Shown here one piece after another: positions 1-64,000 of a DNA stretch of 64,000 nt (positions within the stretch are counted from its first letter, which is position 1; every line of letters starts with the position of its first letter). The notes beneath the pieces were generated by a model, which had not been told where the DNA came from, ran no database searches, and worked only from the letters and a program-made list of their open reading frames with translations. A program made the position numbers and the translations under genes. This stretch comes from Alphaproteobacteria bacterium (GTDB lineage Bacteria > Pseudomonadota > Alphaproteobacteria > GCA-2731375): the NCBI GenBank assembly GCA_016776605.1, contig JADHTB010000010.1, positions 8,727 through 72,726 on the forward strand, in the 5' to 3' direction.

Positions 1-493
1 TCTGGCCAGTTTCGTGGAACCTAATTTTTGGTGGCTGCTGGGCATCATGTTGGTGTTTTCCTGGATGTCCCTGGTTGGCGTCGTGCGGGCGGAATTCCTC
101 CGCGCCCGAAACTTTGACTATGTCCGCGCGGCCCGCGCCCTGGGCCTGTCGGACGCCATGATCATGTACCGCCATGTGCTGCCCAATGCCATGGTTGCCT
201 CGTTGACCTTTCTGCCGTTCATCCTGTCGGGTTCCATTACCACCCTGACGGCGCTGGATTTCCTGGGCTTTGGCCTGCCGCCGGGCTCGCCATCCCTGGG
301 CGAGATGTTGCAACAGGGCAAGGCCAACCTGCAGGCGCCCTGGCTGGGCATTACCGCCTTCGTCATGCTGTCGGTAATGTTGACGCTGTTGATCTTTATT
401 TTCGAGGCGGTACGCGATGCCTTTGATCCCCGCAAGGGCGCGGCGGCCGGCGCGGTGGTGGCGGAGCCGACCCAAGATAAGGCCGCATCATGA
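1..493 (+). CDS. ABC transporter permease, C-terminal fragment (peptide/opine-type inner-membrane component, YejE/DppC-like); 5' end lies outside the window
   Basis: Translation has the EAA-loop-like region and hydrophobic transmembrane segments typical of binding-protein-dependent permeases. Its stop overlaps the start of the downstream ATPase gene (ATGA). Confidence 0.75.
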   Translation, partial: LASFVEPNFWWLLGIMLVFSWMSLVGVVRAEFLRARNFDYVRAARALGLSDAMIMYRHVLPNAMVASLTFLPFILSGSITTLTALDFLGFGLPPGSPSLGEMLQQGKANLQAPWLGITAFVMLSVMLTLLIFIFEAVRDAFDPRKGAAAGAVVAEPTQDKAAS

Positions 494-2130
494 ACGCGCC
501 GCCGGACACACCCCTGTTACAGGTCAAGGATCTGTCGGTCGATTTTAAGGTCGAGGGCGGGCAGAGCCACGCGGTCAAACACATTTCGTTCGAATTGAAC
601 GCCGGCGAAACCCTGGCGATTGTCGGCGAAAGCGGCTCCGGCAAATCCGTTACCGCGTTGTCGATCCTGCAATTGCTGCCCTATCAAACAGCCTCCCATC
701 CCTCCGGCTCGATCCTCTATCGCGGCCAGGAATTGCTGGGCGCGGACGAGGCCACCCTGCACGCCGCCCGGGGCAACAACATCTCGATGATTTTTCAGGA
801 ACCCATGCTGGCCCTGAACCCCCTGCACGTGGTCGAACGCCAGGTCGGCGAGGTTTTATCCCTGCACAAAAACATGAAGCCGGCCCAGGCCCGCGCCCGC
901 ATTCTGGAACTGCTGCATCTGGTTGGTATTCAGGAGCCGGAGAAGCGCCTGGGTGCCTATCCCCATCAACTATCGGGCGGGCAACGGCAGCGCGTGATGA
1001 TCGCCATGGCGCTGGCCAACGAGCCGGAAATCCTGATCGCGGACGAACCCACCACGGCCCTGGACGTCACCATTCAGGCGCAAATCCTTGCCTTGCTGAA
1101 GCAGCTACAGGCCAAGCTGGGCATGGCCATGATCCTGATCACCCATGATCTGGGCATCGTCCGCCACATGGCCGACCGGGTGGCCGTGATGACCGCCGGC
1201 GAGATTGTCGAACAGGCGGGCGCCAGGGAGATCTTCGCCAACCCGCAACATGCCTATACCCAGCATCTGTTGTCGGCGGAGCCCAAGGGCCATCCCGCGC
1301 CCGCGCCCGCCGATGCGGCGACGATAATTGAAGTGGAAAACCTGCGCGTTTGGTTCCCCATCAAGGCCGGGGTGTTCCGCCGCACCATCGATCACGTGCG
1401 CGCCGTGGATGGGATCAGCCTGGAAGTCCGTGAAGGGCATACGGTGGGCGTGGTTGGGGAAAGCGGCTCGGGCAAGACCACCCTGGGATTGGCTATTTTG
1501 CGTCTGCTCTCCAGCCAGGGGGCGATCCGATTTGACGGCCAAAGCATCGACAATCTACGCGGCAAGGTCCTGCGGCCCCTGCGTCGGCAGATGCAGGTGG
1601 TCTTCCAGGATCCGTTTTCATCTCTCTCTCCGCGCATGTCCATCGCCCAGATCATCGAAGAGGGCCTGTTGGTGCACGACAAGGGCGGCGATTACGGCGA
1701 ACGCCGCAGCCTGATTGCCCGCACTTTGGAAGAGGTCGGCCTGGAACCCAGCGCCATGAACCGCTTCCCCCATGAATTTTCCGGTGGCCAGCGCCAGCGC
1801 GTGGCCATCGCCAGGGCCCTGGTGCTGCATCCCCGTTTTGTGGTGCTGGACGAGCCGACCTCGGCCCTGGATGTCTCGGTACAGGCGCAAATCATTGATC
1901 TGTTGCGTGATCTGCAACAACGCCACCGCCTGGCCTATCTGTTCATCAGCCATGACCTGAAGGTGGTCCGCGCCCTGGCCGACGAGGTTATCGTGCTGCG
2001 CAATGGCAAGGTGATGGAACAGGGCAAGGCGGCGCAAATTTTCGATGCCCCGCAAACCGCCTACACCAAGGCCCTGATGGCCGCCGCCTTCAAGCTGCAA
2101 GCCACCGAGGGCGGCGCGGTCTCGAACTAA
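490..2130 (+). CDS. yejF: ABC transporter ATP-binding protein with two fused ATPase domains (YejF/DppDF-like peptide or microcin-type importer ATPase)
   Basis: Two Walker A motifs (GESGSGKS, twice), two LSGGQRQR signature motifs and two Walker B motifs ([24 protein letters not shown]). 546 aa. Confidence 0.85.
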
Positions 2131-2244
2131 AACCAGGATATCGAAGCGTTTTCGCCAACCAACTCCCCTAAATCTTCTCATTCATCAGGAGAGCCTGCTT
2201 GGGGTCAAATGATCCGCTACCCAACTTTGGACCGCCGATTGGCG

Positions 2245-3363
2245 TTACAGGCGCGCCAATACCGTCTCACCGAATTGGCTGATGAAGTCATGGGTGATGG
2301 GCAGATCCGGCGCGCCGATTTGCGGGCTGACCACCACCCGGTCTATCCGTGGATCGGCAAGCAGCGCGGCGATCCGCATATGTACCTCGTCAGGCGTACC
2401 AGCAACCGCGTACCGGTTGATAAGCCGCTCGGGCACAAGAGCGGCGTGCGGCGGCATGGTTTGCGCATGGGCGAACATGTCGTAGTCGTGATGCAGACGT
2501 TCCACGGCCTCCCGGTCCTGACCCTCGAGCCGTGACGGGTCCGTCATACGCAGCACCGCCGCCACCCGGGCCCGCACCTGATCGTGCGCCCGCTGGGTAT
2601 CACGGTCCAGGCCCACATAGATCCAGGCAGTGGTCTGCACGCTGCCCGGTGCGCGGCCGGCGTCCTTTAATCCCTGATCTACCAGTTCCATGCCTTGTTC
2701 GATGAGATCGAGCGCGGAACCTTGCAGCAAGATGACGCCATCGGCCATGCCGGCAGCGGCGCGGGTCAATCGCGGACCGGTCGCGGCTACGTGTAACGGC
2801 ACCGGGGCGGGCTGCCCAAGCCAGGTTATGGCCCCTTCGGCGCCGGTTTCAAAGCGCGCGGTCTGCCCATCGAGCAGCTGGCGCACGGTCCCGACGTAGT
2901 CGGCCAGTTCCGCAATGGGTGCCGGTAACTGGCCGATATTGCGCAGCGCCGAATGGCCCACGGAAATTCCCGCCATGGCCCGCCCATCGGACAGCTCGTT
3001 CAGGGTTGCCAGCGCGCTGGCGGTAACGCTGGGGTGCCGGGTGCGCGGTACGGTGACCCCGGTGGCCAGCCTTAACCGCGTGGTCGCGGTGGCACAGGCT
3101 GCCAGCGTTACATACAGCTCGCGGCAGATAAGCTGCGTGTCTGTCAGCCAGATGCTCTCGAAACCGACCTGCTCGGCCAGCCGGGCATGGCTGACAGTGG
3201 TTTGCACCCGCTCCGTGCCCCATAGGGCCAAGCCGACTGGTTTTCTCTGCGACGTACCTGCGTCAATTTCGCTCACGCGTGGTCCTCCCCAAGGTGTGTG
3301 TGGCAGGTTAACTGTATCAGACTCGCAGGGATTCTCTGACGCCGGGGGCGCCCGGCCCAGCAA
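2245..3363 (-). CDS. LLM-class (luciferase-like) flavin-dependent oxidoreductase
   Basis: Similar to bacterial luciferase-like monooxygenases over most of its length. The track ORF starts with TTG; the true start may be an internal GTG near 3275. My base-level reading around 3298-3303 does not reproduce the track frame, so the 5' end is uncertain. Confidence 0.7.
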   Translation of the reverse strand: MLGRAPPASENPCESDTVNLPHTPWGGPRVSEIDAGTSQRKPVGLALWGTERVQTTVSHARLAEQVGFESIWLTDTQLICRELYVTLAACATATTRLRLATGVTVPRTRHPSVTASALATLNELSDGRAMAGISVGHSALRNIGQLPAPIAELADYVGTVRQLLDGQTARFETGAEGAITWLGQPAPVPLHVAATGPRLTRAAAGMADGVILLQGSALDLIEQGMELVDQGLKDAGRAPGSVQTTAWIYVGLDRDTQRAHDQVRARVAAVLRMTDPSRLEGQDREAVERLHHDYDMFAHAQTMPPHAALVPERLINRYAVAGTPDEVHMRIAALLADPRIDRVVVSPQIGAPDLPITHDFISQFGETVLARL

Positions 3364-3438
3364 AATTGATCTGTTCGTCTTTCAGGCCGCGCCCTAAGTG
3401 CGCTAAGATGCCGGTAACGAGTCAATTTGGAGGCAAAA

Positions 3439-5169
3439 ATGAGCAACGACATTTATACGGCCCTGTGGCCGCGCGGCGAAAAAACCGTGGCGATCGCGCC
3501 CCTGGCGCCGCGCCTGGATACCCTGGAAGGCAAGACCGTGGCCTTCATGTGGGACTACCTGTTCCGGGGTGACGAGATATTCCCGGTTCTGGAAGCCGAG
3601 CTGTCCGCCGCCTATCCGGACATGAAATTCGTTGGCTACACCACCTTTGGCTCCACCCACGGTTCGGAAGAGGGACGAATTCTGGCCGATCTGCCCACCA
3701 CCCTGGCCGATAACAAGGTTGATGCCATAATCTCCGGCATGGGCTGTTGAGGCAGCTGTACCCCCGCCGTGTTGCGGGCATCAGCTGCCGCGGAAGCCGC
3801 CGGCATCCCTTCCTCCTCTCTGGTCTGCGATGGCTTTTTGGGCCAGGGCGCAACCACGGCGGTGGGTTTGGGCCTGCCGAACCTGCCCATGGCCAAGGTG
3901 CCGGGCCATGTGGATACGCAAACCGATAACGAACTGCGCGAGAATCTGATTTCGGTCACCGTAAAGGCGGTGATCGAAAACCTGACCGCCGCCCCCGCGG
4001 CGGCGGTGATGATCCCGGAACCGGGACCACAGGACGTGGTGATGGAGGGCAGTTTTGAAGAGATCAACCGCTTCTTCTATGAAAACGGCTGGTCCGACGG
4101 CTTGCCCATCGTGCCGCCGACGCGGGCCAAGATCGAAAGCTTCCTGGCCTTCACCGATCTGCCCAACGATCATGTAATCGGTAAAATGCCGCCCGACAAC
4201 CGCCAGGCCACGGTCTGGAATGTCGCCGTCAACGGCGTCATGGCGGGCTGCCGGCCACAATACATGCCGGTTCTGGTGGCCTTGGCCGAGGCCATGGCCG
4301 ATCCCGGCTATGGCGTCGAGCATTCCGGCAACACGCCGGGCGCGGAAACCCTGATCACCATCAATGGCCCCATCATCAAGGACCTGGAATTCAATTATGA
4401 ACAGGGCGCCCTGCGCGATGGCTTTCAGGCCAACACCTCCATCGGCCGCTGGTGGCGGTTGTATCTGCGCAATGTGGCGGGCTTTCTGCTGCATCAGAAC
4501 GACAAGGGTACCTTCGGCAACACCTGGCGCGTGGTTCTGGCGGAGAACGAGGATGTGCTCGCGAAAATCGGCTGGCCGCCCCATTCGGCTGATTTTGGTC
4601 ATGCCCGGGGCGACAACGCCGTCACCATCTCGCGCTTCACGGGGGGCGATGTCATCGCCTCGGTCTATGGGCAGAAACCAGAGGATATGCTGCCATATCT
4701 GGCCGATGCCCTGATCAGCCAGACCGGCTGGCAGTTGATCTTTACGGTCGGCATGGCCGATGGCAGCTATACCCCGTTGCTGGTGCTATCACCCATCCTG
4801 GCCGAAACCATGGCCAAGGCCGGCTGGTCCAAGGACGATGTGCGGCAATGGCTGTTTGAAAACGCCCGCATCCCGGCCTCGAAGTTCGAACAATATATTG
4901 TCGAGTTCACCAACTTCTATTCCGGCGGACGCTCCATGTTCGAACTGGCCCAGTTGGGCAAGGCGAACGAGCTGTATGGCCTGTCCAAGGATCCGGACCG
5001 CCTGGTGCCCATCGTCTGCGACCCCATGGACATTCAGATTGCGGTCAGTGGCGATCCGGGGCGGACCAACGCCCAGGTGTTCTCGCACAATGGTATTCTG
5101 GGCTTTCCCACGGCGCGGGCGATCCGCCTGCCCAATGACTGGAAGAACAAGTTGGCCAATGCCGGATGA
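3439..5169 (+). CDS. Putative selenoprotein: an N-terminal UGSC-type domain (about 107 aa) with an in-frame TGA (selenocysteine) at 3748-3750 inside the motif GMG-C-U-G-S-C, fused in frame to a domain of about 470 aa of unknown function
   Basis: The track ORFs 3427..3750 and 3769..5169 are in the same frame (both coordinates are 1 mod 3) and are separated only by one TGA. The codons after the TGA read GGC AGC TGT (G-S-C), giving CUGSC. A SECIS-like hairpin follows directly. The ATG at 3439 is preceded by a GGAGG Shine-Dalgarno sequence 7 nt upstream. Confidence 0.6.
3751..3789 (+). other. SECIS-like RNA hairpin immediately 3' of the in-frame UGA
   Basis: GGCAGCTG (3751-3758) pairs with CAGCTGCC (3782-3789). 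An inner stem CCCGC/GCGGG closes a 6-nt apical loop CGUGUU. Total length is about 39 nt starting at +1 after the UGA, matching the layout of bacterial SECIS elements. Confidence 0.5.
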
Positions 5170-6402
5170 GTGGTGCCGGATGAGTGGGGCAGAGTGAACG
5201 ACGGACAATCTCTGTGGATCCTGCTGCCCACCGGACAGCGGGCATCGGGCGAATGGATTGACGACACCCTGCACAGCCGGGCTGACGAGCAAGGCTTGTT
5301 GGGCCGGCTGACCCAGGTCGCCGCCTTTCCGCGGCAACGGGTTGAAGTGGTGCGTGGGCCAAATGCCGAGGCCCGGGTGAACGAAACGTTCTACCGCCGG
5401 GGCTGGACCGACGGCCTGCCCATCGTCGTCCCCAGCATGGCCCGCGTGGACGCCATGCTGCGGGCCGGCGGGCGGCCGCGCAACATGGTCATGGGCGAGG
5501 CCGAGCCGTTGAAGGGCGTGGTAACGGTTGAAAAGGTCGCCATCAACGCGGTCATGGCCGGCTGCGAGGACGCGCATATGCCCTTCGTCCTGGCCGCCGC
5601 CGAGGCCTTGTTGGAGCCAGCATTCAATCTGCGCGGCGTCCAGACCACGGACGAAAACGTCACGCCGTTGCTGATGCTGTCGGGGCCGGCGGCAAAAACC
5701 ATGCACATGAACAGCCGGTTTGGCGCCCTGGGGCCCGGCTGGCGGGCCAATGCCGCCATTGGCCGGGCGGTGCGGCTGATCATGCACAACCTGGGTGGTG
5801 GCTGGCCGGCGGCGGTGGCCTTTGCCGGCCTGGGCCAGCCGGGCCGCTATACCCTGTGCCTGGCCGAGGATGAGGAGTTCAATCCCTGGGAAAGCCTGCG
5901 CGAGGAGCTGGGCTTTGCCGTGGAAGACAACGTATTGGTGGTGCAACGGGCCGAAAGCGTGGTCAACGTAACCGGCGGCCTGAACGATCTGGCCTCTGTC
6001 ATGGCCTCGGCCACGTCCGCTTTTTCCCGTCTGCATGGGGGCACGGTCGCCGTCGTCCTGGCGCCCTATGTGGCGAAATTACTGGCGGAGGAAGGTAAAT
6101 CGAAGGCCGACGTGAAGGCCTATTTGCACGAACACAGCCGGGCCCCGGCGGCGGAGTTCGAAAAATCCTGGCTGCCGGCCCGTCTGGCCGGCAAGACGAA
6201 ATTCCCCCGCTGGGTGAAAGAGGGCGTCCAGGCGGGCTGGGTACCGGCGGTGGAAAAGCCCGACGACATCACCGTCATCGTCGCGGGCGGCGATATTCCG
6301 ATTCCCCAATGCGCCTATATGCCAACCTGGGGTTTCCCCGCCTGCCGCATCGCCAAGAAAATTGATTTACCTCAGGGGTGGGACCCCTCGCCGGAGATTT
6401 AA
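5170..6402 (+). CDS. Paralogue of the C-terminal domain of the upstream selenoprotein (uncharacterised family); it lacks the UGSC domain
   Basis: Shared motifs with the upstream gene: FYxxGW(S/T)DGLPIV(P/V)P, N(G/A)VMAGC, and a collinear remainder. The start abuts the upstream stop (5169/5170), suggesting translational coupling. The start codon is uncertain (GTG). Confidence 0.6.
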   Translation: MVPDEWGRVNDGQSLWILLPTGQRASGEWIDDTLHSRADEQGLLGRLTQVAAFPRQRVEVVRGPNAEARVNETFYRRGWTDGLPIVVPSMARVDAMLRAGGRPRNMVMGEAEPLKGVVTVEKVAINAVMAGCEDAHMPFVLAAAEALLEPAFNLRGVQTTDENVTPLLMLSGPAAKTMHMNSRFGALGPGWRANAAIGRAVRLIMHNLGGGWPAAVAFAGLGQPGRYTLCLAEDEEFNPWESLREELGFAVEDNVLVVQRAESVVNVTGGLNDLASVMASATSAFSRLHGGTVAVVLAPYVAKLLAEEGKSKADVKAYLHEHSRAPAAEFEKSWLPARLAGKTKFPRWVKEGVQAGWVPAVEKPDDITVIVAGGDIPIPQCAYMPTWGFPACRIAKKIDLPQGWDPSPEI

Positions 6403-7317
6403 ATGCCCAGAGCACCCCGTACAAGCCATCAGTTGATCGTTATTGGCGCCGGCGTCGCCGGCATGGCGGCGGCGACCGAGGCCGCCCGTTGCGGCCTGAA
6501 AACCGCACTGTTCGATGACGGTCTGCTGGGCGGATTAATCACCAATGTGGGCGCCGTGCACGGCCATCCGGGGCTGGCTGAAACAACCGGCGCTGATCTG
6601 GTCAACACCATGCTGGGGGAGGCCCTGGAGGCGGAGGTGGACTACCAGCCTGGCGCCGTCACGGAACTGGCGGCCATGAGTGATCATTGGCGCCTGCCGG
6701 GCAATGACGTTACAGCACTTCGGGTCATACTTGCCACCGGCGCGGACCTGCGCACCCTGGACGTACCGGGCGAGGCAAGATTGATGGGTCGGGGCGTCTC
6801 GCAATGCGCCTTTTGTGATGGCGGATTGTACAAGGGCAAGGATGTCGCCGTGGTGGGGGGTGGCGACGGCGCCTTTCAGGAAGCCCTGCATCTGGCTCAA
6901 CTATGCGCCAACGTCACCATGATCCTGCGCGGCCGCAAACCCCGCGCTCGGCCAACCTTTGCCAGACAGGCCGCCGACCTGGGCAACATGCATTTCCGCT
7001 GGCAGACGGACGTGCGGGAAATTATAGGCGATGGCGGGGTCGATGCCGTTCGCCTGCATGATCAGGACGGCGGCGAAGAAGAAATTTTACCCATCGCCGC
7101 CATTTTCCCCTTCATCGGCCTGGCACCCCGCACCGCGCTGGCGCCGGCGGCTGCCAAACGGGACGACGATGGCGGCTTGATCGTCGATGCCGATATGCAG
7201 ACGGACCAGCCCGGTCTGTACGCCATAGGCGCGGCCCGCGCTGGTCACGGCGGCCAGGTGGCCCACGCCATCGCCGATGCCAAATCAGCGGCCCAGGGGG
7301 CCTGGCGCTCTATTTAA
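6403..7317 (+). CDS. Thioredoxin-reductase-like FAD/NAD(P)H-dependent disulfide oxidoreductase
   Basis: N-terminal GxGxxG motif (VIGAGVAGMAAA). CAFCDG redox-active motif positioned as the TrxB CATCDG motif. A second dinucleotide-binding motif VAVVGGGDGAFQEA. ATG at 6403 directly follows the upstream TAA. Confidence 0.75.
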   Translation: MPRAPRTSHQLIVIGAGVAGMAAATEAARCGLKTALFDDGLLGGLITNVGAVHGHPGLAETTGADLVNTMLGEALEAEVDYQPGAVTELAAMSDHWRLPGNDVTALRVILATGADLRTLDVPGEARLMGRGVSQCAFCDGGLYKGKDVAVVGGGDGAFQEALHLAQLCANVTMILRGRKPRARPTFARQAADLGNMHFRWQTDVREIIGDGGVDAVRLHDQDGGEEEILPIAAIFPFIGLAPRTALAPAAAKRDDDGGLIVDADMQTDQPGLYAIGAARAGHGGQVAHAIADAKSAAQGAWRSI

Positions 7318-7324
7318 AGCAGGT

Positions 7325-8641
7325 TTAGGTCTGCGCCTGGGCCCGCTCCAACAGATCAAAGCCATGGGGCACATTGGGCCGGGCCTTGGCGCGGGACTCC
7401 AGCAGCGCCGCTGCCTCGCCGCCCCGGTTGGTGCGCAACAGGGTATCCAGCCAGGTCTGCACGAACAGATCGCGCTGGGCGTGGCTGCCACCGATTTCCT
7501 GCAAACGCGGCGTCGCGGCCGCCAGATCCGCATAGGCGCCCTGGTAATCGCCACGGGCGTGGGCGGCCAGGCCACGGGCGGCGGGCACAGCCACCTCCAC
7601 CCAGGCCGGGCGCACCAGATCGGGTGCAGTCGCCGCATGGGCCGTCATGCTGGCCAGCATTTTATCGGCCTGCGCGTTGCGTCCGGCGCGGGCCAAGGTA
7701 TAGAGGTAATGCAGATCCAGGAACGGCTGCACATGTTCCCTCGTGCGGCCCTGCACATGATCAGCCAGGTCGGTCCAGCGCGCGCCCACGTCGATGCCGC
7801 GCAGTTCCATGCGCCACAGCAATGAGGCGGCATTGGCCTGATCCTGGCTGTAGGTCTTGTCCAGGCCCCAGACGAATTCATCGTGGATCTGGCGCACCCG
7901 CCGGGCATCGCCGAAATCCAGATGGAACAGCGCCGTATGCCACCAATTATGCCCCAGCATGAAGGAATTGCATTCCGCCCAGGTGTCGGACAGGCCTTCC
8001 ATCCAGGCCACGCCCTCGCCGATCCGGCCCTGGGTCTCCATGACATGGGCCACCGCATGATGGGCCCAGGGGTCGGCGCGGTTGATCTCCACCGCCCGGC
8101 GTCCCGCCGCCTCCGCCGCCCGCGGATCGTGGGTCTGCTCCAAGCCAAAGGCCAGGCAGCCGTACAGATAGCCGTTCTCTTCGTTGGCCGGCAGGATCTT
8201 TTGGCAAACCGCCAGCATTTTATCGGACCAGCCCAGATTGAAATAATGGTACTGCGCCAGCTTCATGGCGAATAGATCCCGTGGCCAACGCTCGGTGATC
8301 TGTTCCAGGATCGCCAGTGCCGTCGCCATATCGCCCGCCACCCAGGCTTCCGTGGCCTGGAACCACAGCGTTTCCCGTGCTTCGGCCACCGCCAGGGCGG
8401 GGCGGCAGCGGTCCAGATAGGGCCGGGCCAGGCTGGGTGATTGCCCCGCCTCCATCCACATCATCAGGGATGCCGCCAGAGCGCCGGCCATGACGCAGCC
8501 GGGATCAGCCTCCGCCGCCTCTATGATCGGCTGATAATCGGTGCCATAGGCCAGGGCCGTGGTGACAAAGGCATTAATGGCCGCAATATTTTCGGGCCGG
8601 TCGGTGGCGACCGCCAAGCCCTGGCCGTCGGTGAGCATCAA
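7325..8641 (-). CDS. Tetratricopeptide-repeat protein (TTC38-like family)
   Basis: 438 aa, all-helical, with repeated W/Y/A-rich TPR-like modules; resembles the bacterial TTC38 family. Overlaps the upstream M81 peptidase gene by 4 nt. Confidence 0.55.
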   Translation of the reverse strand: MMLTDGQGLAVATDRPENIAAINAFVTTALAYGTDYQPIIEAAEADPGCVMAGALAASLMMWMEAGQSPSLARPYLDRCRPALAVAEARETLWFQATEAWVAGDMATALAILEQITERWPRDLFAMKLAQYHYFNLGWSDKMLAVCQKILPANEENGYLYGCLAFGLEQTHDPRAAEAAGRRAVEINRADPWAHHAVAHVMETQGRIGEGVAWMEGLSDTWAECNSFMLGHNWWHTALFHLDFGDARRVRQIHDEFVWGLDKTYSQDQANAASLLWRMELRGIDVGARWTDLADHVQGRTREHVQPFLDLHYLYTLARAGRNAQADKMLASMTAHAATAPDLVRPAWVEVAVPAARGLAAHARGDYQGAYADLAAATPRLQEIGGSHAQRDLFVQTWLDTLLRTNRGGEAAALLESRAKARPNVPHGFDLLERAQAQT

Positions 8642-10125
8642 CCCGGTCCCGGCTCGTTGATGTTGTCCAGGGGATAGATCGGGCGGCGCACATTCTTATA
8701 GTCCAGCAGGCTGTTGTCCGACGTGGTGACGCCAACGCCATCCAGGGTAATGGTGTGCTTGGCGATGGGGGCGAAGCCAGCCCGGTAATGAATGCGGGAT
8801 TTCAACAGGACATAGCGTTTGTAGGCCGGATCAATCCCGACGGAGAGGAAAATGCCCTGATCCCAGGGTTCGTGGTGGCGGGAAACCACGACGATCTGCA
8901 GCTTGCCCGTATCCAGTACCGCGGTCGGTCCCATCCGCACGTTCAAGCCGTGGTACATGGGCCCGCGCACGGTCCATTCGCCATCGCTGAGCACCTTCAC
9001 CTTGCCCGTGACCAGCATCGGTTCGCCCTTGCGGCCGATAGACGGCATGTCCGTCTTGCCGCCCAGGGCAAGGGTTACCGTGGCACCGACACCTGCCTGC
9101 ATCATCTGTTGTACGGCGTCCGGATCCCACAGACCGCCCACGGCCACCTCATCCAGGCCCTGGCGGATCACTTCCTCGATCACGGTCATGACGTCCTGAT
9201 TGCCGCCCGAGCCGGTATTGTCCGCATGATCCAGCAGAATGACCGGCCCGTCCGTTATCCCCTTGGCCCGGGCCACGGCGTCGGCAAGAGGTTCATGGCC
9301 ATAAAGGTGATCGTCGCGATGCTCCCACATCTCTGCCCGCAGGCGGTCCACCACGCCTTGGGCGGCGGCCATGTTGCCGTCCGCAATGGTGATGCAGGAG
9401 ATACCGGCGTCCTGAATATCAGCCAGGGCAAAGCCGCCGAATACCGTTGCCGCCATCACCTCGCCCGACGCCTCGGCCTCGCGGGTTAGGCGGATCAGGC
9501 TTTTGAAGGGCTCATCATCGGTGCCCTGGCGCAGGGTCTGGCTAAGGACCGGCACCCGGCCCCAGGCCATTACAGGGTCAGCCTCGCCCCGCACTTTCGC
9601 CAACAGGATCTTGCCCACCGTGGTTCCCACCTCGAACATGTCCGTATGCGGGTAGGTTTTATAGCCGATCAGGGCGTCGCAATTAGCCACCATGGCCTGG
9701 GTCAGATTGGCGTGCAGATCGCAGGTCACGCAGATCGGCGTGCTGGGGGCTGCTTGCCGCACACGGGCCAGCAGGGTGCCCTCGCCGTCCGGCGTGCTTT
9801 CGGTCACCATGGCGCCATGCAGATCCAGCATGATGGCGTCACAGCCCTTGGCCACCGCCTCCAATATGGCATCCGACATGCGGTTATAGGCATCGTCGGC
9901 GACCGGCCCCGACGGCATCGCCTCGGCCGCGATGGGAGAGATTATTTCCGCATCCGCCTCCCGGCATAGCTTGATATAGGCCGACAGGGTCATATTGGTG
10001 GGTTCGTAGGCGCGGATCACGTCCCCGCCAAAAGCGACGCTCCAATCCTCGAACCGGGACCAGGGCGTGGGCACCGGCGAAAAGGTATTGGTTTCGTGTT
10101 TCATCATGGCCATGACCACGCGCAT
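8638..10125 (-). CDS. M81-family metallopeptidase (MlrC/microcystinase C-like, DUF1485/DUF1446 architecture)
   Basis: N-terminal HETNTFSP motif and the overall MlrC-like sequence. Chosen start is the ATG at 10123-10125, with GGAGG 7 nt upstream; the track ORF extends to a TTG at 10164. Confidence 0.7.
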   Translation of the reverse strand: MRVVMAMMKHETNTFSPVPTPWSRFEDWSVAFGGDVIRAYEPTNMTLSAYIKLCREADAEIISPIAAEAMPSGPVADDAYNRMSDAILEAVAKGCDAIMLDLHGAMVTESTPDGEGTLLARVRQAAPSTPICVTCDLHANLTQAMVANCDALIGYKTYPHTDMFEVGTTVGKILLAKVRGEADPVMAWGRVPVLSQTLRQGTDDEPFKSLIRLTREAEASGEVMAATVFGGFALADIQDAGISCITIADGNMAAAQGVVDRLRAEMWEHRDDHLYGHEPLADAVARAKGITDGPVILLDHADNTGSGGNQDVMTVIEEVIRQGLDEVAVGGLWDPDAVQQMMQAGVGATVTLALGGKTDMPSIGRKGEPMLVTGKVKVLSDGEWTVRGPMYHGLNVRMGPTAVLDTGKLQIVVVSRHHEPWDQGIFLSVGIDPAYKRYVLLKSRIHYRAGFAPIAKHTITLDGVGVTTSDNSLLDYKNVRRPIYPLDNINEPGPG

Positions 10126-10213
10126 GATTAACCCTCCGCGATAAAGTCGAGACGTTATTGCCAAGCATAATACAAAAGAAAACGCCCGGCGCGATGGCCG
10201 GGCGTCTTAACCG

Positions 10214-10326
10214 TGATTATTCGGTTAGAGCAATTCCGAATTAATGAGAATCGCGGAGCGATTCTAAGTGATTGGAAAAATTGCTCTAATTCTAAAGATC
10301 TGAGCATTTTCATTCTGAAAATGCTC
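10214..10326 (+). repeat. Copy A of the ~110-bp AT-rich intergenic repeat (MITE-like) with CTAGAGCAATT-type termini and two internal palindromes
   Basis: Near-identical to 18124..18232 and to the reverse complement of 23497..23604. Internal palindromes GAATCGCGGAGCGATTC and GAGCATTTTCATTCTGAAAATGCTC. Confidence 0.85.
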
Positions 10327-10341
10327 TAGAGCAATTATTAT

Positions 10342-11073
10342 TTAGTTGCGGTTGCCGAACAGCCGCAGCAGCATCAGGAACAGGTTGATAAAGTCCAGAT
10401 ACAGCCGCAAGGCGCCCATGATCGCTTTTTTGCTCATGGTCGCTTCGCTATCGGCATGAGAATACATTTCCTTGATCTTCTGGGTGTCATAGGCAGTCAG
10501 ACCCGTGAAAACCAGGACGCCGATGACCGAGATGACCCACTGCATCATGGCCGAGGCCAGGAAGATGTTGACCACCGATGCCACGATGATGCCGATCAGG
10601 CCCATCATCAGGAAGCTGCCCCAGGCGGAAAGATCCTTTTTAGTGGTATAGCCGTACAGGCTCATGGCGCCGAATGTCACGGACGTGATCATGAAGACCC
10701 GAACAATGGAGGTCTGGGTATAGACCACGAAGATCGAAGCCAGCGAAGCCCCCATCAGCGCGGCAAAAATCCAGAACGTGGCCTGGGCTGCGCCGGTGCT
10801 CATCTTTTCAATGCGCGCGCCAAGGAACATCACCAGTCCCAGCGGCGCCAGCATCACCACCCACATCAATGGAGTGCCGAAGATCACCTGCATCAGGGCC
10901 GGCGTATTGGCCACCGCATAAGCGACAATGCCGCTGAGCAGCAGGCCCGAACCCATATAATTGTAGACCCGCAGCATATAGGCGCGCAGACCTTCATCAA
11001 TCCGCGTATCGGCTGCCGCACCGGCCTGACCTCTGGTCTGACCGAAAACCGAACTTCTAGGATCCATTGCCAT
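10342..11073 (-). CDS. Bax inhibitor-1/YccA family membrane protein
   Basis: Seven hydrophobic segments and similarity to the BI-1/YccA family, including the typical Lys-rich charged C-terminus. Confidence 0.8.
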   Translation of the reverse strand: MAMDPRSSVFGQTRGQAGAAADTRIDEGLRAYMLRVYNYMGSGLLLSGIVAYAVANTPALMQVIFGTPLMWVVMLAPLGLVMFLGARIEKMSTGAAQATFWIFAALMGASLASIFVVYTQTSIVRVFMITSVTFGAMSLYGYTTKKDLSAWGSFLMMGLIGIIVASVVNIFLASAMMQWVISVIGVLVFTGLTAYDTQKIKEMYSHADSEATMSKKAIMGALRLYLDFINLFLMLLRLFGNRN

Positions 11074-11243
11074 TTATTCAACCCCTTGTTGTAGCAAGCG
11101 CATTGCCGCCGCTCTCTCAAGCCGCGCATTCATCTAAGTTCAATATTGGTGAAAAGACCCGATACTTCAAGGCCTTTGGTGCCAATACGAAGTTTCTTCG
11201 GATAATTCCGGGTAGGACTGATTTAGCGCCGTTATGTCCTATC

Positions 11244-13787
11244 CTATTCGTTGCGCAACAGCGGCGCGGGCTTTTGGCTCATGGCCAGCCAGGTCCCCAA
11301 CATCCCCGCGCCCACGGTCACAATCAGACAGATCAGCGTGGTCACAAGGACGCCGTGCGGCAGCCAATACCAGGGCATACCCATGATTTGCGCCACCACC
11401 GCATAGCCAGCGGCCGTGCCGACCCCGGCGGCCAGAATGGCGGTAATCAGCCCTAATAGAGAATATTCCAGGAAATAGGTCAGCAACACGCGCCTTCTGG
11501 TTGCACCCAGAACCTTTAACACCACGGCATCATAGACCCGGCGCCGATGATTGGCGGCAACCGCGCCCGCCAGCACCAGGACGCCCGCCGCCAGGGCCAC
11601 GGTGGCGGTGGCGCGCACGGCAATACCGATGTTGCGCAGGATGCCATTGACCGCCTCCAGGGCCTCGCGAATTCGGATCGCGGTAATGTTGGGATAGGTA
11701 TCCGTCACCGCCATCTGTAAAGGTAGTTCGGCGGCAGGGGTGGTTTTCGCCGTCGCGATGAAGGTTTGCGGGGCCCCTTCCAGGGCGCCGGGGGCAAATA
11801 CAATGACGAAATTGATGCCCATGGTGGACCAATCGATGCGGCGCAGATTGGCGATTTCAGCCTCGATCTCGCGGCCCAGCACATTCAGGGTCAGACGGTC
11901 GCCGACACCAATGTTCATACCCTCGGCAATGGCCGCATCGAAAGAAATCAGCGGCGGCCCCGCATAGTCCGCCGGCCACCATTTTCCCGCTACGATCTCG
12001 GTGTGCGGCGGCGGCAGGGCGGTATAGGTCAGGCCACGGTCGCCATGCGCCGCCCAGGCGGCGTGCGGCGCCACCTTGAACTTGGCCACATCAATGTCAT
12101 TAATTTTGACGATACGGCCGCGCAGGGCCGGGACGTGCTGGATCTCCTCCACGCCGTCGATGTCTTTGGCCAAGGCTTCAAATGGCGCCACCTGGTCGGG
12201 CAGGATATCGATAAAGAAGAATGCCGGCGCTTTTTCGGGCAGCCGTTCGTTGACCTGCAAATTCATATTGCCTTCAACCGCGATCACCGCCACCAATACG
12301 GACAGGCCCAGGCCGAAGGACTGCACCACGGGGATGGTCGCCGCGCCCGGCCGGTACAGATTGGTCAGGGCCAGCCGCAGCACCGCCCCCCAACGCCTGG
12401 ATCGCGGCCGAGGCAGCCGGCGCGCCAGATCGACGATGCCCAGTCCAGCGCCCAGGAAGGCCACCATGGCCGCCGCCGCTCCACAAACGAACCAAATGGC
12501 GAAACGTTGCTCCTCCGCCGTCAGGATGGCCAGGCCGGCCAGCGCGGCGAAGCTTAGCGCGGCCAGCCCCATATAACGCCACGACGGCCGGGCCAGCATG
12601 GGTGCCGCCAGATCGCGAAACAAGGCGCCCGCCGGCACGCTCTGGGCCCGGGCCAGCGGCCAGATGGCAAAGGCCAATGCCGTGAGAAAACCATAGGTGG
12701 CGGCCAGCAACAGCGGCAGCGGATGCAAATTGAACTGAATTTGAAACGGCAGCAAATCAGCCAGCAAACCCGACAGCAACGGCGGCACGCCGGCACCGAC
12801 CACCAATCCCGCGACGACGCCCAGCCCGGTCAGGGTCATCACCAACAGCAAATAAACCTGAAAGATCAACCGCGACGGCGCGCCCAGGCATTTCAGAGTA
12901 GCGATGGTCCCGGTCTTGCCTTCAAGAAAGCTGCGCACCGCATTACCAATACCCAAGCCCCCCACCAACAGCGCGGTCAGACCCACCAGGGTCAGAAACA
13001 GGCGCATACGGTCGATGAACCGTTTTAGGCCAGGCGCACCATTGCGCACATCACGGATGCGCCAGCCGGCTTCGGGAAAGCGGTTCTTGAGGTCTTCGAT
13101 CCAGGCCACCACATCGCTATTCGCCGGCAGGGCGATGCGATAGCGGTACTTCACCTGGCTGCCTTCGCGGATCAGCGCCGTTGCCTCCAGGCTGGCCTTG
13201 GCCACCATCAGGCGCGGGCCAAGGACAAAGGCATCGGCACCCCGGTCCGGCTCCCGCTGAATGGCGGCGGCAATACGGTAGGTCGTCTCGCCGACCCGGA
13301 CCTGATCGCCGGCCTTTAAGTTCAGGCGCTGTAAAAGCACCGGCTCCGCCACCGCGCCGGGCAGGCCGTCTTTAACCGCGAATGCGCTGGCCAGGTCCTG
13401 GCCCTGATCCAATTGCATGCGGCCATACAAGGGATAGCGCCCGTCCACGCCCTTTAACTCGATCAGGCCCCGCTGACGCCCGTCCATGCGGCGCGCCATG
13501 GCGCGCATTTCGGTGACCTGACTGACTTGGCCGGCGGCCCGCAAATAGGCCAATTGCGCCGGCTTGGCGGGCTGCTGGGACAGGCGCAGTTCCACATCGC
13601 CGCCCAATAGCAGACGGCCGTCCCGATGCAGCCCGTCAACCAGGGCATCCGACAGGGAACCAACCCCGGCAATGGCGCTGACGCCAAGGGCGACGCACAG
13701 CAAAAGGATACGAAAACCACGCAGACCGCCGCGCAATTCCCGCCGGGCAATGGTAAACGCAAGGCGGCGGGGGAACATGGTTTTCAA
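11244..13787 (-). CDS. ybbP: ABC transporter permease with duplicated FtsX domains (YbbP-like)
   Basis: 847 aa with two FtsX-type four-transmembrane modules and large periplasmic loops. The adjacent ATPase gene and a divergent tesA reproduce the tesA-ybbA-ybbP arrangement of E. coli. Confidence 0.75.
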   Translation of the reverse strand: MKTMFPRRLAFTIARRELRGGLRGFRILLLCVALGVSAIAGVGSLSDALVDGLHRDGRLLLGGDVELRLSQQPAKPAQLAYLRAAGQVSQVTEMRAMARRMDGRQRGLIELKGVDGRYPLYGRMQLDQGQDLASAFAVKDGLPGAVAEPVLLQRLNLKAGDQVRVGETTYRIAAAIQREPDRGADAFVLGPRLMVAKASLEATALIREGSQVKYRYRIALPANSDVVAWIEDLKNRFPEAGWRIRDVRNGAPGLKRFIDRMRLFLTLVGLTALLVGGLGIGNAVRSFLEGKTGTIATLKCLGAPSRLIFQVYLLLVMTLTGLGVVAGLVVGAGVPPLLSGLLADLLPFQIQFNLHPLPLLLAATYGFLTALAFAIWPLARAQSVPAGALFRDLAAPMLARPSWRYMGLAALSFAALAGLAILTAEEQRFAIWFVCGAAAAMVAFLGAGLGIVDLARRLPRPRSRRWGAVLRLALTNLYRPGAATIPVVQSFGLGLSVLVAVIAVEGNMNLQVNERLPEKAPAFFFIDILPDQVAPFEALAKDIDGVEEIQHVPALRGRIVKINDIDVAKFKVAPHAAWAAHGDRGLTYTALPPPHTEIVAGKWWPADYAGPPLISFDAAIAEGMNIGVGDRLTLNVLGREIEAEIANLRRIDWSTMGINFVIVFAPGALEGAPQTFIATAKTTPAAELPLQMAVTDTYPNITAIRIREALEAVNGILRNIGIAVRATATVALAAGVLVLAGAVAANHRRRVYDAVVLKVLGATRRRVLLTYFLEYSLLGLITAILAAGVGTAAGYAVVAQIMGMPWYWLPHGVLVTTLICLIVTVGAGMLGTWLAMSQKPAPLLRNE

Positions 13788-14485
13788 TTCGCCGCCATGG
13801 ACGGCGCTTCATCCAGGCGGCCATCGCGCATGTGAACAATGCGGTCACAGCGTTCCGCCAGGGCGGGGTCGTGGGTGATCAGGATCAGCGTACTATTGGC
13901 GGCCCGATGCAGGCGGAACATCAATTCGATGATCGCCCCGCCCGTGGCGCCATCCAGATTGCCCGTGGGCTCGTCCGCCAACAGCAGACTGGGGCGGTGG
14001 ACCACGGCCCGGGCCAGGGCGACCCGCTGTTGTTCGCCACCCGATAGTTGCGATGGATAGTGACTTAAACGATGCTGCAGGCCAACTTCGGTCAAGGCCG
14101 CCGCCGCGCCGGCGAAGGCATCCCGTACGCCGGCGAATTCGAGGGGCATGGCGACGTTTTCCAGGGCCGACATGGTCGGGATCAGATGAAAGGATTGGAA
14201 AACGATGCCCACATGGTCACGGCGGAACAGGGCCAGGGCGTCTTCGCCCAAATCCTGCAAGGCCTGGCCCGCAACCTGGACCCGGCCGCGGCTGGGGCGT
14301 TCCAGGCCGGCCATCACCGCCATCAAGGTGGATTTGCCGGAGCCCGAGGGGCCAACCAGACCGACCGTTTCACCCCTGGGGACAGACAGGTCAACGCCGC
14401 GTAAGATGTCCACCGGCCCGGCCTCGCTGGGCAGGGTCAAATGCACATCGTTCAGGTCGATCATGATATCAGCAGAATTTGTCAT
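13784..14485 (-). CDS. ybbA: ABC transporter ATP-binding protein (YbbA/LolD-like)
   Basis: Walker A GPSGSGKST, signature LSGGEQQRVALARA, Walker B LLLADEPTGNLD. The track ORF extends to 14506; an internal Met start is chosen to leave room for a divergent promoter region. Confidence 0.8.
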   Translation of the reverse strand: MTNSADIMIDLNDVHLTLPSEAGPVDILRGVDLSVPRGETVGLVGPSGSGKSTLMAVMAGLERPSRGRVQVAGQALQDLGEDALALFRRDHVGIVFQSFHLIPTMSALENVAMPLEFAGVRDAFAGAAAALTEVGLQHRLSHYPSQLSGGEQQRVALARAVVHRPSLLLADEPTGNLDGATGGAIIELMFRLHRAANSTLILITHDPALAERCDRIVHMRDGRLDEAPSMAAN

Positions 14486-14513
14486 AGGTTCCCTATCCGC
14501 CCGCAAGGTATCC

Positions 14514-15161
14514 GTGGCAGATGGCTACGTCACGCGACTTGTCAAGGCGGCGGTTCTTTTTGCCGCCCTGTTTTGGCTAAGTCCCGCCGCCTGGGCAGGG
14601 GAACAAGTGGTCCTGACCTATGGTGACAGCCTGACCGCCGGCTATGGCCTGCCGGCGGCCGATGGCTTCGTGGCCCGGCTGCAAGCCAGCCTGCGGCAGC
14701 GGGGCCGCGACGTGCGGGTGCGGAACGGCAGCGTCTCGGGCGAGACCACGGCCGGCGGCCGGGCGCGGCTGGCCTGGACCTTAACCGGACAGATCGATCT
14801 GGTGATCCTGGAACTGGGCGCCAATGATGTTCTACGCGGCATCGATCCGGTGGAAACCCGCCGTAATCTGGACAACATCCTGACAGCGCTTCGCCAACGC
14901 GGCTTGCCCGTCCTGCTGGCCGGCATGCGGTCGCCGCCCAACCTGGGGCCTATTTATGCCCAGGCTCACAACAAGATTTATCCCGACCTTGCCCGCGGCC
15001 ATGGCGTCACCCTGTATCCATTTTTTCTGCAAGGGGTGGCGGCGCGGAAGGCGCTTAATCAAGCCGATGGCATCCACCCGAATGCCGCCGGGGTGCAGGT
15101 CATTGTCGATGCCATGACGCCATATGTGCTAGACCTGCTGGATCGCAAGACGGGGGAGTGA
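14514..15161 (+). CDS. tesA: SGNH/GDSL arylesterase (multifunctional acyl-CoA thioesterase I/protease I/lysophospholipase L1-like)
   Basis: GDSLTAGYG block I after a predicted signal peptide. GTG start at 14514 in frame with the longer track ORF. Divergent from ybbA, as in E. coli. Confidence 0.8.
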   Translation: MADGYVTRLVKAAVLFAALFWLSPAAWAGEQVVLTYGDSLTAGYGLPAADGFVARLQASLRQRGRDVRVRNGSVSGETTAGGRARLAWTLTGQIDLVILELGANDVLRGIDPVETRRNLDNILTALRQRGLPVLLAGMRSPPNLGPIYAQAHNKIYPDLARGHGVTLYPFFLQGVAARKALNQADGIHPNAAGVQVIVDAMTPYVLDLLDRKTGE

Positions 15162-15165
15162 CAGA

Positions 15166-15750
15166 TTGCGGCTGTTCGTGGCGATTTCATTGCCGGACCG
15201 GATCAAGGATACCCTGACCGCGCTTTGCGGTGGGGTTGACGGCGCCCGCTGGCGCGACCGCGCGCAATTGCATCTGACCCTTCGCTTCATTGGCGAGGTC
15301 GATGGCGCCATGGCCCGGGACATTGACGATGTTCTGCACCGGATCACGATGCCGGCCTTTTCCCTGACCCTGCGGCGCACCGGCTTTTTCAAGGAACGCA
15401 AGCTGGCCCGTGTGCTGTGGGCGGGCGTTGAAGACCATAAGCCGCTGCGTACCTTGCATGGCAAGATCCAGCACGGCTTGCAGGCCATTGGCCTGGAGCC
15501 GGAGCATCGCCGCTACCACCCCCACGTCACCCTGGCCCGTCTGGACGGCATCGCCCCCTTGGAGGCAGAAGGCTATGCCGCGCGTTATAGCGAATACGCC
15601 TCGCCGCCCTTCACGGTGGACCATTTTAGCTTAATCTCGTCCCACCTGGCGCGGCAAGGGGCTATTTATACGGTGGAAGCGGATTATGCCCTGGATCAAT
15701 CTCTGGAATCTTCAATCGCCGCCATATCCGCATCGGAGAATCCGAAATGA
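15166..15750 (+). CDS. thpR: RNA 2',3'-cyclic phosphodiesterase (2H family, LigT/ThpR)
   Basis: Two H-x-T/S-x motifs (HLTLRF and HVTLAR) about 80 aa apart; 194 aa. Confidence 0.8.
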   Translation: MRLFVAISLPDRIKDTLTALCGGVDGARWRDRAQLHLTLRFIGEVDGAMARDIDDVLHRITMPAFSLTLRRTGFFKERKLARVLWAGVEDHKPLRTLHGKIQHGLQAIGLEPEHRRYHPHVTLARLDGIAPLEAEGYAARYSEYASPPFTVDHFSLISSHLARQGAIYTVEADYALDQSLESSIAAISASENPK

Positions 15751-16097
15751 TGGCCGATTTCATGGATCAGGACATGCCGCACAAGATTTTTCAGTTCTTC
15801 GCCGCATTCAATCCAGTATTCCAGCAGGGGCCGGCGGTAGAGGAAGATGATGTCCACATCTTCGGGCACGGCCGTAACGCTTTTCCGCTCCAGACTGACG
15901 CCGCTGTACATTCCCAGCAGATCGTAGGGTGTATTCAGGGCCAACGCACGGATGGTTTCGTCATCGGGAAAGTCGACCACCTGGATCACCAGATCGGTCA
16001 ATTGCTGCCGCAGCGGCGGCGGAATGCGGTCCAACGTGGCCCGCGCCATGTCCTCTATTTCGGCCAACGTAGGGGCCATGCTGTTGCCCTTTGCCAT
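15696..16097 (-). CDS. Small zinc metallopeptidase-family protein (HExxH)
   Basis: HEIGHHFGFSD zincin-like motif; about 130 aa. Convergent with thpR, overlapping its 3' end by about 55 nt. Confidence 0.6.
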   Translation of the reverse strand: MAKGNSMAPTLAEIEDMARATLDRIPPPLRQQLTDLVIQVVDFPDDETIRALALNTPYDLLGMYSGVSLERKSVTAVPEDVDIIFLYRRPLLEYWIECGEELKNLVRHVLIHEIGHHFGFSDADMAAIEDSRD

Positions 16098-16156
16098 GGG
16101 CCGCAGTTTAACGCTCCGCCCAGCCCGCCGCCAGAGCCGTTCCGGGGTTCCATGCC

Positions 16157-17815
16157 ATGAATTGGCGAATTAAAGGCGTGATTATTCTGCTGGGTGTCGT
16201 TTCAGGTTATGCGCAGCCGGCGCGGGCCGACTTTTTTGCCGGCCTGAAAGCCTATGGCCAGGGTGATTTTGCCACCGCGCGGACGCAATGGCAAGGGACG
16301 GCGGCAGACGACACGAACAAGGCCATGGCCCATTACCGCCTGGGCCTTATGCTGGTACATGGCACCGGTGTGGATAAAGACCCCGACACCGGCGTGGCCT
16401 GGCTGCGCCGGGCCGGGGAAGACGGTCTGACGTTGGCCCAATTAGATCTGGCGGAGCTGTTGTTCACGGGCGTTGATCTGCCGGTGGATTACCCGGAGGC
16501 CTTGAAATGGAGCCAGGCAGCGGCGAAATCCGACAATGCATGGGCGCGCTATTACCTGGGCCGTCATTTTGACCGCGGCCTTGGCGTGCCTCTGGATTAT
16601 CATGCCGCCTTACGCCATTTCCAGTTCGCGGCGGAACGCGGCGTGGCCCCGGCGCAACGCCGTCTGGGGCAATATCTGGCCGCCGGCATCGCGGTCGATG
16701 CTGACCAGGAAAATGCCCTGCACTGGTTGGCCTTGGCCGCCGAGGGCGGTGACCATCCGGCCCAATACGACCTGGCCCGGCGCTACAATCTGGGCACGGG
16801 CGTGGAAAAAGATCACAAAAAGGCACAGGCGCTCTATCGCCGCGCCGCCGAGGCCGGCAACGCCAAGGCGCAACATGATTTGGCGATGTTTGAAATCAAG
16901 GGCCTGCTGGGCGAGATTGACCTGACAGAGGGGCGGTTTTGGCTGCAACGGGCGGCGGCGGCCGGTATTGCACAATCGCAATTTCAGCTTGGCCACCTGG
17001 AACTGACCCAGCTGCGCCGCCCGCTGTTGATGTTCGAAGCCTTTGATTGGATCGGCCGCGCCTGGCGGCAAAACCATGCGGCCTCGCAAGAGTTGATCAG
17101 CAAACTGGCCAGGGAACTGCCGTCGCGTTTACAGGGAAAAAATCCAGCCGCCAAAATTGACCGCGACGCGACCGCGTTCTGCCTGCTCGCCTACGCCGTT
17201 TCAGCCTGGACGGAAATCGATCAACATTGCGCCAAGATGGCCAAGATCGGGCAAGTCGTGGCGCAGTACGTCATGGGGCAGGTGTATGAATACGGCCAGG
17301 GCCGGCCGTTTGATTTGGTCAAGGCGCAGCAATGGTATCGCCGTGCCGCCATTGCCGGGCTGCCGCGGGCGCAGAATGCCTATGGCCGCATGCTGCTGCG
17401 CGGCCTGGGCGTCAAGCGGAACCCGACAAAAGGCGCGGCCTGGGTGCGGCAGGCGGCGGAACAGGGCTATGCCCCGGCGCAGTTCAATCTGGGTTTCATG
17501 TATCAGGAGGGCTTTGGCGTCGCGGCACAAGTGGTGGCGGCGGCAAACTGGTACCGCCGAGCGGCAGGGCAGGGCCACGCCAGGGCGCAAATTAATCTGG
17601 CGGCGCATTATATGACGGGGAACGGCCTGCCCTACGACCCGATCCAAGCTTATAAGTGGCTGCTTTTGGCCACTATTCCCCAGGGTGTGGACCGCAGCGA
17701 AGGCGGCGTGGCGGCGCAAAAGGCGCGGCGCTCCCAAGGCTTGTTGGCTGCCCGCATGACGCCGGCGCAACTGGAACAGGCCCGGCGCGAAGCCATCGCG
17801 TTTCGGCCGGAATAA
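16157..17815 (+). CDS. Sel1-repeat (TPR-like) protein, secreted
   Basis: N-terminal signal peptide followed by 10 or more Sel1-type repeats of about 36 aa (A..Y.LG..Y..G.GV..D...A..W...AA..G...AQ..LG). Confidence 0.85.
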
Positions 17816-17819
17816 CGTC

Positions 17820-18113
17820 ATGAGCGATCTACTACAAGAAAACTGCCGCCGCGAAGCACTGGCTGGCCTATCCGGCTGGCAACTGCAAGACGGGCGAGAT
17901 GCCATACAGAAATCCTTTACATTCAAGGATTTCAACGCCGCCTTCGCCTTCATGACCCGCATCGCCCTGAAGGCCGAGGCTATGAACCATCACCCGGAAT
18001 GGAACAACGTTTACAACCGGGTGGATATTGTCCTGACCAGCCACGACGTGGCCGGCCTAAGCGAACGGGATATCGTCCTGGCCACCTTCATTGATGCCGC
18101 CGCGTCGGATTGA
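17820..18113 (+). CDS. phhB: 4a-hydroxytetrahydrobiopterin (pterin-4a-carbinolamine) dehydratase
   Basis: [20 protein letters not shown] signature; 97 aa. Lies 4 nt after the Sel1 gene. Confidence 0.85.
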
Positions 18114-18123
18114 GCCATCCGGA

Positions 18124-18232
18124 TCTAGAGCAATTCCGGATTAATGAGAATCGCGAAGCGATCCTAAGTGATTGGAAAAACTGCTCTAATTCTAAAGATC
18201 TGAGCATTTTCAGAATGAAAATGCTCTAGAGC
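18124..18232 (+). repeat. Copy B of the ~110-bp intergenic repeat family
   Basis: About 90% identical to copy A over its full length. Confidence 0.85.
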
Positions 18233-18235
18233 GTT

Positions 18236-18408
18236 TCCGGGCTATTCTGAACCATTTGACCGCTCACCAAGGCCCCGTGGGTAGGCGCGGTTTGCAGGTC
18301 GATGTGGTGCATCGTCCAAGAACCGCAACGCAGCCACGGGGCCTTGGTGAGCGGCCTTCGGTGGCACCCCTAAGCCATCAAATGGACCAGAATAGCCCGG
18401 AAATGCTC
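18236..18408. repeat. Long imperfect hairpin element (about 170 nt) inserted next to repeat copy B
   Basis: Outer arms CCGGGCTATTCTG / CAGAATAGCCCGG and inner arms GCTCACCAAGGCCCCGTGG / CCACGGGGCCTTGGTGAGC. Its core CGATGTGGTGCATCGTCCAAGA is shared with the element at 34005..34160. It is flanked by a near-duplicate of GAAAATGCTCTAGAGC, which looks like a target duplication. Confidence 0.6.
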
Positions 18409-19169
18409 TAGCGGGGCGCCATGCGAATGGCGCCGTCCAGGCGGATGGTTTCGCCATTCAGCATGACGTTTTCCACAATCTGCCGGGCCAGTTGGGCATA
18501 TTCGCTGGGCACACCCAGTTTCTTGGGGAACGGCACACTGGCCGCCAGCGACGCCCGCACGTCATCGGGCAGGGTGCCCAACAGGGGTGTCTCGAAAATT
18601 CCCGGCGCGATGGTGCAAACGCGGATGCCCTTGTCCGCCAGATCGCGGGCGACCGGCAGGGTCATGCCGACGATGCCGCCTTTCGAGGCGGAATAGGCGG
18701 CCTGGCCGACCTGACCATCGAAGGCGGCGACCGAGGCGGTGTTGATGACCACGCCGCGTTCGCCATGCTCCAACGGCTCTAAATCCACCATATCGGTGCT
18801 GGCAAGACGGATGCAATTAAAGGTGCCTATCAGGTTGATCTTGATGATCCGTTCGAACTGATCGAGGGGATGGGCGGCACCGCGGGAGGTTGTCTTGACC
18901 GCTACGCCGGTACCGGCACAGTTGACCAGAATGCGGGCCGTGCCAAAGGCTTCCCTGGTCTCGCCCAGGGCGGCAACCACACTGTCTTCCGAGGTGACAT
19001 CGCATTTGCAGAAGATACCGCCCACGGCCTTTGCCACGGCCATGCCTTTATCTTCCTGAATGTCCCAGATCGCTACTTGTGCGCCGGCGCCGGCCAGTTC
19101 CCTGGCCGTACCCTCGCCCAGGCCCGAGGCGCCGCCGGTAATGATCGCTACCTGTCCGTCGATTTGCAT
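18408..19169 (-). CDS. SDR-family oxidoreductase, 3-hydroxyacyl-CoA dehydrogenase type-2-like
   Basis: TGGASGLG cofactor-binding motif and YSASK active-site motif; 253 aa. Confidence 0.8.
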
Positions 19170-19264
19170 GCTGTGCCCTTACCTTTGTTCAGTAAATTAT
19201 CGCCTTCTCATAGCAGATGCACGGCCCTGGCGGCAATCATTGCAAATTGCGGGGAACCGCACAT

Positions 19265-19624
19265 ATGCCCAACATGTCAAAAACACATTCCAAAGTGGAG
19301 GTAACGACCGACGAGGCCAAGGTACGCCGGGATTTTTGGCCCAAGTTACGGCGCGTATTGCGCCGCGTCCCTTTTGCCACCGATCTGATTGCCTCTTATT
19401 ACTGCGCCCTGGATCCAGCCACGCCGGCACAGGCGAAGGCGATATTACTGGGCGCCCTGGCCTATTTCATCATGCCGGTGGATCTGCTGCCGGATTTCAT
19501 CGCCCTGCTAGGCTTTACCGATGATGCCACCGTGCTGTTCATGGCCATCAACCGCGTGCGCCAGTATATCCGGCCCGAACACCGGGACCGGGCGCGGGCC
19601 TTTCTGTCAAGCGGCGAAATTTAG
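19265..19624 (+). CDS. YkvA/DUF1232-family membrane protein
   Basis: DLIPDFIALLGFTDDATV motif typical of DUF1232. A Met downstream of the longer track ORF start is chosen. Confidence 0.6.
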   Translation: MPNMSKTHSKVEVTTDEAKVRRDFWPKLRRVLRRVPFATDLIASYYCALDPATPAQAKAILLGALAYFIMPVDLLPDFIALLGFTDDATVLFMAINRVRQYIRPEHRDRARAFLSSGEI

Positions 19625-20559
19625 TTTCGGGCGACGGCGGGTGGATCGACGGCAGGCTGGGACAGCCCGGACTTTTTTCCCAACCTGGCTTCCCGCACAC
19701 CAATATACAAGGTCGCCGCGGCGACGATCAGGGCGCCGGTTATGGTCCAGATATCCGGCACTTCCGCGAACACCAGGTAGCCAATGGCGCCGGCGAAAAG
19801 CAGCCGGGTATAGTCAAAGGGCAGCAACGCCGTTGCCTCGCCAATGCGATAGCCCCGGATCATAAAGTACTGCCCTGCCGCGCCGAGGGCGCCGATCGCC
19901 ATCAAAAACACCAGTTCAACCAGGCCTGGCGCCCGCCACACCATCAAGGCCGGGCCCAGGGCGACCAAGGATGAGACCACGCCAAAATAGAACAACAGGG
20001 ATTCCGGCTGCTCGGTGGTCGACAGTTTTTTGATCATGATGGTGATCGAGGCCACCAGAAAGGCCCCGAACACGGCCACGAATGTCGCGGGCGCGATGTC
20101 GCCGCCCGGCCGCAGCATGATGATCACGCCAACAAAGCCGACGGCAGTCGCGGTCCAACGGCGCAGACGCACCACCTCGCCCAGGAACAACACCGCCAGC
20201 GGGATCAGAAACAGGGCGCGGGCATAGCTGATGGAGACGGCATCGGCCAGCGGCAGATGGGTGATGGCGTAAAAACCGGACAACATAGCAAGGGAGCCAC
20301 CAACGGCACGGGTCAATTGCATGCCCAGACGCCGGGTGCGCACGACAGCAAGGCCGTGCCGGAGGAAAAATGGCAACACGGCAAAAAGGCCGAACAGGGC
20401 GCGGAAAAAAGCCAATTGGAACGAATCGAACGAGCCACCCAGATACTTCACCACCGCCGTCATACAGGAAAACATGACGCAGCCCAGGACAATCCACAGC
20501 GCCCCACGGGTGTTGTCGGGCAGGCCGCGAACATGGACGCGCAGTCCCGCCGCGGTCAC
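19621..20559 (-). CDS. DMT-superfamily (EamA) transporter
   Basis: Ten predicted transmembrane segments arranged as two EamA halves. Confidence 0.8.
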   Translation of the reverse strand: MTAAGLRVHVRGLPDNTRGALWIVLGCVMFSCMTAVVKYLGGSFDSFQLAFFRALFGLFAVLPFFLRHGLAVVRTRRLGMQLTRAVGGSLAMLSGFYAITHLPLADAVSISYARALFLIPLAVLFLGEVVRLRRWTATAVGFVGVIIMLRPGGDIAPATFVAVFGAFLVASITIMIKKLSTTEQPESLLFYFGVVSSLVALGPALMVWRAPGLVELVFLMAIGALGAAGQYFMIRGYRIGEATALLPFDYTRLLFAGAIGYLVFAEVPDIWTITGALIVAAATLYIGVREARLGKKSGLSQPAVDPPAVARN

Positions 20560-20722
20560 CCCTGGGGCCCGTCAAAATCAGCGCCAAATACGTTGCTTGT
20601 GTGCATGGCCGCAACCTAGAGCAGATCCGGGATATTGTGAACCATGGCCAAAAACCATGCCCAAAAACGATGACCAGAAACGATGGTATGGTGGCGAATT
20701 CGCGCATGGCGTAAACTGCTGA

Positions 20723-22702
<1,980 letters not shown>

Positions 22703-22724
22703 AAATTAGCCATAGGAAAACAAC

Positions 22725-23489
22725 ATGAATGAACTTGCGGGCAAGGCGGCCATTGTCACCGGGGCCAGCCGGGGTATTGGCGCGGCCACGGCGCGGGAGC
22801 TTGCCGGACGCGGCGTCGCGGTTTTGCTGGCCGCGCGCAGTTTGGCCGAGATAGAAGCCGTGGCGGCGGAAATTCGCGCCGCCGGCGGCAGGGCGGAGGC
22901 AATGGCCTGCGATGTCAGCCAATATGGCGACGTTGCCGCCGCCGTGGCGCGGTGCCAGGAGGCCTTTGGCCGGTTGGATATCCTGATCAACAATGCCGGC
23001 GTTATCGAACCGATCACCCGGCTGGGGGACTCCGACCCCGAACAATGGGGCCGCGCCGCCGACATTAACTACAAGGGCGTCTATCATGGCCTGCGCGCGG
23101 CAATCCCGGTGATGGCGGCGCAAGGCGCGGGCGTCATCATCAATCTCAGCTCTGGCGCGGCCACCGGCGCCATGGAGGGGTGGAGCCACTATTGCTCCGC
23201 CAAGGCCGCCGCCCTGTCATTGACCCGTTGCGCCCATGTGGAATACGGCGGCAGCGGCATCCGGGTCATCGGCCTTGTCCCTGGAACCGTGGCCACCGAA
23301 ATGCAGGTTCTGATTAAGGCCTCGGGCATCAACCCGGTCAGTCAGTTGGACCCTTCGGTGCACATACCCGCGGAATGGCCCGCCCGTGCTATCGCCTGGC
23401 TGTGCAGCGAAGACGCGGCGGAATTCTCCGGCAGCGACGTCTCGCTCAGAGATGATGGCATTCGAAGGCGCGCCGGGCTTACCGCGTAA
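22725..23489 (+). CDS. SDR-family oxidoreductase
   Basis: TGASRGIG and NNAG motifs, and a YxxxK (YCSAK) catalytic motif. Confidence 0.8.
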   Translation: MNELAGKAAIVTGASRGIGAATARELAGRGVAVLLAARSLAEIEAVAAEIRAAGGRAEAMACDVSQYGDVAAAVARCQEAFGRLDILINNAGVIEPITRLGDSDPEQWGRAADINYKGVYHGLRAAIPVMAAQGAGVIINLSSGAATGAMEGWSHYCSAKAAALSLTRCAHVEYGGSGIRVIGLVPGTVATEMQVLIKASGINPVSQLDPSVHIPAEWPARAIAWLCSEDAAEFSGSDVSLRDDGIRRRAGLTA

Positions 23490-23496
23490 TCGCTTC

Positions 23497-23604
23497 GCTA
23501 GAGCATTTTCATTCTGAAAATGCTCAGATCTTTAGAATTAGAGCAATTTTTCCAATCACTTAGAATCGCTTCGCGATTCTCTGTAATTCGGAATGGCTCT
23601 AGCC
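23497..23604 (-). repeat. Copy C of the ~110-bp intergenic repeat family, inverted orientation
   Basis: Its reverse complement aligns over its full length with copies A and B. Confidence 0.85.
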
Positions 23605-23609
23605 GTGCT

Positions 23610-24515
23610 TTATATATTGGAGGTGGAAGGTTCGAAACCGCTGGCGCGCGCGTCGCGGGCGGTGGCGGCAAGCTCGCTGGCCGGATCGCCGGCAACGCGG
23701 GTATGCCGCATGACCCGCGTTTCGCTGTAGTCATAGGGCCGCGCGGCATGCAGAACACAGCGATTGTCCCAAATTATCAGGTCGCCCGGCTGCCAGCCGT
23801 GAGTGTAGGTACGCGGCGGCTGACAGGCAAAATTCAGCAGGTCATCCAATAGGGCTTTCGCCTCCCCGTCGTCCAGCCCTGGAATTTGGTAGGCGTGACG
23901 GCCAATGAAAAGCGACTTGCGGCCGGTGACCGGGTGCGTCTTCACCAGCGGACGCAACGGCGCGCCCTTGTTGTGATAACCGTAAGCGGTGCCGCTCTCG
24001 ACAATATGTCCGATCTCGGCCTGGGATTGGTACAGCGAATGATGGGCGGAAAGCCCCTCGATGCGTTCTTTTTGGTCATTATCCAGGGCATCGTAGGCGG
24101 CGCGCATATCCGCCCACGCCGTCTCGCCCCCTGCCGAGGGTACGACCAGCGCGGCTAGCATGGATGCCTTGGCCGCCAGCGGCATGTACGAGCTGTCCGT
24201 ATGCCAGCCTTCGTTCCCGCGCAAAGCCTGATAGCGATGCTCCTCCGGCTGCAAAACGCTGCCATCGGGTTTTTGGTTGCTGATCGCAACGGCCTTGGCT
24301 GCGGGGTCTCCGCGCAAAAGTTCGATCTCGCCAAAGCGCATCGCGAATGCCACCTGCGCCTCGTCGGTCAGATTTTGCCCTGGAAAAATCAGCACGGCGT
24401 ATTCGTGAAAAGCATCCTCCACCCGCTGCCAGGCAGGTTGATCCAGATGGGCCAGGTCGATGTCGGTGATCGTGGCGCCGAATGTGGCATCAAGAGGCGT
24501 GATCGTTGGCGCCAT
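23610..24515 (-). CDS. TauD/TfdA-family Fe(II)/2-oxoglutarate-dependent dioxygenase
   Basis: WHTD(S) iron-binding motif and the C-terminal R..H motif of the TauD family. Chosen start is the ATG at 24513-24515, with AGGAG 7 nt upstream. Confidence 0.75.
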   Translation of the reverse strand: MAPTITPLDATFGATITDIDLAHLDQPAWQRVEDAFHEYAVLIFPGQNLTDEAQVAFAMRFGEIELLRGDPAAKAVAISNQKPDGSVLQPEEHRYQALRGNEGWHTDSSYMPLAAKASMLAALVVPSAGGETAWADMRAAYDALDNDQKERIEGLSAHHSLYQSQAEIGHIVESGTAYGYHNKGAPLRPLVKTHPVTGRKSLFIGRHAYQIPGLDDGEAKALLDDLLNFACQPPRTYTHGWQPGDLIIWDNRCVLHAARPYDYSETRVMRHTRVAGDPASELAATARDARASGFEPSTSNI

Positions 24516-24700
24516 GGGATACTCCTGCTTTGCGGATTGCGCCGCGGCAGCGTCCATTCAGACCATACTGCCGCGTTCAGAGGGGCAGTATGGCCAAGGA
24601 AGGGCAACGAAGGCAAGCCCGCGGAAGCCCCCGACCCTGCAACGGTCGGAGCTAGGTGCGCGGTCGACGGGTGCGGCCGCGCACCAACCCTATGCCAACC

Positions 24701-27310
<2,610 letters not shown>

Positions 27311-27433
27311 TTTACATCCCTTTCAAGCACGCCTTGTGACAGCCAATGTTGCGCGTCTCGGTGGCCTGCCATCAACGCCTTGCAGTCAAAGCCCGGTCCT
27401 TCTATGAAGCAACCACGGCAGCGTATAACACTC

Positions 27434-27470
27434 CCTAGATATGGTGCCGTCAACACGCAACACAAGGTTC
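27434..27470 (-). promoter_or_regulatory. Candidate RpoH (sigma-32)-type heat-shock promoter upstream of clpB
   Basis: On the minus strand, CCTTGTG is followed after 16 nt by CCATATCT, about 130 nt upstream of the clpB ATG. This resembles the alphaproteobacterial sigma-32 consensus CTTG-N17-CCTATNT. The spacing is approximate. Confidence 0.3.
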
Positions 27471-27509
27471 CATAGCATCACAAAATAACCGCTGGAGAGG
27501 CAATTTTGC

Positions 27510-27620
27510 CGAGAGCGCATTCGAAGAAAATGCGCTCGGACTCTTAAAAATAGAACAATTGAACCAATCACTTTAAGTCGCGAAAGCGACTTCGATGAAT
27601 TGAACGTTGCTCTAAGTTTG
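27510..27620 (-). repeat. Diverged copy (about 60% identity) of the intergenic repeat family
   Basis: Same two-palindrome architecture as copies A-C (GAGCGCATTCGAAGAAAATGCGCTC and AAGTCGCGAAAGCGACTT), collinear with copy C. Confidence 0.55.
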
Positions 27621-27638
27621 GCAAGATTCGAGATAAAA

Positions 27639-28397
27639 ATGAGCCGTATCGCACAAATATACCGCTATCCGGTAAAGGGCTTAAGCCCGGAACCATTGTC
27701 AAAGACCGTCGTGTCGGCAGGACGCTGCATACCGATGGACCGCGCCTTTGCTTTGGCGCACGGCTCAACCCAGTTCGATGCAGCCAATCCAAAGTTCCTG
27801 CCGAAAAGCAAATTTTTGATGTTGGCGCGCAATGAACGGCTGGCGGCATTGAGCAGCCGTTACCATGATGAGACGCAGGAATTAGTGATCGAGCGGGACG
27901 GTAAACAGGTCGCCCGCGGCCGTCTGGATCTGCCCGTGGGGCGGCAGATGATTGAACAATTCTTTGCCGCCTATATGGCCGACGAGGTGCGGGGCAGCCC
28001 AAAACTATTGCGCGCCGGGGATCATACTTTTTCAGATGTGCCCCGCCATTGCCTGTCAGCGATTAATATTTCCAGCCTGCGGGAACTGGAACGGGTGATG
28101 AAAGTGCCCCTCGATCCCTTACGCTTTCGGGCCAATCTGTATTTCGATACCGGTGTGCCGTGGCAGGAGTTCGATTGGTGCGACAATGAATTTCCGATTG
28201 GCGACGGCGTGGTGGTCCGGGCCGTGTCCAGGATCGTGCGTTGCGCGGCGACCAACGTGAATTTGGAAACAGCCAGCCGCGACGTCAATATACCGCTGCA
28301 ATTGCAACAGGCTTTCGGCCATGCGGACATGGGCATTTATGTGGAAGTGATCAACGGCGGTACGATCAGCCTGGGCGATATGGTAACCCCGCCATAG
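27639..28397 (+). CDS. MOSC-domain protein (MOSC N-terminal beta-barrel plus MOSC domain, YcbX-like)
   Basis: N-terminal IYRYPVKGL motif of the MOSC beta-barrel and a conserved Cys in the C-terminal MOSC domain (RCAATNVN). Confidence 0.75.
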   Translation: MSRIAQIYRYPVKGLSPEPLSKTVVSAGRCIPMDRAFALAHGSTQFDAANPKFLPKSKFLMLARNERLAALSSRYHDETQELVIERDGKQVARGRLDLPVGRQMIEQFFAAYMADEVRGSPKLLRAGDHTFSDVPRHCLSAINISSLRELERVMKVPLDPLRFRANLYFDTGVPWQEFDWCDNEFPIGDGVVVRAVSRIVRCAATNVNLETASRDVNIPLQLQQAFGHADMGIYVEVINGGTISLGDMVTPP

Positions 28398-28434
28398 GCG
28401 CGACGCCAATTTTTAAACTATTTTCGAGATCGGG

Positions 28435-29208
28435 CTAGCTGGGTTCGATGTCCTCGACCACATTGCGCGGCGCGCTATCGCTTTCCGCCGCACCCGTATC
28501 CGCCGCAGCTGTATCCACCGCCGGGCGGCGTCTGCGGCGCGGTTGCCGGCGGGGGGCGGCATCGACTGTTTCCGCACCACTTTCATCCCGCGCATCGCCG
28601 CCAGAATTCTCGTTATCGCGGCCATTCACGCCATTACCGCTGCCAGCGCGGGGCATGCGGCCACTTTCGGACATTGCCGCCAATTCCGCCGGATTCATTG
28701 GCGCCTCGCGCGCCTCATCCCTCTGTGGCGCATTTGCCTCGTCGACATATGCGCGACCGACACGCGTATCCTCGATAACAACCGCCTCGGCGCTATCCGT
28801 GCCAAGCCCGGAACTGTCCCCGGCAACTTCAACAACCGCCTCTTCCGACGCGGCCGTCGATTGCTTTTCGCTGTCGCCCGCAGCCCTATCGTTGCCGCGT
28901 TCATCCTGATTTTGCTGCTCTTGGCGCCGCACATCCCGCTGTTCGCTCTCGCCAGCTTGCTGTTTGGCCGCTTGCATCAGGCGGTAATAATGTTCCGCAT
29001 GCTGAAAGTAGTTTTCCGCCGCGACGCGGTCACCCGATAGCACCGCGTCGCGCCCCAGCGTCTGGTATTTGTCATATACCGCCGACGCCGTGCCGCGAAC
29101 TTTTACCTCCGGGCCACTGCTGTCATAACTACGATTGGGGGAATTGTTAAAACCCCTGCGACCGGTTGGACGGCCACGTCCCCGTCTCTGGGGTGCGTTC
29201 TGTCTCAT
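28435..29208 (-). CDS. DUF4167-domain protein (alphaproteobacterial, Arg-rich N-terminus with Glu/Gln/Asp-rich tail)
   Basis: N-terminus MRQNAPQRRGRGRPTGRRGFNNSPNRSYDSSGPEVKVRGTA...KYQTLGRDA matches DUF4167, followed by a low-complexity acidic tail. Confidence 0.65.
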   Translation of the reverse strand: MRQNAPQRRGRGRPTGRRGFNNSPNRSYDSSGPEVKVRGTASAVYDKYQTLGRDAVLSGDRVAAENYFQHAEHYYRLMQAAKQQAGESEQRDVRRQEQQNQDERGNDRAAGDSEKQSTAASEEAVVEVAGDSSGLGTDSAEAVVIEDTRVGRAYVDEANAPQRDEAREAPMNPAELAAMSESGRMPRAGSGNGVNGRDNENSGGDARDESGAETVDAAPRRQPRRRRRPAVDTAAADTGAAESDSAPRNVVEDIEPS

Positions 29209-29550
29209 GCTACCGTCTTGAGTTGTGAATACGAATGAACGCCAATTCAAGATCCCTACGCTCGATCGATCGCCTCGGTATTTCTACCGCAAGCCAGCCG
29301 CCAAATATCCAGCGGCGAGACTAATCGCCAATGCCCTCGATCGAAGCAAGACATACTATTTGCATTCAAGTTGTCCGTATTACATCGGCCTAAATACTGG
29401 CCACAGATTTCCGGGTTGCATTGTGGGTATGTCTAATTGGAACCGTTCGCCCCATCACGACAGCTGTTTTTGCTGATCGATACGGTCGTTCCTTGCCGTT
29501 CGACTAGGAACCTAGCCGCTGACGGCGAAAATTCCAACCTCTTTTTTCAA

Positions 29551-30426
29551 TTAATTGGCCGAAACAATGAAACAGCGTTCGACCCCACCTAAATCACGAT
29601 GGCGACTTTCAACGTGCAAACCGCTGGCTTCGATAATTTGCCCCAGCAAAAATGCCTGGCCGCGGCCGCACTCCAAGGCCGCTTTGCCGGTCGGTTGCAG
29701 CAACCGCGGCAGATCAGGCAGCAAAGCGCGGTAGGCTGCCAGGCCGTCCCTGCCGCCATCCAGGGCCAGGCCCGGGTCATGGCAGCGGACCTCCGGCGCC
29801 AGGCCGGCAATCTCGGCGGACGCAATATAGGGTGGGTTGGCAACGATCAAATCAAAAGCACCCACCAATGCCCGGCTCCAATCACCCACCATGAAACGAG
29901 CCCGGTCAGAGAGGCCGAGGGCATGCGCATTGTCCCGCGCCTGGCACGCCGCAGCGGCGCTGATATCCAGGCCAACGCCCCAGGATTGGGGCCGTTCCTG
30001 CAATAGCGCCAACAACAGACAACCCGAGCCGGTGCCAAGATCGGCAATTCGATAGGCCCCGTCTTTTTGCCCCAGCTGTTCCAGAGCGGCGGCAACGATG
30101 GTTTCACTGTCCGGGCGCGGATCCAAAACATCCGGCCCTATTTGCAGATCAAGGCTCCAGAATTCTCGGTGCCCCAACAGGCGCGATACCGGTTGCCGCG
30201 CGGCACGGGCCGCGATTAAACCGGCAAAGGCCAGAGCTTCGCCATCGCATAGCCTACGGTCGCCCTGCCGTATCAGGGTCAGGCGGTCGCCGCCAACCAC
30301 ATGGGCCAGCAACAGCCCGGCGTCCAGCATGGCATCGTCGACCCCCGCCGCCCGCAATTCTTGACCGGCGGCGAGCAGAACCTGACGCAAAGTTAACCCT
30401 GGAGCCGGGCCGGCGGCATTAGCCAT
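29551..30426 (-). CDS. prmC: Peptide chain release factor N5-glutamine methyltransferase
   Basis: NPPY motif (LIVANPPYI) and GTGSG SAM-binding motif. Overlaps prfA by 8 nt. Confidence 0.9.
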
Positions 30427-31498
30427 GACCTTCCAGCTCTGCCAATAAATTCGCCTGATGTTCGGCGATCAGAGCATTCACCACCTCGTCCACCGCTTCC
30501 CCACTCATCATTTTTTCCAACTTATACAGGGTCAGATTAATGCGGTGGTCGGTGACCCGGCCCTGGGGAAAATTATAGGTGCGAATGCGCTCGGAACGGT
30601 CGCCACTGCCGACCTGTTCCTTGCGGGCGGAGGCCCGAGCGCCGTCCACCATTTGCCGTTCGACGTCGTACAGGCGGGCGCGCAGCACCTTCATGGCCTT
30701 GGCGCGGTTCTTATGTTGGGATTTGCTATCCTGTTGCGTCACCACGATGCCCGAGGGCAGATGGGTGATGCGGATCGCCGAGTCTGTTTTATTGACGTGC
30801 TGGCCCCCGGCTCCCTGGGCGCGGTAGGTATCGACCCGCAGGTCCGAGGGGTTGATTTCAATATCTATCTCTTCGGCCTCGGGCAAGACGGCGACGGTGG
30901 CGGCGGAGGTATGGATGCGGCCCTGCGATTCCGTTTCGGGCACCCGTTGCACCCGGTGAACACCGGATTCATACTTTAATTTGGCGAACACGCCTTGGCC
31001 CGTGATCTCCGCCACGGCATCCCGGATACCGCCAAGCTCGGATGCACTGAGGCTCATCATTTCGAACTTCCAGCCATTGATCTCGGCATAGCGTTGATAC
31101 ATGCGCAGCAGGTCGGCGGCGAACAGGGCAGCTTCATCGCCGCCTGTACCCGCGCGCACTTCCAAAATGGCATTCTTGGTATCGGCGGCGTCCCTGGGCA
31201 GCATGGCGATCTGCAGTTCATCTTCAAACGCCGGCAATCTCTGCCGTGCCGCCGCCAATTCCTCGGTTGCCAGCGCGCGCATTTCAGCGTCGCTACCCTG
31301 ATCAACAACCATTGCCCCCAGTTCGGCAATTTCGGCACGCATATCGCGTATCACGGCGGCCTTCTTGGCCACCGGGGCAAGCTCGGCATATTCCTTGGAC
31401 AGGCGGACAAAATCGCCGCTCGAACCACCCGCCGCCATTGTGGCCTCAAGCTCCGCCAGGCGTTTCAGGATGCCCTCTATCTGTTCTTCGCTGATCAT
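30419..31498 (-). CDS. prfA: Peptide chain release factor 1
   Basis: GGQ motif ([22 protein letters not shown]) and PxT-type region; 359 aa. Confidence 0.95.
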
Positions 31499-32742
31499 GT
31501 AACCAATTTCCGCAGATGGGCCGCTACCGCGTCCAGGGCGACATCCTGCTGGGCGCCGTCATCCAAATCGCGCAGGGTTATCATACCTTTGGCGATTTCA
31601 TCATCGCCCAGGATTAATGCCGCGCGGGCGTTCAGCTTGTTGGCCCGTTTCAGCCGCCGGCTTAAATTACCGCGAAATCCCATATCGACCGTAAAGCCGT
31701 CCCGACGCAGGCCATGGCACAGCCGCAGAGCCATGCTCTCGGCCTCGGCCCCCAGGGGCACCAGGGCAATGGGCCGGACTGGCGCAGGCGTATGGGCGGC
31801 CAGCATGGCCAGGCGTTCGATACCCCCGGCCCAGCCGATACCAGGCGTCTCTGGTCCGCCCAGCATCTTGATCAGGCCGTCATATCGGCCACCTGCAATG
31901 ACCGCGCCCTGGGCGCCCAGGGCGTCGGTGACGAATTCAAAGGCGGTGTGGGTATAATAATCCAAACCGCGCACCAGGCGCTGATTGACGTTGTAGGTGA
32001 TCCCCAGGGCATCCAATCCTTCGCGGACGGCGGCAAAAAATTCCTGCGATGCCGGGTTTAAATATTCAGCCATCAAAGGGGCATCAACAACGATCACCCG
32101 GTCCCCTTCGTCCTTGGAATCCAGGATGCGCAAGGGATTGCGGGCCAACCGATCGACGCTGTCTTCCGAGAGGCGGTCCCGATGGTCGGAAAAATAAGTT
32201 ACCAGGGCCTCGCGATAAGCCTGCCGGCTGTCGGGATCGCCCAGGGTGTTCAGTTCCAGGGTACAGCGGTCCAGGACACCCAGCTCGTGCAGAATGTCGG
32301 TGCCCAGGGCGATAATCTCGATATCGGCACCGGGGCCTTCCACGCCCAGGATTTCGGCATTAATCTGGTGGAACTGCCGCAACCGGCCTTTTTGCGGCCG
32401 CTCATAGCGAAAGGCCGGGCCATGCGCGAAAAACTTCAACGGCAAATCCTGCTGCATCCCGCCTGAGATGAAAGCGCGGCAGATGCCGGCGGTGAATTCC
32501 GGGCGCAGGGTAATATCCTCGCCACCACGATCGGTGAACGAATACATCTCCTTGCGCACGACGTCGGAGCCCTCGCCCATGGTGCGGGCAAAGACCGGCG
32601 TGAATTCAAAAATCGGCGTATCGATATCGCTAAAGGCATAGCGGTGGGCACAGTTCCGCGCCACCTCCACCACGTGGCGATGACCCGCCGCCGCCACGCC
32701 GACAATGTCATGGGTGCCGCGCACCGATTGAATTTTCGCCAT
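31495..32742 (-). CDS. hisS: Histidine--tRNA ligase
   Basis: Class II aaRS motifs and HisRS-specific regions. Start chosen at [13 protein letters not shown]; the track ORF carries an N-terminal extension unlikely to be translated. Confidence 0.9.
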
Positions 32743-32761
32743 ACTCGTCTTACTCCGCGTC

Positions 32762-33889
32762 TTACTCTGTCGGGACCAGGGCCATTCGTTCCTGGCCAGC
32801 CTGCATTTCCGCCACCTTGGCCTCGACCAACGCGACCACATGATCAACAAAGCCTTCATCGCCGATCTTGTGATCGGCAACGCCGCTTAGATACACTAAA
32901 TGGGTGCCGTGGCCACCGCCGGTAACACCGATATCGGTTTCCCGTGCCTCGCCCGGGCCATTTACCACGCAGCCCATGATGGACAGGGTCAGCGGTGTGA
33001 CGATATGGGCCAGGCGTTGTTCCAAGGCTTCCACCGTCTTGATCACGGGAAAGGCCTGGCGCGCGCAGGACGGGCAGCTAACGATGGAGACCCCACGATG
33101 GCGCAGGCCCAGGGCCTTCAATATCTCGAAACCAGCATGGATTTCCTCGACCGGGTCGGCGGACAGGGAAACCCGGATGGTGTCGCCAATACCGGCCCAC
33201 AAAAGATTGCCAAGGCCGATGGACGACTTGACCGTGCCGCCCCGCAAGGCGCCGGCCTCGGTAATGCCCAGGTGCAGGGGATAGTCACAGGCATCCGCCA
33301 GGGCCTGATAGGCGGCAACGCAAAGAAACACATCCGATGCCTTGACCGAAATCTTAAAGTCTTCAAAGTTATTGTCTTCCAGCAACCGGGCATGGTTCAA
33401 GGCGCTTTCCACCATCGCCTCCGGGCAGGGTTCGCCATAACGTTCCAGCAATTCGCGTTCCAGGCTGCCGGCATTGACGCCAATGCGCATGGAACAGCCG
33501 TTGGCCCGGGCGGCCTGTATCACCTCACGCACCCGGCTTTCAGAGCCGATATTGCCCGGATTGATACGTAAACAGGCAGCGCCGTTGTCGGCTGCTTCCA
33601 AGGCCCGGCGATAATGGAAATGAATGTCGGCGATAATCGGCACGCTGACCTGATCGACAATGTCGCGCAGGGCGGCCGAAGACGCTTCATCGGGGCAGGA
33701 AACCCGGACGATATCCGCGCCGGCCGCCTCCAATGCCTTGATCTGGGCCACCGTCGCGGCGACATCATGGGTCAGCGTCGTGGTCATGGATTGCACCGAG
33801 ATCGGCGCGCTGCCGCCGACGGCAACGTCACCAACCTTCACCTGACGGCAAGTCCGCCGCTGAATATCGCGATAGGGACGTAGGCTCAT
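32762..33889 (-). CDS. ispG: 4-hydroxy-3-methylbut-2-enyl diphosphate synthase (flavodoxin type)
   Basis: GcpE-family TIM-barrel and 4Fe-4S domain (CPSCAR...C). Start chosen at MSLRPYRDI. Confidence 0.9.
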
Positions 33890-34004
33890 GATCTGATCCA
33901 GGATACGGGGTGTAAACACGGGACACATAAAATCAGGCCGGAAAAAACACCGCAGACCAGCCTGACCGATGCAATAGCAATAAATTGCTACCGATAACAG
34001 GTAA

Positions 34005-34160
34005 TACCAACCGACGCTGATAGGGACCTACTGAGACGCCTTGGGCCAGTATTCGGGTCGGAGCGCGCCGACGCGATGTGGTGTGCATCGTCAAGACTTC
34101 ACTCCTACCCGAGGGCACGCGAAGGTGATCACAGTAGGTCCCTATCAGCGCCGGTTGGTA
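34005..34160. repeat. Hairpin element bounded by a 29-nt perfect inverted repeat
   Basis: TACCAACCGACGCTGATAGGGACCTACTG (34005-34033) pairs with CAGTAGGTCCCTATCAGCGCCGGTTGGTA (34131-34159). Its internal core GATGTGGTGTGCATCGTCAAGA matches the core of the 18236..18408 element. Confidence 0.6.
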
Positions 34161-34232
34161 TAAGATCAAGGTTCGAGACGGGAAATAACAGACGGATACC
34201 CGATCCTAGAACGCGTTCGAAGAAGCCACGCT

Positions 34233-35948
34233 CTAGGGACCGGAGCCGACCGTGTTGTCCGTGTCGTCCGTGTTGTCGGTCTTAGGCAGCAATTGCGCCC
34301 GCAGGAACTCGGCATTCAATTGAATGTTGCGGCGCACCTGTCCAATAGGCCCCAAGGCGCCCAACGCCTGACCATCCACTATGATTTCGATTGCCCCGGC
34401 ATTGCCGGTCATCAGCACCAAATCGTCGCGGTTCGGGGCGTGATAACTATCACCGGCCCGCAGCATGCGGGTCAGAAGTAATTCATTATTCGCGCCCTGG
34501 ATCTGGACCCAGGATTCGGCGCGCGCGCGCAATTCCACCCGGGAATTGCGGTTCGAGGCGCCATAGACCTGTGGAGGATAGCTCAGGGCACCAGACGCCG
34601 CGGCCTGGGATGCCGGGGATGCCTGCTGGCCCACGGCGCCGTCGGAAGCACCTTCGCTTGCCGCTTCGGGCAAAGCACGGGCCGGCGCCGATGGTGCGGC
34701 GGGCGGCGGCGGCGGGTCGATAGCCGCCTGGACCGATGGCGGGACCGACGGCTGGACTGGGGCGGCCTTTACATCACCGCCCTCACCCAATGACGCGGCG
34801 GGTTGGGCTGCCGTAGATCGGGCTGCCGTGGATTGCGGTACCGCAGATTGGGGCACGACAACTTGCGGCGCCACGGGCTGCGCCTGCGCGGCGTCTTCCA
34901 AGATCACGGGGATCACGGGCGCGGTGCGAACCTCGACCGCCGGCTTAGCGGTGCTGACCATGGCATTTGGCGAAACCGGTGAGGTTGAAGCATCAGCCGC
35001 CGCCAAATTCGCGGCTGCCGGCATATCCCCGATGCTGACGCCGGCGTTCGCCTTGACCGTCGCGGCAGGCGTCTTGGCGGCTTGTTCGCCTTCACCAGAC
35101 CCTGACGTCACCGTTGGCGCGGCCTGGCCCACGGCCTCCGGATTGGCGACTGTAGCTGCCAGGTTTGCGACGGCTCCAACATTCGGTGTTGCCGCCGCCG
35201 CATCGTTATTGGCCACGGCATCGTTATCAGCCACGGCATCGTTATCAGCCACGGCATTGCTGTTAACCGCATTACTATCAACAGCTATCTGCTCAGCAGC
35301 GGCCTGGCGCGCGGGCTCGGGTGCGGGAACGGACGGCGCAACGGCCACATTGGCTGTGTCTGCCTTAGGGGCAGTGTCCGCGGTATCCGTCGCCGCCTGA
35401 TAGGGTGTAAAGCGTTCCGGCGGTTCAGCCACCACTTCAATTGGCAAAAGCCCCTGCCGCTCCAGGAAAATCCAACCACCGTAGACCGCACCCGCCAACA
35501 GCAATGAGACCAGCGCCAACCGCAAGCCCGGGCGTCGGGCCTCGTCCAGCGGTTCCGGTATAACGATACGGCGTTCTACCGGAACAAGGGTCGCCTCGCG
35601 CTTGAACTGGCGGATAACCTCATCGCCATCAAGTCCAAGAAATTCACTGTACGTGCGGAGGAAGCCGATAGCATAGGTCGGCCCTGGCAAACCATCAGTG
35701 CGGCCCTCTTCCAACGCCAACAAATGCGCCTGTTGGATACGCAGCTCGCTTGAAATTTCCGCCAGGGAAAGCTGCCGCCGTTGCCTCTCGGCCCGCAAGT
35801 TGGTGCCTACGCCGCTGTAAACCTCCACGTCACCCGATTCCACGATCTGTTGCAAGTGCAGGCCACGCCCATTCCCGCGCCGCCGGCTATCCTTGCCGCC
35901 CTGTGGTTCCTTCCCAGGCAATTCATCCATAATATTTGGATCAGTCAT
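34233..35948 (-). CDS. rodZ: Cytoskeleton protein RodZ (HTH-XRE domain, single transmembrane segment, long low-complexity periplasmic linker, DUF4115)
   Basis: N-terminal HTH (LRAERQRRQLSLAEISSELRIQQAHLLALEEG), a transmembrane segment, an Ala/Pro/Val-rich linker with tandem NDAVAD repeats, and a C-terminal DUF4115-like domain. Confidence 0.8.
   Translation of the reverse strand: MTDPNIMDELPGKEPQGGKDSRRRGNGRGLHLQQIVESGDVEVYSGVGTNLRAERQRRQLSLAEISSELRIQQAHLLALEEGRTDGLPGPTYAIGFLRTYSEFLGLDGDEVIRQFKREATLVPVERRIVIPEPLDEARRPGLRLALVSLLLAGAVYGGWIFLERQGLLPIEVVAEPPERFTPYQAATDTADTAPKADTANVAVAPSVPAPEPARQAAAEQIAVDSNAVNSNAVADNDAVADNDAVANNDAAAATPNVGAVANLAATVANPEAVGQAAPTVTSGSGEGEQAAKTPAATVKANAGVSIGDMPAAANLAAADASTSPVSPNAMVSTAKPAVEVRTAPVIPVILEDAAQAQPVAPQVVVPQSAVPQSTAARSTAAQPAASLGEGGDVKAAPVQPSVPPSVQAAIDPPPPPAAPSAPARALPEAASEGASDGAVGQQASPASQAAASGALSYPPQVYGASNRNSRVELRARAESWVQIQGANNELLLTRMLRAGDSYHAPNRDDLVLMTGNAGAIEIIVDGQALGALGPIGQVRRNIQLNAEFLRAQLLPKTDNTDDTDNTVGSGP
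35194..35265. repeat. Four imperfect 18-bp tandem repeats inside rodZ (GCCACGGCATCGTTATCA)
   Basis: Direct repeats visible in the DNA; they encode AVADND-type repeats in the RodZ linker. Confidence 0.8.
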
Positions 35949-36095
35949 GCATTCTTTCAGATCAAGCTTTCCTGGCGCGCCACATGCGCCGCATCCCACG
36001 GCCCGCACATCGTAGAGTCCTACCGTCGCAGTCCCCTGTGGATAACTTCACAATAAGTTCTAACAGTTAAAAAAAACTCAAGCAATCATCATAGT

Positions 36096-38366
36096 TTATA
36101 TGATTATTCCATGATCTTCCGCGAACTTCGTCAACGCCTCGCGCAGGCTATGTTCCGGCGAATCATAATAATTCTCCATAAACGCCTGCAAAGCGGGCAG
36201 ATCCAAGCTGCGGACCATCATTTTCACCGGGCCAATCGAGGCCGCGCCCATTGAAATACTGCGCAGGCCCAGGCCGATCAGGGCCATGGCGTCGATGGGC
36301 CGGCCCGCCGCCTCGCCACACAGGCTGACCGGCACCCCGGCAGCGTCACAACGGCGCACAATATCGCGCACGATCGACAGGGCCGCCGGGCTTAATTCAT
36401 CATAGCGGTTGGCCAGCCGTGGATTGCCACGATCCGAGGCAAAGAGAAATTGCATCAGATCGTTACTGCCGATGGAGACAAAATCGACCATGGGCAACAA
36501 TGCCCCCAGCTGCCAGGCCAGACTGGGCACTTCCAACATGGTGCCGACCCGAAGCGACGATGGACCCGCTTCTCCCATACGGTGTTGACGCTCTACCTCG
36601 AGCTCGAGCAAGCCGCGTGCCGCCTTGAATTCGGAAACTTCGGCGATCATGGGAAACATGATGGCCAGCGACCGGCCCGCGGCCGCTTTCAGCAAGGCCC
36701 TGATCTGCATGCGCAGCAAAACCGGTCGATCCAGAGACAGGCGGATCGCGCGCCAGCCCATGGCCGGGTTCTTTTCGTCGTCATAGCGGGTCAAATAGGG
36801 CAACATCTTATCGCCCCCAACATCAAGCGTACGAAAAACCACCGGCCGGTCGCGCACTTGATCCAGCACCCGTTTATAAAACTCGGTCTGCACGGAAACC
36901 GTAGGCAGGGTGGCCCGGACCATGAAATGCAGTTCGGTTCGGTACAGCCCGATGCCATCGGCCCCGGTCTCGTCCAAATGGGGTAGATCCGCCAGCAATC
37001 CGGCGTTCAGGTTAAGCTGAATGCGGGTGCCATCCCGGCTTATCGCCGGCTGGTCACGCAGCGCGGCATATTGCGCCGCCTTGGCCTGGCGCAGCTCCAG
37101 ATTAGCGCTGAAGGCGTCTAGTGCGTCCGCGCCCGGGCGTACGAATAATAGTCCATTATCGCCGTCAACAACCAGATCGTCGCCGCTTTCCACCAGGTCA
37201 AGCAGGTGATCCAACCGGCCGATGACCGGGATTTGCAAAGCCCGGGCAACGATAGCCACGTGCGAGGTGGGCGAGCCCTCTTGCAACACCAACGCCTTAA
37301 CCCGGGTGACATCGTAATCCAGCAATTCCGCCGGCCCCATGTTCCAGGCCACCACCACGGCTTGATCAGGTAAAACATCATCGATTTGCCCGCCGCTATA
37401 GGTTAAGTGGCGCATCAACCGGTTGGACAGATCTTCCAGATCGTGCAGTCGTTCGCGTAAATAGGCATCGCCAATTTCCGACATCCGGGTGCGGTTTTCG
37501 ACCTGGACCCGCTCCACCGCCGCCTCAGCCGTCAAGCCGCTTTGAACCACGTCATGCATCCGGGCCATCCAGCCCTTGTCGTGGGCGAACATGCGGTAGG
37601 TTTCCAGGATATCGCGGGGTTCACCAGTCGGTTCCGCGATCACCGCCTGCAACATGCCATCGATCTGGATGCGAAGCTCGGCAACGGCCGTGTTCAGGCG
37701 TGCCGCTTCAACGTCGATATCGTCGGCAACATGCTTTTCCACGACGATTCGGGGCTCGTGCAATACGGCAATACCACGGGCCAAACCTTCGTTCAGGGAT
37801 AACCCGGACAGACGCCTCGGCAAGCCATCGGTGGCCAACACGCCCGCGCCTGGAATCTCTTCCTGCAACGCACCGCCAACCATTTCCGCCAGGACCATTG
37901 CGATGGTCTGCATCACCTCGACTTCGTCATCGGAGTAGTTCCGGTTTGTCCGGTTTTGCAGCACGAGCACGCCCACCACCCGGCCGCCACGCAGCACCGG
38001 CACCCCCATCAGGGAATGATAGTCTTCTTCGCCGGTTTCCGGGCGGGCGGCGAAATTAGGATGGGAGCGGGCCTCGGACAAAGCAACGGGCCGGGCCAAC
38101 TGGGCAATCTGGCCAACAAGGCCTTCACCAATCCGCAGGGTGGTTTCATGTACGGCGCTGCGCTTCAAGCCTTCGGTGGCAAACAGTTCCAAGGCACCGT
38201 CGCGCAACAGATAGATCGAGCAGACCTCGGCCACCATGTTGGCGGCGATTGCGGCGACCAATTGATCCATTCGTTCCTGGGCCGTACCCGGGCCGGCCAT
38301 GACTTCGCGCAGCCGGCGCAGCAGAATGCGTGGCCCCGAAGGCACCGCTGGCCCTGCGGCGTTCAC
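36096..38366 (-). CDS. ptsP: Phosphoenolpyruvate-protein phosphotransferase with an N-terminal GAF domain (EI-Ntr)
   Basis: 756 aa with a GAF domain followed by the PEP-utilising enzyme I domains (phospho-His region and a C-terminal TIM-barrel). Confidence 0.9.
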   Translation of the reverse strand: MNAAGPAVPSGPRILLRRLREVMAGPGTAQERMDQLVAAIAANMVAEVCSIYLLRDGALELFATEGLKRSAVHETTLRIGEGLVGQIAQLARPVALSEARSHPNFAARPETGEEDYHSLMGVPVLRGGRVVGVLVLQNRTNRNYSDDEVEVMQTIAMVLAEMVGGALQEEIPGAGVLATDGLPRRLSGLSLNEGLARGIAVLHEPRIVVEKHVADDIDVEAARLNTAVAELRIQIDGMLQAVIAEPTGEPRDILETYRMFAHDKGWMARMHDVVQSGLTAEAAVERVQVENRTRMSEIGDAYLRERLHDLEDLSNRLMRHLTYSGGQIDDVLPDQAVVVAWNMGPAELLDYDVTRVKALVLQEGSPTSHVAIVARALQIPVIGRLDHLLDLVESGDDLVVDGDNGLLFVRPGADALDAFSANLELRQAKAAQYAALRDQPAISRDGTRIQLNLNAGLLADLPHLDETGADGIGLYRTELHFMVRATLPTVSVQTEFYKRVLDQVRDRPVVFRTLDVGGDKMLPYLTRYDDEKNPAMGWRAIRLSLDRPVLLRMQIRALLKAAAGRSLAIMFPMIAEVSEFKAARGLLELEVERQHRMGEAGPSSLRVGTMLEVPSLAWQLGALLPMVDFVSIGSNDLMQFLFASDRGNPRLANRYDELSPAALSIVRDIVRRCDAAGVPVSLCGEAAGRPIDAMALIGLGLRSISMGAASIGPVKMMVRSLDLPALQAFMENYYDSPEHSLREALTKFAEDHGIII

Positions 38367-38427
38367 GTCGGCGGTCCCGGCCAGGCCCTATCCGCGCCAG
38401 GGATCGGTACTATTTTTGCAAGCGCGC

Positions 38428-39645
38428 TCAAACGGCGTCCAACCCATATGCGGAATGCAGGCTTCGCACGGCCAACTCGGTATATTCCGCGCCGATCAGA
38501 ACCGATATTTTAATTTCGGAGGTCGAGATGGCATGGATATTAATGCCCTTCTCGGACAGTGCGGCAAACATCCGCTGGGCCACGCCGGCATGACTGCGCA
38601 TGCCAACGCCGATCACCGAAACCTTAACGATATCGCCGTCAGAGATAATTTCCTGATAGCCGATAGCCGCCCGGTGCTGGGTCAAAATTGCCTCGGCCCG
38701 GGCCAGATCAGCCCGCGTCACCGTGAAGGTAATATCAGTGCGGGAACCGTCGGGCGAGGCGCTTTGGACGATCATGTCCACATTGACATTGGCCTCGGCC
38801 AAAGGTCCGAAAACCGCCGCCGCCACGCCAGGCCGGTCGGACACATGCAACAAGGTTACTTTGGCCTCGTCGCTGGCATAGGTAATACCACTGACAACCG
38901 CTTTTTCCACGATTTCATCCTCGTCAACAACTAAAGTACCGGGCGTATTGTTAAAACTGGAAAGCACCTGCACCCGCACCCGGTGATTCATGGCCAATTC
39001 GACCGATCGGGTTTGCAGCACCTTGGCACCTTGAGATGCCATTTCCAGCATTTCTTCGTAGGTAATTTTATCAAGTTTACGGGCCGCCGTCACGATACGA
39101 GGATCAGCGGTGTAAACACCATCAACATCAGTATAGATATCACAGCGGTCCGCGTCTAAAGCGGCGGCCAGGGCCACCGCAGTGGTGTCGGTACCACCGC
39201 GCCCCAAAGTTGCGATACGATTGTCCGGCGCCAAGCCCTGAAATCCGGCCACGACGGCAACCTCGCCCGTCGCCATACGCCGCGTTATTTCAGCCCCATC
39301 AATGTCTTCGATGCGGGCGCTGCCATGCACGCCGTCGGTACGGATCGGTATCTGCCAACCCAGCCAGGAACGGGCCGATATGCCTTTTTCCTGCAACGCG
39401 ATGGCCAGCAGCCCGACGGTGATCTGTTCGCCGGCGGAAACCACGGCATCATACTCTCTCGCATCGTGCAGGCTGCTCATGGCCTGGGTCCACTCAATAA
39501 GCTGATTAGTGGTGCCGGCCATGGCCGATACCACCACGGCAACCTGATTACCCGCGGCAACCGCCCCGGCTACGGTTTCAGCAACACTTTGCAGGCGCTC
39601 CACGTCAGCCACCGACGTGCCGCCAAATTTCATTACAATACGTGC
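38428..39645 (-). CDS. lysC: Aspartate kinase
   Basis: N-terminus KFGGTSVAD and two C-terminal ACT domains. Start chosen at MARIVMKFGG. Confidence 0.9.
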   Translation of the reverse strand, partial: ARIVMKFGGTSVADVERLQSVAETVAGAVAAGNQVAVVVSAMAGTTNQLIEWTQAMSSLHDAREYDAVVSAGEQITVGLLAIALQEKGISARSWLGWQIPIRTDGVHGSARIEDIDGAEITRRMATGEVAVVAGFQGLAPDNRIATLGRGGTDTTAVALAAALDADRCDIYTDVDGVYTADPRIVTAARKLDKITYEEMLEMASQGAKVLQTRSVELAMNHRVRVQVLSSFNNTPGTLVVDEDEIVEKAVVSGITYASDEAKVTLLHVSDRPGVAAAVFGPLAEANVNVDMIVQSASPDGSRTDITFTVTRADLARAEAILTQHRAAIGYQEIISDGDIVKVSVIGVGMRSHAGVAQRMFAALSEKGINIHAISTSEIKISVLIGAEYTELAVRSLHSAYGLDAV

Positions 39646-39851
39646 CATACCCTCACCCGGCGGCCCCAACCAACTACTGCCGCCCACAACCGCCTACCCA
39701 CCAGATCAAAGCCGTCGGTGGGGCGGCTATTCATACTCAAAGGTCTTGCCGCTTACAAGTGATGGAGGTAGTGCCAGAATACGCAAGTCTTCATGTCTCT
39801 GCGTTCATTTGGCCCGCAAGACCGCTCCTTGGCGCCGTGGCGGCGCCGCAT

Positions 39852-40103
39852 TCATGGGACCGGTGTTTTAGGCAGACGCTCCGCCGCTGTCAGCAATGCG
39901 CGGCCTGCCGGGGTAATCCGCACCGTTGCCCCGATGCCATGGCGATGGTCCCGGATCACGAGTTTCCGGTCGACCGCATCCTCCCAAATGGTGAGTTGGG
40001 GGCAAGACGTACGCCAAGCCGCCATCACGTCGTCATAGCGCCTGGGTTGAACCGCGATCCATTCAACGAGATCCAGGATCAATGCCTCATTTACCGATGC
40101 CAT
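39852..40103 (-). CDS. Small conserved hypothetical protein
   Basis: About 85-aa ORF with codon usage typical of the window; no recognisable motif. Start is uncertain. Confidence 0.35.
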   Translation of the reverse strand: MASVNEALILDLVEWIAVQPRRYDDVMAAWRTSCPQLTIWEDAVDRKLVIRDHRHGIGATVRITPAGRALLTAAERLPKTPVP

Positions 40104-40177
40104 CACCGCCCCCTCCATCCCTTGCACTGACTATCGCCGTCGGATAGTACAATAAGACAATGCGGAAGGCACGGAAC

Positions 40178-40918
40178 ATGAGCCAGGCAGCAAGCATCGA
40201 CCCGGTTGAAATTGACCGCTTCGCACGGATGGCGGCGCAATGGTGGGACGCCGATGGACCCATGGCGCCGTTGCATCGCCTTAACCCCACTCGTTTGCAA
40301 TACAGCCGCGCGCGCCTATGCGGCCATTTCAATTTGGACGCTGGCGATCTTCGGCCCCTGGCCGGCCTGCGGTTGTTGGATGTGGGCTGTGGCGGCGGCC
40401 TTTTATCCGAGCCATTCGCCCGCATGGGGGCTTCGGTCGTAGGCATTGATGCCGGGGTCGAGAATATTGCCGCCGCCGACGCGCATGCGCAGGCAATGGG
40501 ACTCACGGTGGACTACCGGGCCATGGCCGCGGAAGATTTAGCCGCCTCGGGCGTACAATTCGATGCCGTCGTCAGCATGGAGGTGATCGAACATGTGGCC
40601 GATGTAGCCGGCTTTATCGCGGCCCTTGTCGATCTAACACGTCCAGGCGGCGCCTTGTTGTTGGCGACGTTGAACCGTACGCCGCAGTCCTTTTTTTCCG
40701 CCATTCTGGGCGCCGAATACGTGCTGCGCTGGCTGCCCGTGGGCACGCACGACTGGCAACGCTTTCGCAAGCCCGCGGAACTGGGCCGGTATCTACGCCA
40801 GGCCGGCGCGGAACTGCGGGACGTCACCGGCATGCGCTATTTACCTCGTCAGGGGGATTGGCAACTTTCGCGTAATACCGGCGTGAATTATCTGGCCTAT
40901 GCCGTTCGTCCGGCCTAG
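40178..40918 (+). CDS. ubiG: Bifunctional 3-demethylubiquinol 3-O-methyltransferase / 2-polyprenyl-6-hydroxyphenol methylase
   Basis: SAM-binding motif LLDVGCGGGLLSE and overall UbiG similarity; about 246 aa. Confidence 0.9.
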   Translation: MSQAASIDPVEIDRFARMAAQWWDADGPMAPLHRLNPTRLQYSRARLCGHFNLDAGDLRPLAGLRLLDVGCGGGLLSEPFARMGASVVGIDAGVENIAAADAHAQAMGLTVDYRAMAAEDLAASGVQFDAVVSMEVIEHVADVAGFIAALVDLTRPGGALLLATLNRTPQSFFSAILGAEYVLRWLPVGTHDWQRFRKPAELGRYLRQAGAELRDVTGMRYLPRQGDWQLSRNTGVNYLAYAVRPA

Positions 40919-40972
40919 AGCATTTTCATTCTGAAAATGCTCAGATCTATAGAATTAGAGAAATTTCTCTAA
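40915..40972 (-). repeat. Partial copy D (one palindrome arm) of the intergenic repeat family
   Basis: CTAGAGCATTTTCATTCTGAAAATGCTCAGATCTATAGAATTAGAG matches the first half of copy C. Confidence 0.7.
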
Positions 40973-40991
40973 GCCCCGCCGTGTTCCGCCA

Positions 40992-41543
40992 TCAATCCGC
41001 CTGATAGTCGTCCGGGAAATAATCGCGGACGTAGGGACTGTTTAGGGCATAGGCATAGCAGGAATTGCGCAGACCAGGGCTGAGAGACAGGCGGCCGGTA
41101 TTGTTGGGATCCATATTTTCAACGACCTCGAACAGGGATTGCATGGCCGTCGTCGCCATTTGTGCCAGCATTTCGTTCAAATGTGTGCAACCCACCACCC
41201 CGCCCAAACGTTCGCGGACGGCACGGTTCCAGCCAGGTCCCATTTTTAACCCCTGCAAGCGGCTGTAATTGGGTGCCGCCAGGGGACAGGGTCCATGGGC
41301 GCCCACATCCATCTGGGCTTCCGCCGCACGGACCACCAGATCCGTATCGATGGTCAGACGCAGCCACATATCATGCACCGGCTGATCCGCCGTACGCTCG
41401 CTGTCCAGCATGCTGTAGTCGTCTTCCTTGACATCGGTAATATGACCTTCGATGTCCCACAGGCCGTCCTGGCGTTCGTAGGCTTTTAATTCAAGGATAC
41501 GGGTATGGGACAAGGCGCGCGGCGCGGGATCGCTTAGGGGCAA
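40992..41543 (-). CDS. DUF2889-like protein
   Basis: Conserved GCTHLNE(M/L)L-type motif; 183 aa. Confidence 0.5.
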   Translation of the reverse strand: MPLSDPAPRALSHTRILELKAYERQDGLWDIEGHITDVKEDDYSMLDSERTADQPVHDMWLRLTIDTDLVVRAAEAQMDVGAHGPCPLAAPNYSRLQGLKMGPGWNRAVRERLGGVVGCTHLNEMLAQMATTAMQSLFEVVENMDPNNTGRLSLSPGLRNSCYAYALNSPYVRDYFPDDYQAD

Positions 41544-41649
41544 GGGAGGCTCCTGATAATATTCCAGATAATGTGAGCATTCTAGAACATCCCGGAACCG
41601 CTCTAGAGGCCGCCGTCGCGGGGACAGCCATGACGGACAGAGAAGCCGC

Positions 41650-42762
41650 TCAGGCCGTGGCCGCGATCACGGTGTCGGCAGTGTCGCCGGCACGGTCCGT
41701 GGCTGCCGCGGGCTGGGCCCAGACCGCGATGGGGCCGCTGGTCGGCAGGGCGCGATCGTAGCTGTATTCCCAGTTCAATGGATCCGAAAACAGTTTCCGC
41801 AAAAGCTGATTATTGCTGCTGTGGCCGGTACATTGACCCGCGAAATGCGCCAACATCGGCCCGCCGGCAAGGTAAAAATCACCGACGCAGTCCAATACCT
41901 TGTGGCGGACGAATTCGTCGTCATAGCGCAGACCGCCTTCGTTCATGATTTCGTCGTCCCGGCCAACCACCACGACATTGTCCAACGAACCGCCTTGGCC
42001 CAAACCAAGATCCATTAAGCGGTTAACCTCATGCTCGAAACCAAACGTACGGGCACGGCAAATATCTCGTTTGAAACCGCCGTTATGCAGATCGTAAAAG
42101 CCGGATTTTTCCACAATCGCGGGACTGTCGAAATCAATCTCCAGCGAAACCGAGAACCCATCCGAGGGCACCAATGCGGCCCGCCGTTTGCCGTCCTCGA
42201 TCTCTACCCGGCGCAGAACGCGGATCCAACGGCGGCGCGCCTGCTGCGGCGCCAGACCTGCACATTCGATCAAAAACACGAATGGCGCCGAAGAGCCATC
42301 CATGATGGGCACTTCCGGGCCATCCAATTCAACCCGGACATTATCGATGCCGCACCCGGCCAGCGCCGCCATCAGATGTTCAACAGTGCCCACCTTCACC
42401 CCGGCGTCATTTTGCACCGTGGTTGACATGACCGTGTCGCTGACCGTATCCCAGCCTGCCCGGACGTCGGCGGCACCCGGCGCGGCATCCGCACCAGTAT
42501 CCCCGCCAATATCCCCGGGAGCATCTTTAGCTATCCCTAAGGCAGCTGCACGAATATCGGTGCGGTGAAAGACGATACCCGTATCAGCCGGCGCCGGACG
42601 CAGACACATGGCGACCTTAATGCCGCTGTGCAGGCCCACGCCTGAACAGTTGATCGCATTCTTCAGCGTATGCTGCTGCCTGAGCGTATGCTGCTTTGGG
42701 TCCACGTCTTCAATCCGCTTCAAACTTAACGACCTATTCAAATTTAACGTCAAACTTAACAA
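41650..42762 (-). CDS. lpxC: UDP-3-O-acyl-N-acetylglucosamine deacetylase with a low-complexity insertion and a C-terminal extension
   Basis: GVGLHSG, GTVEHL and ARTFGF LpxC motifs in the correct order. There is an extra Gly/Asp/Ala-rich insert of about 20 aa after HRTDI and a C-terminal tail of about 25 aa. The start is uncertain and probably lies downstream of 42762. Confidence 0.85.
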   Translation of the reverse strand: MLSLTLNLNRSLSLKRIEDVDPKQHTLRQQHTLKNAINCSGVGLHSGIKVAMCLRPAPADTGIVFHRTDIRAAALGIAKDAPGDIGGDTGADAAPGAADVRAGWDTVSDTVMSTTVQNDAGVKVGTVEHLMAALAGCGIDNVRVELDGPEVPIMDGSSAPFVFLIECAGLAPQQARRRWIRVLRRVEIEDGKRRAALVPSDGFSVSLEIDFDSPAIVEKSGFYDLHNGGFKRDICRARTFGFEHEVNRLMDLGLGQGGSLDNVVVVGRDDEIMNEGGLRYDDEFVRHKVLDCVGDFYLAGGPMLAHFAGQCTGHSSNNQLLRKLFSDPLNWEYSYDRALPTSGPIAVWAQPAAATDRAGDTADTVIAATA

Positions 42763-42764
42763 CT

Positions 42765-42854
42765 TGTCCGAACGTTTGCACTTGTCCGAATGTTTGCACT
42801 TCTCTGAATGTTTGCACTTCTCTGAATGTTTGCACTTCTCTGAACGTTTTCACT
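42765..42854. repeat. Five 18-bp direct tandem repeats (TGTCCGAATGTTTGCACT variants) in the ftsZ-lpxC intergenic region, immediately 5' of lpxC
   Basis: Units at 42765, 42783, 42801, 42819 and 42837. They are preceded by 2 x CAAACTTAAC. The apparent coding potential on the plus strand is a repeat artefact. Confidence 0.85.
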
Positions 42855-43049
42855 TCGCTTCGACACCCGCATCCACCAGTCGGCTTCTTCGAGCAAAGGC
42901 GCCAAATCGAATTATCCTTAAAAGAGAACACCTTGGGTCAGGTTATTAGCAACCCATCCCAAGATGCTCAAATCAAACTTTATTACATTTCATTACGGCG
43001 CCAATCCGGCGAAACATAGTTAACCCAGTGGGCTGACGCCGCCCATGCC

Positions 43050-44810
43050 TTAGTTAGCCTGCCGGCGTAGAAATGACGGAATTTCAAGTAGATCCTCCTC
43101 GGTTTGCGGCGGCGCCAGGGGCCGGGTCGGCTCTAAGGGCGCCGTCTCCGGCGCGGAGGCCAGGGTTTGTCCGCCGGCCGCCGGCGTAGCGGGTGGCGTG
43201 GTCTCCATAGTGACATCGGGGGCTGTCTCCCGGCGCATTTTTTCCGGAGTGGGCGATTCGAACCTGGGTTGCACCTGGGCCGGTGGCGCCGCCGATGCCA
43301 ATTCGGGCGCTTCTTTACGCCGGAACAGGGAAAAGCCCCGGGCCTTACGCTTGGCCGGCTGATCCGTTGGGTTCAGGGCTTCTGCTTCCGCCAGGGGGTC
43401 GGGTTGACGCAGCAAGCTACGGTCCCTCTCCGGCCGGCTGGCGGGCGGCGCGATAAAAGGTCCGTCTTCTACACTGACATCGACCGTCTGTTGCGGCCGC
43501 GGCGCCACGGGCTCGGGCTCCGCCTGGGGTGGTTTGGGCGCCGGGACCCGCTGGCCGAAGGTCAAGGGCAAGGGCAAGGCCGGTGGTGCTTCCATCGCGG
43601 CTGGCGGCACCTCCGTAATGGTTTCGGGTACGGCCTCGGCGATGGTTTGCACCGCCGCGGCGACCGCCGCCGCGGCCTCGGCTTCCGTTTCAGCCGGGCT
43701 TTCGGCAGCCGGCAGGGGAGACAATTCAGGCGCGGCGACCTCTGGTGCGGCCTCCATAGGCGCCACGGCCGTCTCGCTCGAGATTGGGCGTCCGGCCACG
43801 GCGGCCAGGCGTGGCGACGTGATCAGCGGGCGCTGAGCACCTTCTTCAATCTCAATTCCAGTTGCCACGACAGAGACCCGCATGCGCCCATTCAGGCTGT
43901 CATCCAGCGCCGATCCAACGATAATGTTCGCATTCGGGTCGACTTCCTGACGGACCCGGTTGGCCGCCTCGTCTACCTCGTACAGGGTCAGGTCCATGCC
44001 ACCGGTGATGTTGATTAAGACGCCACGGGCTCCCTGCATCGAGACATCATCAAGCAACGGATTCGAAATCGCTGCCTCGGCCGATTCGATGGCGCGGTTT
44101 TCGCCTTCCGCCTCGCCCGTGCCCATCATGGCTTTACCCATCTCCGCCATAACCGTTCTGACGTCGGCGAAGTCCAGATTGATCAGGCCGGGCAGGACCA
44201 TCAGATCGGTGATGCCACGGACACCGGAATGCAACACGTCGTCGGCCATGGAGAAGGCATCGGCGAAGGTGGTTTTTTCGTTGGCGATCCGGAACAAATT
44301 CTGGTTGGGAATAACAATCAGGGTATCGACGAAGGATTGCAGCTCTTCAATGCCGCGTTCCGCCGACAGCAGACGCTGTCCGCCTTCGAATTGAAATGGC
44401 TTGGTCACCACGCCCACGGTAAGAATACCCTGGGCCCGCAAGGCCTCGGCGATGACCGGCGCGGCGCCGGTGCCGGTGCCGCCGCCCATGCCAGCAGTGA
44501 TGAAAGCCATATGCGTGCCTGTCATATGATCGAGAATCTGCCCGATGGCTTCTTCCGCCGCCGCGCGGCCAACGTCCGGCCGGGCACCACAACCCAGGCC
44601 CTGGGTGATGCTCGCGCCCAACTGGATGCGCCGTTCCGCCTTGCTATGGGACAAGGCTTGGGAATCCGTATTGGCGACGATAAAATCGACCCCCTCCAGG
44701 CCGGAGGAAATCATATTGTTGACAGCGTTGCCGCCGGCACCGCCGACGCCAATCACCACAATACGGGGTTTCAGTTCAGTCAATTGCGGGGCATTTAGGT
44801 TGATGGTCAT
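43050..44810 (-). CDS. ftsZ: Cell division protein FtsZ (long Pro/Ala-rich C-terminal linker)
   Basis: GGGTGTG tubulin signature and the N-terminus MTINLNAPQ...[17 protein letters not shown]. Confidence 0.97.
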
Positions 44811-44976
44811 GGCTCAGGTCTCCTTTACCTATTGGCGCCGGTGCGCAATGCGATACTGCGTCGGTTGGTTAAGATGGGTTTGGTTTCGGTGAACGCTATT
44901 AAAACAGGGTCTGCGACACGATTGGCTGACGGCATCTTCTTCAGGACCGCCGGTATTGCTGGTGAAATCCGCATGC

Positions 44977-46227
44977 TTAAAAATTCTCCTTGAACCAGCG
45001 GCCCAGGCGGTGAATTCGCCCCGCCCCCGTGCCGGCTTCGCTAATGGGTTCCATGTGTTGCTGGCCGGGTTCGTGCTGGGCATAGGCTAACAACCCCGCG
45101 GCGGAGGCGAAGGCCGGCCCTTCGGTCACTTCCGCCAGGCCATGGATGCCCAGGGGGCGGCCAACCCGAACCTGTTTGTCCAATACGCGGGCCGCGTGTT
45201 CGCGCACCCCGGTCAATAGAGCACTACCACCCGTCAACACCGCGCGCCGCCCAGCGGTCCGCGCCAGGCCCGAGGCCTGCAGACGATCACGCACCAGTTC
45301 CAGGGTTTCCTCAATCCGGGGCTGGATGATGCCAACCAACATTGAGCGTGGAATTTGTTGCACGGCATCGGCGCCGCTTTCCCCGACCCGGGGCACGCTG
45401 ACCATGGCGTGTTCATCATCCGGGCCCGCCACCGCACTGCCATGCAGCGTCTTCAAGCGTTCCGCATGGGCGCTGGACGTGGACAGACCGCGCGCAATAT
45501 CATTGGTGACATGATTGCCGCCAACGGGCACCTGGTCCGTATGGATCATATGACCGTCGTAAAAGATGGCGACATCGGTGCTGCCACCACCCATATCGAT
45601 CAAGGTCACGCCCAGATCCATTTCGTCCTCGACCAGTGTCGACAGACCCGAGGCGTAGGGGGCCACCACCAGAGCGGCGATTTCCAGATGGCAGCGTTCC
45701 GCCAACAGCTTCAAATTCCGCAGCGGTCCCATAGCGGCGGATACCACATGCAGACGCAATCCCAGGCGCGAGCCAAACATCCCGCGCGGCTCGCGATAGC
45801 CTGGCGTCCCGTCGATGGAATAGCCGGTAGGAATAGCATTTAATATTTCCCGGCCCTCGCTACTGCGTCGAGCCAGCAGATGGGCCTGGGCCAGAGCGCG
45901 TTTCAGATCGCGTTCGCCGATCTCATGACCTGCGATATCAGTTTCCACATCGATCAGGCGCGAGGCGGGCCGCCCACCGGAAAAACTCAACAGCACGCGG
46001 TCGACGCGTTCCTTGGCCATACGCTCGGCTGCATCCACCGCCCCACGCACGGCCTCTTCGGCCGCGTCCATATCGATCACCGTGCCCGCGCGCATACCCT
46101 TGGCGACTTGGTGCCCTATACCGATGACCCGCATGCCGCCGGCACCATCGGACCGGGCGATAAAGCAACAAACTTTGGTGCTGCCGATATCCAGGGCGGT
46201 GATCAGACCATTTTTGCCGACAGCCAT
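44977..46227 (-). CDS. ftsA: Cell division protein FtsA
   Basis: Actin-fold ATPase with FtsA-family similarity throughout. Confidence 0.95.
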   Translation of the reverse strand: MAVGKNGLITALDIGSTKVCCFIARSDGAGGMRVIGIGHQVAKGMRAGTVIDMDAAEEAVRGAVDAAERMAKERVDRVLLSFSGGRPASRLIDVETDIAGHEIGERDLKRALAQAHLLARRSSEGREILNAIPTGYSIDGTPGYREPRGMFGSRLGLRLHVVSAAMGPLRNLKLLAERCHLEIAALVVAPYASGLSTLVEDEMDLGVTLIDMGGGSTDVAIFYDGHMIHTDQVPVGGNHVTNDIARGLSTSSAHAERLKTLHGSAVAGPDDEHAMVSVPRVGESGADAVQQIPRSMLVGIIQPRIEETLELVRDRLQASGLARTAGRRAVLTGGSALLTGVREHAARVLDKQVRVGRPLGIHGLAEVTEGPAFASAAGLLAYAQHEPGQQHMEPISEAGTGAGRIHRLGRWFKENF

Positions 46228-46228
46228 A

Positions 46229-47146
46229 TCAGGTGTCCTTCCCGCTTTTATGTTTTCTGGCCGCCGCTTCCGGTGTCAGACGCAAAACCAGGCGATCGGG
46301 CAGACGCAGGTCGATGGCCACGACATCGCGTTCAAAAATACGCTGTTCGGCGACCAGCTCGGCTAACCGGCTCCAGGCATCCGCGGCCTGAACCTCGGGC
46401 AAATGCACTTTGATGCCGTTCTTCAAACTTATGTCCCAACGACGCGAACCAATCCGTACAGCCGCCCGAACCTGGGCAAACAACGCCGGCTTTTGCGACA
46501 GCATGTCGATCAGGGCAGCGGCCGTGGCTGGCGCGTCCAGGCCCACCACGACGGGCAGATAGGCAAACCGCGCAAGGTTGTTCCGGGTGATCGGATTTCC
46601 GCCGCGATCGATTAGGACATGGCGGCCCTCGTACTGCCAGAGAGCCAGTGCCTTGCGCTCACTCAGATGCACCACGATGGTGTCGGGCAACCGGCGTTCG
46701 ACCCGGGCCGTCTCCACCCAGCCCAGCCGCAGCAATTTTTCCCGCGCCTGGACCGGGTCAAAGGCCAGGATCGATTGACCGCTCAAAACCCCCATGGCGC
46801 GCAGTACCTCGGGCTTGCTGGTTTCGGCCCGCCCGGTGACAAAGACATGCCGCACCGTCAGGCCCGCCCGCGCGATCTGCCGGTTGCTCCAGCTGGTCAG
46901 ATTGGCACTTGCCGTTGTTATTACCTGGCCAACAATGCCGCTTTGATGGATCTGCCAGGCCGCGATACCCGACCCGGCTAGCATGACGGCGAACAGCGAC
47001 AGCACGATCAGGCGCCGCCGCGGCGACCAACGCTGGGGACGTCCGCGCCCAGGACGCCGGCGTGCCGAAACAGCCTTACCTTGGCCGCTCTTGCCCTGGC
47101 TGGCCCCGCCGTCTGCCGGCCTGAAAAATTGCATCAGCGCGCGCAT
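46229..47146 (-). CDS. ftsQ: Cell division protein FtsQ
   Basis: Arg-rich N-terminus, a transmembrane segment, and POTRA plus FtsQ beta domains. The start is uncertain and overlaps ddl. Confidence 0.85.
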   Translation of the reverse strand: MRALMQFFRPADGGASQGKSGQGKAVSARRRPGRGRPQRWSPRRRLIVLSLFAVMLAGSGIAAWQIHQSGIVGQVITTASANLTSWSNRQIARAGLTVRHVFVTGRAETSKPEVLRAMGVLSGQSILAFDPVQAREKLLRLGWVETARVERRLPDTIVVHLSERKALALWQYEGRHVLIDRGGNPITRNNLARFAYLPVVVGLDAPATAAALIDMLSQKPALFAQVRAAVRIGSRRWDISLKNGIKVHLPEVQAADAWSRLAELVAEQRIFERDVVAIDLRLPDRLVLRLTPEAAARKHKSGKDT

Positions 47147-48045
47147 CCGGCGTCCTCCACCATCCAGCGCACCAGGGCGGCAAAGTCGATATCGCAATGG
47201 GCGGCAAGTTCCGGCACCAACGAGGTCTGCGTCATGCCCGGCTGGGTATTGACCTCCAACATGTAGAGTGCACCCGGCTCTCCGTTAGTATCGTCATAGC
47301 GGAAGTCAGCCCGGCTAACCCCGCGGCAGCCCAGGGCAATATGGGCCTGTTCGGATAGGGCCAGGGCCTGGGCGTAGCTTTCCGCATGGATTGGCGCCGG
47401 TATCAGATGCTGGGATCCGCCCGTGTCATATTTCGCCGCATAATCATAGAAACCGCTGTCGGTCCTGATTTCGATCACCCCAAGGGCCCGGCCATCCATC
47501 ACCGCGACGGTCAATTCCCGTCCCGGAATGAAACGTTCCGCCAGAACCGCATCGCCGAACTGCCAGTCCGCGCCAATGGGCGGGTTGTTATCGCCGCCGC
47601 GCACGACCCGAACGCCAAAAGTGGAGCCTTCGCCGGGTGGCTTGACCACATAGGGACGGGGCAGCGGATCTTTTGCATTAACCGCCGCCACCGTTGTCAG
47701 ATGGCCTTCAGCACAAGGAATACCGTGGGCCCGGAAAACCGCCAGCGCCGATGGTTTGTGCATGGCCACCGCCGAGGCGCGAACGCCGGAATGGGTATAG
47801 GGCAGGCCCATAAACTCCAACAGGCCCTGGACACAGCCATCTTCGCCCCAACGGCCATGCAGCGCGTTGAATACGACCTCGGGCTTCAGTTCCGTCAGGC
47901 GTTGGGCCAGATCGGGACCAGCATCAATTTCACTAACCCGATAGCCGGCAGCACGCAGCCCCACGGCACAGGCCGCGCCGGTATCCAGCGAAACCGGGCG
48001 CTCGGCCGATCTACCCCCCATCAGCACCGCGACGTGAGTGTTCAT
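47134..48045 (-). CDS. ddl: D-alanine--D-alanine ligase
   Basis: ATP-grasp enzyme with Ddl family motifs; 303 aa. Confidence 0.95.
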   Translation of the reverse strand: MNTHVAVLMGGRSAERPVSLDTGAACAVGLRAAGYRVSEIDAGPDLAQRLTELKPEVVFNALHGRWGEDGCVQGLLEFMGLPYTHSGVRASAVAMHKPSALAVFRAHGIPCAEGHLTTVAAVNAKDPLPRPYVVKPPGEGSTFGVRVVRGGDNNPPIGADWQFGDAVLAERFIPGRELTVAVMDGRALGVIEIRTDSGFYDYAAKYDTGGSQHLIPAPIHAESYAQALALSEQAHIALGCRGVSRADFRYDDTNGEPGALYMLEVNTQPGMTQTSLVPELAAHCDIDFAALVRWMVEDAGCAR

Positions 48046-49073
48046 GGCGCCACCTCGGTCAAGATCGGTTCGGGGGCGCTAACAGATGCATTAACAGGTG
48101 CGTTATCTGGGGCATGCTCACCAATGCGGCGAATTTCCCATTGCAGCATGACGCCGCTACGCGCGTGAACCCGGCGGCGGACTTCTTCGCCCAGGGCTTC
48201 CAGATCGGCAGCGGTGGCATCGCCGGTATTGATCAGGAAATTGCAATGCAGCTCCGACACCATGGCGCCGCCGCGCACCAGGCCCCGGCAGCCTGCCCCG
48301 TCGATCAGTTCCCAGGCGCTATTGCCTTCGGCGCTGCCGCCGGCAGGACGGCCGTCGCCAAAATCGCCGCTTACCGGATTTTTAAAAGTGCTGCCGCCGG
48401 TGCGGGTATTGACCGGCTGGCTATCCTTACGGGCCTGACGCACTTCCTGCATGCGGGCCGAAATCTCTTCCCGGTCACCATGCTCGCCCTTAAATTGAGC
48501 GGCGGTGAAGATCCAGTCCTCCGGCGCGCCGCAATGGCGATAGCTCAAGTCCAGTTCATCCACCGTTACCCGGTGCAGCGTTCCAGCCCCATCCACGGCT
48601 TCGGCCCAGACCAGCACGTCGCGAATGGCCCGGCCATAGGCGCCCGCATTCATGCGCAAACCGCCACCTAGCGTACCTGGAATGCCACGCATGAACTCAA
48701 ACCCGACCAGTCCGGCATCGCGGCAAATCCGGGCCAGATTGACATCCAAAGCGCCGGCCCCGGCGGTGATCGTTGTGCCATCTACCGCGATCTCGGAAAA
48801 TGATTTGTCCAGCCGAATGACCACACCGCGCACCCCGCCATCCCGGATCAGCAGGTTCGAACCAAGGCCCAGTACGGTACGGGGAATGTCGTCGGGGCAG
48901 GCCGCCAGGAATGCCGCCAGATCAGCGGCATCGGCGGGACGGAAGACCACATCGGCCGGCCCTCCCACCCGGAACCAGGTGCTGCCGGACAGATCCACGT
49001 TCTCGATATAACGCCCCCGCACCGGCGGCAGGCGGGACAGCAAGGTGAAGTGAGGTTGCCGGGAGGCCATCAT
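48042..49073 (-). CDS. murB: UDP-N-acetylenolpyruvoylglucosamine reductase
   Basis: FAD-binding PCMH domain and MurB C-terminal domain. Confidence 0.93.
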
Positions 49074-50506
49074 GGGGCATCTCCCATCGCCTTTTGCGCC
49101 AGCAGCAAGGGGGCCAGTTGCGCCGGCAAAGCGTTGGCCCAGGCGCTAATGGTACCGGCGCCCAGGCAGACCACCATATCGCCGGCACGTATATGGGGGG
49201 TGATCAAGGCCGCCAAATCTTCCGGCTTATCCAATGCCAGCACCCGGCGGTGGCCGCGCGCCGTCAGGCCCTGGATCAGGGCGTCTCGGTTCATGCCCTC
49301 GATTGGCGCCTCGCCGGCGGCATGCACATGCGCCACAGCCACCACGTGGGCGTCATTAAAGCAGGTACAGAAATCTTCGAACAAATCGCGCAACCGGCTG
49401 AAACGGTGGGGCTGAACCACGGCGATGACATGGCCATCACAGGCGGCCCGGGCAGCCTTCAACACGGCGGCGATTTCGACAGGGTGATGGCCATAATCGT
49501 CAATCACCGAAACACCACCCACCTCGCCGGTTTTGGTGAAGCGCCGCTTGACCCCGGAGAAACCGGCCAAGCCGTCAAGCAGGGCATTATCGGCAAGCTT
49601 CATTTCCAGACCGACAGCAATCGCGGCCAGGGCATTCAAGACGTTGTGTTCCCCATGCATGGGCAAGTGAAAGCCTTGCACCAGACGGGTTTCGTCGCTG
49701 CTCCGATCGGTTAGGACAACAGCGAACCGCATGCCATCCGGGCCGGCACTGACATCAACGGCGCGCACCGCGGCCTGGGGGCTGAAGCCATAAGTCACGA
49801 CGCGCCGGTCCGAGATCCGGCCAATCAGGGCCTGCACCTCTGGGTGATCCAAACACATCACCGCAAAGCCATAGAAGGGGATGTTTTCGATGAAACTTTG
49901 AAAAGCCGCCCGCTCGACATCGAAGTCGCCATAAAAATCCAGATGCTCGGGGTCTATATTGGTGACCACGGCGATGGTTGCGGGCAGCTTGGTGAAACTG
50001 CCGTCGCTTTCGTCTGCTTCCACCACCATCCAATCGCCGGCGCCCAACCTGGCGTTCGTACCATAGGCATTGATGATGCCGCCGTTAATCACCGTCGGGT
50101 CATAGTTGGCCTGATCCAGGATCGCCGCGATCATCGATGTTGTGGTGGTCTTGCCATGGGTGCCGCCCACGGCGATGGACCATTTCAGGCGCATCAGTTC
50201 GGCCAGCATCTCGGCCCGGCGCACGACGGGGATCATAGCGTCCCGCGCCGCCAGAACTTCCGGATTGTCGGGCTGCACGGCAGACGAAATCACCACCACC
50301 TGTGCCTCGCCCAGATTTTCCGCCACATGGCCGATTTTCGCCTCGATGCCCAAGGCGCGCAGGCGGCTCACATTGGCGCCTTCCGCCTGGTCGCTGCCCT
50401 GGACCCGATAGCCCAGATTATGCATGACCTCGGCAATGCCGCTCATGCCGATACCGCCGATGCCGACGAAATGAATGACTCCGATATCCAATGGCAATGC
50501 CGTCAT
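49070..50506 (-). CDS. murC: UDP-N-acetylmuramate--L-alanine ligase
   Basis: N-terminus [12 protein letters not shown] and Mur ligase domains. Confidence 0.95.
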
Positions 50507-51633
50507 GCCGCCGCCCTCCGGCGCACGCCATTGGCGGCCACGGCCAAGACCAGATCGGCCAATAGAACCGCAGCATTCGGCTGCGCGCGGCCGCGTGCGG
50601 CCTGGGCCGCTGCGTGCAGTAAATCCGGCGCCTGCATCAGCTTGGCCAGAAGAGCCGCCAGGACGGGCACGGTCAGGTCGGCCTCGGGCAGCAGCCAGGC
50701 GCCACCGACGGCACTTAAAACCCCGGCGTTGCTGGTTTGATGATCATCGGTGGCATGGGCATAGGGCACCAACACGCTGGGCCGGCCCGCCGCCGCCAAT
50801 TCGCTGACGGTGCCGGCGCCGCTGCGGGCGATGACCAGATGCGCGGCGGCCAGACGGGCCGGCAAATCGGCAAAAAATGCGGCGGTTTCCGCCTCTATTC
50901 CCGCCTCGGCATAGATTTGGCGCACCGCCTCCAGGTCCTCTTCCCGGCATTGCTGCACCACGCGCAGGCGCTGACGCTGGTCTGGCGCCAAGGCCAGCAG
51001 GGTCCGCGGGATGACCTCGCTAAACCTGCGGGCACCCTGGCTGCCACCAAAAATCAGTAATTGGAACGGCCCATCCGGCGCCGGCGCCAGATAGGCCTGT
51101 TCGGCCAGCGCTAATATGTCGGCGCGAACAGGATTGCCGGTGACCAGTTTTGGCTCGCGGCAGGCGCGTGGCAGTCCCTTTGTCGCGGGGAATGAAGTCG
51201 CGATGGCGTCAACCCGGCGGGCAATCAGGCGGTTGACCCGGCCCAGTACCGCATTCTGCTCATGCACCGCGCGGGGCACGGATAGGGATATCGCCGCCAG
51301 CATGGTGGGCAGGGAAGGATAGCCGCCAAAGCCGACGACCGCCGCCGGATCGACCCGGCGGATCAGACGCCGCGCCTGAATGGTGCCAAGGGCGATGCGC
51401 GCCAATGCCATCACCTTGCCCAGCCCGGCCCGCCCGGACGGCGTGGCGGAAGTAATACGGTGGACGGTCCGGCCCGGAAAACGGCTGTTGAAATCATCGC
51501 CCCGCCCGTCGGTCACGATGTCCACCGCCCGGCCGCGCCGGTCAAGCTCAGCCGCCAGGGCCTGTGCCGGGAAAACATGGCCGCCGGTTCCCCCTGCCGC
51601 CAACATGATGGGTCCCATGGCCGTCCTGTTCAT
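50503..51633 (-). CDS. murG: UDP-GlcNAc:undecaprenyl-PP-MurNAc-pentapeptide GlcNAc transferase
   Basis: GT28 family; N-terminal [10 protein letters not shown] motif. Confidence 0.95.
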
Positions 51634-52754
51634 GGCAGCCCCCCAAGATTGGGACGCCGCCGGGTCAGGGACAACACCATACCCATGGCCAATGCCAGCG
51701 CCAGCAAGGACGACCCGCCGTAGGAGATGAAGGGCAATGTCATGCCCTTGGTCGGCAGCAGGTTTAGATTGACGCCAATGTTGATCACCGCCTGCAAACC
51801 AAATTGGGTCAACAGGCCAGCGGCGGCCAACAGCACGAAAAGATCCTCTTCACGCAACAATCTGGCGAAGCCGCGCAGGGTGATGAAGCCGAACAGGGCA
51901 ATAATAATCAGGCAGGCGATCAGGCCGAACTCCTCGCCGGCGACCGAAAAGACGAAGTCCGTGTGAGCATCGGGCAGCACCCGCTTGATCATGCCTTCGC
52001 CTGGCCCGCGACCCAGCAACCCGCCTTGGCCAAAGGCATCCATGGCCCGGTCAATCTGATAGGAATCGCCGCTGGCCGGATCCAGGAAGCGGTCAATTCG
52101 GCTGGCGACATGGGGGATCATGGCATAAGCCAGAATGGCGCCCGTCAGGCCCAGACCCGCCAGGGCCGCAATCCAGATCATGGACAGGCCGGCGATGAAA
52201 CATTGACCGATCCAAACCACCGCGACCACCGCCGTCATGCCAAAATCAGGCTGCATGATCAACAATCCCGCCACCAGGGCGAACAGGACACAACAGATCA
52301 ATCCACCCGGCATCCCCTCGCGCCGCCGTTGTTCCGACAGCAGCCAGGCGGCCACGACGGCAAAGCAGGGTTTGATGAATTCCGATGGCTGGATGGACAA
52401 ACCGGAAAATTGCAGCCAACGGGTCGCGCCCTTGATTTCCGGGCCGAGGAACAGGGTCGCCATCATCAGCAATAGGCCGACGGCGAACCCGACGATGGAA
52501 ATGCGGCGCACGCCACGCGGGCTCATCAAAGAGACAATGAATATCGTGGCCACGGCCATGGGCAGGAAAACCGCCTGGCGCAGCACGAAATGCTGGCTTT
52601 CCAGTTGCAGGCGTTCGGCCACGGCCGGGCTGGCGGCCAGGGTCAACAAAGTGCCGATGGCAATCAACAAGGCAACCGCCAGCAAGGTCCAACGGTCGAC
52701 CGTCCACCACCAGCGGCCAACGACAGAGGTATCGGTGCGTGCGAATGAACTCAC
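51630..52754 (-). CDS. ftsW: Peptidoglycan glycosyltransferase FtsW (SEDS family)
   Basis: Ten transmembrane segments with SEDS family motifs. Placed between murD and murG. Confidence 0.93.
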   Translation of the reverse strand: MSSFARTDTSVVGRWWWTVDRWTLLAVALLIAIGTLLTLAASPAVAERLQLESQHFVLRQAVFLPMAVATIFIVSLMSPRGVRRISIVGFAVGLLLMMATLFLGPEIKGATRWLQFSGLSIQPSEFIKPCFAVVAAWLLSEQRRREGMPGGLICCVLFALVAGLLIMQPDFGMTAVVAVVWIGQCFIAGLSMIWIAALAGLGLTGAILAYAMIPHVASRIDRFLDPASGDSYQIDRAMDAFGQGGLLGRGPGEGMIKRVLPDAHTDFVFSVAGEEFGLIACLIIIALFGFITLRGFARLLREEDLFVLLAAAGLLTQFGLQAVINIGVNLNLLPTKGMTLPFISYGGSSLLALALAMGMVLSLTRRRPNLGGLP

Positions 52755-54196
52755 CGGACCCCTCCCACCGCACGCCGCGGAAAGTCACCATTGACGCCAT
52801 TGCCGCCATTGCCGTTACCGTTACTTTGGCCGGCGATGTCCCGCGCCAGAGCACGAAACTGATCGCCACGGTCTTCAAAGCTGGCGAATTGATCAAAACT
52901 GGCACAGGCCGGCGACAACAGAACAACCCCGCCCGCCCCCTCATGGGCGGCCTTATGGGCCGCGCGCACCGCCGTGGCCAGGTCGCCTGATATTTCGTGG
53001 GCCAGATCGGTCCCCAGGCCTCGGGCGAAATCAGACGCTGCTTCGCCAATCAGAAAGGCCCGGACGATATTGGGGAAATAGGGCGCCAAAGTGGCAATGC
53101 CGCCCTGTTTGGCAATACCGCCCGCAATCCAGTAAATCCGCTTGTACGCCGCAAGGGCATGCGCCGTGGCTTCGGCATTGGTGGCCTTGCTGTCGTTGAC
53201 GAAGACGATATCGCCCTGGCGCGCCACCACTTCCAACCGATGGGGCAGGCCGGGATAATCAGCCAGCGCCGGGACAATTTGCCCCGTGGTCAGGCCCAAG
53301 GCCTCGGCCACGGCAAAGGCCACCGCCGCGTTTTGCCAATTATGGGCGCCGTGCAGGGTCTCAATACCATTCAGATCGGCGACAAGTTCGGCCGGCCGGC
53401 CGCTTCCGGTTCGATACAGCCGGCCGTCACGGGCAAAGACGCCAGCCGCCACTTCGTGGTGAATGGAAATTTCCATCACCTTGCACCCGGCGGCCTGCAT
53501 GGCATGGCAGATCCGCGCCGACCATTCATCGTCGCTGCCGATTACCAGCGTGGCGTCAGGACCGGCCATCTCCAACAAGCGGTGCTTGGCCGCGATATAG
53601 CCATCCATGCCACCGTGACGGTCCAGATGATCGGGGCTGATATTCAACAACGCGACCACCTGGGGCCGCAGTCCCTTGGTCAAATCAATCTGATACGAGG
53701 ACAGCTCCAGAACGTAGGCGCCTGCCGCCGCCAGAACATCGAAGTCCAGGACCGGCCGGCCCAGATTGGCGCCGACCTCCACCGCGCGCCCCGCGCTGGA
53801 CAAAATATGACCCAGCAACGAAGTCGTCGTGGACTTGCCGTTAGTGCCGGTCACCGCCGCCATCGCCGCCGCCGGCCGGGTGCGGGCGAACAGTTCCACA
53901 TCACCCAATATTTCGGCCCCCAGACGATCGGCCAGACCGACCACCATATGGGGCCGGGGATGGGTCAACGGCACGCCGGGGCTCAACACCAGGGCAGCAA
54001 TGCCCTTCCAGGTTTCGGCTGACGGCGCCGCTGCTTCGGCGCCAAGGCTGACCGCATCCAGACGGCGGTCCGGATCATCATCCCAGACCAGCACCCGCGC
54101 ACCACCGGCCACCAGCGCCCGGATCACCGACAGACCGGTCCGTCCCAGGCCAAAGACGGCGACGGTTTTATCTCGATATGTGGTGATCGGGATCAT
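52751..54196 (-). CDS. murD: UDP-N-acetylmuramoylalanine--D-glutamate ligase
   Basis: Mur ligase domains with a MurD-specific N-terminus. Confidence 0.95.
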   Translation of the reverse strand: MIPITTYRDKTVAVFGLGRTGLSVIRALVAGGARVLVWDDDPDRRLDAVSLGAEAAAPSAETWKGIAALVLSPGVPLTHPRPHMVVGLADRLGAEILGDVELFARTRPAAAMAAVTGTNGKSTTTSLLGHILSSAGRAVEVGANLGRPVLDFDVLAAAGAYVLELSSYQIDLTKGLRPQVVALLNISPDHLDRHGGMDGYIAAKHRLLEMAGPDATLVIGSDDEWSARICHAMQAAGCKVMEISIHHEVAAGVFARDGRLYRTGSGRPAELVADLNGIETLHGAHNWQNAAVAFAVAEALGLTTGQIVPALADYPGLPHRLEVVARQGDIVFVNDSKATNAEATAHALAAYKRIYWIAGGIAKQGGIATLAPYFPNIVRAFLIGEAASDFARGLGTDLAHEISGDLATAVRAAHKAAHEGAGGVVLLSPACASFDQFASFEDRGDQFRALARDIAGQSNGNGNGGNGVNGDFPRRAVGGVR

Positions 54197-54199
54197 GAC

Positions 54200-55288
54200 T
54201 TAACGCAACTTCAAGGTGGCCAGGCCGACCAAGGCCAGGATGACGGCAATAATCCAAAACCGGATCACGATAGTGGGTTCGGCCCAGCCCTTTTGTTCGT
54301 AATGGTGATGCAAAGGCGCCATGCGGAAGACCCGGCGACCGGTCATCTTGAACGAGGCGACCTGCACGATGACCGACACGGTCTCCAACACGAACAGGCC
54401 GCCAATGATGGCCAGCACCAATTCGTGCTTGGTAACCACGGCGACCGCGCCCAGCCCGCCGCCCAGGGACAAGCTGCCCGTATCGCCCATGAAAACCATG
54501 GCCGGCGGCGCGTTAAACCACAGGAACCCCAACCCGGCTCCAACCAGCGCGCCGCAGTAGACCGCCAGTTCACCAGCGCCCGGCACGGCATGCAGCTGCA
54601 GATAAGAGGCAAACACCACGTTGCCGGTCAGATAGGCGATCAAGGCGAACGCCGAAGCGGCTATAATCAAAGGTCCGATGGCCAGACCATCCAGGCCGTC
54701 GGTCAAATTTACGGCGTTGGACGATCCAACCATGACCAAAGCCGCGAACGGGATGAAAAAGATGCCCAGGTTTAGCAGCACGTCTTTAACGAACGGCAAC
54801 GCCAAATGGGTGGCAATGGCGGCGGGTTGAAACGACATGATCCACCATGCCGCGATCACCGCGACGATCAGTTCCAGTATCAGCTTCAACTTGCCGGGCA
54901 GTCCGCGCACGTTTGCCTGGCTTACTTTCATATAATCATCGGCAAAACCGATCAGGCCAAAGCCACCGGTGACCAACAGCACGGCCCAGACATAGCGGTT
55001 GCTTAGATCAGCCCACAGCAAGGTCGATACCGAAAGCGCCAACAGGATTAGAAAACCACCCATGGTGGGTGTGCCTTGCTTGGCCACGATATGCCCAGCG
55101 GGGCCGTCTTCGCGGATCGGCTGGCCCCGGCCCTGCTTGCTGCGTAGCCAGCGGATCAAGGACGGACCAACAATAAAGCTGATGAGCAACGCCGTTATGA
55201 CCGCCGCACCGGTGCGGAAAGTCAGATAACGGAACAGATTGAAAATGCTGTAATCATCCGCCAGAGGGTAGAGTAGGTTGAAAAGCAT
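54200..55288 (-). CDS. mraY: Phospho-N-acetylmuramoyl-pentapeptide transferase
   Basis: Ten transmembrane segments, DD and HHH motifs; N-terminus MLFNLLYPL. Confidence 0.96.
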
Positions 55289-55297
55289 CCCTGCCCC

Positions 55298-56758
55298 CTA
55301 TCCGTTAGCCATGGAAGAATTCGGCGAAGAACCTGCGTTAGGATTTTCCGGCGATGCCGCCGCGCCCAGACCGCACAAGGCCTGCACAATGGGCGCCATG
55401 GCCAAACCCAGCGAGCCCTTGACCAGCACCGTATCGCCAGGCCGAACCGCGGCCACAACCTTTGGCAGCAGTTGCGCCGATGTTTTTTCATGAACCCCGT
55501 GCATGGACCCGGGCAAGGCATCGAGCAGATGCGCCATATGGGGGCCGCAGGCAAAAACCCGGTCAACCCCAGCCGCCACCAGCGCCGGGGCCAGCGCCGC
55601 ATGTAGGGCCGGCGCCGTTGCGCCCAATTCCAACATGTCGCCCAGAACGGCAATCCGCCGGCCCAGAGGCGCGACCTCTACCGCGCCCAGGGTTTCGATC
55701 GCCGCCGTCATGGCAACGGGTGAAGCATTGTAGCTTTCGTCTATGATCAACAAGGCGCCGTCGCCAAATATGATGTGATGGCGCTGCCCGCGTCCCTTGG
55801 GCGCCGCCACCTCGGCCATGGCCAAGGCGGCCAGTGCCAAATCCGCGCCTAGGGCGCGGACAGCGGCCAACACCGCCAAACTGTTAATCGCCCAATGACG
55901 GCCCGGCGCACCCACCTTGTAGGTCACGGCCTGACCATCAATATCGGCGGAGATGCAGTTGCAGGTGGGATGCTGGGCCAAGCCGATCAGGCGTGCCTGG
56001 GCGTCCTGATGCGCGCCAAAGGAGATGACCCGGCCTACGCCCGCGGCCTTGGCCGCGGCTTCCAAATGGCCGAAGTGCACGTTGTCCCGGTTCAGGATGG
56101 CAACCCCGTCGGGCTCCAGACCGGCGAAAATTTCCGCCTTCGCGTCGGCGATCTGACTAAGCGAGCTGAAAAATTCCAGATGCACCGGCTCCACATTGGT
56201 GATGATGGCAACGTGGGGACGGACCAGACGGCTAAGCGGCGCAATCTCGCCTGGATGGTTCATGCCCAGCTCGAAAACGCCATAACTGCAATCGCGGGGC
56301 ATCCGCGCCAGGCTCAGGGGGACGCCCCAATGATTATTCAAATTGCCTTGGGAGGCGTGCGCGGATGCACTGCGCGCCAGGGCCAGATAAAGCGCCTCTT
56401 TGGTGCCCGTCTTGCCTACGCTACCGGTCACGGCGGCGATCCGGGCTGAACCGCGCGCGCGGGCGGCACGTCCCAAAGCCTGCAATCCAGCCAGCGTATC
56501 GCCGACCAGCAACAGGGGCGCGCCCGGATCCAGATTATCGGGACGATGGCTGACCATGGCGGCGGCGGCGCCACGCGCCAGGGCATCGGCAACAAAACCG
56601 TGACCATCAAAATTCGGCCCCTGGATCGCCACGAACAAATCGCCGGCCTGGACGGCTCGGCTATCGATAGAGACACCGCTGGCCTGCCAATCACCATGGC
56701 TTTGACCGTTGGTCGCGGCGGTCGCTTCAGCGGCCTGCCAAAGGCGGGGGGCGGTCAT
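55298..56758 (-). CDS. murF: UDP-MurNAc-tripeptide--D-alanyl-D-alanine ligase
   Basis: Mur ligase family; position in the cluster. Confidence 0.93.
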   Translation of the reverse strand: MTAPRLWQAAEATAATNGQSHGDWQASGVSIDSRAVQAGDLFVAIQGPNFDGHGFVADALARGAAAAMVSHRPDNLDPGAPLLLVGDTLAGLQALGRAARARGSARIAAVTGSVGKTGTKEALYLALARSASAHASQGNLNNHWGVPLSLARMPRDCSYGVFELGMNHPGEIAPLSRLVRPHVAIITNVEPVHLEFFSSLSQIADAKAEIFAGLEPDGVAILNRDNVHFGHLEAAAKAAGVGRVISFGAHQDAQARLIGLAQHPTCNCISADIDGQAVTYKVGAPGRHWAINSLAVLAAVRALGADLALAALAMAEVAAPKGRGQRHHIIFGDGALLIIDESYNASPVAMTAAIETLGAVEVAPLGRRIAVLGDMLELGATAPALHAALAPALVAAGVDRVFACGPHMAHLLDALPGSMHGVHEKTSAQLLPKVVAAVRPGDTVLVKGSLGLAMAPIVQALCGLGAAASPENPNAGSSPNSSMANG

Positions 56759-58200
56759 GGGTTTTCCCCCGCCAGAACCCTGCGCGCCACATCACGATCA
56801 TCAAAGGGCTGCGTTACACCGTTGATTTCCTGTCCCGTCTCGTGGCCCTTGCCGGCGATCAGCAAGACATCGTCGGGGGCCAGCCAGGCGATTGCCGTGG
56901 CTATGGCCTGGCCACGGTCGCCGATCTCGGTCGCGGCGGGACAACCGCGCAGAACCTCGGCCCGGATCAGGGCGGCATCTTCGCTGCGGGGGTTATCGTC
57001 GGTGACCACTGTTTTATCAGCCAGTTCGGCGGCAATGCGGCCCATCTGCGGGCGTTTACCCCGGTCCCGGTCGCCACCGCAGCCAAAAACCACGATCAGC
57101 CGGCCTTTGGTATGGGGACGCAGAGCGGTAATGGCGGCGCGCAAGGCTTCCGGCTTATGGGAATAGTCCACATAGACGCGGCCGCCATTTGCCCGCGTCC
57201 CGACCGCCTGCAAGCGGCCCGGCACGCCGGTAAGCTGGGCCGCGGCGGCCAACACCGCGCCCGGATCTTCGCCACAGGCCAGAACCAGGGCGATGGCGCA
57301 CAAAACGTTCTCGGCCTGAAACGCGCCGATCAATGGCAACGCCAGTTCGGCCGTGTGACCCAGGGCCCCGATAGACAGCAATTGTCCATCGCCAACGATC
57401 CGGCGCTGCAATAAATCGATATCGCCGCCCGCGCCGAAAGTAAGGATGCGATGGCGCCTGGCTTCGCAGACGGCGCGCAGGCGATCCGTCAGATCAGAGC
57501 CCACGGGCAATACCGCCGTGCCGCCCGGCGCCATAACAACCTTGAACAGGTGCAGTTTGGCCTGAAAATAGGCCTCCTCGTCAGCATGATAATCCAGATG
57601 ATCACGGGACAGATTTGTAAAAGCGGCCGCGATCACCTTCACGCAATCCAGTCGCCGTTGCTCCAAACCGTGGCTGGAAGCTTCCAGAGCCAGACGGTCA
57701 ACGCCCGCCGCCGCCAGATCCCGCAACGCTTCATGCAGGATCACCGGGTCCGGCGTGGTATGGGCCAGTTTGCGTTGCAGGGACGCTGAATTGACGCCTA
57801 GTGTCCCAAGGCTGGCGCCGGAACGGCCCAGGGCAGCCCAGATCTGTCGGATAAATTCAACAATGGAACTTTTGCCAGCGGTGCCGGTCACGGCGACGAC
57901 GGTTTCAGGCTGGCCGGCAAAAAAGTGCGCCGCCAATTGCGCGAGGCGGCGGCGTGGCTCTTCATCCTCAATGATAGGAATATCGACCGATGTTTTTAAG
58001 CTGGCGGCAAGGCCGGGCGGCCCCAACAGCGCGGCGGCGCCACGGCGGATCGCCTCGGGCACGAAATCCGCACCGTTGATCGAACGATCGGCAACGCTGC
58101 TAGGCAAGGCGGCGAACAGATAGCCGGGCGCTACCAACCGGCTATCAGCCGTCAGCCCAACAATTTCCCGATCCGCCAACTGGCCCATTCCGTCTCCCAT
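56755..58200 (-). CDS. murE: UDP-MurNAc-L-Ala-D-Glu--2,6-diaminopimelate ligase
   Basis: Mur ligase domains and a DNPR meso-DAP specificity motif. Start chosen at the ATG at 58198-58200; the track ORF extends 77 codons further into ftsI and is implausible. Confidence 0.9.
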   Translation of the reverse strand: MGDGMGQLADREIVGLTADSRLVAPGYLFAALPSSVADRSINGADFVPEAIRRGAAALLGPPGLAASLKTSVDIPIIEDEEPRRRLAQLAAHFFAGQPETVVAVTGTAGKSSIVEFIRQIWAALGRSGASLGTLGVNSASLQRKLAHTTPDPVILHEALRDLAAAGVDRLALEASSHGLEQRRLDCVKVIAAAFTNLSRDHLDYHADEEAYFQAKLHLFKVVMAPGGTAVLPVGSDLTDRLRAVCEARRHRILTFGAGGDIDLLQRRIVGDGQLLSIGALGHTAELALPLIGAFQAENVLCAIALVLACGEDPGAVLAAAAQLTGVPGRLQAVGTRANGGRVYVDYSHKPEALRAAITALRPHTKGRLIVVFGCGGDRDRGKRPQMGRIAAELADKTVVTDDNPRSEDAALIRAEVLRGCPAATEIGDRGQAIATAIAWLAPDDVLLIAGKGHETGQEINGVTQPFDDRDVARRVLAGENP

Positions 58201-58204
58201 GAGT

Positions 58205-59968
58205 TCAATTAACCGCAACGTTCCGGCCCCGGCCGTGCAAGGACGAAGTCGGCGGCAACGCCATCGCCCGCTGAATTGGCGCGGCCTCATCATCGACGGG
58301 CCGAACCCCCAGGATTGGTGCAATCCGGCTAACCACCCGCCCGGCCAGCGGCGCCGCTGTCCAGCCGGCGGTGGCATAGCCGTGGGTTTCTCCGTCGCCC
58401 CGCGGCTCGTCCAACAGCACGTAGAGGACATATTGTGGCGCCGTCATGGGAAAAGCCGCGACAAAGGAAGAGATCAAGGCATCGTGGCGGTAGCCGCCCG
58501 CGGCGGCCTTTTCCGCCGTGCCGGTTTTACCGCCAACCAGATAGCCCGGCGCATCGGCCTTGCGTCCGGTGCCCTTTTCGACCACGGCGCGGAGCAGACG
58601 GCGCAGCTGGTTCGAAGTCTGGGCGCTGATAACCTGCACGCCAAGCGTTCGCGCATCTGGCTTGCGCTTGATTAAGGTAGCGGGCAGCAGCACACCGCCA
58701 TTCACCGTAGCCGCGAAGGCGGTGGCGAATTGCACCGGACTAACCGCCAGGCCATGGCCGTAGGCGGCGGTCATGGTTCTGATTTCGCCCCAACGGGCCG
58801 GAATGATGGGCCTGCCAACTTCGGGCAATTCCAGGCTGGGCGCGCTCAATAGGCCAAACCGTTCAAAGTACCTGCGCTGACCGTCGCGGCCCACATCCAG
58901 GGCCATCTTGGCGGCGCCGATGTTGGAGGAATAGATCAGGATTTCCGGCACCGACAACCAGCGCTTTTTGGCATGGCTATCGCGAATGGTGAATCTGGCC
59001 ATGCGGATCGGATCGGTCGCGTCATAGCCGCCGCGCAATTTGGCCGCGCCACTGTCCAGCGCCATGGCCACGGTCAGCACCTTGAAGACCGAGCCCAACT
59101 CGTACACACCCTTGGTGGCGCGGTTGAAGCGGGCCAGGGCGGGCGCGGCGGTGGGATGGTTGGGATCAAAATCCGGCAATGAGGCCAAGGCCAATATTTC
59201 ACCTGAATTGGCATTCATCACCACGCCGGCGGCGCCCGCGGCGCGAAAGCGCTCCATGGCCGCCGACAGTTCATCGTGCAGCACATGCTGCACCCTGACA
59301 TCCAGGGATAATTGCAGGGCCTGCCCCTCGGGGCCACGGTTACGCATTTCCTGGTCAAAGTATTTTTCAATACCGGCGATGCCGTTGCCGTCAACATCGG
59401 TGAAACCCAGGACATGGGATTCCAATGCGCCCTGGGGATACAGGCGGTGCTGTTCGTCACGGAAATACAAACCCGGAATACCCAGGCCATTGACCGCCGC
59501 TTGTTGTGATGGTGTCAGGTTCCGCTTCAGCCAGACGAAGGCACGGCCCGAGGCCAGGCGTTCCAGGACCGCCGACAGACTCAATTCCGGCAGGACCGTG
59601 ACCAAACGCCGGGCCGCCTCGGGCGCATCGCGCACCACCCTGGCGTCGGCATACAAAGACGCGGTCAACAAACTGGTGGCCAGAAGAATTCCGTTTCGGT
59701 CCACGATACCGGCCCTGCCGGCGGTGGACTTGGTGGGGCTGGCGGGGATGAAGGCATGGGATCGAACCGGGTCGCGAATGACGGTCAGCTCGATCAGCCG
59801 GCCGCCCAATACCACGAAGCTGATGGCGAAAACCAACGCCACGGTCAACAGCCGGGTACGGCCAATGCGGATCGCCTGGGCCTTGCTGCCAACCAAAAGG
59901 GCATCGTCATCCGGCCCCATTTCAACCGCCATGTCCCGCGCCGAGACCGGCACATCCGAACGTATCAT
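58205..59968 (-). CDS. ftsI: Peptidoglycan D,D-transpeptidase FtsI (PBP3)
   Basis: N-terminal transmembrane anchor, PBP dimerisation domain, and transpeptidase motifs SxxK, SxN and KTG. Confidence 0.93.
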   Translation of the reverse strand: MIRSDVPVSARDMAVEMGPDDDALLVGSKAQAIRIGRTRLLTVALVFAISFVVLGGRLIELTVIRDPVRSHAFIPASPTKSTAGRAGIVDRNGILLATSLLTASLYADARVVRDAPEAARRLVTVLPELSLSAVLERLASGRAFVWLKRNLTPSQQAAVNGLGIPGLYFRDEQHRLYPQGALESHVLGFTDVDGNGIAGIEKYFDQEMRNRGPEGQALQLSLDVRVQHVLHDELSAAMERFRAAGAAGVVMNANSGEILALASLPDFDPNHPTAAPALARFNRATKGVYELGSVFKVLTVAMALDSGAAKLRGGYDATDPIRMARFTIRDSHAKKRWLSVPEILIYSSNIGAAKMALDVGRDGQRRYFERFGLLSAPSLELPEVGRPIIPARWGEIRTMTAAYGHGLAVSPVQFATAFAATVNGGVLLPATLIKRKPDARTLGVQVISAQTSNQLRRLLRAVVEKGTGRKADAPGYLVGGKTGTAEKAAAGGYRHDALISSFVAAFPMTAPQYVLYVLLDEPRGDGETHGYATAGWTAAPLAGRVVSRIAPILGVRPVDDEAAPIQRAMALPPTSSLHGRGRNVAVN

Positions 59969-60408
59969 GGCTGCCTCCCGCTACTGGCCAGGATAATCCG
60001 CCCGGTGGGGCGCGGCTTGACCGGCTTCCAACCCGGCAGGGGCGGTGCGACCGACTGTTCCCGGCCATTATTTCGAACCGCCTCGTCCCTGGCGCCATCG
60101 TTCCCTGGTTTGCCAGCATCGCGAATGGCGTTGGCATTCAGGGGTAGACTGGCCAGTCCGCCGATCTGTTCCGGCGTCAGGGGCGCAAGGGCAAGATAAC
60201 GCCCGGCCAGGGTCTGTACCCGGCTGGGCTGACTTAGGAAACTCCATTCCGCCGCCAGGATGCGGCTGTTGTGCCGGTTCTCCTCCAACTGAGCGGTTGC
60301 CACGGACAGGCGCCGCTCCAACCGCTGCACCTCAGATTTCAGGCGGTACAAGCCCAGGGAGATGGCCAGCACCAGCGACAGTACAACAATGGTGATGGGC
60401 CACCTCAT
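59965..60408 (-). CDS. ftsL: Cell division protein FtsL (alphaproteobacterial type)
   Basis: Small bitopic protein with a transmembrane segment and coiled coil; lies between rsmH and ftsI. Confidence 0.8.
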   Translation of the reverse strand: MRWPITIVVLSLVLAISLGLYRLKSEVQRLERRLSVATAQLEENRHNSRILAAEWSFLSQPSRVQTLAGRYLALAPLTPEQIGGLASLPLNANAIRDAGKPGNDGARDEAVRNNGREQSVAPPLPGWKPVKPRPTGRIILASSGRQP

Positions 60409-61364
60409 GCCGCCGCCTCCCCGCCCGATACGGCAAGCGCGGTGCGCTGGGCAACCCGCAAACGGGCCGAACGGGCCCTGGGATTGGCCGCGGTCTCGGC
60501 CGCCGTGGGTTTGGCAACGCCGCGCCGGGGCAATTGAAAGGTGACTGGGCCCTGTTCGTTGTCAGGCGGGCGGTGACGCGAGGGGCTGGGTTGCAGGCCA
60601 GCCCGTTCGTTCAGGAACTGTTTAACCTCCCGATCCTCCAGCGAATGGAAGGAAACCACGGCCAGCCAACCCTGGGGCGCCAACAGGCGTTCAGCGGCAC
60701 GCAGGCCCTGGCGCAGTTCGTCGATCTCGCTGTTTACGTAGATGCGCAGAGCCTGAAAAGTACGGGTCGCGGGATGGATACGCCCGGCCCCCCGGCCGAT
60801 AACCTTGGCAACGATGTCGGCCAGCGCCGTGGTTCGTTCAATCGGGGCGATCTCCCGCGCCTTGATGATGGCGCGCGCCACCGCGCGGGAGCGGCGCTCG
60901 TCACCCAATTGATAAATGATATCGGCCAGTTCATCCTGACCACGGCTGTTGACTACATCCGCGGCGCTTTCCCCGGCCTGGGCCATACGCATATCCAACG
61001 GGCCATCGGCGGCGAACGAAAATCCGCGCTGGGCCTGATCCAGTTGCATCGAGGAAACGCCCAAATCCAGGGTGACACCTTGCACCTGGGACGCACCAGC
61101 TGCGCGGGCCAATTGCTCCATCTCGGAAAAACGGCCCTGAAGCAAGGTCAGGCGTCCGCCATAACGCGCCACGATCGGGGCGCCCGCCGCCACCGCATCC
61201 GGGTCGCGGTCGATGGCGATCAGGCGGCAATCGGCCGCATCCAGAATGACCTGCGCATAACCGCCTGCCCCAAAGGTGCCGTCCAGATAGGTGCCGCCAG
61301 CCGTGGGGGCCAGGGCATCCAGCACCTCTGCGATCATCACCGGAATGTGGGCGGCGGCGGTCAT
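60405..61364 (-). CDS. rsmH: 16S rRNA (cytosine1402-N4)-methyltransferase
   Basis: MraW family SAM-binding motifs. Confidence 0.93.
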   Translation of the reverse strand: MTAAAHIPVMIAEVLDALAPTAGGTYLDGTFGAGGYAQVILDAADCRLIAIDRDPDAVAAGAPIVARYGGRLTLLQGRFSEMEQLARAAGASQVQGVTLDLGVSSMQLDQAQRGFSFAADGPLDMRMAQAGESAADVVNSRGQDELADIIYQLGDERRSRAVARAIIKAREIAPIERTTALADIVAKVIGRGAGRIHPATRTFQALRIYVNSEIDELRQGLRAAERLLAPQGWLAVVSFHSLEDREVKQFLNERAGLQPSPSRHRPPDNEQGPVTFQLPRRGVAKPTAAETAANPRARSARLRVAQRTALAVSGGEAAA

Positions 61365-61876
61365 GCGCCGTTCTCCGTTTGATTGCGGCCCGAATTATTG
61401 CGGCTGTGCAGCTCGAACTTGGCAGCCTGATCCTTGGCCCGATCCGAAGCCTCCAACTCGTAAGCTTCATAAGCCGCCGGCGCCCAAATCTGGAAGGTCG
61501 CGCCACGGCCCGCGAAGGTGGCCAAGCCGGTGATGCCCGCGTGTTGCAGCAATGGCTGCGGAAGGATAACCCGGCCTTCGCTGTCAAACGGCAGGCGATG
61601 CGACTTGGTCAGGATGGCAGTGGCAAGATCGCCGAATTCGTTGGAGAATGGATTAAGACTGTCGATGCCTTCGGACAGGGACTTTATCCGGTCGATGTCA
61701 CACGCATCCAGGGCGCCGTCGCTCACCGGAGAGGGGAATACGATAACGCCCGCGAAGGCTTCGCTGGTCAGGTCGGCACGGAACGACGCCGGCACGGAAA
61801 CCCGTCCCTTCCCGTCTACCTTGTTATCAAATCGCGACAAAAACAGGGCCACGACAAATCTCCTGATTCGTGTCAT
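61361..61876 (-). CDS. mraZ: Transcriptional regulator MraZ
   Basis: Two SpoVT/AbrB-like DxxGR modules (FLSRFDNKVDGKGRVSVP and a second copy). The true start is probably 8-10 codons inside the track ORF. Confidence 0.85.
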   Translation of the reverse strand: MTRIRRFVVALFLSRFDNKVDGKGRVSVPASFRADLTSEAFAGVIVFPSPVSDGALDACDIDRIKSLSEGIDSLNPFSNEFGDLATAILTKSHRLPFDSEGRVILPQPLLQHAGITGLATFAGRGATFQIWAPAAYEAYELEASDRAKDQAAKFELHSRNNSGRNQTENGA

Positions 61877-61935
61877 CGTAACGAGACGTCACGCCACGCG
61901 ATCAACATTTCTCGTCACGATGCCCAATTTGGGTT
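61877..61935 (-). promoter_or_regulatory. Candidate mraZ/dcw promoter-operator region with three CGT(A/C)ACG repeats
   Basis: Hexamers at 61877-61883, 61888-61894 and 61914-61920, the first two with 10-11-bp periodicity, immediately upstream of mraZ. MraZ proteins bind direct repeats in their own promoter. Confidence 0.3.
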
Positions 61936-62242
61936 TTTATGGGATATCATGCCTTAATATGCCCGTCAATTATTAAACAAATAATTAATTGGCGTTCTCA
62001 AAGTTAAAATTAGAGCAATGAAGTGTTTCGCCAAATGCCGCGAGCGATCAAATCCGGCTTGATCTATAAAATTACCAGACGATTCAGAGCAACAATCAGG
62101 ATGGTCTATAGGAACAATGAGGCGAAACCTTGTTCCTTTTATGTTCTTATTGTTATTTTTGCTCCGCACGGCGTGGTGCCAAAGCTCTTTCGAGATTGGC
62201 TGAACCACCCGCGCTCCGCATCGGCACATTATGAAGAAGGGG

Positions 62243-62680
<438 letters not shown>

Positions 62681-62731
62681 GATGGAGGCAACAGCCGGCC
62701 CGGTCAAGTTGTCGGGGTCAACTCATGCGGA

Positions 62732-63400
62732 TCAAGTCATGGAATCTAACAATCCAGTCAGCAGGCCCAGGCATTCGTCGTCCATCGCGCCATCAACCTG
62801 TCCCGGGCGCCAGTGACGTTGAAAGGCCATGGCGCACGCCGCCAGCCCGGCGCCGGAGACGTCATAGCCGAAGCGGGCCAATGCCGCCGCCGACAAATCA
62901 TTGCCTTGGGACCGTACTGGCCACAGGCCAACCCCCGCCGCCGCCAGGGCGGCCCAGTCGAACAATTCGCCGGGATCCTGCTTGCGCGCCGGGGCCACGT
63001 CCGCATGACCCAGAACCCGATGGGGCGGAATGGGATGGCGGCGCAGGATGTCGCGGCAAAGCTCCTTCAAGGCATCCATCTGCGCCCGGGGAAAGGCGCG
63101 GTAGCCGAATTCATGACCCGGGTTGACCAATTCGATGCCGATGGAACAGCCGTTTATATCTTCCTCTCCAGCCCAATGAGAAACCCCGGCGTGCCAGGCC
63201 CTGCGGTCTTCCCCAACCAATGCAAAAACCGCACCGTCTTCAGCAATCAGATAGTGGGCCGAAACCTTGGCCGCCGCGTCGCACAACCGCGACAGGGCCG
63301 CTTCAGCGCCGAGCATGCCGGTATAGTGAAGCAGCAACATGTCGATGACGCCGCCCGGCGGGCGGGCATCATGATTGGGCGATGGCCTCGCGACGATCAC
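62732..63400 (-). CDS. ampD: 1,6-anhydro-N-acetylmuramyl-L-alanine amidase AmpD
   Basis: Amidase_2 domain with an N-terminal SPNHDARP...IDMLLLHYT motif. Confidence 0.85.
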   Translation of the reverse strand: MIVARPSPNHDARPPGGVIDMLLLHYTGMLGAEAALSRLCDAAAKVSAHYLIAEDGAVFALVGEDRRAWHAGVSHWAGEEDINGCSIGIELVNPGHEFGYRAFPRAQMDALKELCRDILRRHPIPPHRVLGHADVAPARKQDPGELFDWAALAAAGVGLWPVRSQGNDLSAAALARFGYDVSGAGLAACAMAFQRHWRPGQVDGAMDDECLGLLTGLLDSMT

Positions 63401-64000
63401 GCCAGCAGGCTCTCGGCCCGATCAAGGTCTTCGGGCCGGTTGGCATTGAAGAATGGGTCGAAGGGATGTACCGGCCAGTCCACATGCACCAGGGCATGGC
63501 GCGCCGTCCAGGCATCGATCTTGCGCAGATCCTCGACCTCCATAGCCCGGCGCAAATCATCCGCCAGGTCAACATCCCACAGGCCAATCGGCGGATGCGT
63601 CCGTCCGTCGGACCGGGCACAGGCGATCCGCGCGCCCGCCTCCTGCTTCGCCGCGGCCAGCCGGGGCACCAGATCAAGGGGCAGAAATGGCCCGTCCGTA
63701 GGTGTGGACAGCATCATGGTAACGCCCGCGCCGTGCGCGCGCACCCACTCCATACCGGTCAGGATACCGGCCAGGGGGCCGGCCATGCCGGGGATGCTAT
63801 CGGCCACCACCGGCAGGCCAAATGCGGCGAAACGGCTGCCATCGCCATTGGCGTTCAAAACCAGTCTGCCGACCTGGCCGTGCAAGCGCTCAATCACATG
63901 GGCCAACAGGGGCCGCCCGCCCAAAAGCCGCAGACATTTGTCGCCGCCCCCCATGCGCCGGGCGCCGCCACCGGCCAACAGCAAGCCGATGATAGCGTGA
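63397..64000 (-). CDS. mobA: Molybdenum cofactor guanylyltransferase MobA (5' end at or beyond the window edge)
   Basis: LAGGGARRMGGGDKCL N-terminal motif. Overlaps ampD by 4 nt. Confidence 0.8.
   Translation of the reverse strand, partial: HAIIGLLLAGGGARRMGGGDKCLRLLGGRPLLAHVIERLHGQVGRLVLNANGDGSRFAAFGLPVVADSIPGMAGPLAGILTGMEWVRAHGAGVTMMLSTPTDGPFLPLDLVPRLAAAKQEAGARIACARSDGRTHPPIGLWDVDLADDLRRAMEVEDLRKIDAWTARHALVHVDWPVHPFDPFFNANRPEDLDRAESLLA

Follow-up and report, generated by a model that had tools for sequence, protein, structure and literature searches.

Gene organisation of the locus

The locus lies on the forward strand of the window, by which we mean the whole 64-kb stretch of DNA that was analysed, and carries the following features.

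3429..3433, + strand: Shine-Dalgarno-like GGAGG, 5 nt upstream of ATG 3439, from reading of the sequence
3439..5169, + strand: single CDS of a predicted UGSC-X fusion selenoprotein, 576 codons (575 standard residues plus Sec104) with a TGA stop, from one frame with one internal TGA
3463..3987, + strand: UGSC domain, residues 9-183, with a predicted Rossmann/flavodoxin-like alpha/beta fold, from a Pfam PF24696 match and structure prediction
3748..3750, + strand: UGA, predicted selenocysteine (Sec) codon for residue 104 in the motif G-C-U-G-S-C, from TGA conserved in Sec forms and Cys in homologues
3751..3789, + strand: SECIS-like hairpin directly 3' of the UGA, from folding, conservation and covariation
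4006..5166, + strand: C-terminal domain X, about 385 aa, residues ~190-576, uncharacterised
4249..4251, + strand: Cys271 codon in the motif NGVMAGC, an invariant column in alignments A2 and A5, X' included
5170..6402, + strand: X', a paralogue of domain X of about 400 aa without a UGSC domain, from alignment A5 and translation
6403..7317, + strand: ORF3, thioredoxin-reductase-like FAD/NAD(P)H flavoprotein of 304 aa, from a Pfam Pyr_redox_2 match (4.6e-36)

The ORF listing gives two ORFs at the 5' end of this locus, 3427..3750 (+; 107 aa, TTG start) and 3769..5169 (+; 466 aa, GTG start), which an earlier note on this DNA had described as sharing a frame and being split solely by the TGA at 3748-3750. 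Listing and translation bear this out: 3427-5169 contains a single internal stop, this TGA, set between AIISGMGC and GSCTPAVLRAS, after which the frame stays open as far as the stop at 5167-5169. The CUGSC motif and the frame open to 5169 that the same note had read are likewise present in the translation (GMG-C-U-G-S-C-TPAV). GC3 is equal on the two sides of the TGA (0.757 before, 0.784 after). The true start is probably the ATG at 3439, which has GGAGG 5 nt before it and from whose first residue the homologues align. Residues 1-575 of the product are matched in 80 related loci (tblastn), and its alignment with the full-length Cys homologues (578-607 aa) runs from end to end. A second recoding event at TGA 5167-5169 was considered, as ORF2 (X', 5170-6402) is in frame and an 861-aa database entry (P0020) joins both; we rejected it because Cys-form homologues stop there and because the ORF2 match often begins in another frame in related loci, for instance L002, L003 and L009, where its offset from the start of the ORF1 match is 1741 nt, not a multiple of 3. 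A scan of 3200-7600 for promoters and terminators gave none above background.

The fusion gene heads a conserved module in which UGSC-X is followed by X' (5170-6402) and then by the TrxR-like flavoprotein (6403-7317). X' is 34% identical to X in alignment A5 and about 30% by tblastn, probably starts with GTG at 5170, 5173 or 5194, and has an orthologue directly downstream of the fusion gene in 52 of 73 related loci; no X' was found downstream of Cys-form genes at the three readable loci (L081, L089 and the place of P0097). ORF3 carries a redox CxxC (GVSQ-C135-A-F-C138-DG, nt 6805-6816) and scores 231.7 bits against TIGR01292 (TrxB), under the 343-bit cutoff of that model, so it resembles TrxR without being the housekeeping TrxB equivalog. 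A TrxR-like gene adjoins 4 of 4 Cys-form genes, and a homologue is found in 40/80 Sec-form loci; roughly half of the Sec-form loci lack it, so another reductant may serve these. Transporters and binding proteins (TctC, TctB, SBP_bac_5, MFS, ABC) are frequent neighbours.

Conservation of the UGA codon and the adjacent hairpin

The same codon is TGA in all 80 of the best related loci, far more than chance would give; these loci span a range of species and phyla (Alpha-, Beta- and Gammaproteobacteria, Acidimicrobiia, Dehalococcoidia, Methylomirabilota, Dormibacterota, Nitrospinota and Myxococcota), and the protein is conserved on both sides of it. The earlier note had proposed that homologues ending before the motif, with no conserved downstream frame, would speak against recoding; these conserved flanks are the contrary. 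Across the 81 Sec-form genes, TGA at the residue-104 codon, the U-G-S-C motif and a Cys at position -1 to Sec are each kept in 81/81, and the seven-codon stretch that separates the TGA from GTG 3769 encodes an invariant GSCTPAV. The homologues with Cys in place of Sec and no stop, for which the note had advised a search, were found: all 12 full-length homologues have Cys in the Sec column. In most Cys forms, position -1 is Ala.

Fold prediction downstream of the TGA, another check that had been suggested, yielded a SECIS-like hairpin at 3751-3789 (MFE -32.7 kcal/mol, z = -2.56). Its lower stem pairs 3751-3758 with 3782-3789, and its apical stem pairs CCCGC (3763-3767) with GCGGG (3774-3778) around the loop CGUGUU (3768-3773). 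The bSECIS consensus of Zhang & Gladyshev 2005 reportedly has an apical loop some 16-37 nt past the UGA with a G in the loop; here a stem-loop follows the UGA (some 15 nt downstream), its apical loop starts 17 nt past the codon and the second loop base is G, in agreement with that consensus. The apical stem-loop recurs in 80 related loci. Pairing reaches 90.5% compared with at most 61% in slid controls, and covariation consists of 12 double changes from G-C to A-U at a single pair at the base of the stem. The stem codons CCC, GCC, GTG and CGG (Pro, Ala, Val, Arg) are invariant in 81/81 Sec forms, and the Pro, Ala and Gly codons beside them show free synonymous variation; in three Cys-form genes the stem codons vary and the stem is gone. 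Stand-alone UGSC genes have a hairpin at the same position with another sequence. An Rfam scan of the hairpin region returned chance-level matches only, with no fitting model; Rfam presumably holds no generic bacterial SECIS model.

The UGSC domain and domain X

The UGSC domain matches PF24696 with 98.6 bits (cutoff 25) over residues 9-183, corresponding to profile positions 3-171 of 172, and it therefore straddles the Sec. The note had drawn the boundary elsewhere, with a 107-aa UGSC part followed by a second domain of about 470 aa; in the revised layout the Sec sits in mid-domain and X comprises about 385 aa. The structure was predicted for the closest Cys homologue (P0017), which is 59% identical to the window protein. 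In this model a beta-strand precedes the Sec position and the N-terminal end of a helix follows it, and the predicted fold is Rossmann/flavodoxin-like; the thioredoxin-like fold around the redox motif that had been proposed for UGSC in 2008 (PMC2398784) was not recovered by fold prediction and comparison. Against NCBIfam NF041046, the UGSC_fam equivalog that describes the short stand-alone protein, the window protein scores 46.4 bits, and since the cutoff is 125 bits it represents a divergent fused subfamily, related but distinct.

For domain X, no Pfam or NCBIfam family was found even at E <= 10, no PDB relative emerged from searches with an alignment profile against PDB sequences or from Foldseek against PDB, and no catalytic fold could be recognised in it. 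Besides one invariant Cys (C271) it has numerous Arg, Asn, His and Glu residues that are likewise invariant, a sequence pattern that looks like an active site, and Cys271 is a candidate partner of the Sec centre. Four stand-alone X genes were found, each directly preceded by a stand-alone UGSC selenoprotein gene (4/4). Short stand-alone UGSC proteins, the form in which the earlier note knew the family, thus exist, in the four cases examined beside a separate copy of X.

Predicted decoding of the UGA as selenocysteine

On these computational grounds, TGA 3748-3750 is almost certainly a real Sec codon in one 576-residue UGSC-family selenoprotein, decoded with the help of a SECIS element. This is the reading that the earlier note had put forward for the TGA and for the two ORFs as one gene, and it is supported by the Cys homologues, which are continuous, the SECIS-like hairpin and the Pfam match across the TGA.

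Two other readings of the codon have to be weighed against it. Automatic gene callers treat the locus as two genes, with the TGA ending a 103-aa protein and a 466-aa protein starting from GTG 3769, and databases hold many such split entries (102-107 aa and 466-468 aa, about 103 + 467 aa). That the two ORFs are in fact independent genes, or products of a pseudogene or a sequencing error, is barely credible given the TGA in 80/80 loci, the invariance of GSCTPAV in what would be a spacer between TGA and GTG 3769, the single Pfam domain that crosses the TGA, the continuity of the Cys-form homologues and a predicted UGSC fold that requires both halves. Only marginally more credible is that the UGA yields a standard residue (Trp, Cys or Gly) by readthrough or reassignment. 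An ordinary TGA stop ends 18 of the 44 other ORFs of the window, so the code is standard and an alternative genetic code can be discarded; moreover, the aligned residue is always Cys, as in a classic Sec/Cys pair, the hairpin conserved at SECIS distance reflects an RNA-level constraint found in Sec forms only, and UGSC is an established selenoprotein family (PMC2398784).

What speaks for a standard residue is that Sec machinery was not seen nearby: selA, selB, selD and tRNA-Sec were not found in the 64-kb window, which has no tRNA and whose ORFs were scanned over 1-41 kb. The ORFs at 43-60 kb are assigned from their sizes and order; the 41.6-61.4 kb region reads as a cell-wall/division cluster, in which profile matches comprise only LpxC (41650-42762) and RsmH (60405-61364). 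We infer that the host is able to insert Sec. The window also contains 167 same-frame ORF pairs split by TGA, a number expected at its GC content of 62%, and among them no pair other than 3427/3769 has a redox-like context that would make it a further selenoprotein candidate.

The fused architecture in public data

The UGSC-X gene is a member of a known, functionally uncharacterised family whose fused form is common in public data and not new. The earlier note had supposed that the fusion might be undescribed. However, the full-length fusion occurs in at least 582 loci of species-representative genomes, and of the 8000 database candidates that were scored, 3927 hit the full-length query at E <= 0.001, the best 120 being of the fusion type. 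Furthermore, Zhang & Gladyshev 2008 (PMC2398784) report UGSC fused to a conserved domain, 'Unknown_1', which is likely domain X. Some database fragments are already labelled 'UGSC family (seleno)protein' by NCBI. The gene reveals no new kind of genetic element. Its value lies partly in annotation: a 5' ORF ending at the motif had been taken as a sign of Sec mis-annotation, and gene callers routinely split genes of this family. Thousands of relatives are divided into two 'hypothetical' ORFs, and recognition of the Sec restores one 62-kDa protein.

According to PMC2398784, UGSC proteins rank within roughly the top five selenoprotein families by abundance in metagenomes from ocean and freshwater and are overwhelmingly Sec forms; in the GOS data the family has 255 Sec against 21 Cys members, an unusually high Sec/Cys ratio. 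A literature search found no experimental work on any UGSC-family member, and a 2026 review (PMC13188914) lists the function of UGSC as uncharacterised.

A proposed NAD(P)H-driven selenoenzyme system

We propose that NAD(P)H would reduce the FAD/CxxC flavoprotein encoded by ORF3, which in turn would reduce a selenenylsulfide of the UGSC domain, formed by U104 with C107 or C103. The resulting selenolate/thiol pair may act as the dedicated reductant of a catalytic site around C271 in domain X, and X' could be reduced in trans by the same pair. Domain X would then turn over a small-molecule substrate, probably an anionic one. This electron path, from NAD(P)H through the flavoprotein and the Sec/Cys centre to domain X, is drawn from gene adjacency and motifs only and stands at an even chance. 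The broader suggestion, that UGSC and X (fused or as neighbours) form with a dedicated TrxR-like flavoprotein a so far unrecognised NAD(P)H-driven selenoenzyme system, with an X fold that has no solved relative and a small-molecule substrate, is tentative and falls a little short of that. Taken as a whole, the explanation that combines the selenoprotein identity, the conserved module and a mechanism appears highly probable.

The roles of Sec and X could also be distributed differently. Sec may itself be the catalytic residue that attacks the substrate, as in proteins of the PrdB/GrdB or Msr type, with X binding the substrate or serving as a scaffold and the TrxR-like protein recycling Sec directly or via thioredoxin. 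The UxxC motif is of the same class as that of PrdB (PMC2398784), and the 255 to 21 predominance of Sec cited above suggests that Sec is kinetically important; the frequent lack of a TrxR-like gene at the locus is also in keeping with this assignment. Nevertheless, a small separate UGSC protein beside a stand-alone X is more typical of a redox carrier paired with its enzyme, and X brings an invariant Cys of its own along with a dense array of polar residues that do not vary, partly kept in X', which lacks a UGSC domain; we therefore consider a catalytic Sec rather unlikely. Less probable still, and by some way, is that the module is no reductase system, X being for instance structural, regulatory or transport-associated and the UGSC centre a redox sensor or a metal or metalloid site. 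This would fit an X with no detectable enzyme homologue and the frequent transporter and binding-protein genes (TctC, TctB, SBP_bac_5, MFS, ABC) nearby, but it sits poorly with a TrxR-like flavoprotein repeatedly adjacent to both Sec and Cys forms and with the resemblance of the invariant Cys, His, Arg, Asn and Glu of X to an active site. The pairing or fusion of UGSC with X, together with X', the TrxR-like neighbour, the Rossmann-like fold and the invariant Cys of X, makes the preferred selenoenzyme scheme testable by reconstitution.

Relation to known selenoprotein and reductase systems

The window protein shares with the UGSC family (PF24696; NF041046) the U-G-S-C motif, the alternation of Sec and Cys and a PF24696 match far over threshold, as well as the excess of Sec over Cys forms, the occurrence in aquatic bacteria and the reported fusion to a domain of uncharacterised function; it differs in lying far below the NF041046 cutoff and in its predicted Rossmann/flavodoxin-like rather than Trx-like fold. 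In glycine and D-proline reductases, the Sec redox proteins GrdA, GrdB and PrdB carry CxxU/UxxC motifs and depend for their recycling on a thioredoxin system from the same gene cluster. The Sec protein gene beside a TrxR-like gene resembles this arrangement, but the module here has no Trx gene, domain X is unrelated to GrdB, GrdC and PrdA, and instead of Clostridia the hosts here are proteobacterial MAGs, aerobic or marine. Nor did the UGSC domain show even a weak Pfam link to GrdB/PrdB, and neither GRDB nor any further Pfam family was matched in sequence.

Mammalian TrxR passes its electrons on through a vicinal Cys-Sec selenenylsulfide, and the tetrapeptide G-C-U-G of the window protein is identical to the C-terminal Gly-Cys-Sec-Gly of that enzyme. 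In contrast to mammalian TrxR, which has no homology to UGSC-X, the motif here is internal, at the strand-helix junction of a predicted Rossmann-like domain, with an extra Cys at +3, and the Ala that UGSC Cys forms mostly have at -1 sets them apart as well. ORF3 resembles low-Mr TrxB (TIGR01292) in its Pyr_redox_2 fold, its size of 304 aa and the position of its CxxC, and is encoded beside its presumed client, as AhpF is with AhpC; it differs in scoring below the TIGR01292 cutoff and in having the UGSC domain, not a thioredoxin-fold protein, as its presumed client.

A selenoprotein gene with an in-frame UGA

The computational analysis shows that the window carries a UGA/SECIS selenoprotein gene of the UGSC family. 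The ORF listing presents it as two pieces:

3427..3750, forward strand, first half of the gene, same frame as 3769..5169
3769..5169, forward strand, second half of the gene, same frame as 3427..3750

The earlier note had described these accurately as same-frame ORFs parted by one TGA. Translation of 3427-5169 meets a single internal stop, TGA 3748-3750, between ...AIISGMGC and GSCTPAVLRAS..., and the following stop in the frame lies at 5167-5169. The gene likely starts at ATG 3439, with GGAGG 5 nt before it, and comprises 576 codons; GC3 is 0.757 upstream of the TGA and 0.784 downstream.

When Cys is put in place of U, the translated sequence matches the Pfam UGSC family PF24696 over residues 9-183 (98.6 bits, cutoff 25), so codon 104, the TGA, falls within a single domain. 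Among 5.8 billion proteins searched, at least 3927 relatives were found. The best 120 of these are mostly entries of 466-468 aa starting 'MLRASA...', which correspond to the piece past the TGA, and include 12 full-length proteins of 578-607 aa. All 12 have Cys at the Sec column of the alignment, mainly as G-A-C-G-S-C. The N-terminal query retrieved the complementary fragments of 102-107 aa, mainly unnamed or called 'hypothetical protein'. When one genome was scanned for each GTDB species, a minimum of 582 loci proved to encode the full-length protein. The best 80 belong to Alphaproteobacteria, Burkholderiales, Gammaproteobacteria, Acidimicrobiia, Dehalococcoidia, Methylomirabilota, Dormibacterota, Nitrospinota and Myxococcota, the closest being marine Rhodospirillaceae-like MAGs (92-93% identity), and every one has TGA at the identical codon, inside [GA]-C-U-G-S-C-T-P-A-V. 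Since TGA also ends 18 of the 44 other ORFs in the window, the genetic code is standard.

A sequencing error at the TGA, which the earlier note had named as a way its reading could fail, is excluded, as are a pseudogene and two separate genes, by the shared TGA codon, the domain spanning it and the Cys of the full-length homologues. Together with the hairpin downstream, the same observations bear out the selenoprotein reading, and the gene is well supported as real.

A SECIS-like hairpin under synonymous constraint

Folding of 3745-3815 places a hairpin right behind the UGA (MFE -32.7 kcal/mol, z = -2.56), with the following elements:

3751-3758 with 3782-3789, forward strand, lower stem
CCCGC/GCGGG, forward strand, apical stem
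CGUGUU, forward strand, apical loop, beginning 17 nt past the UGA, second base G

We take the position of this loop and its second-base G to agree with the published bacterial SECIS consensus. The stem codons Pro CCC, Ala GCC, Val GTG and Arg CGG are invariant in all 81 Sec-form genes, those with TGA at the Sec codon. A control Pro codon 15 codons downstream varies among these genes (CCG 37, CCC 25, CCA 11, CCT 7), and Ala and Gly codons near the hairpin are equally variable. This synonymous-site constraint within the stem is the strongest point for the predicted SECIS, and we regard it as decisive. The same apical stem-loop recurs in related loci, and at its basal pair 12 of 40 sequences have A-U in place of G-C; pairing across the structure reaches 90.5%, compared with 23-61% in slid controls. 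Three Cys-form genes have lost the stem, and the same codons vary in them (CCC/CCA/CCG, GCG/GCC, CGT/CGC). Stand-alone UGSC genes have a hairpin of other sequence at equal distance. Rfam holds no model matching the hairpin region.

Domain architecture and family membership

An AlphaFold2 model was made of P0017, the full-length Cys homologue nearest to the window protein (59% identity; pLDDT 87.7, pTM 0.90). In this model, residues 1 to ~184 form a parallel alpha/beta/alpha domain, and the C-U/C-G-S-C motif sits between a beta-strand and a helix N-terminus. The predicted division is thus ~185 aa with Sec inside followed by ~385 aa, and the split into 107 aa and 470 aa suggested by the earlier note was wrong. 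The C-terminal domain X (~190-576; pLDDT 87.7 when modelled from the window sequence) is without a recognisable relative. It has a single invariant Cys, C271, in NGVMAGC, and many invariant polar residues, including H295, R326, D327, N332, R337, R340, N345, H352, R364 and E369.

Selenoproteins named 'UGSC-containing protein' make up an established family of uncharacterised function, represented by 255 Sec and 21 Cys sequences in the GOS survey (PMC2398784), and have also been reported in Hyphomonas neptunium and Olavius symbionts. The family was still uncharacterised in reviews of 2022 and 2026 (the latter PMC13188914), and our literature search found no functional paper on the family. The window protein clears the Pfam cutoff but falls short of that of the NCBIfam equivalog (46 bits, cutoff 125); it belongs to the broader UGSC family and to a fused subfamily. 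The fusion, which had been thought possibly undescribed, is not novel, given the number of loci encoding the full-length protein and some C-terminal fragments that NCBI already names 'UGSC family (seleno)protein'. The GOS study (PMC2398784) also described UGSC fused to a conserved domain, 'Unknown_1', which is likely to be domain X.

A module of UGSC-X, X' and a flavoprotein

Two genes follow the selenoprotein gene, and the three abut:

5170-6402, forward strand, X' (ORF2), paralogue of domain X (34% identity by alignment, ~30% by tblastn)
6403-7317, forward strand, thioredoxin-reductase (TrxR)-like flavoprotein (Pyr_redox_2 match), C135-A-F-C138

X' lacks a UGSC domain and retains the invariant Cys. 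In the flavoprotein, which scores 231.7 bits on TIGR01292 (cutoff 343), C135-A-F-C138 lies at the TrxB redox position. X' is downstream in 52 of 73 related loci and a TrxR-like gene is found in 40 of 80. In five Dehalococcoidia/Chloroflexi loci (L039, L047, L049, L051, L053) the TrxR-like gene comes straight after UGSC-X, with no X' between them; the core pair can thus do without this paralogue. The TrxR-like gene lies directly upstream of UGSC-X in two Gammaproteobacteria, and one of 305-319 aa adjoins the Cys-form gene in all four cases examined.

ORF2 shares the frame of the selenoprotein gene, parted from it by TGA 5167-5169 alone, and the two are joined without a break in one database entry (P0020, 861 aa). 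Because the frame relation is not kept in related loci and Cys-form homologues stop at the equivalent position, the TGA here most likely does end translation. The module also occurs in a MAG labelled 'Klebsiella pneumoniae' (L052, CAMDRJ010000017.1). Its N-terminal fragment cluster (P0200) and another whose name comes from a Burkholderiales MAG (P0184) match about equally well, which hints that the bin is mislabelled or chimeric.

In an exhaustive search with X' (E <= 1e-3), the matches fall into 4426 clusters at 50% identity. They comprise stand-alone proteins of ~350 aa, fusions of UGSC with X of 530-580 aa, Sec-truncated entries of 420-470 aa and tandem X-X proteins of ~710-740 aa. Four stand-alone X genes each have a stand-alone UGSC selenoprotein gene upstream, directly or with one gene between:

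L083, 3-2755, stand-alone UGSC with stand-alone X (~350 aa)
L085, 1029-2634, same pair
L086, 1084-2727, same pair
L087, 2-1462, same pair

These UGSC selenoproteins are ~185 aa long and have the motif G-[ND]-U-G-S-C; gene callers break them up at the TGA. From this adjacency it follows that UGSC and X are two parts of one system, of which the window gene is the fused version. At L086 a fused UGSC-X gene stands beside the split pair, and solute-binding genes (TctC, TctB or SBP_bac_5) often lie nearby.

Proposed mechanism

We give roughly even chances to a model in which reducing power passes from the flavoprotein through the UGSC Sec centre to domain X. In this scheme the TrxR-like flavoprotein would draw on NAD(P)H to reduce a selenenylsulfide in the UGSC domain, in which U104 is bonded to C107 or to its neighbour C103. 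The reduced Sec centre would then service an active site near C271 in domain X, and perhaps X' in trans; domain X would act on a substrate, probably anionic. The vicinal Cys seems to co-vary with Sec use: in the alignment, the residue just before Sec is Cys in every Sec form, giving G-C-U-G (3745-3750 in the window), and 10 of the 12 Cys forms have Ala there, as G-A-C-G-S-C. The C-terminal redox centre of mammalian TrxR is the tetrapeptide G-C-U-G, identical to that of the UGSC-X Sec forms. The main rival, which we consider possible but rather unlikely, gives Sec itself the role of catalytic nucleophile, as in PrdB/GrdB, and leaves substrate binding to domain X. Three points are of interest: domain X lacks a recognisable relative, UGSC and X are connected either through fusion or as neighbours, and the TrxR-like partner brings the long-uncharacterised function of this abundant aquatic family of selenoproteins within reach of experiment.

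Sec machinery and the remainder of the window

The conserved UGA and SECIS suggest that the host is Sec-competent. The 64-kb window contains no tRNA, and selA, selB and selD are absent among the ORFs scanned at 1-41 kb. Divergent from the selenoprotein operon lies a luciferase-like LLM-class (F420/FMN-type) oxidoreductase (2245-3363, reverse strand); its top NCBIfam matches, under cutoff, are methylene-H4MPT-reductase-like, and it is absent beside the module in most related loci. Family searches, and for the RNA a full-length match of 302.5 bits, identified the following:

41650-42762, reverse strand, LpxC
60405-61364, reverse strand, RsmH
62241-62671, reverse strand, RNase P RNA, bacterial class A

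The stretch 41650-61364 (reverse strand) looks like a cell-wall/division gene cluster, with LpxC and RsmH matched and the rest judged from ORF sizes and order.

Follow-up and report, generated by a model that had tools for sequence, protein, structure and literature searches.

Bacterial SECIS elements are described by the bSECIS model (bSECISearch, Zhang and Gladyshev 2005; following the summary in Fig. 2A of PMC13188914) as stem-loops that lie in the coding region, 3' of the UGA codon for selenocysteine (Sec). In the form given in that figure, the apical loop has 3-9 nt and the upper stem 4-16 bp, UGA and loop are 16-37 nt apart, the minimum free energy (MFE) is -7.5 kcal/mol or lower, and a G stands at loop position 1 or 2, usually followed by G or U. 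The SECIS element of Escherichia coli fdhF, the prototype defined by experiment, comprises 40 nt. Its upper stem-loop covers nt 15-31 and begins 11 nt after the UGA, the loop carries G23 and U24, a bulged U17 is important, and nt 4-14 form a lower helix with nt 32-41 (PMC8659212).

Lists of selenoprotein families have included the UGSC-containing protein since 2007 (PMC1976440). According to the account of this family in the Global Ocean Sampling study (PMC2398784), it ranked fifth among the families in number of selenoprotein sequences, with 255 Sec vs 21 Cys forms, and a "UGSC/Unknown_1" domain fusion was reported there as well. The family is represented by Pfam PF24696, by NCBIfam NF041046 and by ABI76733.1 of Hyphomonas neptunium. 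An element of this kind and a host gene of this kind were therefore already known, the family and the fusion from publications of 2007-2008.

The hairpin studied here occupies positions 3751-3789 (+ strand) of the window, i. e. of the whole 64,000-nt stretch of DNA that was analysed. We regard it as very probably a bSECIS element inside the reading frame of a selenoprotein gene of the UGSC family. Compared with the bSECIS model as it appears in the cited figure, no departure was found: the loop of 6 nt and the upper stem of 5-6 bp are both within range, the loop starts C-G-U so that G and U stand at loop positions 2 and 3, 17 nt lie between UGA and loop, and the MFE amounts to -24.2 kcal/mol. 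The N1-N2 pair, an optional feature of the loop in the model, is impossible in this element, since C21 is opposed by U/C/A/G25 (positions in the element are counted from the U of the UGA). Two tests that belong to the same approach gave a consistent picture. A Sec/Cys pair is found with 12 Cys homologues, and the element is present in UGA-containing genes (158/158) and absent from Cys orthologues (0/6).

The element also resembles that of fdhF. The size is similar (about 40 nt); the upper stem-loop comprises nt 16-31 here and 15-32 in most orthologues, and hence begins 12 nt past the UGA, or 11 nt in the orthologues with 15-32. The G-U of the loop is found at 22-23, an offset of one nucleotide from 23-24, and the lower helix is formed by 4-11 with 35-42, or by 4-14 with 35-45 in orthologues. 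There are also differences. The bulged U17 is missing, C17 being paired like all of positions 16-20, the primary sequence is unrelated, and binding of SelB is only predicted for the element described here. Bacterial SECIS geometry, with fdhF as the example, had been proposed in a first-pass annotation of this DNA, with the distance from the UGA to the loop named as a check. The proposal is borne out: the values lie inside all four published bSECIS criteria, including the distance of 17 nt (3751-3767) where 16-37 are allowed, and the numbering is nearly superimposable on that of fdhF.

The host gene and its relatives

The selenoprotein gene comprises 576 codons (3439-5169, + strand). Translation of the + strand gives one long frame from ATG 3439 to the stop codon at 5167-5169, and a Shine-Dalgarno-like GGAGG, recognised by inspection of the sequence, is present 5 nt before the ATG (3429-3433, + strand). 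The sole interruption of this frame is the TGA at 3748-3750 (+ strand), codon 104, which is the predicted Sec codon. The hairpin thus lies inside coding sequence, as the first-pass annotation had stated. Around the TGA, the encoded peptide is GMGC-U-GSCTPAVLRASAAAEAAG, with the motif GMGC-U-GSCTP.

An N-terminal UGSC domain was identified at residues ~9-183 by Pfam PF24696, "UGSC family", with 98.6 bits at a gathering score of 25; this match is a single domain that spans the TGA. The U/C-G-S-C motif of the family occurs in the protein as C-U-G-S-C-T-P. The score against the equivalog NF041046, "UGSC family (seleno)protein", was 46.4 bits and hence below its cutoff of 125. The protein is therefore better placed in a divergent fused subfamily than with the short stand-alone equivalog. 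Its C-terminal domain of ~390 aa gave no sequence match in Pfam, NCBIfam or the PDB. The window protein agrees with the published account of the family in its U-G-S-C motif, in a PF24696 score above threshold and in the great excess of Sec over Cys forms, the last as in the Global Ocean Sampling study. Like the UGSC/Unknown_1 fusion of that study, it joins UGSC to a conserved C-terminal domain of unknown function, which may correspond to Unknown_1.

In an AlphaFold2 model of a Cys homologue (P0017, pLDDT 83.9), the motif is placed between a beta strand and the N-terminus of a helix, and the motif-bearing domain is predicted to be Rossmann or flavodoxin-like. Fold searches of the PDB returned generic matches only. 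A suspected relation to the GrdB/PrdB selenoproteins found no support in a Pfam scan at E values up to 10.

A database search returned more than 3,900 relatives, most of them recorded as proteins of 466-468 aa that start with MLRASA. The equivalent start in the window is GTG 3769, which lies inside the hairpin. These entries are gene models cut just past an unrecognised Sec codon. As to nomenclature, some entries of 466-468 aa nonetheless carry the NCBI name "UGSC family (seleno)protein".

In 12 relatives of full length (~580 aa, 52-59% identity), a Cys stands opposite the TGA, within the motif A/C-C-G-S/A-C-T/A-P. On this alignment, UGA and Cys appear as a classical Sec/Cys pair. At the DNA level, a scan with one genome per species gave 80 loci with 60-93% protein identity, all with the TGA (80/80). 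They represent at least 8 phyla and stem from Alpha-, Beta- and Gammaproteobacteria, Myxococcota, Acidimicrobiia, Chloroflexota, Methylomirabilota, Dormiibacterota and Nitrospinota. The tblastn matches in the orthologous loci cover query residues 1-575 in frame. A metagenome scan added 80 further loci, again with the TGA in 80/80; these were Sec forms only, and no Cys form was among them. The TGA is therefore found at the aligned codon in 160/160 fetched loci, in the context C/A-U-GSC-T/A-P. The hairpin statistics given below rest on the 158 distinct sequences from these 160 loci.

The selenoprotein gene is directly followed by a free-standing paralogue of its own C-terminal domain (5170-6402, + strand; BLASTP 31% identity, E 8e-35), and a similar paralogue is found downstream in 77/160 Sec loci. 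The next gene codes for a thioredoxin-reductase-like (TrxR-like) flavoprotein (6403-7317, + strand; Pyr_redox_2 according to Pfam). A gene of this kind adjoins the Cys-form gene in 8/8 contexts and occurs in 47/112 Sec loci with enough flank. The flavoprotein is likely the redox partner of the selenoprotein, and the context fits, without proving, a redox role for the U-x-x-C motif.

As the ORF that follows the selenoprotein gene shares its frame, the terminal TGA (5167-5169) was considered as a second recoding site. This was rejected: in orthologous loci the downstream paralogue is in frames 0/1/2 in 12/32/26 cases, and the stop codon of the orthologues is TGA, TAG or TAA.

Structure and conservation of the hairpin

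The TGA is followed by GGCAGCTG (3751-3758), TACC, CCCGC (3763-3767) and CGTGTT (3768-3773), and then by GCGGG (3774-3778), CAT and CAGCTGCC (3782-3789). RNAfold predicts for these 39 nt a lower stem of 8 bp, in which the 5' arm GGCAGCUG (3751-3758, + strand) pairs with the 3' arm CAGCUGCC (3782-3789, + strand), an asymmetric 4/3-nt internal loop, an upper stem of 5 bp (3763-3767/3774-3778) and a loop of 6 nt. The structure has -24.2 kcal/mol and accounts for 75% of the ensemble, and it is retained when 48 nt or 151 nt are folded. The first-pass annotation had described a hairpin of about 39 nt immediately 3' of the UGA, with an inner stem CCCGC/GCGGG and a loop CGUGUU. RNAfold returns exactly this inner structure, and with the UGA at 3748-3750 and the hairpin starting at 3751 the position is confirmed as well. 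The outer stem of 8 bp, also described there and likewise returned, is confined to the subclade of the window; in most orthologues the lower stem is 3 nt out of register with it.

The stability of the hairpin exceeds that of shuffled controls, which the first-pass annotation had put forward as a test. Dinucleotide shuffles gave a mean of -13.6 +/- 2.5 kcal/mol (z -4.2), with 1/200 equally stable. Since GC-rich coding sequence folds easily (the hairpin region has 72% G+C), a stricter control was run in which the peptide was kept and synonymous codons were drawn from the gene's own usage. Here the native 48 nt had -26.0 kcal/mol vs -17.7 +/- 3.2 for the resampled sequences (z -2.6; 1/100 equal).

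No terminator or promoter was recognised at the hairpin, and no T-run follows it. Rfam, searched at the gathering threshold and, for 3650-3900, with permissive settings, gave matches at chance level only and no SECIS family. Further copies of the apical motif were not found beyond chance expectation within the window, and viral contigs gave no match to it.

The apical stem-loop CCCGC-CGUGUU-GCGGG (3763-3778, + strand), which is presumed to be the SelB-binding part, is the conserved core of the element and occurs as CCYGCCGTGNTGCGGG in 158/158 distinct Sec-form genes. Written as DNA, the pattern is CCYGCC-GTGNTG-CGGG (RNA: CCYGCC-GUGNUG-CGGG) at positions 16-31, and 151/158 MFE structures contain the apical stem. 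Across at least 8 phyla these 16 nt are identical except for one loop base and a single C-to-U wobble. Orthologues that keep the TGA and lack the hairpin, which would have spoken against a SECIS element, were sought and none was found, the core being present in all 158 distinct sequences of the 160 loci.

Covariation, the other check suggested in the first-pass annotation, gave a divided answer. The five upper-stem pairs are invariant across the set and hence uninformative. This lack of covariation is expected because their partners are fixed by the peptide, which leaves the third positions without freedom. By contrast, pair 15-32 covaries. Among 69 sequences it is G-C in 41, A-U in 17, G-U in 4 and unpaired in 7, and the synonymous third base of a Thr codon thereby tracks an Ala/Val replacement on the opposite arm. 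With this pair the upper stem has 6 bp in most orthologues; in the window it has 5 bp because 15-32 is C-C there.

The lower stem exists in two clade-specific registers that are 3 nt apart. In the majority register, used by ~2/3 of the sequences, which have a Ser codon AGY, positions 4-14 pair with 35-45 (counted, as above, from the U of the UGA), and 83% of cells are paired, a share that drops to 26-46% if the partners are slid. In the window and close relatives of it, which have Ser TCA, 4-11 pairs with 35-42, a register that holds in 59% of cells over the whole set. When only the flanking codons were randomised and the apical part was kept fixed, the lower stem was more stable than expected in 87% of the genes (mean z -1.2; window z -2.2); as the sequences are related, the counts from the shuffles and randomisations overstate independence, while the direction of the result was consistent throughout.

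Synonymous-site constraint and alternative explanations

To what extent the coding sequence is constrained beyond the peptide can be seen when the 158 distinct Sec-form genes are aligned by codon; codon entropy was calculated for the 188 columns with a degenerate amino acid of at least 90% conservation. Only four of the 188 columns were below 0.15 bit, namely codons +5, +6, +7 and +9, and the mean elsewhere was 1.18 bit. Codon +5 is Pro CCC in 157/158 genes, and codons +6 (Ala GCC), +7 (Val GTG) and +9 (Arg CGG) are the same in 158/158 each. Codon +8 (Leu) is UUG or CUG only. Synonymous variation is free at codons +1 to +4 and from +11 onwards. By simple combinatorics (5/C(188,4)), the chance that the four lowest columns fall inside one run of five codons is ~1e-7.

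Within the upper stem, the peptide dictates C17, G19 and C20 of the 5' arm and C28, G29 and G31 of the 3' arm. The third positions 18, 27 and 30 are frozen because their pairing partners are fixed in this way, so the structure alone accounts for them. This does not apply to position 21, the third base of Ala GCC (158/158), which is a loop base and is explained neither by pairing nor by the peptide. The invariance of C21 needs sequence-specific recognition or some other constraint. G22 and U23 are also invariant in 158/158, yet they are fixed by the Val codon as well. The invariance of G24 is less telling than that of C21, because Val is GTG in 6/6 Cys forms too.

The Cys forms provide the control. 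The same peptide, C-G-S/A-C-T-P-A-V-[LIV]-R-A-S, has varied codons in six Cys-form genes: among these six, CCA/CCC/CCT/CCG are used for Pro, GCC/GCG/GCA for Ala and CGT/CGG/CGC for Arg. None of the six (0/6) is able to form the apical hairpin. The mean MFE of the apical 19 nt was -4.0 kcal/mol in the Cys forms (n=6) vs -11.8 in the Sec forms, and that of 48 nt was -17.3 vs -24.0; the value of the Cys forms is thus near the -18.2 expected for Sec forms with random synonymous codons. Since the same peptide is made without the hairpin in the six Cys forms, the hairpin goes with the TGA rather than with the peptide. The synonymous sites frozen solely in the apical hairpin, the one covarying pair and the re-registered lower stem show that the RNA itself is under selection.

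These data bear directly on the possibility that the hairpin is a by-product of a conserved peptide and GC-rich codon usage, without any function at the RNA level. The 72% G+C, the strong conservation of the peptide and the five upper-stem pairs without covariation would all agree with such an origin. Yet the Cys-form genes (n=6) yield the same peptide without a hairpin, synonymous randomisation gives much weaker folds, frozen synonymous sites occur only here among 188 codons, and pair 15-32 does covary, so that we give a by-product very little credence. An equally slight chance is left for the TGA being a true stop that separates two genes, coding for 103 aa and, from GTG 3769, for 466 aa, with the hairpin as an intergenic regulatory or coupling element or as a terminator. 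Public gene callers mostly give this model, and most members of the family are recorded with 466-468 aa from MLRASA. Against it, GSCTPAV between the TGA and the GTG is conserved in frame in all loci, the full-length Cys homologues continue through this site, PF24696 (residues 9-183) spans the TGA, and there is neither a terminator-like site nor a following T-run. A sequencing error or a pseudogene as the explanation of the TGA has no specific support and can practically be dismissed, as the TGA is shared by 160 independent assemblies and purifying selection is seen on both sides of it.

Somewhat less remote, albeit still very unlikely, is recoding of the UGA without any Sec machinery, be it read-through by a near-cognate tRNA for Trp or Cys or a reassigned code, in which case the hairpin would merely stimulate read-through. 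Stable downstream structures can promote read-through in other systems. In line with this, the 64,000-nt window contains no tRNA, including tRNA(Sec), according to ARAGORN, and no selA, selB or selD among the 20 ORFs scanned, although such genes need not be nearby. However, the UGA aligns with a redox Cys and the family is catalogued as selenoproteins, and the position of the element and its loop content fit the SelB-type bSECIS model in its cited form. A reassigned code in particular is unlikely because TGA is the ordinary stop for other Pfam-supported genes of the window and for this gene's own end. Altogether, a bSECIS element in a selenoprotein gene remains the reading that we prefer.

Proposed mechanism and significance

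For this bSECIS element, SelB binding and Sec insertion are predicted by analogy, the mechanism being modelled on the established pathway of E. coli. With the ribosome at the UGA (3748-3750), the apical stem-loop (3763-3778) would be positioned just beyond the mRNA channel. SelB-GTP with Sec-tRNA(Sec) would bind the loop via its G-U dinucleotide and bring the Sec-tRNA(Sec) to the A site, for which release factor 2 would compete with it. Sec would thereby enter the U-G-S-C redox motif and translation would run on to 5169. The resulting selenoprotein is probably a thiol/selenol oxidoreductase, which we infer to be recycled by the co-transcribed TrxR-like flavoprotein.

The conservation of the apical nucleotides, C21 included, well exceeds the demands of the loose bSECIS model, and this at a locus where synonymous sites elsewhere are saturated. 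A possible interpretation is a sequence-specific requirement of the element in addition to the known G-U contact, which could be a distinct recognition by SelB across phyla or a second function, for example selenium-dependent regulation. We consider this rather improbable. The identity of the apical part across phyla, together with the shift of the lower-stem register upon the switch of the Ser codon, goes mildly beyond the literature consulted. On the whole, the finding is correct but ordinary and opens no new biological question.

The locus is nevertheless a clean example of an RNA structure that constrains synonymous coding sites, with the Cys forms as a built-in control. Its main value is for annotation. 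The correct product is a selenoprotein of 576 residues, of which the public calls of 466-468 aa miss the Sec and 103 N-terminal residues, and the near-invariant TGA-GGN-NNN-TGY-RCN-CCY-GCC-GTG-NTG-CGG-G could be used to flag such genes.

Truncated public models of the selenoprotein family

Most public models of the family (database entries P0001-P0120) are fragments of 466-468 aa that start just after the Sec codon, at a position corresponding in the window to GTG 3769. These models lack both the Sec residue and the 103 N-terminal residues, and they include entries that carry the NCBI name 'UGSC family (seleno)protein'. In one relative, P0020, the truncated gene call runs on into the paralogue of the C-terminal domain, giving a single product of 861 aa.

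One Sec-form member, with 63% identity and placed among Burkholderiales-like relatives, lies on a contig whose label assigns it to a Klebsiella pneumoniae MAG (L049, CAMDRJ010000017.1). The assignment probably reflects a mistake in binning or labelling.

Other features of the window

A full-length match to bacterial RNase P RNA class A (302 bits) was found at 62241-62671 on the minus strand. Release factor 1 (PCRF/RF-1) is present in a housekeeping block on the same strand (29551-33928), together with a prmC-like methyltransferase, histidyl-tRNA synthetase and GcpE/IspG. Neither RF-2 nor sel genes were seen among the window ORFs scanned.

The C-terminal domain and the gene neighbourhood

The selenoprotein shares its conserved C-terminal domain of about 380 aa (4036-5166), with the motifs WSDGLPIVPPT and VNGVMAGC, with the product of the next gene (domain at 5170-6399). 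For this widespread domain of unknown function, searches for Pfam, NCBIfam and PDB matches and for a specific structural neighbour returned none.

In relatives, the start of the downstream gene overlaps the end of the selenoprotein gene as ATGA or GTGA. In the window, a tandem duplication of 14 nt (GCCGGATGAGTGG plus one base) lies at 5158-5185, where the selenoprotein gene stop meets the paralogue; it places the downstream gene in frame with the selenoprotein gene and displaces its ATG start. A similar repeat is also present in the related locus L008.

The free-standing paralogue (5170-6402) is followed by a thioredoxin-reductase-like flavoprotein gene (6403-7317), and a flavoprotein gene adjoins the family gene in all eight Cys-form contexts seen. 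The selenoprotein gene and these two downstream genes appear to form one operon.

Follow-up and report, generated by a model that had tools for sequence, protein, structure and literature searches.

A UGSC selenoprotein fusion with a tandem paralogue and a thioredoxin-reductase-like flavoprotein: a candidate selenium-dependent redox module

Introduction

The UGSC family of selenoproteins was published in 2007-2008 by Zhang and Gladyshev, and a function for it is absent from a 2026 review too (PMC1976440, PMC2398784, PMC13188914). The family is abundant in aquatic metagenomes, where the GOS survey counted 255 Sec forms as opposed to 21 Cys forms, and most marine selenoproteins are viewed as thiol oxidoreductases (PMC2398784). 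A fusion termed 'UGSC/Unknown_1' was noted in 2008 (PMC2398784); Unknown_1 may or may not be the large domain described here. The glycine/sarcosine/betaine and D-proline reductases (GrdB/GrdE, PrdB/PrdA, TrxB/TrxA) combine a selenoprotein with catalytic subunits and a thioredoxin reductase gene, and a UxxC Sec motif is listed both for PrdB and for UGSC proteins (PMC2398784, Table 2). In low-Mr thioredoxin reductase (TrxR) and AhpF systems, electrons pass from a flavoprotein to a small dithiol carrier and then to a catalytic protein.

Here we analyse three consecutive genes in a 64,000-nucleotide stretch of DNA, hereafter called the window (Table 1). Gene 1 resembles the described UGSC proteins in its match to PF24696, its UGSC motif, its TGA-encoded Sec and its SECIS-like hairpin, but differs from them by a fused partner of about 380 aa and by a score of 46 against the 125 of the NCBIfam model NF041046. 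Its UGSC domain is modelled as Rossmann-like, whereas a Trx-like fold was proposed in 2008 (PMC2398784). Gene 3 is similar to low-Mr TrxR and AhpF in its FAD, CxxC and NAD(P)H motifs and in its length, and the logic of the relay would be common to both; however, the locus lacks a thioredoxin or a Prx, and the presumed acceptor is the Rossmann-like UxxC domain. The layout of a UxxC Sec protein, catalytic subunits and a TrxR gene is shared with the Stickland reductases, but no sequence relation to them was detectable, nor a selenoprotein A, GrdC/GrdD or evidence of a pyruvoyl group. Also, those reductases are anaerobic, whereas the hosts of the large domain and UGSC are mostly aerobic Proteobacteria, Chloroflexota and Binatia, with some archaea.

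Table 1. Features of the locus, in positions of the window
Feature	Positions	Strand	Basis and details
Divergent luciferase-like (LLM) oxidoreductase	2245..3363	-	Pfam Bac_luciferase, 159 bits; likely start 3276
Gene 1, fusion of UGSC domain and large domain, 576 aa with Sec104	3439..5169	+	Translation with a single in-frame TGA; Pfam UGSC; ATG start 3439, GGAGG upstream at 3429-3433, TGA stop 5167-5169
UGSC domain, gene 1 residues 9-183	3463..3987	+	Rossmann-like alpha/beta; redox motif at end of strand 3/start of helix 3
Sec104 codon TGA, motif G-C-U-G-S-C	3748..3750	+	Only in-frame TGA of gene 1; GMGC-TGA-GSC (GMGC-U104-GSC) spans 3736-3759
SECIS-like hairpin	3751..3789	+	Core stem 3763-3767/3774-3778 (CCCGC/GCGGG), loop CGUGUU, lower stem 3751-3758/3782-3789
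Large domain of gene 1, residues ~200-576	4036..5166	+	BLASTP against gene 2; superfamily conservation; DGLP at 4096-4107, invariant Cys271 at 4249-4251
Gene 2, standalone large-domain paralogue, 410 aa ORF	5170..6402	+	Invariant Cys132 at 5563-5565
Gene 3, low-Mr thioredoxin-reductase-like flavoprotein, 304 aa	6403..7317	+	Profile matches and motifs; FAD GAGVAG 6445-6462, C135-A-F-C138 6805-6816, NAD(P)H GGGDGA 6856-6873

Results

Gene 1 and its selenocysteine codon

As the earlier note had proposed, gene 1 is, on the sequence evidence, a genuine UGSC selenoprotein fusion. Pfam UGSC (PF24696) matches residues 9-183 (98.6 bits; cut-off 25), and the match spans the TGA; searched in isolation, the domain scores 102.7 bits. 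It may be noted that gene 1 reaches 46.4 bits with NF041046, below the equivalog cut-off of 125 bits. The fused clade is divergent from the standalone UGSC proteins on which NF041046 seemingly rests. The reading frame runs on across the TGA with unchanged spacing. On comparing the UGSC domains of related loci, 64 of the 67 have TGA at the homologous codon and the remaining 3 have TGC, and these domains span phyla. Database homologues of gene 1 are either split at the TGA codon (into 102-107 aa and 466-468 aa) or are full-length Cys forms of 578-607 aa with CGSC or CGAC at the Sec position.

The hairpin lies shortly 3′ of the UGA, as is typical of bacterial SECIS elements, and its region folds with -38.4 kcal/mol (z of -2.46). 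Its core stem is invariant in 12 of 12 sequences from the fused clade, even at synonymous sites, while the closing pair alternates between AU and GC by covariation. In the standalone clade, a stem of 8 bp is found at the offset seen in gene 1; it is 91% paired, and 12 of 34 sequences carry a GC-to-CG swap; none of 500 shuffles reached the observed values. No Rfam match was found, and Rfam may hold no bacterial SECIS model.

The reading of the TGA as a true stop, with 3439-3750 and 3769-5169 as two genes and no selenoprotein, is effectively refuted by the uninterrupted frame with its constant spacing, the full-length Cys homologues, the TGA kept at one catalytic position across phyla, the hairpin with its covariation and frozen synonymous sites and the PF24696 match across the TGA, even though automated pipelines annotate two genes here and the window has shown no Sec machinery (selA, selB, selD or tRNA-Sec), with no tRNA in it and no sel gene among its scanned ORFs. 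The full-length model of gene 1 (pTM 0.90) suggests that the UGSC domain and the large domain are docked in a fixed arrangement.

The large domain and gene 2

Gene 2 is paralogous to the large domain of gene 1, as had been noticed before: BLASTP aligns it to gene 1 residues ~208-570 with 31% identity over 372 columns (E 7e-34), and the two share the blocks GWSDGLPIVPP/GWTDGLPIVVP and NGVMAGC/NAVMAGC. It also lacks the UGSC domain, to which it had no match in the Pfam and NCBIfam profile searches. When both large domains were searched with profile HMMs, as the earlier note had advised, neither matched a Pfam family even at E up to 10, nor an NCBIfam family. The superfamily to which they belong comprises about 7,160 clusters when grouped at 50% identity; neither Pfam nor NCBIfam models it, and it has no relative of solved structure. 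The best fold matches are weak: class I fumarate hydratase (Foldseek E 5.6e-4), CyuA, PrpD/IRG1 and Toblerone-fold amidohydrolases. The likeness to class I (Fe-S) fumarate hydratase and to the Toblerone-fold hydrolases is below a significant global fold match.

Near-invariant residues are the D of DGLP, the C of MAGC at a helix N-terminus, N, GR, E and W, and the set is intact in both paralogues. The Cys of N(G/A)VMAGC, located in a helix-loop-helix, is 99% conserved across the superfamily and is therefore a reasonable reactive thiol. It had been proposed as a partner of the Sec residue, but since the UGSC motif has a resolving Cys of its own (UxxC), such a role is not required. Single chains with two large domains exist (P0369, P0395, P0425, P0448), and in P0140 the equivalents of gene 1 and gene 2 are joined in one chain.

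Gene 3

The three motifs read earlier in gene 3, for FAD (GxGxxG), the redox disulfide (CxxC) and NAD(P)H (GGGDxA), are all present, as expected of TrxB. It matches Pyr_redox_2 with 125 bits, the thioredoxin-disulfide reductase model TIGR01292 with 231.7 bits, the AhpF model TIGR03140 with 166 bits and solved TrxRs with ~160 bits, and aligns to the TrxR chain 7aaw_A. As the TIGR01292 score is under the equivalog cut-off of 343.45, the protein is TrxB-like and not demonstrably a housekeeping TrxB. The aromatic residue in its C-A-F-C is common to most operon-linked copies: 6 of 7 distinct operon-linked relatives have SQC-A-[F/Y/W/H]-C, the exception (L009) being C-D-W-C.

Operon layout and neighbours

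The earlier note described stop and start codons that abut at both junctions. This holds for genes 2 and 3 (TAA/ATG at 6402/6403, with GGAG 6 nt before the ATG), but at 5169/5170 the TGA/GTG junction depends on the start of gene 2, for which GTG 5170, 5173 and 5194 are all candidates. Most homologues have 402 aa, which fits 5194, so the true start is probably GTG 5194, and genes 1 and 2 may be separated by 24 nt instead of abutting. Terminator-like sites are not enriched (5 found, 3.9 expected from shuffles). From this lack of a terminator excess, together with the conservation of the cassette, we infer a single operon of genes 1-3 as part of our best explanation. A divergent LLM gene is present as had been noted, but its distance of 75 bp rests on a TTG start at 3363; with the gene call of an identical contig, 29 codons later, the spacer is 162 bp. 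The LLM gene is a recurrent yet dispensable neighbour: 17 of 83 loci (window counted) have one in their flanks, but it is absent beside the 88%-identical cassette of locus L086. Among Pfam-annotated neighbours within 10 kb of the window locus we found no GrdA, GrdC, GrdD or thioredoxin gene.

Linkage across loci

The three genes do behave as a coupled module, the cassette being retained in L086 despite changed flanks. Gene 2 lies beside gene 1 in all 14 orthologous loci with enough flank, and a TrxB-like gene directly follows gene 2 on its 3′ side in 8 of these 14 operons. It is missing from the other 6 and from every locus outside the fused clade, standalone-clade loci included. On a wider scale, about 49 of 82 species-level loci have UGSC and the large domain in one chain or side by side, Natrialba with a Cys form and Robertmurraya with a Sec form among them, and the fusions occur in either domain order. 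About 40% of large-domain loci have no UGSC gene inside 10 kb. Linkage of UGSC with the large domain is conserved, and the TrxB-like link recurs without being universal.

In two cluster representatives (P0418, P0430) the large domain is fused C-terminally to FeThRed_B, the catalytic domain of ferredoxin:thioredoxin reductase (FTR; PF02943, ~61 bits); none of the 90 loci has an FTR-like gene. The window operon has an NAD(P)H flavoprotein instead, and the C-terminal FTR domain would be an alternative electron input to seemingly the same relay. A disulfide-reductase partner is therefore a recurring theme, with the TrxB-like genes and two FTR-domain fusions. As the reductase is missing from many loci, a dedicated one is not essential; a housekeeping system might take its place, or the enzyme may need no redox turnover. 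The superfamily has as neighbours genes for CoA-transferase III, enoyl-CoA hydratase, acyl-CoA dehydrogenase, SDR, MmgE/PrpD, ILVD_EDD, amidase and amidohydrolase, along with TRAP, Bug and Dpp (peptide) transporters and a PrpR-type activator. In the cultured host Robertmurraya sp. 2P01SA, a Sec-type version lies inside a regulated carboxylate-catabolic cluster.

Discussion

Our best explanation, to which we give about an even chance, is that genes 1-3 are a selenium-dependent redox relay serving an enzyme of a family without annotation. Going by family chemistry, gene 3 would take electrons from NAD(P)H through its FAD and CAFC dithiol, and would then reduce the U104-x-x-C107 selenenylsulfide of the UGSC domain, a Rossmann-like carrier that would occupy the place of thioredoxin. 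The selenol/thiol pair would then work in the large-domain active site or reduce it again. Gene 2 and the large domain of gene 1 probably pair pseudo-symmetrically to form the catalytic unit; both keep the conserved set, and large-large single chains exist. Judging by the genes around superfamily members, the substrate may be a small carboxylate, an acyl-CoA compound or an amide, probably of the carboxylate type, and such a compound would most likely be converted reductively or with the aid of a nucleophile. It may be noted that the weak fold likeness is to non-redox hydro-lyases and hydrolases, that only 8/14 orthologous operons have the TrxB-like gene and ~40% of large-domain loci no UGSC nearby, and that the 64-kb window has yielded no Sec machinery; these observations count against a relay.

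Within the relay, an analogue of the Stickland reductases that performs reductive C-N or C-X cleavage is unlikely, though of the alternatives it survives best. By analogy, UGSC would correspond to PrdB/GrdB with Sec attacking the substrate carbon, the large domain would correspond to PrdA/GrdE, and the TrxB-like protein would recycle the selenenylsulfide. The common layout and the UxxC motif agree with this, and to that extent the likeness to glycine/betaine/proline reductases drawn in the earlier note stands. The strong preference for Sec over Cys (64/67 domains) is as expected for Sec as a catalytic nucleophile, and amidase, amidohydrolase and peptide-transporter genes are nearby. The likeness does not extend to detectable homology: PF07355 (GRDB/PrdB) had no match at E up to 10 in three UGSC domains, nor PF09338 (the GrdE/PrdA pyruvoyl proprotein) in either large domain. 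Pyruvoyl-forming cleavage sites have a strand-turn context, unlike the helix-loop-helix of the invariant Cys. The absence of GrdA, GrdC, GrdD and thioredoxin genes nearby and the mostly aerobic hosts also speak against it. Membership in the glycine/betaine/D-proline reductases proper is rejected, as the cluster has neither of the two Pfam families and, among its Pfam-annotated neighbours within 10 kb, no GrdA, GrdC/GrdD or PrdC-F.

Rather improbable is a non-redox hydro-lyase or isomerase acting on carboxylates, in which Sec104 and Cys107 (with Cys103) and the large-domain Cys would bind a metal or an Fe-S centre, the TrxB-like gene being an accessory, e.g. for repair or activation. The weak fold matches would suit this, being Fe-S hydro-lyases or their relatives acting on carboxylates, as would the MmgE/PrpD, ILVD_EDD and enoyl-CoA hydratase neighbours and the many loci without a TrxB-like gene.

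We consider still more doubtful, again by analogy, an antioxidant or repair system like AhpF/AhpC or Msr, in which the Cys of the large domain would reduce a peroxide, sulfoxide or disulfide and UGSC would be a dedicated selenium thioredoxin. 1-Cys reductases typically carry a single Cys where a helix begins, and the lone invariant Cys is so placed; the kinship of gene 3 to AhpF and the prevalence of thiol oxidoreductases among marine selenoproteins (PMC2398784) also favour it. However, the neighbouring genes serve catabolism, transport and regulation (the PrpR-type activator), not the stress response, a two-copy module of 380 aa in which Arg, Asp, Glu and Asn are conserved points to a specific organic substrate, and profile and fold searches gave no likeness to Prx, Msr or Gpx.

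Returning to the redox relay, its more general form is that UGSC and the large domain make up a widespread, previously unrecognised enzyme class that depends on selenium and occurs in aerobic bacteria as well as some archaea, with a Rossmann-like Sec carrier or nucleophile and a catalytic dimer of new fold, recharged by TrxR-like or FTR-like reductases. We propose this tentatively, with somewhat more doubt than belief. If true, it would be a functional parallel to the anaerobic Stickland reductases, evolutionarily unrelated to them, and one of the orphan selenoprotein families most abundant in aquatic metagenomes would thereby gain a function. The partner family of large domains and the links to reductases appear to be undescribed so far, and they offer handles on UGSC function: a partner family without a database model, a paralogous pair that suggests a heteromer, and two independent links to disulfide reductases that suggest a route by which the selenium centre is recycled. 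With its more than 7,000 clusters, the large-domain superfamily deserves both a structure and a model in the family databases. An orphan selenoprotein thereby becomes a testable enzyme system, for which we nominate Robertmurraya sp. 2P01SA as a cultured host.

Reading frames and family assignments

Three ORFs in the same direction make up region 3439-7317 of the window, and the three-gene feature reported in the earlier note is real and was correctly observed. Pfam UGSC (PF24696) matches residues 9-183 of gene 1 with 98.6 bits against a cut-off of 25, so the N-terminal domain is by Pfam a member of the UGSC family; the NCBIfam equivalog NF041046 gives a score of 46, below its cut-off of 125. 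Gene 2 is a paralogue of the large domain of gene 1, as had been claimed, and the sequence blocks quoted for the pair are included in the match. Judged by its sequence gene 3 is TrxB-like, with 231.7 bits against TIGR01292, which is under the equivalog cut-off of 343, and solved thioredoxin reductases give about 160 bits. The junction codons are also as described, TGA/GTG between genes 1 and 2 and TAA/ATG between genes 2 and 3, but the start of gene 2 may instead be GTG 5194, because the resulting 402 residues are the length of most homologues. The 75-bp spacer described between gene 1 and the divergent gene for a luciferase-like (LLM) oxidoreductase holds if the latter starts at TTG, whereas an identical contig is annotated with a spacer of 162 bp. 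Two minus-strand ORFs overlapping genes 1 and 2 (3781-4602, 273 residues, and 4789-6036, 415 residues) were rejected as genes; equivalent ORFs on the antisense strand form clusters across loci, and the two are therefore explained by high GC and sense-strand conservation.

Coordinates of the three genes and of the neighbouring features in the window
Feature	Position	Strand	Remarks
Gene 1	ATG 3439 to TGA 5167-5169	+	GGAGG at 3429-3433 ahead of ATG; exactly one in-frame TGA, 3748-3750
Gene 2	5170-6402	+	ORF; 31% identity, E 7e-34, with the last ~370 residues of gene 1
Gene 3	6403-7317	+	FAD, CAFC and NAD(P)H motifs
Dpp/Opp-type ABC importer	14-2130 and upstream (seen in related locus L083, 1-6958)		Upstream of the LLM gene; two family-5 binding proteins, two permeases, fused double ATPase
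438-aa gene (weak TPR matches only) and MlrC-like M81 peptidase gene	7325-10164	-	Convergent on gene 3

Selenocysteine at the in-frame TGA

Several lines of sequence evidence agree that the in-frame TGA of gene 1, in the context GMGC-U-GSC-TPAVLR, encodes selenocysteine. With full-length gene 1 as query, about 100 of the best 120 homologues start right after the TGA ("[M/V]LRAS...", 464-469 residues) and 12 are full-length (578-607 residues) with CGSC or CGAC at the Sec site, while a search with the N-terminal domain matched almost exclusively fragments of 102-107 residues ending at the TGA. Among UGSC-type domains of the window and 90 related loci the homologous codon is TGA in 64 of 67 cases and TGC in the other 3; the UGSC protein of Natrialba asiatica is a Cys form. 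The hairpin 3′ of the UGA in the window has a folding energy of -38.4 kcal/mol (z -2.46). In the fused clade, i.e. UGSC-large fusions like gene 1, all 12 of 12 sequences have an unchanged core stem (CCCGC/GCGGG) although the proteins are just 60-70% identical, so that even synonymous positions do not vary; at the closing pair, AU and GC replace each other by covariation. The standalone clade, in which UGSC proteins are separate genes, has an 8-bp stem at the same offset, with 91% pairing and, in 12 of 34 sequences, CG in place of GC. Pairing and covariation at this level were not reached by any of 500 shuffles, and pairing drops to 18-51% when the register is shifted. That the TGA is a true stop and no selenoprotein is made is extremely improbable, the TGA conservation, the Cys-form homologues and the conserved covarying hairpin all speaking against this reading. 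An Rfam scan of 3000-8000 gave chance-level matches only; neither tRNA-Sec nor sel genes were found within the 64-kb window, nor other selenium-utilisation genes in its remainder.

The Cys that precedes Sec (G-C-U-G, window 3736-3759) is typical of the fused clade only, the standalone UGSC proteins having D, N or G at this position. G-C-U-G is the tetrapeptide of the C-terminal redox centre in mammalian thioredoxin reductase. Also, a UGSC-like gene in related locus L060 (6010-6489) reads U-G-S-S without the resolving Cys of UxxC; therefore, if the sequence is correct, its Sec would need another partner thiol.

The large domain

The HMM search suggested in the earlier note was run on both paralogues, but it named a domain family for neither copy: even with E values up to 10 admitted, no Pfam or NCBIfam model matched the two large domains of the window, and none matched distant members (Robertmurraya, Natrialba, Nitrosocosmicus and tandem forms). 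Searching the PDB sequences with a profile gave no match either. Yet the domain is widespread, with over 4,300 clusters (90% identity) among close relatives of gene 2, 7,162 clusters (50% identity) in a profile search at E up to 1e-3 and 2,003 at 1e-30, and more than 590 stretches in species-representative genomes. Its hosts are Alpha-, Beta- and Gammaproteobacteria, Dehalococcoidia, Binatia, Rokubacteria, Methylomirabilota, Acidimicrobiia, Bacillaceae, haloarchaea and Thaumarchaeota. Positions that are near-invariant among 105 domain sequences (gene 2 numbering) are D81-G-L-P84, P88, P113, N126 and V128-M-A-G-C132 in the first half, followed by G172-P173, N194, G198-R199, N207, G210, E233, W240, G248 and G373, and both window paralogues have the full set. 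In the large-domain model, Cys132 (gene 2 numbering) falls within the short loop from which helix 134-147 starts, a typical position of reactive thiolates. Pyruvoyl-forming cleavage between MAG and C would be disfavoured by the predicted helix-loop-helix context. For the gene 1 type, the structure was predicted from the Cys-form homologue P0137, which stands in for gene 1 of the window.

Linkage of UGSC, paralogue and reductase

The gene-neighbourhood analysis proposed earlier for the large domain, UGSC and TrxB-like genes bore out the first of the two links widely and the second in part of the orthologous operons. UGSC is fused to, or a few kb from, a large-domain gene in about 49 of 82 species-level loci, the fusions having the order UGSC-large (window and Cys forms) or large-UGSC (proteins P0387, P0388). 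Every one of the 14 orthologous loci having enough flank contains gene 2 along with fused gene 1; in 12 of these the two are adjacent, and in L001 and L088 they are on opposite strands, separated by about 1.8 kb. Single-chain tandem large-large proteins (P0369, P0395, P0425, P0448) and one fusion of gene 1 with gene 2 (P0140) were also found. A TrxB-like gene is directly 3′ of gene 2 in 8 of the 14 operons (window, L086, L089, L090, L003, L006, L007, L009), and is absent from L001, L088, L002, L004, L005 and L010 as well as from every locus outside the fused clade. The operon-linked copies commonly have SQC-A-[F/Y/W/H]-C, with C-D-W-C in L009. L086, a relative with 88% identity, retains all three genes of the cassette and has its upstream flank swapped for a methyltransferase and transposases. 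L052 (16214-18815) has a second copy of fused gene 1, which tblastn matched in three pieces and which appears to be frameshifted; a TrxB-like gene comes next and gene 2 is missing, pointing either to decay of the cassette or to an error in assembly.

The catalytic chain of ferredoxin:thioredoxin reductase (FeThRed_B) is fused to the large domain in P0418 and P0430 (about 61 bits). These two are metagenomic cluster representatives in which FeThRed_B is C-terminal with three CxC motifs, and this domain matches the NCBIfam 'FtrB family double-selenoprotein' below cut-off. By tblastn, no FTR-like genes were found in the 90 loci.

Among neighbouring genes, the commonest by number of loci are LLM oxidoreductases (17), Bug/TctC binding proteins (17), SDRs (15) and CoA-transferase III (14), followed by enoyl-CoA hydratase (11), acyl-CoA dehydrogenase (11) and family-5 ABC binding proteins (9), with amidase (7), amidohydrolase_2 (6) and MmgE/PrpD (5) being rarer. 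MlrC is still nearby in L086, and in a Poribacteria MAG (L037) a large-domain gene has an MlrC gene directly next to it. Window 9500-11500, around a Bax1-I family gene (10342-11073), has a GC of 0.535-0.57 against about 0.63 elsewhere, and 24701-44810 is ordinary chromosome (ClpB, HisRS, RF-1, IspG, a RodZ-like gene, PtsP, aspartokinase, FtsZ). In Robertmurraya sp. 2P01SA (L027 9500-11122, NZ_CP154845.1) a Sec-type standalone UGSC gene (GVGD-TGA-GSC) lies directly upstream of a large-domain gene. The cluster around them also encodes a PrpR-type sigma-54 activator, thiolase, enoyl-CoA hydratase, MmgE/PrpD, a TRAP transporter, an Ldh_2 dehydrogenase and a thioesterase.

Proposed mechanism and relation to known systems

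The earlier note had proposed a selenium-dependent redox module. The present analysis showed recoding, paralogy and conserved linkage; such a module is likely, but homology to the Stickland reductases is unsupported. The most economical reading, to which we give about even confidence, is a thiol/selenol relay that runs from NAD(P)H through gene 3 and UGSC to the large-domain pair. NAD(P)H would reduce the gene 3 flavoprotein, whose CAFC dithiol would in turn reduce the UGSC selenenylsulfide U104-x-x-C107. The selenol may then act in, or re-reduce, an active site of a putative pseudo-symmetric pair in which gene 2 joins the large domain of gene 1; the substrate would probably be a small carboxylate, an acyl-CoA or an amide. 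A specific sub-case of this relay, an analogue of the Stickland-type C-X reductases, is doubtful; the layout and the UxxC Sec motif are all that is common to the locus and the glycine/proline reductase systems, membership fails on every feature tested, and Pfam at a lenient threshold gave no relationship of UGSC to GrdB/PrdB. Somewhat less probable again is a hydro-lyase binding a metal or cluster with Sec and Cys as ligands; Foldseek against PDB matched the large domain only weakly, the matches being fumarate hydratase and Toblerone-fold enzymes. A role in antioxidant defence or repair is improbable.

A 2007 paper described UGSC-containing proteins as a selenoprotein whose function was unknown (PMC1976440), and in 2008 they were listed among the major GOS selenoprotein families (PMC2398784). 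The 2008 paper also noted a "UGSC/Unknown_1" fusion, of which Unknown_1 is a candidate match only for the large domain, and that fused domains usually retain a conserved Cys (PMC2398784). Reviews of 2022 and 2026 still list UGSC without function. No description was found in the literature of the large-domain superfamily, the paralogue pair, the TrxB-like and FTR links or the modelled Rossmann-like UGSC fold. The selenoprotein family is already known, and the system-level picture is new and testable. The cultured Bacillaceae Robertmurraya sp. 2P01SA, with its carboxylate-catabolic cluster and PrpR/sigma-54-type activator, is a possible experimental model.

Follow-up and report, generated by a model that had tools for sequence, protein, structure and literature searches.

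The window analysed here (the whole stretch of DNA, 64 kb in length, from an uncultured marine alphaproteobacterium) carries, among others, genes for a Bax1-I protein, a pterin-4a-carbinolamine dehydratase, two SDR proteins, TauD, ClpB, a MOSC protein, RodZ, a methyltransferase, LpxC and proteins with the domains DUF2889 and DUF4167. A short repeat lies between or directly behind these genes. Besides three full copies, the window contains a representative of a sister subfamily, a copy whose first hairpin has collapsed and two relics with a single hairpin (Table 1). All copies are intergenic, as had been noticed from the sequence, and the flanking open reading frames (ORFs) are real genes.

Table 1 Features of the repeat family and of associated elements in the 64-kb window. 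Boundaries of full copies run from TA to TA; scores are those of the covariance model
Feature	Position	Strand	Score (bits)	Context
Full copy 1, subfamily A	10226-10328	+	118	Also found by profile; 3' UTR of the Bax1-I gene (10342-11073, minus)
TAGAGCAATTAT, repeats the left-end sequence	10327-10338	+		Immediately 3' of copy 1
Full copy 2, subfamily A	18126-18228	+	112	12 nt past the stop of the pterin-4a-carbinolamine dehydratase gene (17820-18113)
MITE2, a separate MITE of 184 bp	18227-18410			39-nt TIR, TA-GAGCGTTTCCGGGCTATTCTG...
Full copy 3, subfamily A	23499-23601	-	111	Fills the spacer of the convergent SDR (22725-23489) and TauD (23610-24557) genes
Subfamily C2 copy	27511-27614	-	78	Divergent clpB-MOSC promoter region
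Unoccupied target site	28398-28434			DUF4167 stop codon TAG within gCTAGc; locus L160 holds a full copy at the same TA
Single-arm relic TA-GAACGCGTTCGAAGAAGCCACGCTC-TA, 25-bp arm	34207-34235			Right TA belongs to the stop codon (TAG) of rodZ (34233-36008, minus)
Internally deleted copy	40916-40971	-	52	Arm 2, linker and arm 1 collapsed to GAGAAATTTCTC
Short TA-GAACATCCCGGAACCGCTC-TA unit with family termini	41583-41605			Between lpxC and the DUF2889 gene

The original prediction of near-identical elements of about 110 bp was borne out by the three full copies, whose pairwise identity of 93-94% is far beyond chance. A repeat finder aligned 10226-10332 with 18126-18232 (93% identity) and 18125-18229 with the reverse complement of 23498-23602 (94% identity). 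A profile built from the three full copies matched the window with E-values of about 1e-35 at 10225-10328 (+), 18125-18228 (+) and 23499-23603 (-), and with E-values of 7e-14 and 3e-5 at the half copy (40916-40975) and at the diverged copy (27520-27614), respectively. No further significant match to this profile was present in the 64 kb, and the five hits agree with the expectation of at least five copies. The true boundaries, determined from the sequence and the family-wide junction profile, define a full copy as a core of 99 bp with one TA on either side. The elements are indeed AT-rich, with a GC content of 0.32-0.42, but the presumed background of 0.64 was too high, the window having a GC content of 0.60-0.63.

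The incomplete copies deserve a closer description. The copy expected at 27510-27620 with an identity of about 60% is present, but it is not a decayed one: it affiliates with another subfamily, C2, whose members in other contigs match it at about 88% identity. The half copy, located before at 40915-40972, retained arm 2 and the linker, and its arm 1 is reduced to a palindrome of 12 bp, a deletion of the type expected across a long palindrome. Short palindromes had likewise been seen near 34206-34236 and 41581-41610; both exist and have the form TA-GAAC...GCTC-TA. The site at the rodZ stop codon is empty in L141 and is filled by a full-length copy in the related locus L162, by a degenerate one in L160 and by the single arm alone in the window, and this series identifies the shorter palindromes as relics of full copies. 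By its sequence, the unit between lpxC and the DUF2889 gene may be such a relic or a minimal unit of the family.

The direct neighborhood of two of the full copies contains further elements. Copy 1 is situated inside a 3' UTR, since it lies between the Bax1-I stop codon and the strong intrinsic terminator of that gene (10208-10179, minus). The adjoining repetition of its left end may be the solo terminus that a previous insertion into the regenerated CTAG left behind. The right TA of copy 2 is at the same time the left TA of MITE2, and the termini of both elements agree in 16 of the 20 terminal nucleotides. The stop codon of the SDR gene 18408-19169 (minus), a TAG, consists of the right TA of MITE2 and the C before it. 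In L014, the orthologue of this gene ends with TAA and has no insertion there.

All copies of the family share the layout Y-TA-GAGCAATT...AATTGCTC-linker-GAGCAT...ATGCTC-TA-R. The imperfect terminal inverted repeats (TIRs) that had been reported are GAGCAWTT and AWKTGCTC, with a conservation of at least 90%; in subfamily B the terminal match extends to 13 of 15 nt (GAGCAgTTCCGAtTT / GAGCAtTTCCGAaTT). The two internal palindromes were also found as described, and they correspond to two hairpin arms. In arm 1, the left terminus is paired with an internal inverted copy in a three-tier hairpin with the inner stem GAATCGCG/CGCGATTC. In arm 2, the right terminus is paired with its own internal copy. 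The arms are predicted to fold separately, joined by a linker of 13-15 nt, and the predicted stability exceeds that of shuffled sequences on either strand (z = -5 to -7).

The pairing within the arms is maintained by covariation. Formal pair counts covered arm 2 and, in arm 1, the outer stem; in these parts, 96.4% of the alignment cells are paired and both sides changed in nine of the 17 pairs, and the observed covariation was reached by none of 500 shuffles. Between the subfamilies, the inner hairpin shows compensatory changes as well (GAATCGCG, GAATCACG and GAGTCGC), with a GC-rich extension in part of subfamily B. RNAalifold computed a wrong consensus from the raw alignment, owing to a displacement of the subfamily C inner hairpin by one column that realignment with the covariance model did not correct. 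An asymmetry between G·T and A·C mismatches (255 versus 96) was considered as a sign of selection at the RNA level and rejected, because it is dominated by a few subfamily-wide substitutions and by misaligned columns.

Such folds raise the question of a primary role as structured RNA: the element could be a gene for a small RNA, a terminator or a stabiliser of 3' UTRs that recurs because many genes need it. The strong predicted structures on either strand and the covariation in the arms would suit this explanation, as would the location of most copies directly behind genes, where they must be co-transcribed into 3' UTRs, with copy 1 between stop codon and terminator as an example. However, Rfam at gathering thresholds recognized only RNase P in the window, and a search of 18050-18480 with E-values up to 5 retrieved nothing relevant. 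Neither arm is followed by a U-tract on its 3' side, and in a consensus scan of the window neither promoters nor terminators coincided with the elements. Were an RNA function strand-specific, it should entail an orientation bias, yet the orientation relative to the gene is unbiased (24 versus 16, P = 0.75). Moreover, the copies are present or absent at orthologous sites in near-identical genomes, and their contexts differ in every genome. Hence, we regard a primarily RNA-based function as very unlikely.

The proposal of a dispersed family that extends beyond the window was supported by database searches. Scanning 185,579 species genomes with a degenerate core pattern revealed seven loci in four alphaproteobacterial metagenome-assembled genomes (MAGs), and a slightly looser pattern retrieved at least 120 marine metagenome contigs, always with different gene contexts. 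The host range seen is that of uncultured marine Alphaproteobacteria. A profile search of these loci yielded, among the matches listed, 157 non-overlapping matches, 113 of them of full length, which represent 92-94 distinct full-length insertion sites in unrelated gene contexts. The copies among the matches listed fall into four subfamilies: A (about 26 copies, including the three full copies of the window), B (34), C (30) and C2 (four, including 27511-27614). Many contigs terminate within a copy, as is expected of a multicopy repeat. Since the copies were gathered with a fixed sequence pattern, the diversity of the family is underestimated and its 'invariant' central block is in part an artefact; for the same reason the block AAGTGATTGG..TGNTCT was dismissed as a binding site, having served as the pattern for collecting the copies. 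A BLASTN search with copy 2 and MITE2 against 72,556 plasmids returned only a spurious match in Vibrio.

A local artefact, either a duplicated gene fragment or chance matches of low-complexity AT-rich DNA, has the AT-richness of the sequence in its favor and nothing else. It is opposed by E-values of 1e-35 in the window, by more than 150 matches in unrelated contigs and by sharp boundaries. The 99-bp core has no coding capacity, no ORF being found in it, and the gene contexts of the copies are unrelated. The probability of an artefact is therefore negligible.

The junctions of the family are uniform. On the left side, the TA is preceded by C in 62 and by T in 21 of 92 copies and followed by GAGCAATT; on the right side, ATGCTC and TA are followed by G in 75 and by A in ten of the 92 (both among the matches listed). 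Conservation falls to background exactly one base beyond the TA on both sides. The bases outside the left and the right TA identify the target as YTAR, mostly CTAG. A duplication of four base pairs was rejected because the T on the left conflicts with the C on the right in at least 16 copies. The junction profile and the filled and empty sites, to which the original prediction had pointed as a check, establish a duplication of TA at CTAG or YTAR, with the reservation that with an invariant target of 2 bp a duplicated TA and an element carrying one TA inserted beside a TA are the same by sequence, and the register is formally ambiguous.

Relatives for the comparison of empty sites were reached through the clpB cluster. 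The cleanest pair is located at the DUF4167 stop codon, where cagcTAGcccga in the window corresponds to cagcTA[GAGAAATT...ATGCTC]TAGcccga in L160, a locus with a clpB gene 97.5% identical to that of the window. This pair represents a recent insertion with duplication of TA. A paralogous pair resides inside another repeat, with gtcTAgtg in L117 and ttcTA[element]TAgtg in L083. At a further stop codon, L107 is filled whereas L080 and L124 are unoccupied and have the stops TAA and TAG, respectively. The site of copy 3 is empty in L141 and L143, and the C2 copy, whose right TA has decayed to TC in the window, is present with an intact TA in L160 and absent in L141, L143 and L162; both copies are absent from relatives with clpB identities of 89.5% and 85.7%. 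Thus, insertion polymorphism exists among genomes that are 86-97.5% identical, and the family was recently mobile. One insertion, in L125, occurred at a non-TA site without recognisable duplication. A 552-aa Sel1-repeat protein was less suited to this comparison, since it evolves rapidly and shares only 64% identity with its closest relatives.

The proximity of the copies to stop codons, already remarked upon in the first inspection, is a general property of the family. Among the matches listed, 75 of the 94 copies are accompanied on one or both sides by an ORF of 80 or more codons whose end lies no more than 60 nt away, and 28 have such an ORF on either side. The most frequent arrangement is a distance of zero, where the TA of the junction and the following G are themselves the stop codon (48 of 188 junctions); any other distance accounts for one to four junctions. 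With a threshold of 100 codons, 37 of 94 copies (about 39%, among the matches listed) supply the stop codon of a neighboring gene. Such ORFs end at 40 of the 120 TAG triplets at junctions, whereas the proportion for TAG triplets overall in these loci is 9.7% (P = 1e-12). In the window, a TA of this type ends three genes, all confirmed by Pfam: the methyltransferase gene 40160-40918, with the TA at 40916-40917 and the G at 40918, rodZ, and, via MITE2, the SDR gene 18408-19169. The association arises because the duplicated TA often is the TA of a TAG or TAA stop codon. Two compositional features contribute: CTAG occurs 28 times in the window in comparison to an expected 223, an approximately eightfold depletion, with about 12 of the 28 sites at these elements, and the dinucleotide TA is under-represented too. 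This leaves stop codons as some of the few targets at which an insertion is tolerated. As the first base of the element is a G, the stop is regenerated as TAG.

A full-length parent insertion sequence (IS) with matching ends, the search for which the original prediction had suggested as a check, was looked for in 162 loci, and none carrying GAGCAWTT termini was found. Inverted TAGRRC...GYYCTA pairs at distances of 130-3000 bp with at least 14 of 20 matching positions did not disclose a parent IS. The recurrent ORF families beside the copies were housekeeping genes only, with no transposase among them. Split profile matches gave no parent IS either; in the single case of this kind (L012), the copy is split by an unrelated MITE, which is about 360 bp long and has a 9-bp duplication. 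Two candidate IS types came to light when the clpB cluster was followed into a close relative, where it lies on a 3-Mb contig.

The first candidate (L141, 6476-7654) belongs to the IS630 family. It is an IS of 1.18 kb with HTH and DDE_3 domains, sandwiched by two other TA-flanked MITEs, and it has more than 8000 homologues at an identity of at least 76%. Every copy examined reads C-TA-GTGTCCYGAT...-TA-G, and the stop codon of its own ORF is likewise formed by TA and G. It has the same target and duplication as the repeat, yet its termini are GTGTCCYGAT and not GAGCAWTT. These termini match another MITE, MITE3 (L117, GTGGTCCGATTC). A match of 24 of 28 nt between MITE2 and the coding region of this IS (BLAST E-value 0.04) may be a weak lead. 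The termini of this IS thus do not match those of the repeat; GTGTCCYGAT fits GAGCAATTCCGA only at an offset of 3 nt with a score no better than that of shuffles.

The second candidate, from the IS427 group of the IS5 family, is 845 bp long and consists of a DUF4096 ORF and a DDE_Tnp_1 ORF. It always reads C-TA-GGGCCTGTGGAC...-TA-G and has the tip GGGCCTGT. One variant, in L148, with the tip GAGCATGT and the right end GAGCATGTGGAC, equals the right end of subfamily C over 8 nt, and further in the similarity is not significant. The tip of the repeat, GAGCA(T/A)(G/T)T, resembles the tip of the IS427 group, with G(A/G)GC in common, and is unlike the IS630 tip. In local alignments of whole elements with the ends of both IS types, the scores were no better than those of shuffles (z < 2.5). 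Two TA-duplicating, CTAG-preferring DDE families live in the same community as the repeat. An alphaproteobacterial precedent exists in IS711, which duplicates TA in YTAR, is associated with the Bru-RS repeats and favors them as targets (PMC2266754, PMC3163539). The tip sequence and this precedent lead us to favor an IS427-group transposase of the IS711 type over an IS630-family enzyme as the putative mobilising activity.

These observations bear on the REP-like alternative contained in the original prediction, which gained no positive support. It considers the repeat as REP/REPIN- or IS200/IS605-like, with hairpin arms that are recognised as single strands by a HUH (Y1) transposase such as RAYT and cleaved at a CTAG foot without duplication. 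Such a mode of transposition would accommodate the maintenance of the arms as hairpins, with compensatory changes in more than half of the pairs counted, and the existence of solitary arms (34207-34235, 41583-41605). It could also accommodate the seemingly modular arms and linkers, MITE3 having other arms and a similar linker (TTCTTAAGAGTC), and the lack of a parent IS in the 162 loci. Several registers can, furthermore, be drawn for the inserted segment, and TAG is repeated at both junctions. Nonetheless, identical inverted termini with TA on both sides are the junction structure of both DDE families in the same organisms. The bases outside the TA (C in 67%, G in 82%) are less conserved than the element, which indicates a target preference and not a cleavage motif borne by the element. 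The termini are symmetric, without a one-sided tetranucleotide of the GTAG type, and the recurrent ORFs beside the copies include no Y1 or RAYT gene. Taken together, a HUH-mediated transposition appears quite improbable. As far as its features could be tested, the interpretation as a MITE is supported, the repeat being small, non-coding, dispersed, polymorphic, and endowed with TIRs and a TA duplication. The compensatory pairing of the arms may count against it, given that a plain TIR-binding transposase would not obviously need such pairing.

Besides its mobility, the element might be kept because it delivers CcrM sites, or the binding site of a host protein, to intergenic regions, a role that is compatible with the MITE interpretation. 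The 94 copies among the matches listed contain 186 GANTC sites in comparison to 36 in shuffles, an approximately fivefold enrichment, and the window, with 47 sites in comparison to 223 expected, is about fivefold depleted. Three GANTC positions are fixed and their central base varies (GAATC, GAGTC, GATTC and GACTC). Both strands of the inner stem in arm 1 carry such a site, one at alignment column 27 (75 of 94 copies) and the other at columns 52/53 (55 of 94). Genomic depletion and intergenic enrichment of GANTC are the CcrM signature of Alphaproteobacteria (PMC3973325), and a role of this kind was once suggested for the CIR repeats, according to the account in a 2008 review (PMC2229807). On the other hand, two of the three positions are opposite sides of one stem and hence conserved together structurally, subfamily A is devoid of the linker site, and 25 of the 94 copies (among the matches listed) have one GANTC or none. 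The sample was, in addition, picked by a fixed sequence pattern. On balance, we consider a retention for this purpose unlikely.

Among known repeats, CIR1-4 of Caulobacter and Brucella are the closest in design (Chen & Shapiro 2003, summarised in Delihas 2008, PMC2229807). As far as that summary describes them, CIR elements are about 110 bp long, contain no ORFs and consist of two independently folding arms with a linker, a conserved GANTC at the arm tip and TA termini; their target duplication is given as '?' and their mobility as unknown. By this description, both repeats share their size, their alphaproteobacterial hosts, a strictly intergenic location, TA at both termini, a fold of two arms and a linker instead of a single 5'-3' stem, GANTC at or near an arm tip and stop codons in all frames. 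In contrast to CIR, as it is portrayed there, a duplication of TA and recent mobility are evident in the present family. A scan of the 185,579 species genomes with the exact pattern gave the four marine MAGs only, and no Caulobacter or Brucella. RUP of Streptococcus pneumoniae (a MITE of IS630-Spn1) and Correia/NEMIS of Neisseria resemble the marine family in being about 100-155 bp long, TA-flanked, intergenic and co-transcribed, and differ from it by a single stem between the two ends and, for RUP, by a known parent IS; the passages of the review on these elements report no association with GANTC and do not describe an overlap with stop codons (PMC2229807).

A repeat of Rhizobium, Bradyrhizobium and Asticcacaulis, present in 290 plasmids (loci L138-L140), has the same design. 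It reads Y-TA-GAGC-arm1-GCTC, linker, GAGC-arm2-GCTC-TA-G over about 103 bp, and in one case it abuts the stop codon of an annotated gene. Its arm loop contains GANTC as in the marine family, but in arm 2 instead of arm 1. Searches with nhmmer and with the covariance model revealed no similarity between the interiors of the two repeats. This repeat is probably of the CIR, Bru-RS or RIME type. Bru-RS1 and Bru-RS2 of Brucella are palindromic and 103-105 bp long, and the IS711 associated with them is an IS5-family element of 842 bp with two overlapping ORFs (PMC2266754, PMC3163539). The likeness of Bru-RS to the marine family concerns size and palindromy, by description. The marine IS427-group IS is likewise similar to IS711 in its length (845 versus 842 bp), its two ORFs and its flanking TA. 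Unlike in the pairing of IS711 with Bru-RS, no IS was found inside the marine family or matching it.

The marine repeat is hence a new family with four subfamilies of a known type, the CIR-like two-arm, TA-flanked MITEs, to which it is likened by its architecture. A broader unification can be put forward only tentatively and is, in our judgement, somewhat doubtful: the marine family, the repeat of Rhizobium, Bradyrhizobium and Asticcacaulis, and CIR/Bru-RS may form one superfamily of TA-GAGC...GCTC-TA two-arm elements that is mobilised by IS427-group transposases and harboured at stop codons. Within such a superfamily, a terminus starting with G would render insertions at TAG or TAA silent and make stop codons the main safe harbour, and CcrM (GANTC) sites and 3'-UTR hairpins would be seeded behind hundreds of genes.

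For the marine family itself, we consider it likely that the repeats are non-autonomous DNA transposons (MITEs) of about 99 bp that rely in trans on a DDE transposase which duplicates TA. This enzyme would cut at the GAGC termini, and the element would insert at a TA dinucleotide, preferably in CTAG and more loosely in YTAR, with duplication of the TA. Insertions within genes or promoters would be purged by selection. Given the scarcity of CTAG and this selection, the surviving sites would be mostly the TA of stop codons and the short spacers behind them, where the restored TAG would always leave the protein unaltered. Each insertion would create two new CTAG sites, which would lead to tandem or nested arrays and to a clustering with other TA-flanked MITEs and ISs. 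The copies may subsequently decay via hairpin-mediated deletion into relics with a single or a collapsed arm.

The present family adds to the known type the duplication of TA at CTAG, recent mobility, a mechanistic account of the association with stop codons and two candidate transposase families. To our knowledge, junctions and empty sites had not been documented this cleanly for any two-arm repeat of the CIR type before. How such repeats move thereby becomes a testable question, with DDE transposases that duplicate TA, from either the IS427 group or the IS630 family, as the proposed agents. If the superfamily is real, it would answer how CIR elements move, a question left open by the 2008 review as far as its treatment of CIR goes (PMC2229807), and it would provide a mechanistic reason for the association of Bru-RS with IS711. 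For annotation, the copies affect gene ends and the assembly contiguity of marine alphaproteobacterial MAGs, because about 40% of them give a neighboring gene its stop codon and contigs break inside them. The family is active, and its filled and empty alleles at 86-97.5% identity are ready markers for strain typing. Lastly, as GANTC-rich elements in a GANTC-poor genome, the copies are candidate spreaders of CcrM methylation sites.

Two IS elements were found to insert at the TA of CTAG. The first affiliates with the IS630 family; its transposase ORF contains no internal stop, and the stop codon TAG of the transposase is composed of the duplicated TA and the G from the CTAG target. The second, 845 bp in length and belonging to the IS427 group, was inserted in the form C|TA..TA|G in every case and matches IS711 of Brucella in size and organisation. 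Over the whole window, both CTAG (28 occurrences vs 223 expected) and GANTC (47 vs 223 expected) are strongly depleted.

Coordinates of mobile elements and other features in the window and in loci on other contigs (L-numbers)
Feature	Window	Other loci	Description
MITE2, second MITE family	18227-18410	L141 7655-7918	184-262 bp
MITE5, third MITE	34004-34161		60-nt inverted arms (TACCAACCGGCGCTGATAGGGACC...)
IS630-family IS		L141 6476-7654; L144-L149	very abundant (>8000 homologues)
IS5-family (IS427-group) IS		L150-L159; L148 1-717	845 bp
Flipped arm 2 loop	10311-10313 and 40929-40931 vs 18211-18213 and 23512-23514	L061	
Tandem repeat	42762-42851		18-bp unit x5 (ACTTGTCCGAAYGTTTGC)
RNase P RNA	62241-62671		minus strand

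MITE2 consists of a GC-rich hairpin core with 39-nt TIRs at its ends (TA|GAGCG(T/G)TTCCGGG...), and 16 of 20 terminal nucleotides are common to MITE2 and the two-arm element under study. In L141, a relative sharing the clpB region, MITE2 follows directly after the IS630 transposase gene. The same relative has an empty site (13658-13676, CTAGCGCGGTTCCGGGCTAG) at the position of the third window copy; the 14-bp piece located there between two TAs is similar to the MITE2 terminus and may represent either a solo terminus or the footprint of an insertion. MITE5 is flanked by a 3-bp duplication (TTA), and its site lacks MITE5 in L160, L141 and L162, relatives that share the clpB region. The arm motif of MITE5 adjoins copies of the studied family in L025, L089 and L090. 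The 18-bp tandem repeats of the window begin where the lpxC reading frame (41650-42762, minus strand) is predicted to start, extend upstream of this gene and lie in the kilobase of the window with the lowest GC content and the strongest skew.

Some copies of the studied family are themselves interrupted. In L012 (1961-2433), the inner hairpin of a subfamily B copy is split by an unrelated element of approximately 360 bp; the duplication at this insertion measures 9 bp (CACGAAGTG). A subfamily C copy in L125 (235-400) holds a subfamily B copy; the site of this nested insertion is not a TA (CAC|TTGGG), and no duplication was recognisable. Either the insertion departs from the TA rule or, possibly, the sequence is a chimera created during assembly.

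Among copies otherwise identically oriented, some have the 3-nt loop of arm 2, the second hairpin of the element, flipped (TTC vs GAA). The lone arm next to the stop codon of rodZ appears inverted between the window and L160, a relative whose clpB is 97.5% identical. These observations suggest hairpin inversion, e.g. via template switching.

The TA occupied by the third copy in the window is also the starting point of a different insertion in L160 (~13690-13835). The first ORF of this insertion starts with MNVHKNAGLAPRGRE and, as we presume, resembles a transposase of the IS481 family. If this identity holds, the CTAG after tauD would be a hot spot for multiple elements.

Follow-up and report, generated by a model that had tools for sequence, protein, structure and literature searches.

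The window analysed here, a 64,000-nucleotide stretch of an alphaproteobacterial contig, contains two hairpin-forming elements, e1 and e2. Both are intergenic, between SDR and phhB and between ispG and rodZ, respectively, and the gene coordinates agree with the first-pass annotation on this point. Element e1 (18229-18408; 180 bp) has the ends GAGCGTTTCCGGG...CCCGGAAATGCTC (termini read directly as GAGCGTTTCCGG...CCGGAAATGCTC) and is located between phhB (17820-18113, plus strand) and the SDR gene (18408-19169, minus strand). The long imperfect hairpin reported for e1 was confirmed: its arms could be located, and its RNA minimum free energy of −131.8 kcal/mol corresponds to z = −15.7 relative to 200 dinucleotide shuffles. 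Both arm pairs, described as 13 nt outer and 19 nt inner, are longer; the outer arms (18226-18264 and 18373-18411) extend over 39 nt with 87% complementarity, and the inner arms (18260-18280 and 18334-18354) pair perfectly over 21 nt. This hairpin includes a module, designated M (18253-18366, plus strand; GGGTAGGCGCG..CGATG-TGGTG-CATCG-TCCAAG..CGCAACGC), the apex of which is the short core (18300-18316) to which attention had first been drawn. When the terminal 15-mer of e1 was searched across the window, 12 matches were obtained versus 1.7 expected, and a solo e1-like terminus (CTAGAGCAGATCCGGGATATTGTGAACCATGG; 20616-20647, plus strand) was recognized by eye from its likeness to the left end of e1. 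Each element type is present once in the window, together with end fragments. The sole open reading frame overlapping e1 (71 aa, 18242-18457, minus strand) was called mechanically and is taken as spurious.

On the phhB side, e1 adjoins a family-1 MITE (copy B, 99 bp; 18128-18226, plus strand), the left terminus of which, GAGCAATTCCGGAT, is of the class of e1. Family 1 is also represented at 10227-10327 and 23500-23600 and, as a fragment, at 40915-40972. The family-1 terminus GAGCAATTCCGG... is the same kind as that of e1, and TA flanks every copy of this terminus type, usually within CTAG. It had been proposed that e1 is nested in a copy of this first repeat, with a pair of GAAAATGCTCTAG(AG)C motifs as the duplicated target. 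The local order is instead ...GGATC-TA-(family-1 MITE)-TA-(e1)-TA-GCGGGG, in which the two elements stand in tandem at a regenerated CTAG (18226-18229) and share one TA (18227-18228), serving both the right end of the family-1 MITE and the left end of e1. The GAAAATGCTCTAG(AG)C motifs are thus the right TIRs of two adjacent elements and indicate neither a target duplication nor nesting; the true duplication is TA. At the right end of e1, the duplicated TA (18409-18410) and the terminal base C18408 together form the stop codon TAG of the SDR gene on the minus strand, so that the target CTAG overlaps the stop. With termini of the form G...C in this class (class A, below), every insertion regenerates CTAG on either side, which invites tandem insertion and explains tandems such as the family-1 MITE and e1. 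The assignment of e1 to a wholly separate second family was not supported; e1 is grouped with the terminal class of the first repeat because its terminus, GAGCNNTTCCGG, is of the same type. Contigs with identical PhhB, where long enough, all have the family-1 and e1 tandem, and several phhB contigs stop within the repeats, the assemblies being broken by these elements. The interval 40915-41606 was considered as a composite element and rejected: a MITE fragment and a solo end lie there around an ordinary 183-aa open reading frame, and its syntenic counterpart in two related assemblies (L177 and L178) is a DUF2889 protein of 183 aa beside lpxC.

Element e2 (34005-34160; 156 bp; ends TACCAACCGACGCTGATAGGGACC...GGTCCCTATCAGCGCCGGTTGGTA) is located between ispG (start 33889) and rodZ (stop 34233), both on the minus strand. 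Its arms (34004-34063 and 34102-34161) are 60 nt long and 77% complementary, and its minimum free energy is −94.5 kcal/mol (z = −9.6). The outer repeat, previously given as a perfect 29 nt, in fact spans 30 nt and contains a single mismatch (A34014 opposite C). The termini of e2, TACCAACCGNCGCTGATAGGGACC, are unrelated to those of e1, and its apex, CGATG-TGGTGTG-CATCG (34074-34090, plus strand), is homologous to that of M. A 3-bp target duplication, TAA, flanks the element on the left (34002-34004) and on the right (34161-34163), as supported by the empty-site alignment and by flank statistics.

Aligned as CGATGTG--GTGCATCGT(C)CAAGA, the core common to e1 and e2 has a local alignment score of 30, a value reached by just 1 of 1000 shuffles and by 6 of 791 real windows. 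The core similarity by itself is only suggestive of homology. We then used the gapped core to scan genomes, one for each species, and 37 loci were returned. Five of these were e1-type elements, distributed over three alphaproteobacterial MAGs (from Rhodospirillaceae and from unclassified Alphaproteobacteria); approximately 25 were rejected because they encode, on the other strand, the condensation-domain motif MHHIVSDGWS of NRPS genes, and several others because they are unrelated lone occurrences. The e1-type elements of the MAGs are 265-284 bp long and show the order TIR, CATTTGA, hairpin 1, CCTTCGG, hairpin 2, TCAAATGG, TIR. Element e1 corresponded to positions 1-153 and 229-264 of a 265-bp copy (L045; 98% and 94% identity), with ∼75 nt of one hairpin missing, and was 97% identical to a second copy (L043); an alignment of six copies bears this out. 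A full-length relative of e2 was found as well (L046, 6050-6309), with TTA on either flank; nucleotides 1-88 of e2 match 6309-6222 of that locus and nucleotides 94-158 match 6114-6050, whereas 107 central nt of the relative are absent from e2. Element e2 is a single hybrid hairpin, in which the 5′ half of one M and the antisense 5′ half of the other are joined at their apexes. The search for further copies that the first-pass annotation had suggested was therefore positive for both elements.

The hairpins of the e1 type and the e2 type are homologous across YCGGGTAGGMGCG-N10-CGATG-N5-7-CATCG-..CAAG.., which extends beyond the 17 nt noted originally, and this whole-module homology in the full-length relatives bears out the claim that the two cores are truly related. 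The homology of e1 and e2 is proved by these relatives. Since the core is the apex of M, the two elements are homologous inside despite their different ends and target duplications.

Both e1 and e2 are insertions. All contigs with identical IspG carry e2; among relatives with IspG 92–95% identical, the rodZ-ispG spacer is 154–192 bp, versus 343 bp in the window. The e2 site is empty in L174/176, L178, and L179/181, and the locus is colinear except that the relatives read ..GATCTTG/CCTGT.. where the window has GATC-TTA-(e2)-TTA-CCTGT. The e1 locus was compared in relatives whose SDR proteins are 91–94% identical (L183, L184-187, and L188/189). In L183 (94%) the site is empty and reads ..CCTCTAGCGGGGCGCC (unoccupied form ..CCTCTAGCGGGG); in L184-187 the TA used by e1 is empty and a decayed family-1 MITE lies elsewhere in the spacer; and in L188/189 a different 48-bp mini-element, GAGCAAC...GTTGCTC, sits at that TA. 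A more distant relative, L168, is also empty of e1 (..GGATTAACGGGG). The first-pass annotation had allowed for empty sites that would reveal ancestral intergenic sequence, and what the relatives revealed was the opposite. Element e1 lies in the TA of a CTAG and duplicates TA, and e2 duplicates the 3-bp TAA. With lengths below 500 bp, no coding capacity, TIRs, target duplications and empty sites, and a dispersed multi-copy distribution, e1 and e2 are MITEs, as had been proposed.

We next looked for the module itself with the pattern GGGTAGGNGCG N9-11 CGATG N5-7 CATCG. In metagenome contigs, it matched at least 120 stretches; among the matches listed, ∼105 were modules in a hairpin context, and 14 loci were rejected as chance matches in coding sequence. 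Fifty-one complete elements could be delimited, with a common plan of ∼260–285 bp and at least four terminal classes (A–D). In the full plan, ∼265 bp, a TIR is followed by M (∼115 nt), a short linker, a second M-type hairpin that lies on the other strand, and the closing TIR; such an element amounts to a pair of long terminal inverted repeats, each of ∼130 bp, placed back to back. Each half is composed of a class-specific terminus, an A/T-rich GATAAT-like box, the junction CAWTTGATGG, and an M hairpin of 95–115 nt. Class A, which includes e1, has termini GAGC... and TA flanks, mostly NTA...TAN. Class B, which includes e2, has TACCAA...GATAAT...CATTTCATGG with flanks TAA/TAA or TTA/TTA, identical in 11 of 16 copies; in one single-hairpin copy of this class (L067), the TAA stop codon of the upstream gene was used as the duplication. 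Class C has termini CCCGCATTTCTCACCGGGTCATGG with flanks CTAG or TTAA (identical in 5 of 6 copies), and class D has termini GGGCCTGTCC... and a length of ∼335 bp. Conservation between the subfamilies is confined to the first few terminal bases, the A/T-rich box, the junction (GATGG, CATGG, or GACGG), and the module core. Elsewhere in the terminal stem, and in the basal stem of M, the sequences are wholly different between subfamilies and still complementary.

Taken together, these comparisons place e1 and e2 as two terminal classes of one superfamily, and by their alignments both are truncated one-hairpin derivatives of ∼265-bp elements. Some metagenome loci carry two or three copies, and further copies are present in L046 and L178. 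No match to the M pattern was found in 2.9 million viral contigs, nor to the core in viral contigs, and a distant blastn search of 72,556 plasmids with classes A–D, with e1 plus the family-1 MITE, and with e2 gave no real match. Rfam 15, which the first-pass annotation had named (as Rfam) among its checks, had no family over e1 or e2 in a gathering-threshold scan of the window or in locus scans to E ≤ 1–10, and nothing relevant over ten loci with full elements, even at E ≤ 1–10. Literature searches, whether by sequence string or by topic, likewise yielded no description of these elements. They belong to a large superfamily of uncultured marine and soil bacteria that has apparently not been described so far. 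For the window, the names attached to the closest homologues of IspG and SDR make the host an uncultured alphaproteobacterium.

The structure of M was examined in an alignment of 77 modules, including that of e1. The module has conserved asymmetric internal loops (GGGTAGGMGCG / AGCG-CGATG-loop-CATCG-GGCAAG / CGCRACGC-CCC) on a freely covarying basal stem. Standard pairs filled 92.2% of the cells, compared with 35–45% when the partners were slid by 1–3 columns, and double changes were found in 367 cells versus 66–102 in the slid controls, pair counts that are not independent since the aligned sequences are related to one another. The covariation score was 0.493 versus ∼0.1, and none of 500 shuffles reached the observed values. 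Conservation in the apex stem and at the GGGTAGG/GCG positions was imposed by the pattern used to retrieve the modules and carries no weight; at least a dozen unforced positions (AGCG, GGCAAG, RACGC, and CCC) are conserved at 90% or more.

A covariance model built from the 77-module alignment was used to assign modules to strands. In class A and class B elements it detected one module on each strand, the pair being arranged tail to tail with an overlap at the linker (in L051, for example, 126 bits on the minus strand and 72 bits on the plus strand). Scores were 100–126 bits for modules in sense and 22–40 bits in antisense. The sense strand of each hairpin is the one that runs inward, 5′ to 3′, from the end of the element to which that hairpin belongs. 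Class C elements keep one M-type module, and their second hairpin is different. The module of e1 scored 91.7 bits with its own sequence in the training set, and near-identical modules outside that set (L045, L043, and L178) scored 94–95 bits. The model did not detect e2, because e2 is a half-plus-half hybrid.

The two strands of the module are not equivalent. G·U pairs outnumbered A·C mismatches 193 to 30 in the stems, and 31 to 7 when the count was confined to representatives below 70% identity. Folding in sense was favored over antisense by ∼6 kcal/mol both in M and in M′, the second module, which had not been selected by the search pattern (44 of 51 elements apiece; Wilcoxon p ∼ 1e-6); the TIR stem of the same 51 complete elements showed no strand asymmetry. 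The asymmetry points to one particular strand that folds, either as RNA or as single-stranded DNA, and it fits neither a symmetric cruciform nor a binding site that is purely double-stranded. Relative to genes, the elements are mostly in co-directional or convergent contexts. The orientation of the better-conserved M showed no bias with respect to the flanking genes (7 versus 4), and neither e1 nor e2 contained a promoter or terminator consensus.

A pair of assemblies from one species, L177 and L178, with identical IspG, bears on how the arms remain complementary. At the same locus, L178 has a complete e1-type element of 266 bp and L177 has a one-hairpin element of 163 bp, the first 55 nt of which are the exact reverse complement of its last 55 nt. 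The left arms of the two differ at 4 positions, and each difference in L177 restores pairing with the unchanged right arm. These data show that in L177 one arm was rewritten from the other when the other hairpin was lost. Arm conversion explains the mirrored insertions in both halves of the L046 element and the near-perfect arms, as well as the frequency of one-hairpin derivatives (e1, e2, L067, L116, and L130). In this reading, the arms stay complementary partly through fold-back or template-switch repair at the DNA level, and the same instability also deletes one hairpin, leaving forms like e1 and e2. Because conversion yields covariation without selection on structure, covariation alone is no proof of an RNA. 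Conversion would tend to erase asymmetric loops, and the conserved loops and the bias of G·U over A·C are the stronger arguments that the fold is of importance. The L177/L178 pair is a clean natural case against taking covariation in palindromic repeats as proof of RNA.

As to the enzyme that moves these elements, the partner search used their own and class-level termini placed 600–3500 bp apart. In ∼750 kb of loci plus the window, this search turned up only neighboring MITEs and no autonomous element that shares their ends, and the recurrent neighbor genes were all housekeeping genes (SDR, ABC transporter, acyl-CoA dehydrogenase, and Lgt), with no transposase among them. Insertion sequences sit exactly at the CTAG end of e1-type elements in two assemblies, an IS630-family (DDE_3) copy in L178 and an IS5-family copy in L177. 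The ends of the former (14503-15685, the sole IS630 copy seen) are GTGTCCYGAT and those of the latter are CAGTCTGTCGG, both unlike the ends of e1. IS1031/IS427-group ends start with GAG, and their duplications are 2–4 bp. Members of the IS1031 group (IS5 family) recognize 3 nt (PMC2516522), and IS630 duplicates TA with a preference for CTAG (PMC2170065 and the titles by Tenzen and Ohtsubo that it cites). A duplication of the IS630 type, TA in CTAG, fits e1 and class A only and not the 3-bp duplication of e2, and the TA-centered duplication of 2–4 bp of the IS5 type fits e2 and class B (TWA) and class C (CTAG/TTAA). Target choice and duplication lengths thus match those of IS630/Tc1-mariner and IS5, and both IS families are present in sister genomes. 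Going by the duplications only, the transposase would be either IS630/Tc1-mariner-like (TA/CTAG) or IS5 (IS1031/IS427)-like (TWA/CTAG).

We put at roughly 0.85 the probability that both elements derive, as decayed and probably immobile one-hairpin forms, from non-autonomous cut-and-paste MITEs of ∼265 bp, a reading within which the class of the transposase and a role of M in cis are inferred. Both copies in the window are presumably inactive. A trans-acting DDE transposase would insert the elements at TA-centered targets, with class A duplicating TA, mostly in CTAG, class B duplicating TWA, and class C acquiring CTAG or TTAA flanks. M would act in cis as a signal that propagation requires, and it would be recognized in its folded, single-stranded form. 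The core of M has been retained across terminal classes in which the stems have diverged to saturation, which points to selection on the lineages that propagate, whether for mobilization or for tolerance of the insertion. The orientation of the two modules relative to the ends fits a reading as single-stranded DNA at transposon ends, whereas the G·U bias and the transcribed locations fit a reading as RNA; we lean slightly toward M acting as DNA at the transposon end. If the transposase needs M, one would expect to find an autonomous IS bounded by M on either side, and among the ∼105 matches listed there was none.

MITEs are a known kind of element, and the new feature is the structured module common to several terminal classes. 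It is possible, although we hold this tentatively, that M represents a new class of structured nucleic-acid signal, single-stranded DNA or RNA read from one strand, that has outlasted at least four changes of terminus and transposase. M rather than the TIR would then be the heritable core of the parasite, and its partner might be a host factor or a structure-specific step common to several DDE transposases.

It seems rather unlikely, yet deserves serious weight, that M is primarily a functional RNA and the MITE only its vehicle. M might in that case act in cis within read-through transcripts, or it might be a small RNA with a host factor as its binding partner, and a sense copy on each strand would make its function independent of the orientation of insertion. 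The strong covariation around conserved asymmetric loops, the ∼4–6-fold excess of G·U over A·C in sense, and the greater stability of the sense strand (∼6 kcal/mol) are all as expected for an RNA, and so is the placement in transcribed spacers (e2 within the rodZ-ispG operon, e1 in 3′ UTR territory) in mostly co-directional or convergent contexts. However, arm conversion supplies covariation free, there is no Rfam match at E ≤ 1–10 and no promoter or terminator consensus in e1 or e2, and the better-conserved M is unbiased with respect to flanking genes. Conservation across the classes is also explained more easily by selection for propagation than by benefit to the host at thousands of unrelated sites.

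Much less probable than the RNA reading is a REPIN-like system, in which a RAYT/IS200-type HUH transposase mobilizes inverted pairs of GTAG-tagged REPs in the form of single-stranded DNA. M does carry GTAG, within GGGTAGG, 5′ of an imperfect hairpin, its copies are inverted, their folding is strand-specific, and they lie downstream of genes; REP dimers of this kind have been described (PMC3733652). However, the true duplications and clean empty sites indicate the staggered cut of a DDE-type enzyme, and the elements have long class-specific TIRs. M is also 95–115 nt long compared with 20–40 nt for REPs, a three- to fivefold difference in hairpin length, and its GTAG lies in an internal loop and not at the foot of the hairpin. 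Neither a recurrent neighboring transposase gene nor an association with RAYT was seen, and the 8–9-bp stems, A-T first pairs, and CCA tails of CGTC REPs (PMC3733652) are absent from these hairpins. That e1 and e2 are ancestral intergenic hairpins, terminators for instance, with cores alike by chance is hardly credible: the core score is indeed reached in real windows and the same 21-mer does occur by chance in NRPS genes, but the notion is refuted by the empty sites in relatives and contradicted by the whole-module homology in full-length relatives, by more than 100 related elements, and by the absence of a terminator consensus.

As decayed MITEs, e1 and e2 can be compared with Correia elements (NEMIS/CREE) of Neisseria, ERIC/IRU of enterobacteria, and RUP of pneumococci, which are bacterial MITEs with TA duplications. 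These are small, non-coding, and intergenic, they have TIRs and fold as a hairpin over the whole element, and they occur in long and short forms through internal deletion; their transposases act in trans and are largely unknown or IS630-like. Elements e1 and e2 share the small size, the intergenic non-coding nature, the TIRs, the long hairpin, and the short forms that arise by internal deletion. The termini of class A (GAGCNNTTCCGG) and class B (TACCAA) bear no evident resemblance to the Correia TIR. Unlike those families, the present elements carry two subterminal modules of ∼115 nt across at least four terminal classes, with duplications of TA, TWA, and CTAG/TTAA, and we know of no comparable shared structured cargo in Correia, ERIC, or RUP. 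The T-shaped ITR of parvoviruses (AAV), with a long stem closing two smaller palindromes (A-B-B′-C-C′-A′), is similar in shape only; the elements described here are chromosomal, bacterial, and flanked by target duplications, they are no replicon terminus, and they have no link to the ITR in sequence or function.

Bacterial MITEs are usually defined by their ends, and what lies between is dismissed as junk; in these elements it is the interior that has been conserved. M, with its covarying stems and fixed loops, is common to at least four kinds of terminus and three duplication lengths. It is abundant in uncultured marine and soil bacteria, and it is absent from Rfam, from 72,556 plasmids, and from the literature that could be searched. 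If M acts as RNA, it would be a widespread unclassified motif. If it is needed for mobilization, these elements would point to structure-specific recognition in the DDE transposition of bacterial MITEs.

The window contains three copies of the family-1 MITE, a 99-bp repeat, at 10227-10327 (+), 18128-18226 (+) and 23500-23600 (-), together with a fragment at 40915-40972. The copies in the window are 93–94% identical and are flanked by TA/CTAG; their left terminus, GAGCAATTCCGGAT, is of the same class as the terminus of e1, the class-A MITE derivative at 18229-18408 that adjoins the second copy in tandem, and their right end is formed by a small hairpin (GAGCATTTTCA-TTC-TGAAAATGCTC). Many metagenome contigs carrying the window's phhB (L002-L009) terminate within the family-1 MITE or the e1 hairpin, and therefore these repeats break assemblies.

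Two class-A termini without a partner were found in the window, one at 20616-20647 (CTAGAGCAGATCCGGGATATTGTGAACCATGG) and the other on the minus strand at 41592-41606 (CTAGAGCGGTTCCGGGATGTTC); both are probably leftovers of deleted elements. The interval 40915-41606 was rejected as a single composite element, as it encloses an ordinary 183-aa ORF, whose syntenic counterpart in L177 and L178 (two assemblies of one species) is DUF2889. A solo class-B terminus, CAGGTCCCTATCAGCGCCGGGTGGTA-TAA, was observed in the rodZ-ispG spacer of L174/L176, ∼35 nt upstream of the empty site of e2, the class-B element at 34005-34160. The presence of this terminus in a relative lacking e2 indicates that the spacer has been struck more than once.

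Around positions 2263-2361 of L188/L189, the SDR-phhB spacer holds two further TA-flanked mini-palindromes: one of 48 bp (GAGCAAC...GTTGCTC), located at the exact TA that e1 occupies in the window, and a second that reads GCGCATG..TTCAATTGAA..CATGCGC. Both are possibly minimal MITEs that consist of scarcely more than termini. A secondary insert of ∼30 nt, TCATGCGCAGCGTGCAYKCGCACGACGG, recurs within M, the conserved hairpin module of these elements, in L092, L119, L145, L162 and L163, sometimes at two positions of one module, and is possibly a further small mobile palindrome lodged inside M.

The core singled out by the first-pass annotation corresponds to the apex of M. Because this 21-mer, CGATGTGGTGCATCGTCAAGA, also reads as the NRPS condensation-domain motif (L)TMHHIVSDGWS on the complementary strand, ∼25 matches in Myxococcota, Acidobacteriota and Planctomycetota (L012, L015, L016, L019, L021-L023 and others) were rejected as unrelated coding sequence. 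The sole match in the window at the Rfam gathering level was the bacterial RNase P RNA class A at 62241-62671 (-; 302.5 bits). Adjoining e2, three tandem 9-nt units (CGACCGTGT/TGTCCGTGT/CGTCCGTGT; 34247-34280) form a short coding repeat within the 3′ end of rodZ.

Tandem arrays accumulate at CTAG sites. In L178 (14327-15947), a ∼175-bp CAGG...CCTG MITE is followed by an IS630-family IS and then an e1-type element, and the same site in its sister strain L177 (14327-15908) carries an IS5-family IS and then a shortened e1-type element. A third IS farther along L177 has repeated GGCAAAAAAAAGG on its flanks.

The insertion targets of these elements fall on stop codons. The SDR stop codon TAG (18408-18410) is rebuilt from the duplicated TA and the terminal base of e1, and in L067 (2225-2390) the upstream cystathionine beta-synthase-like gene has as its stop codon the TAA duplicated by a class-B copy. 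TA, TWA and CTAG are mostly limited to stop codons in GC-rich genomes, and this confinement may steer insertions towards gene ends.
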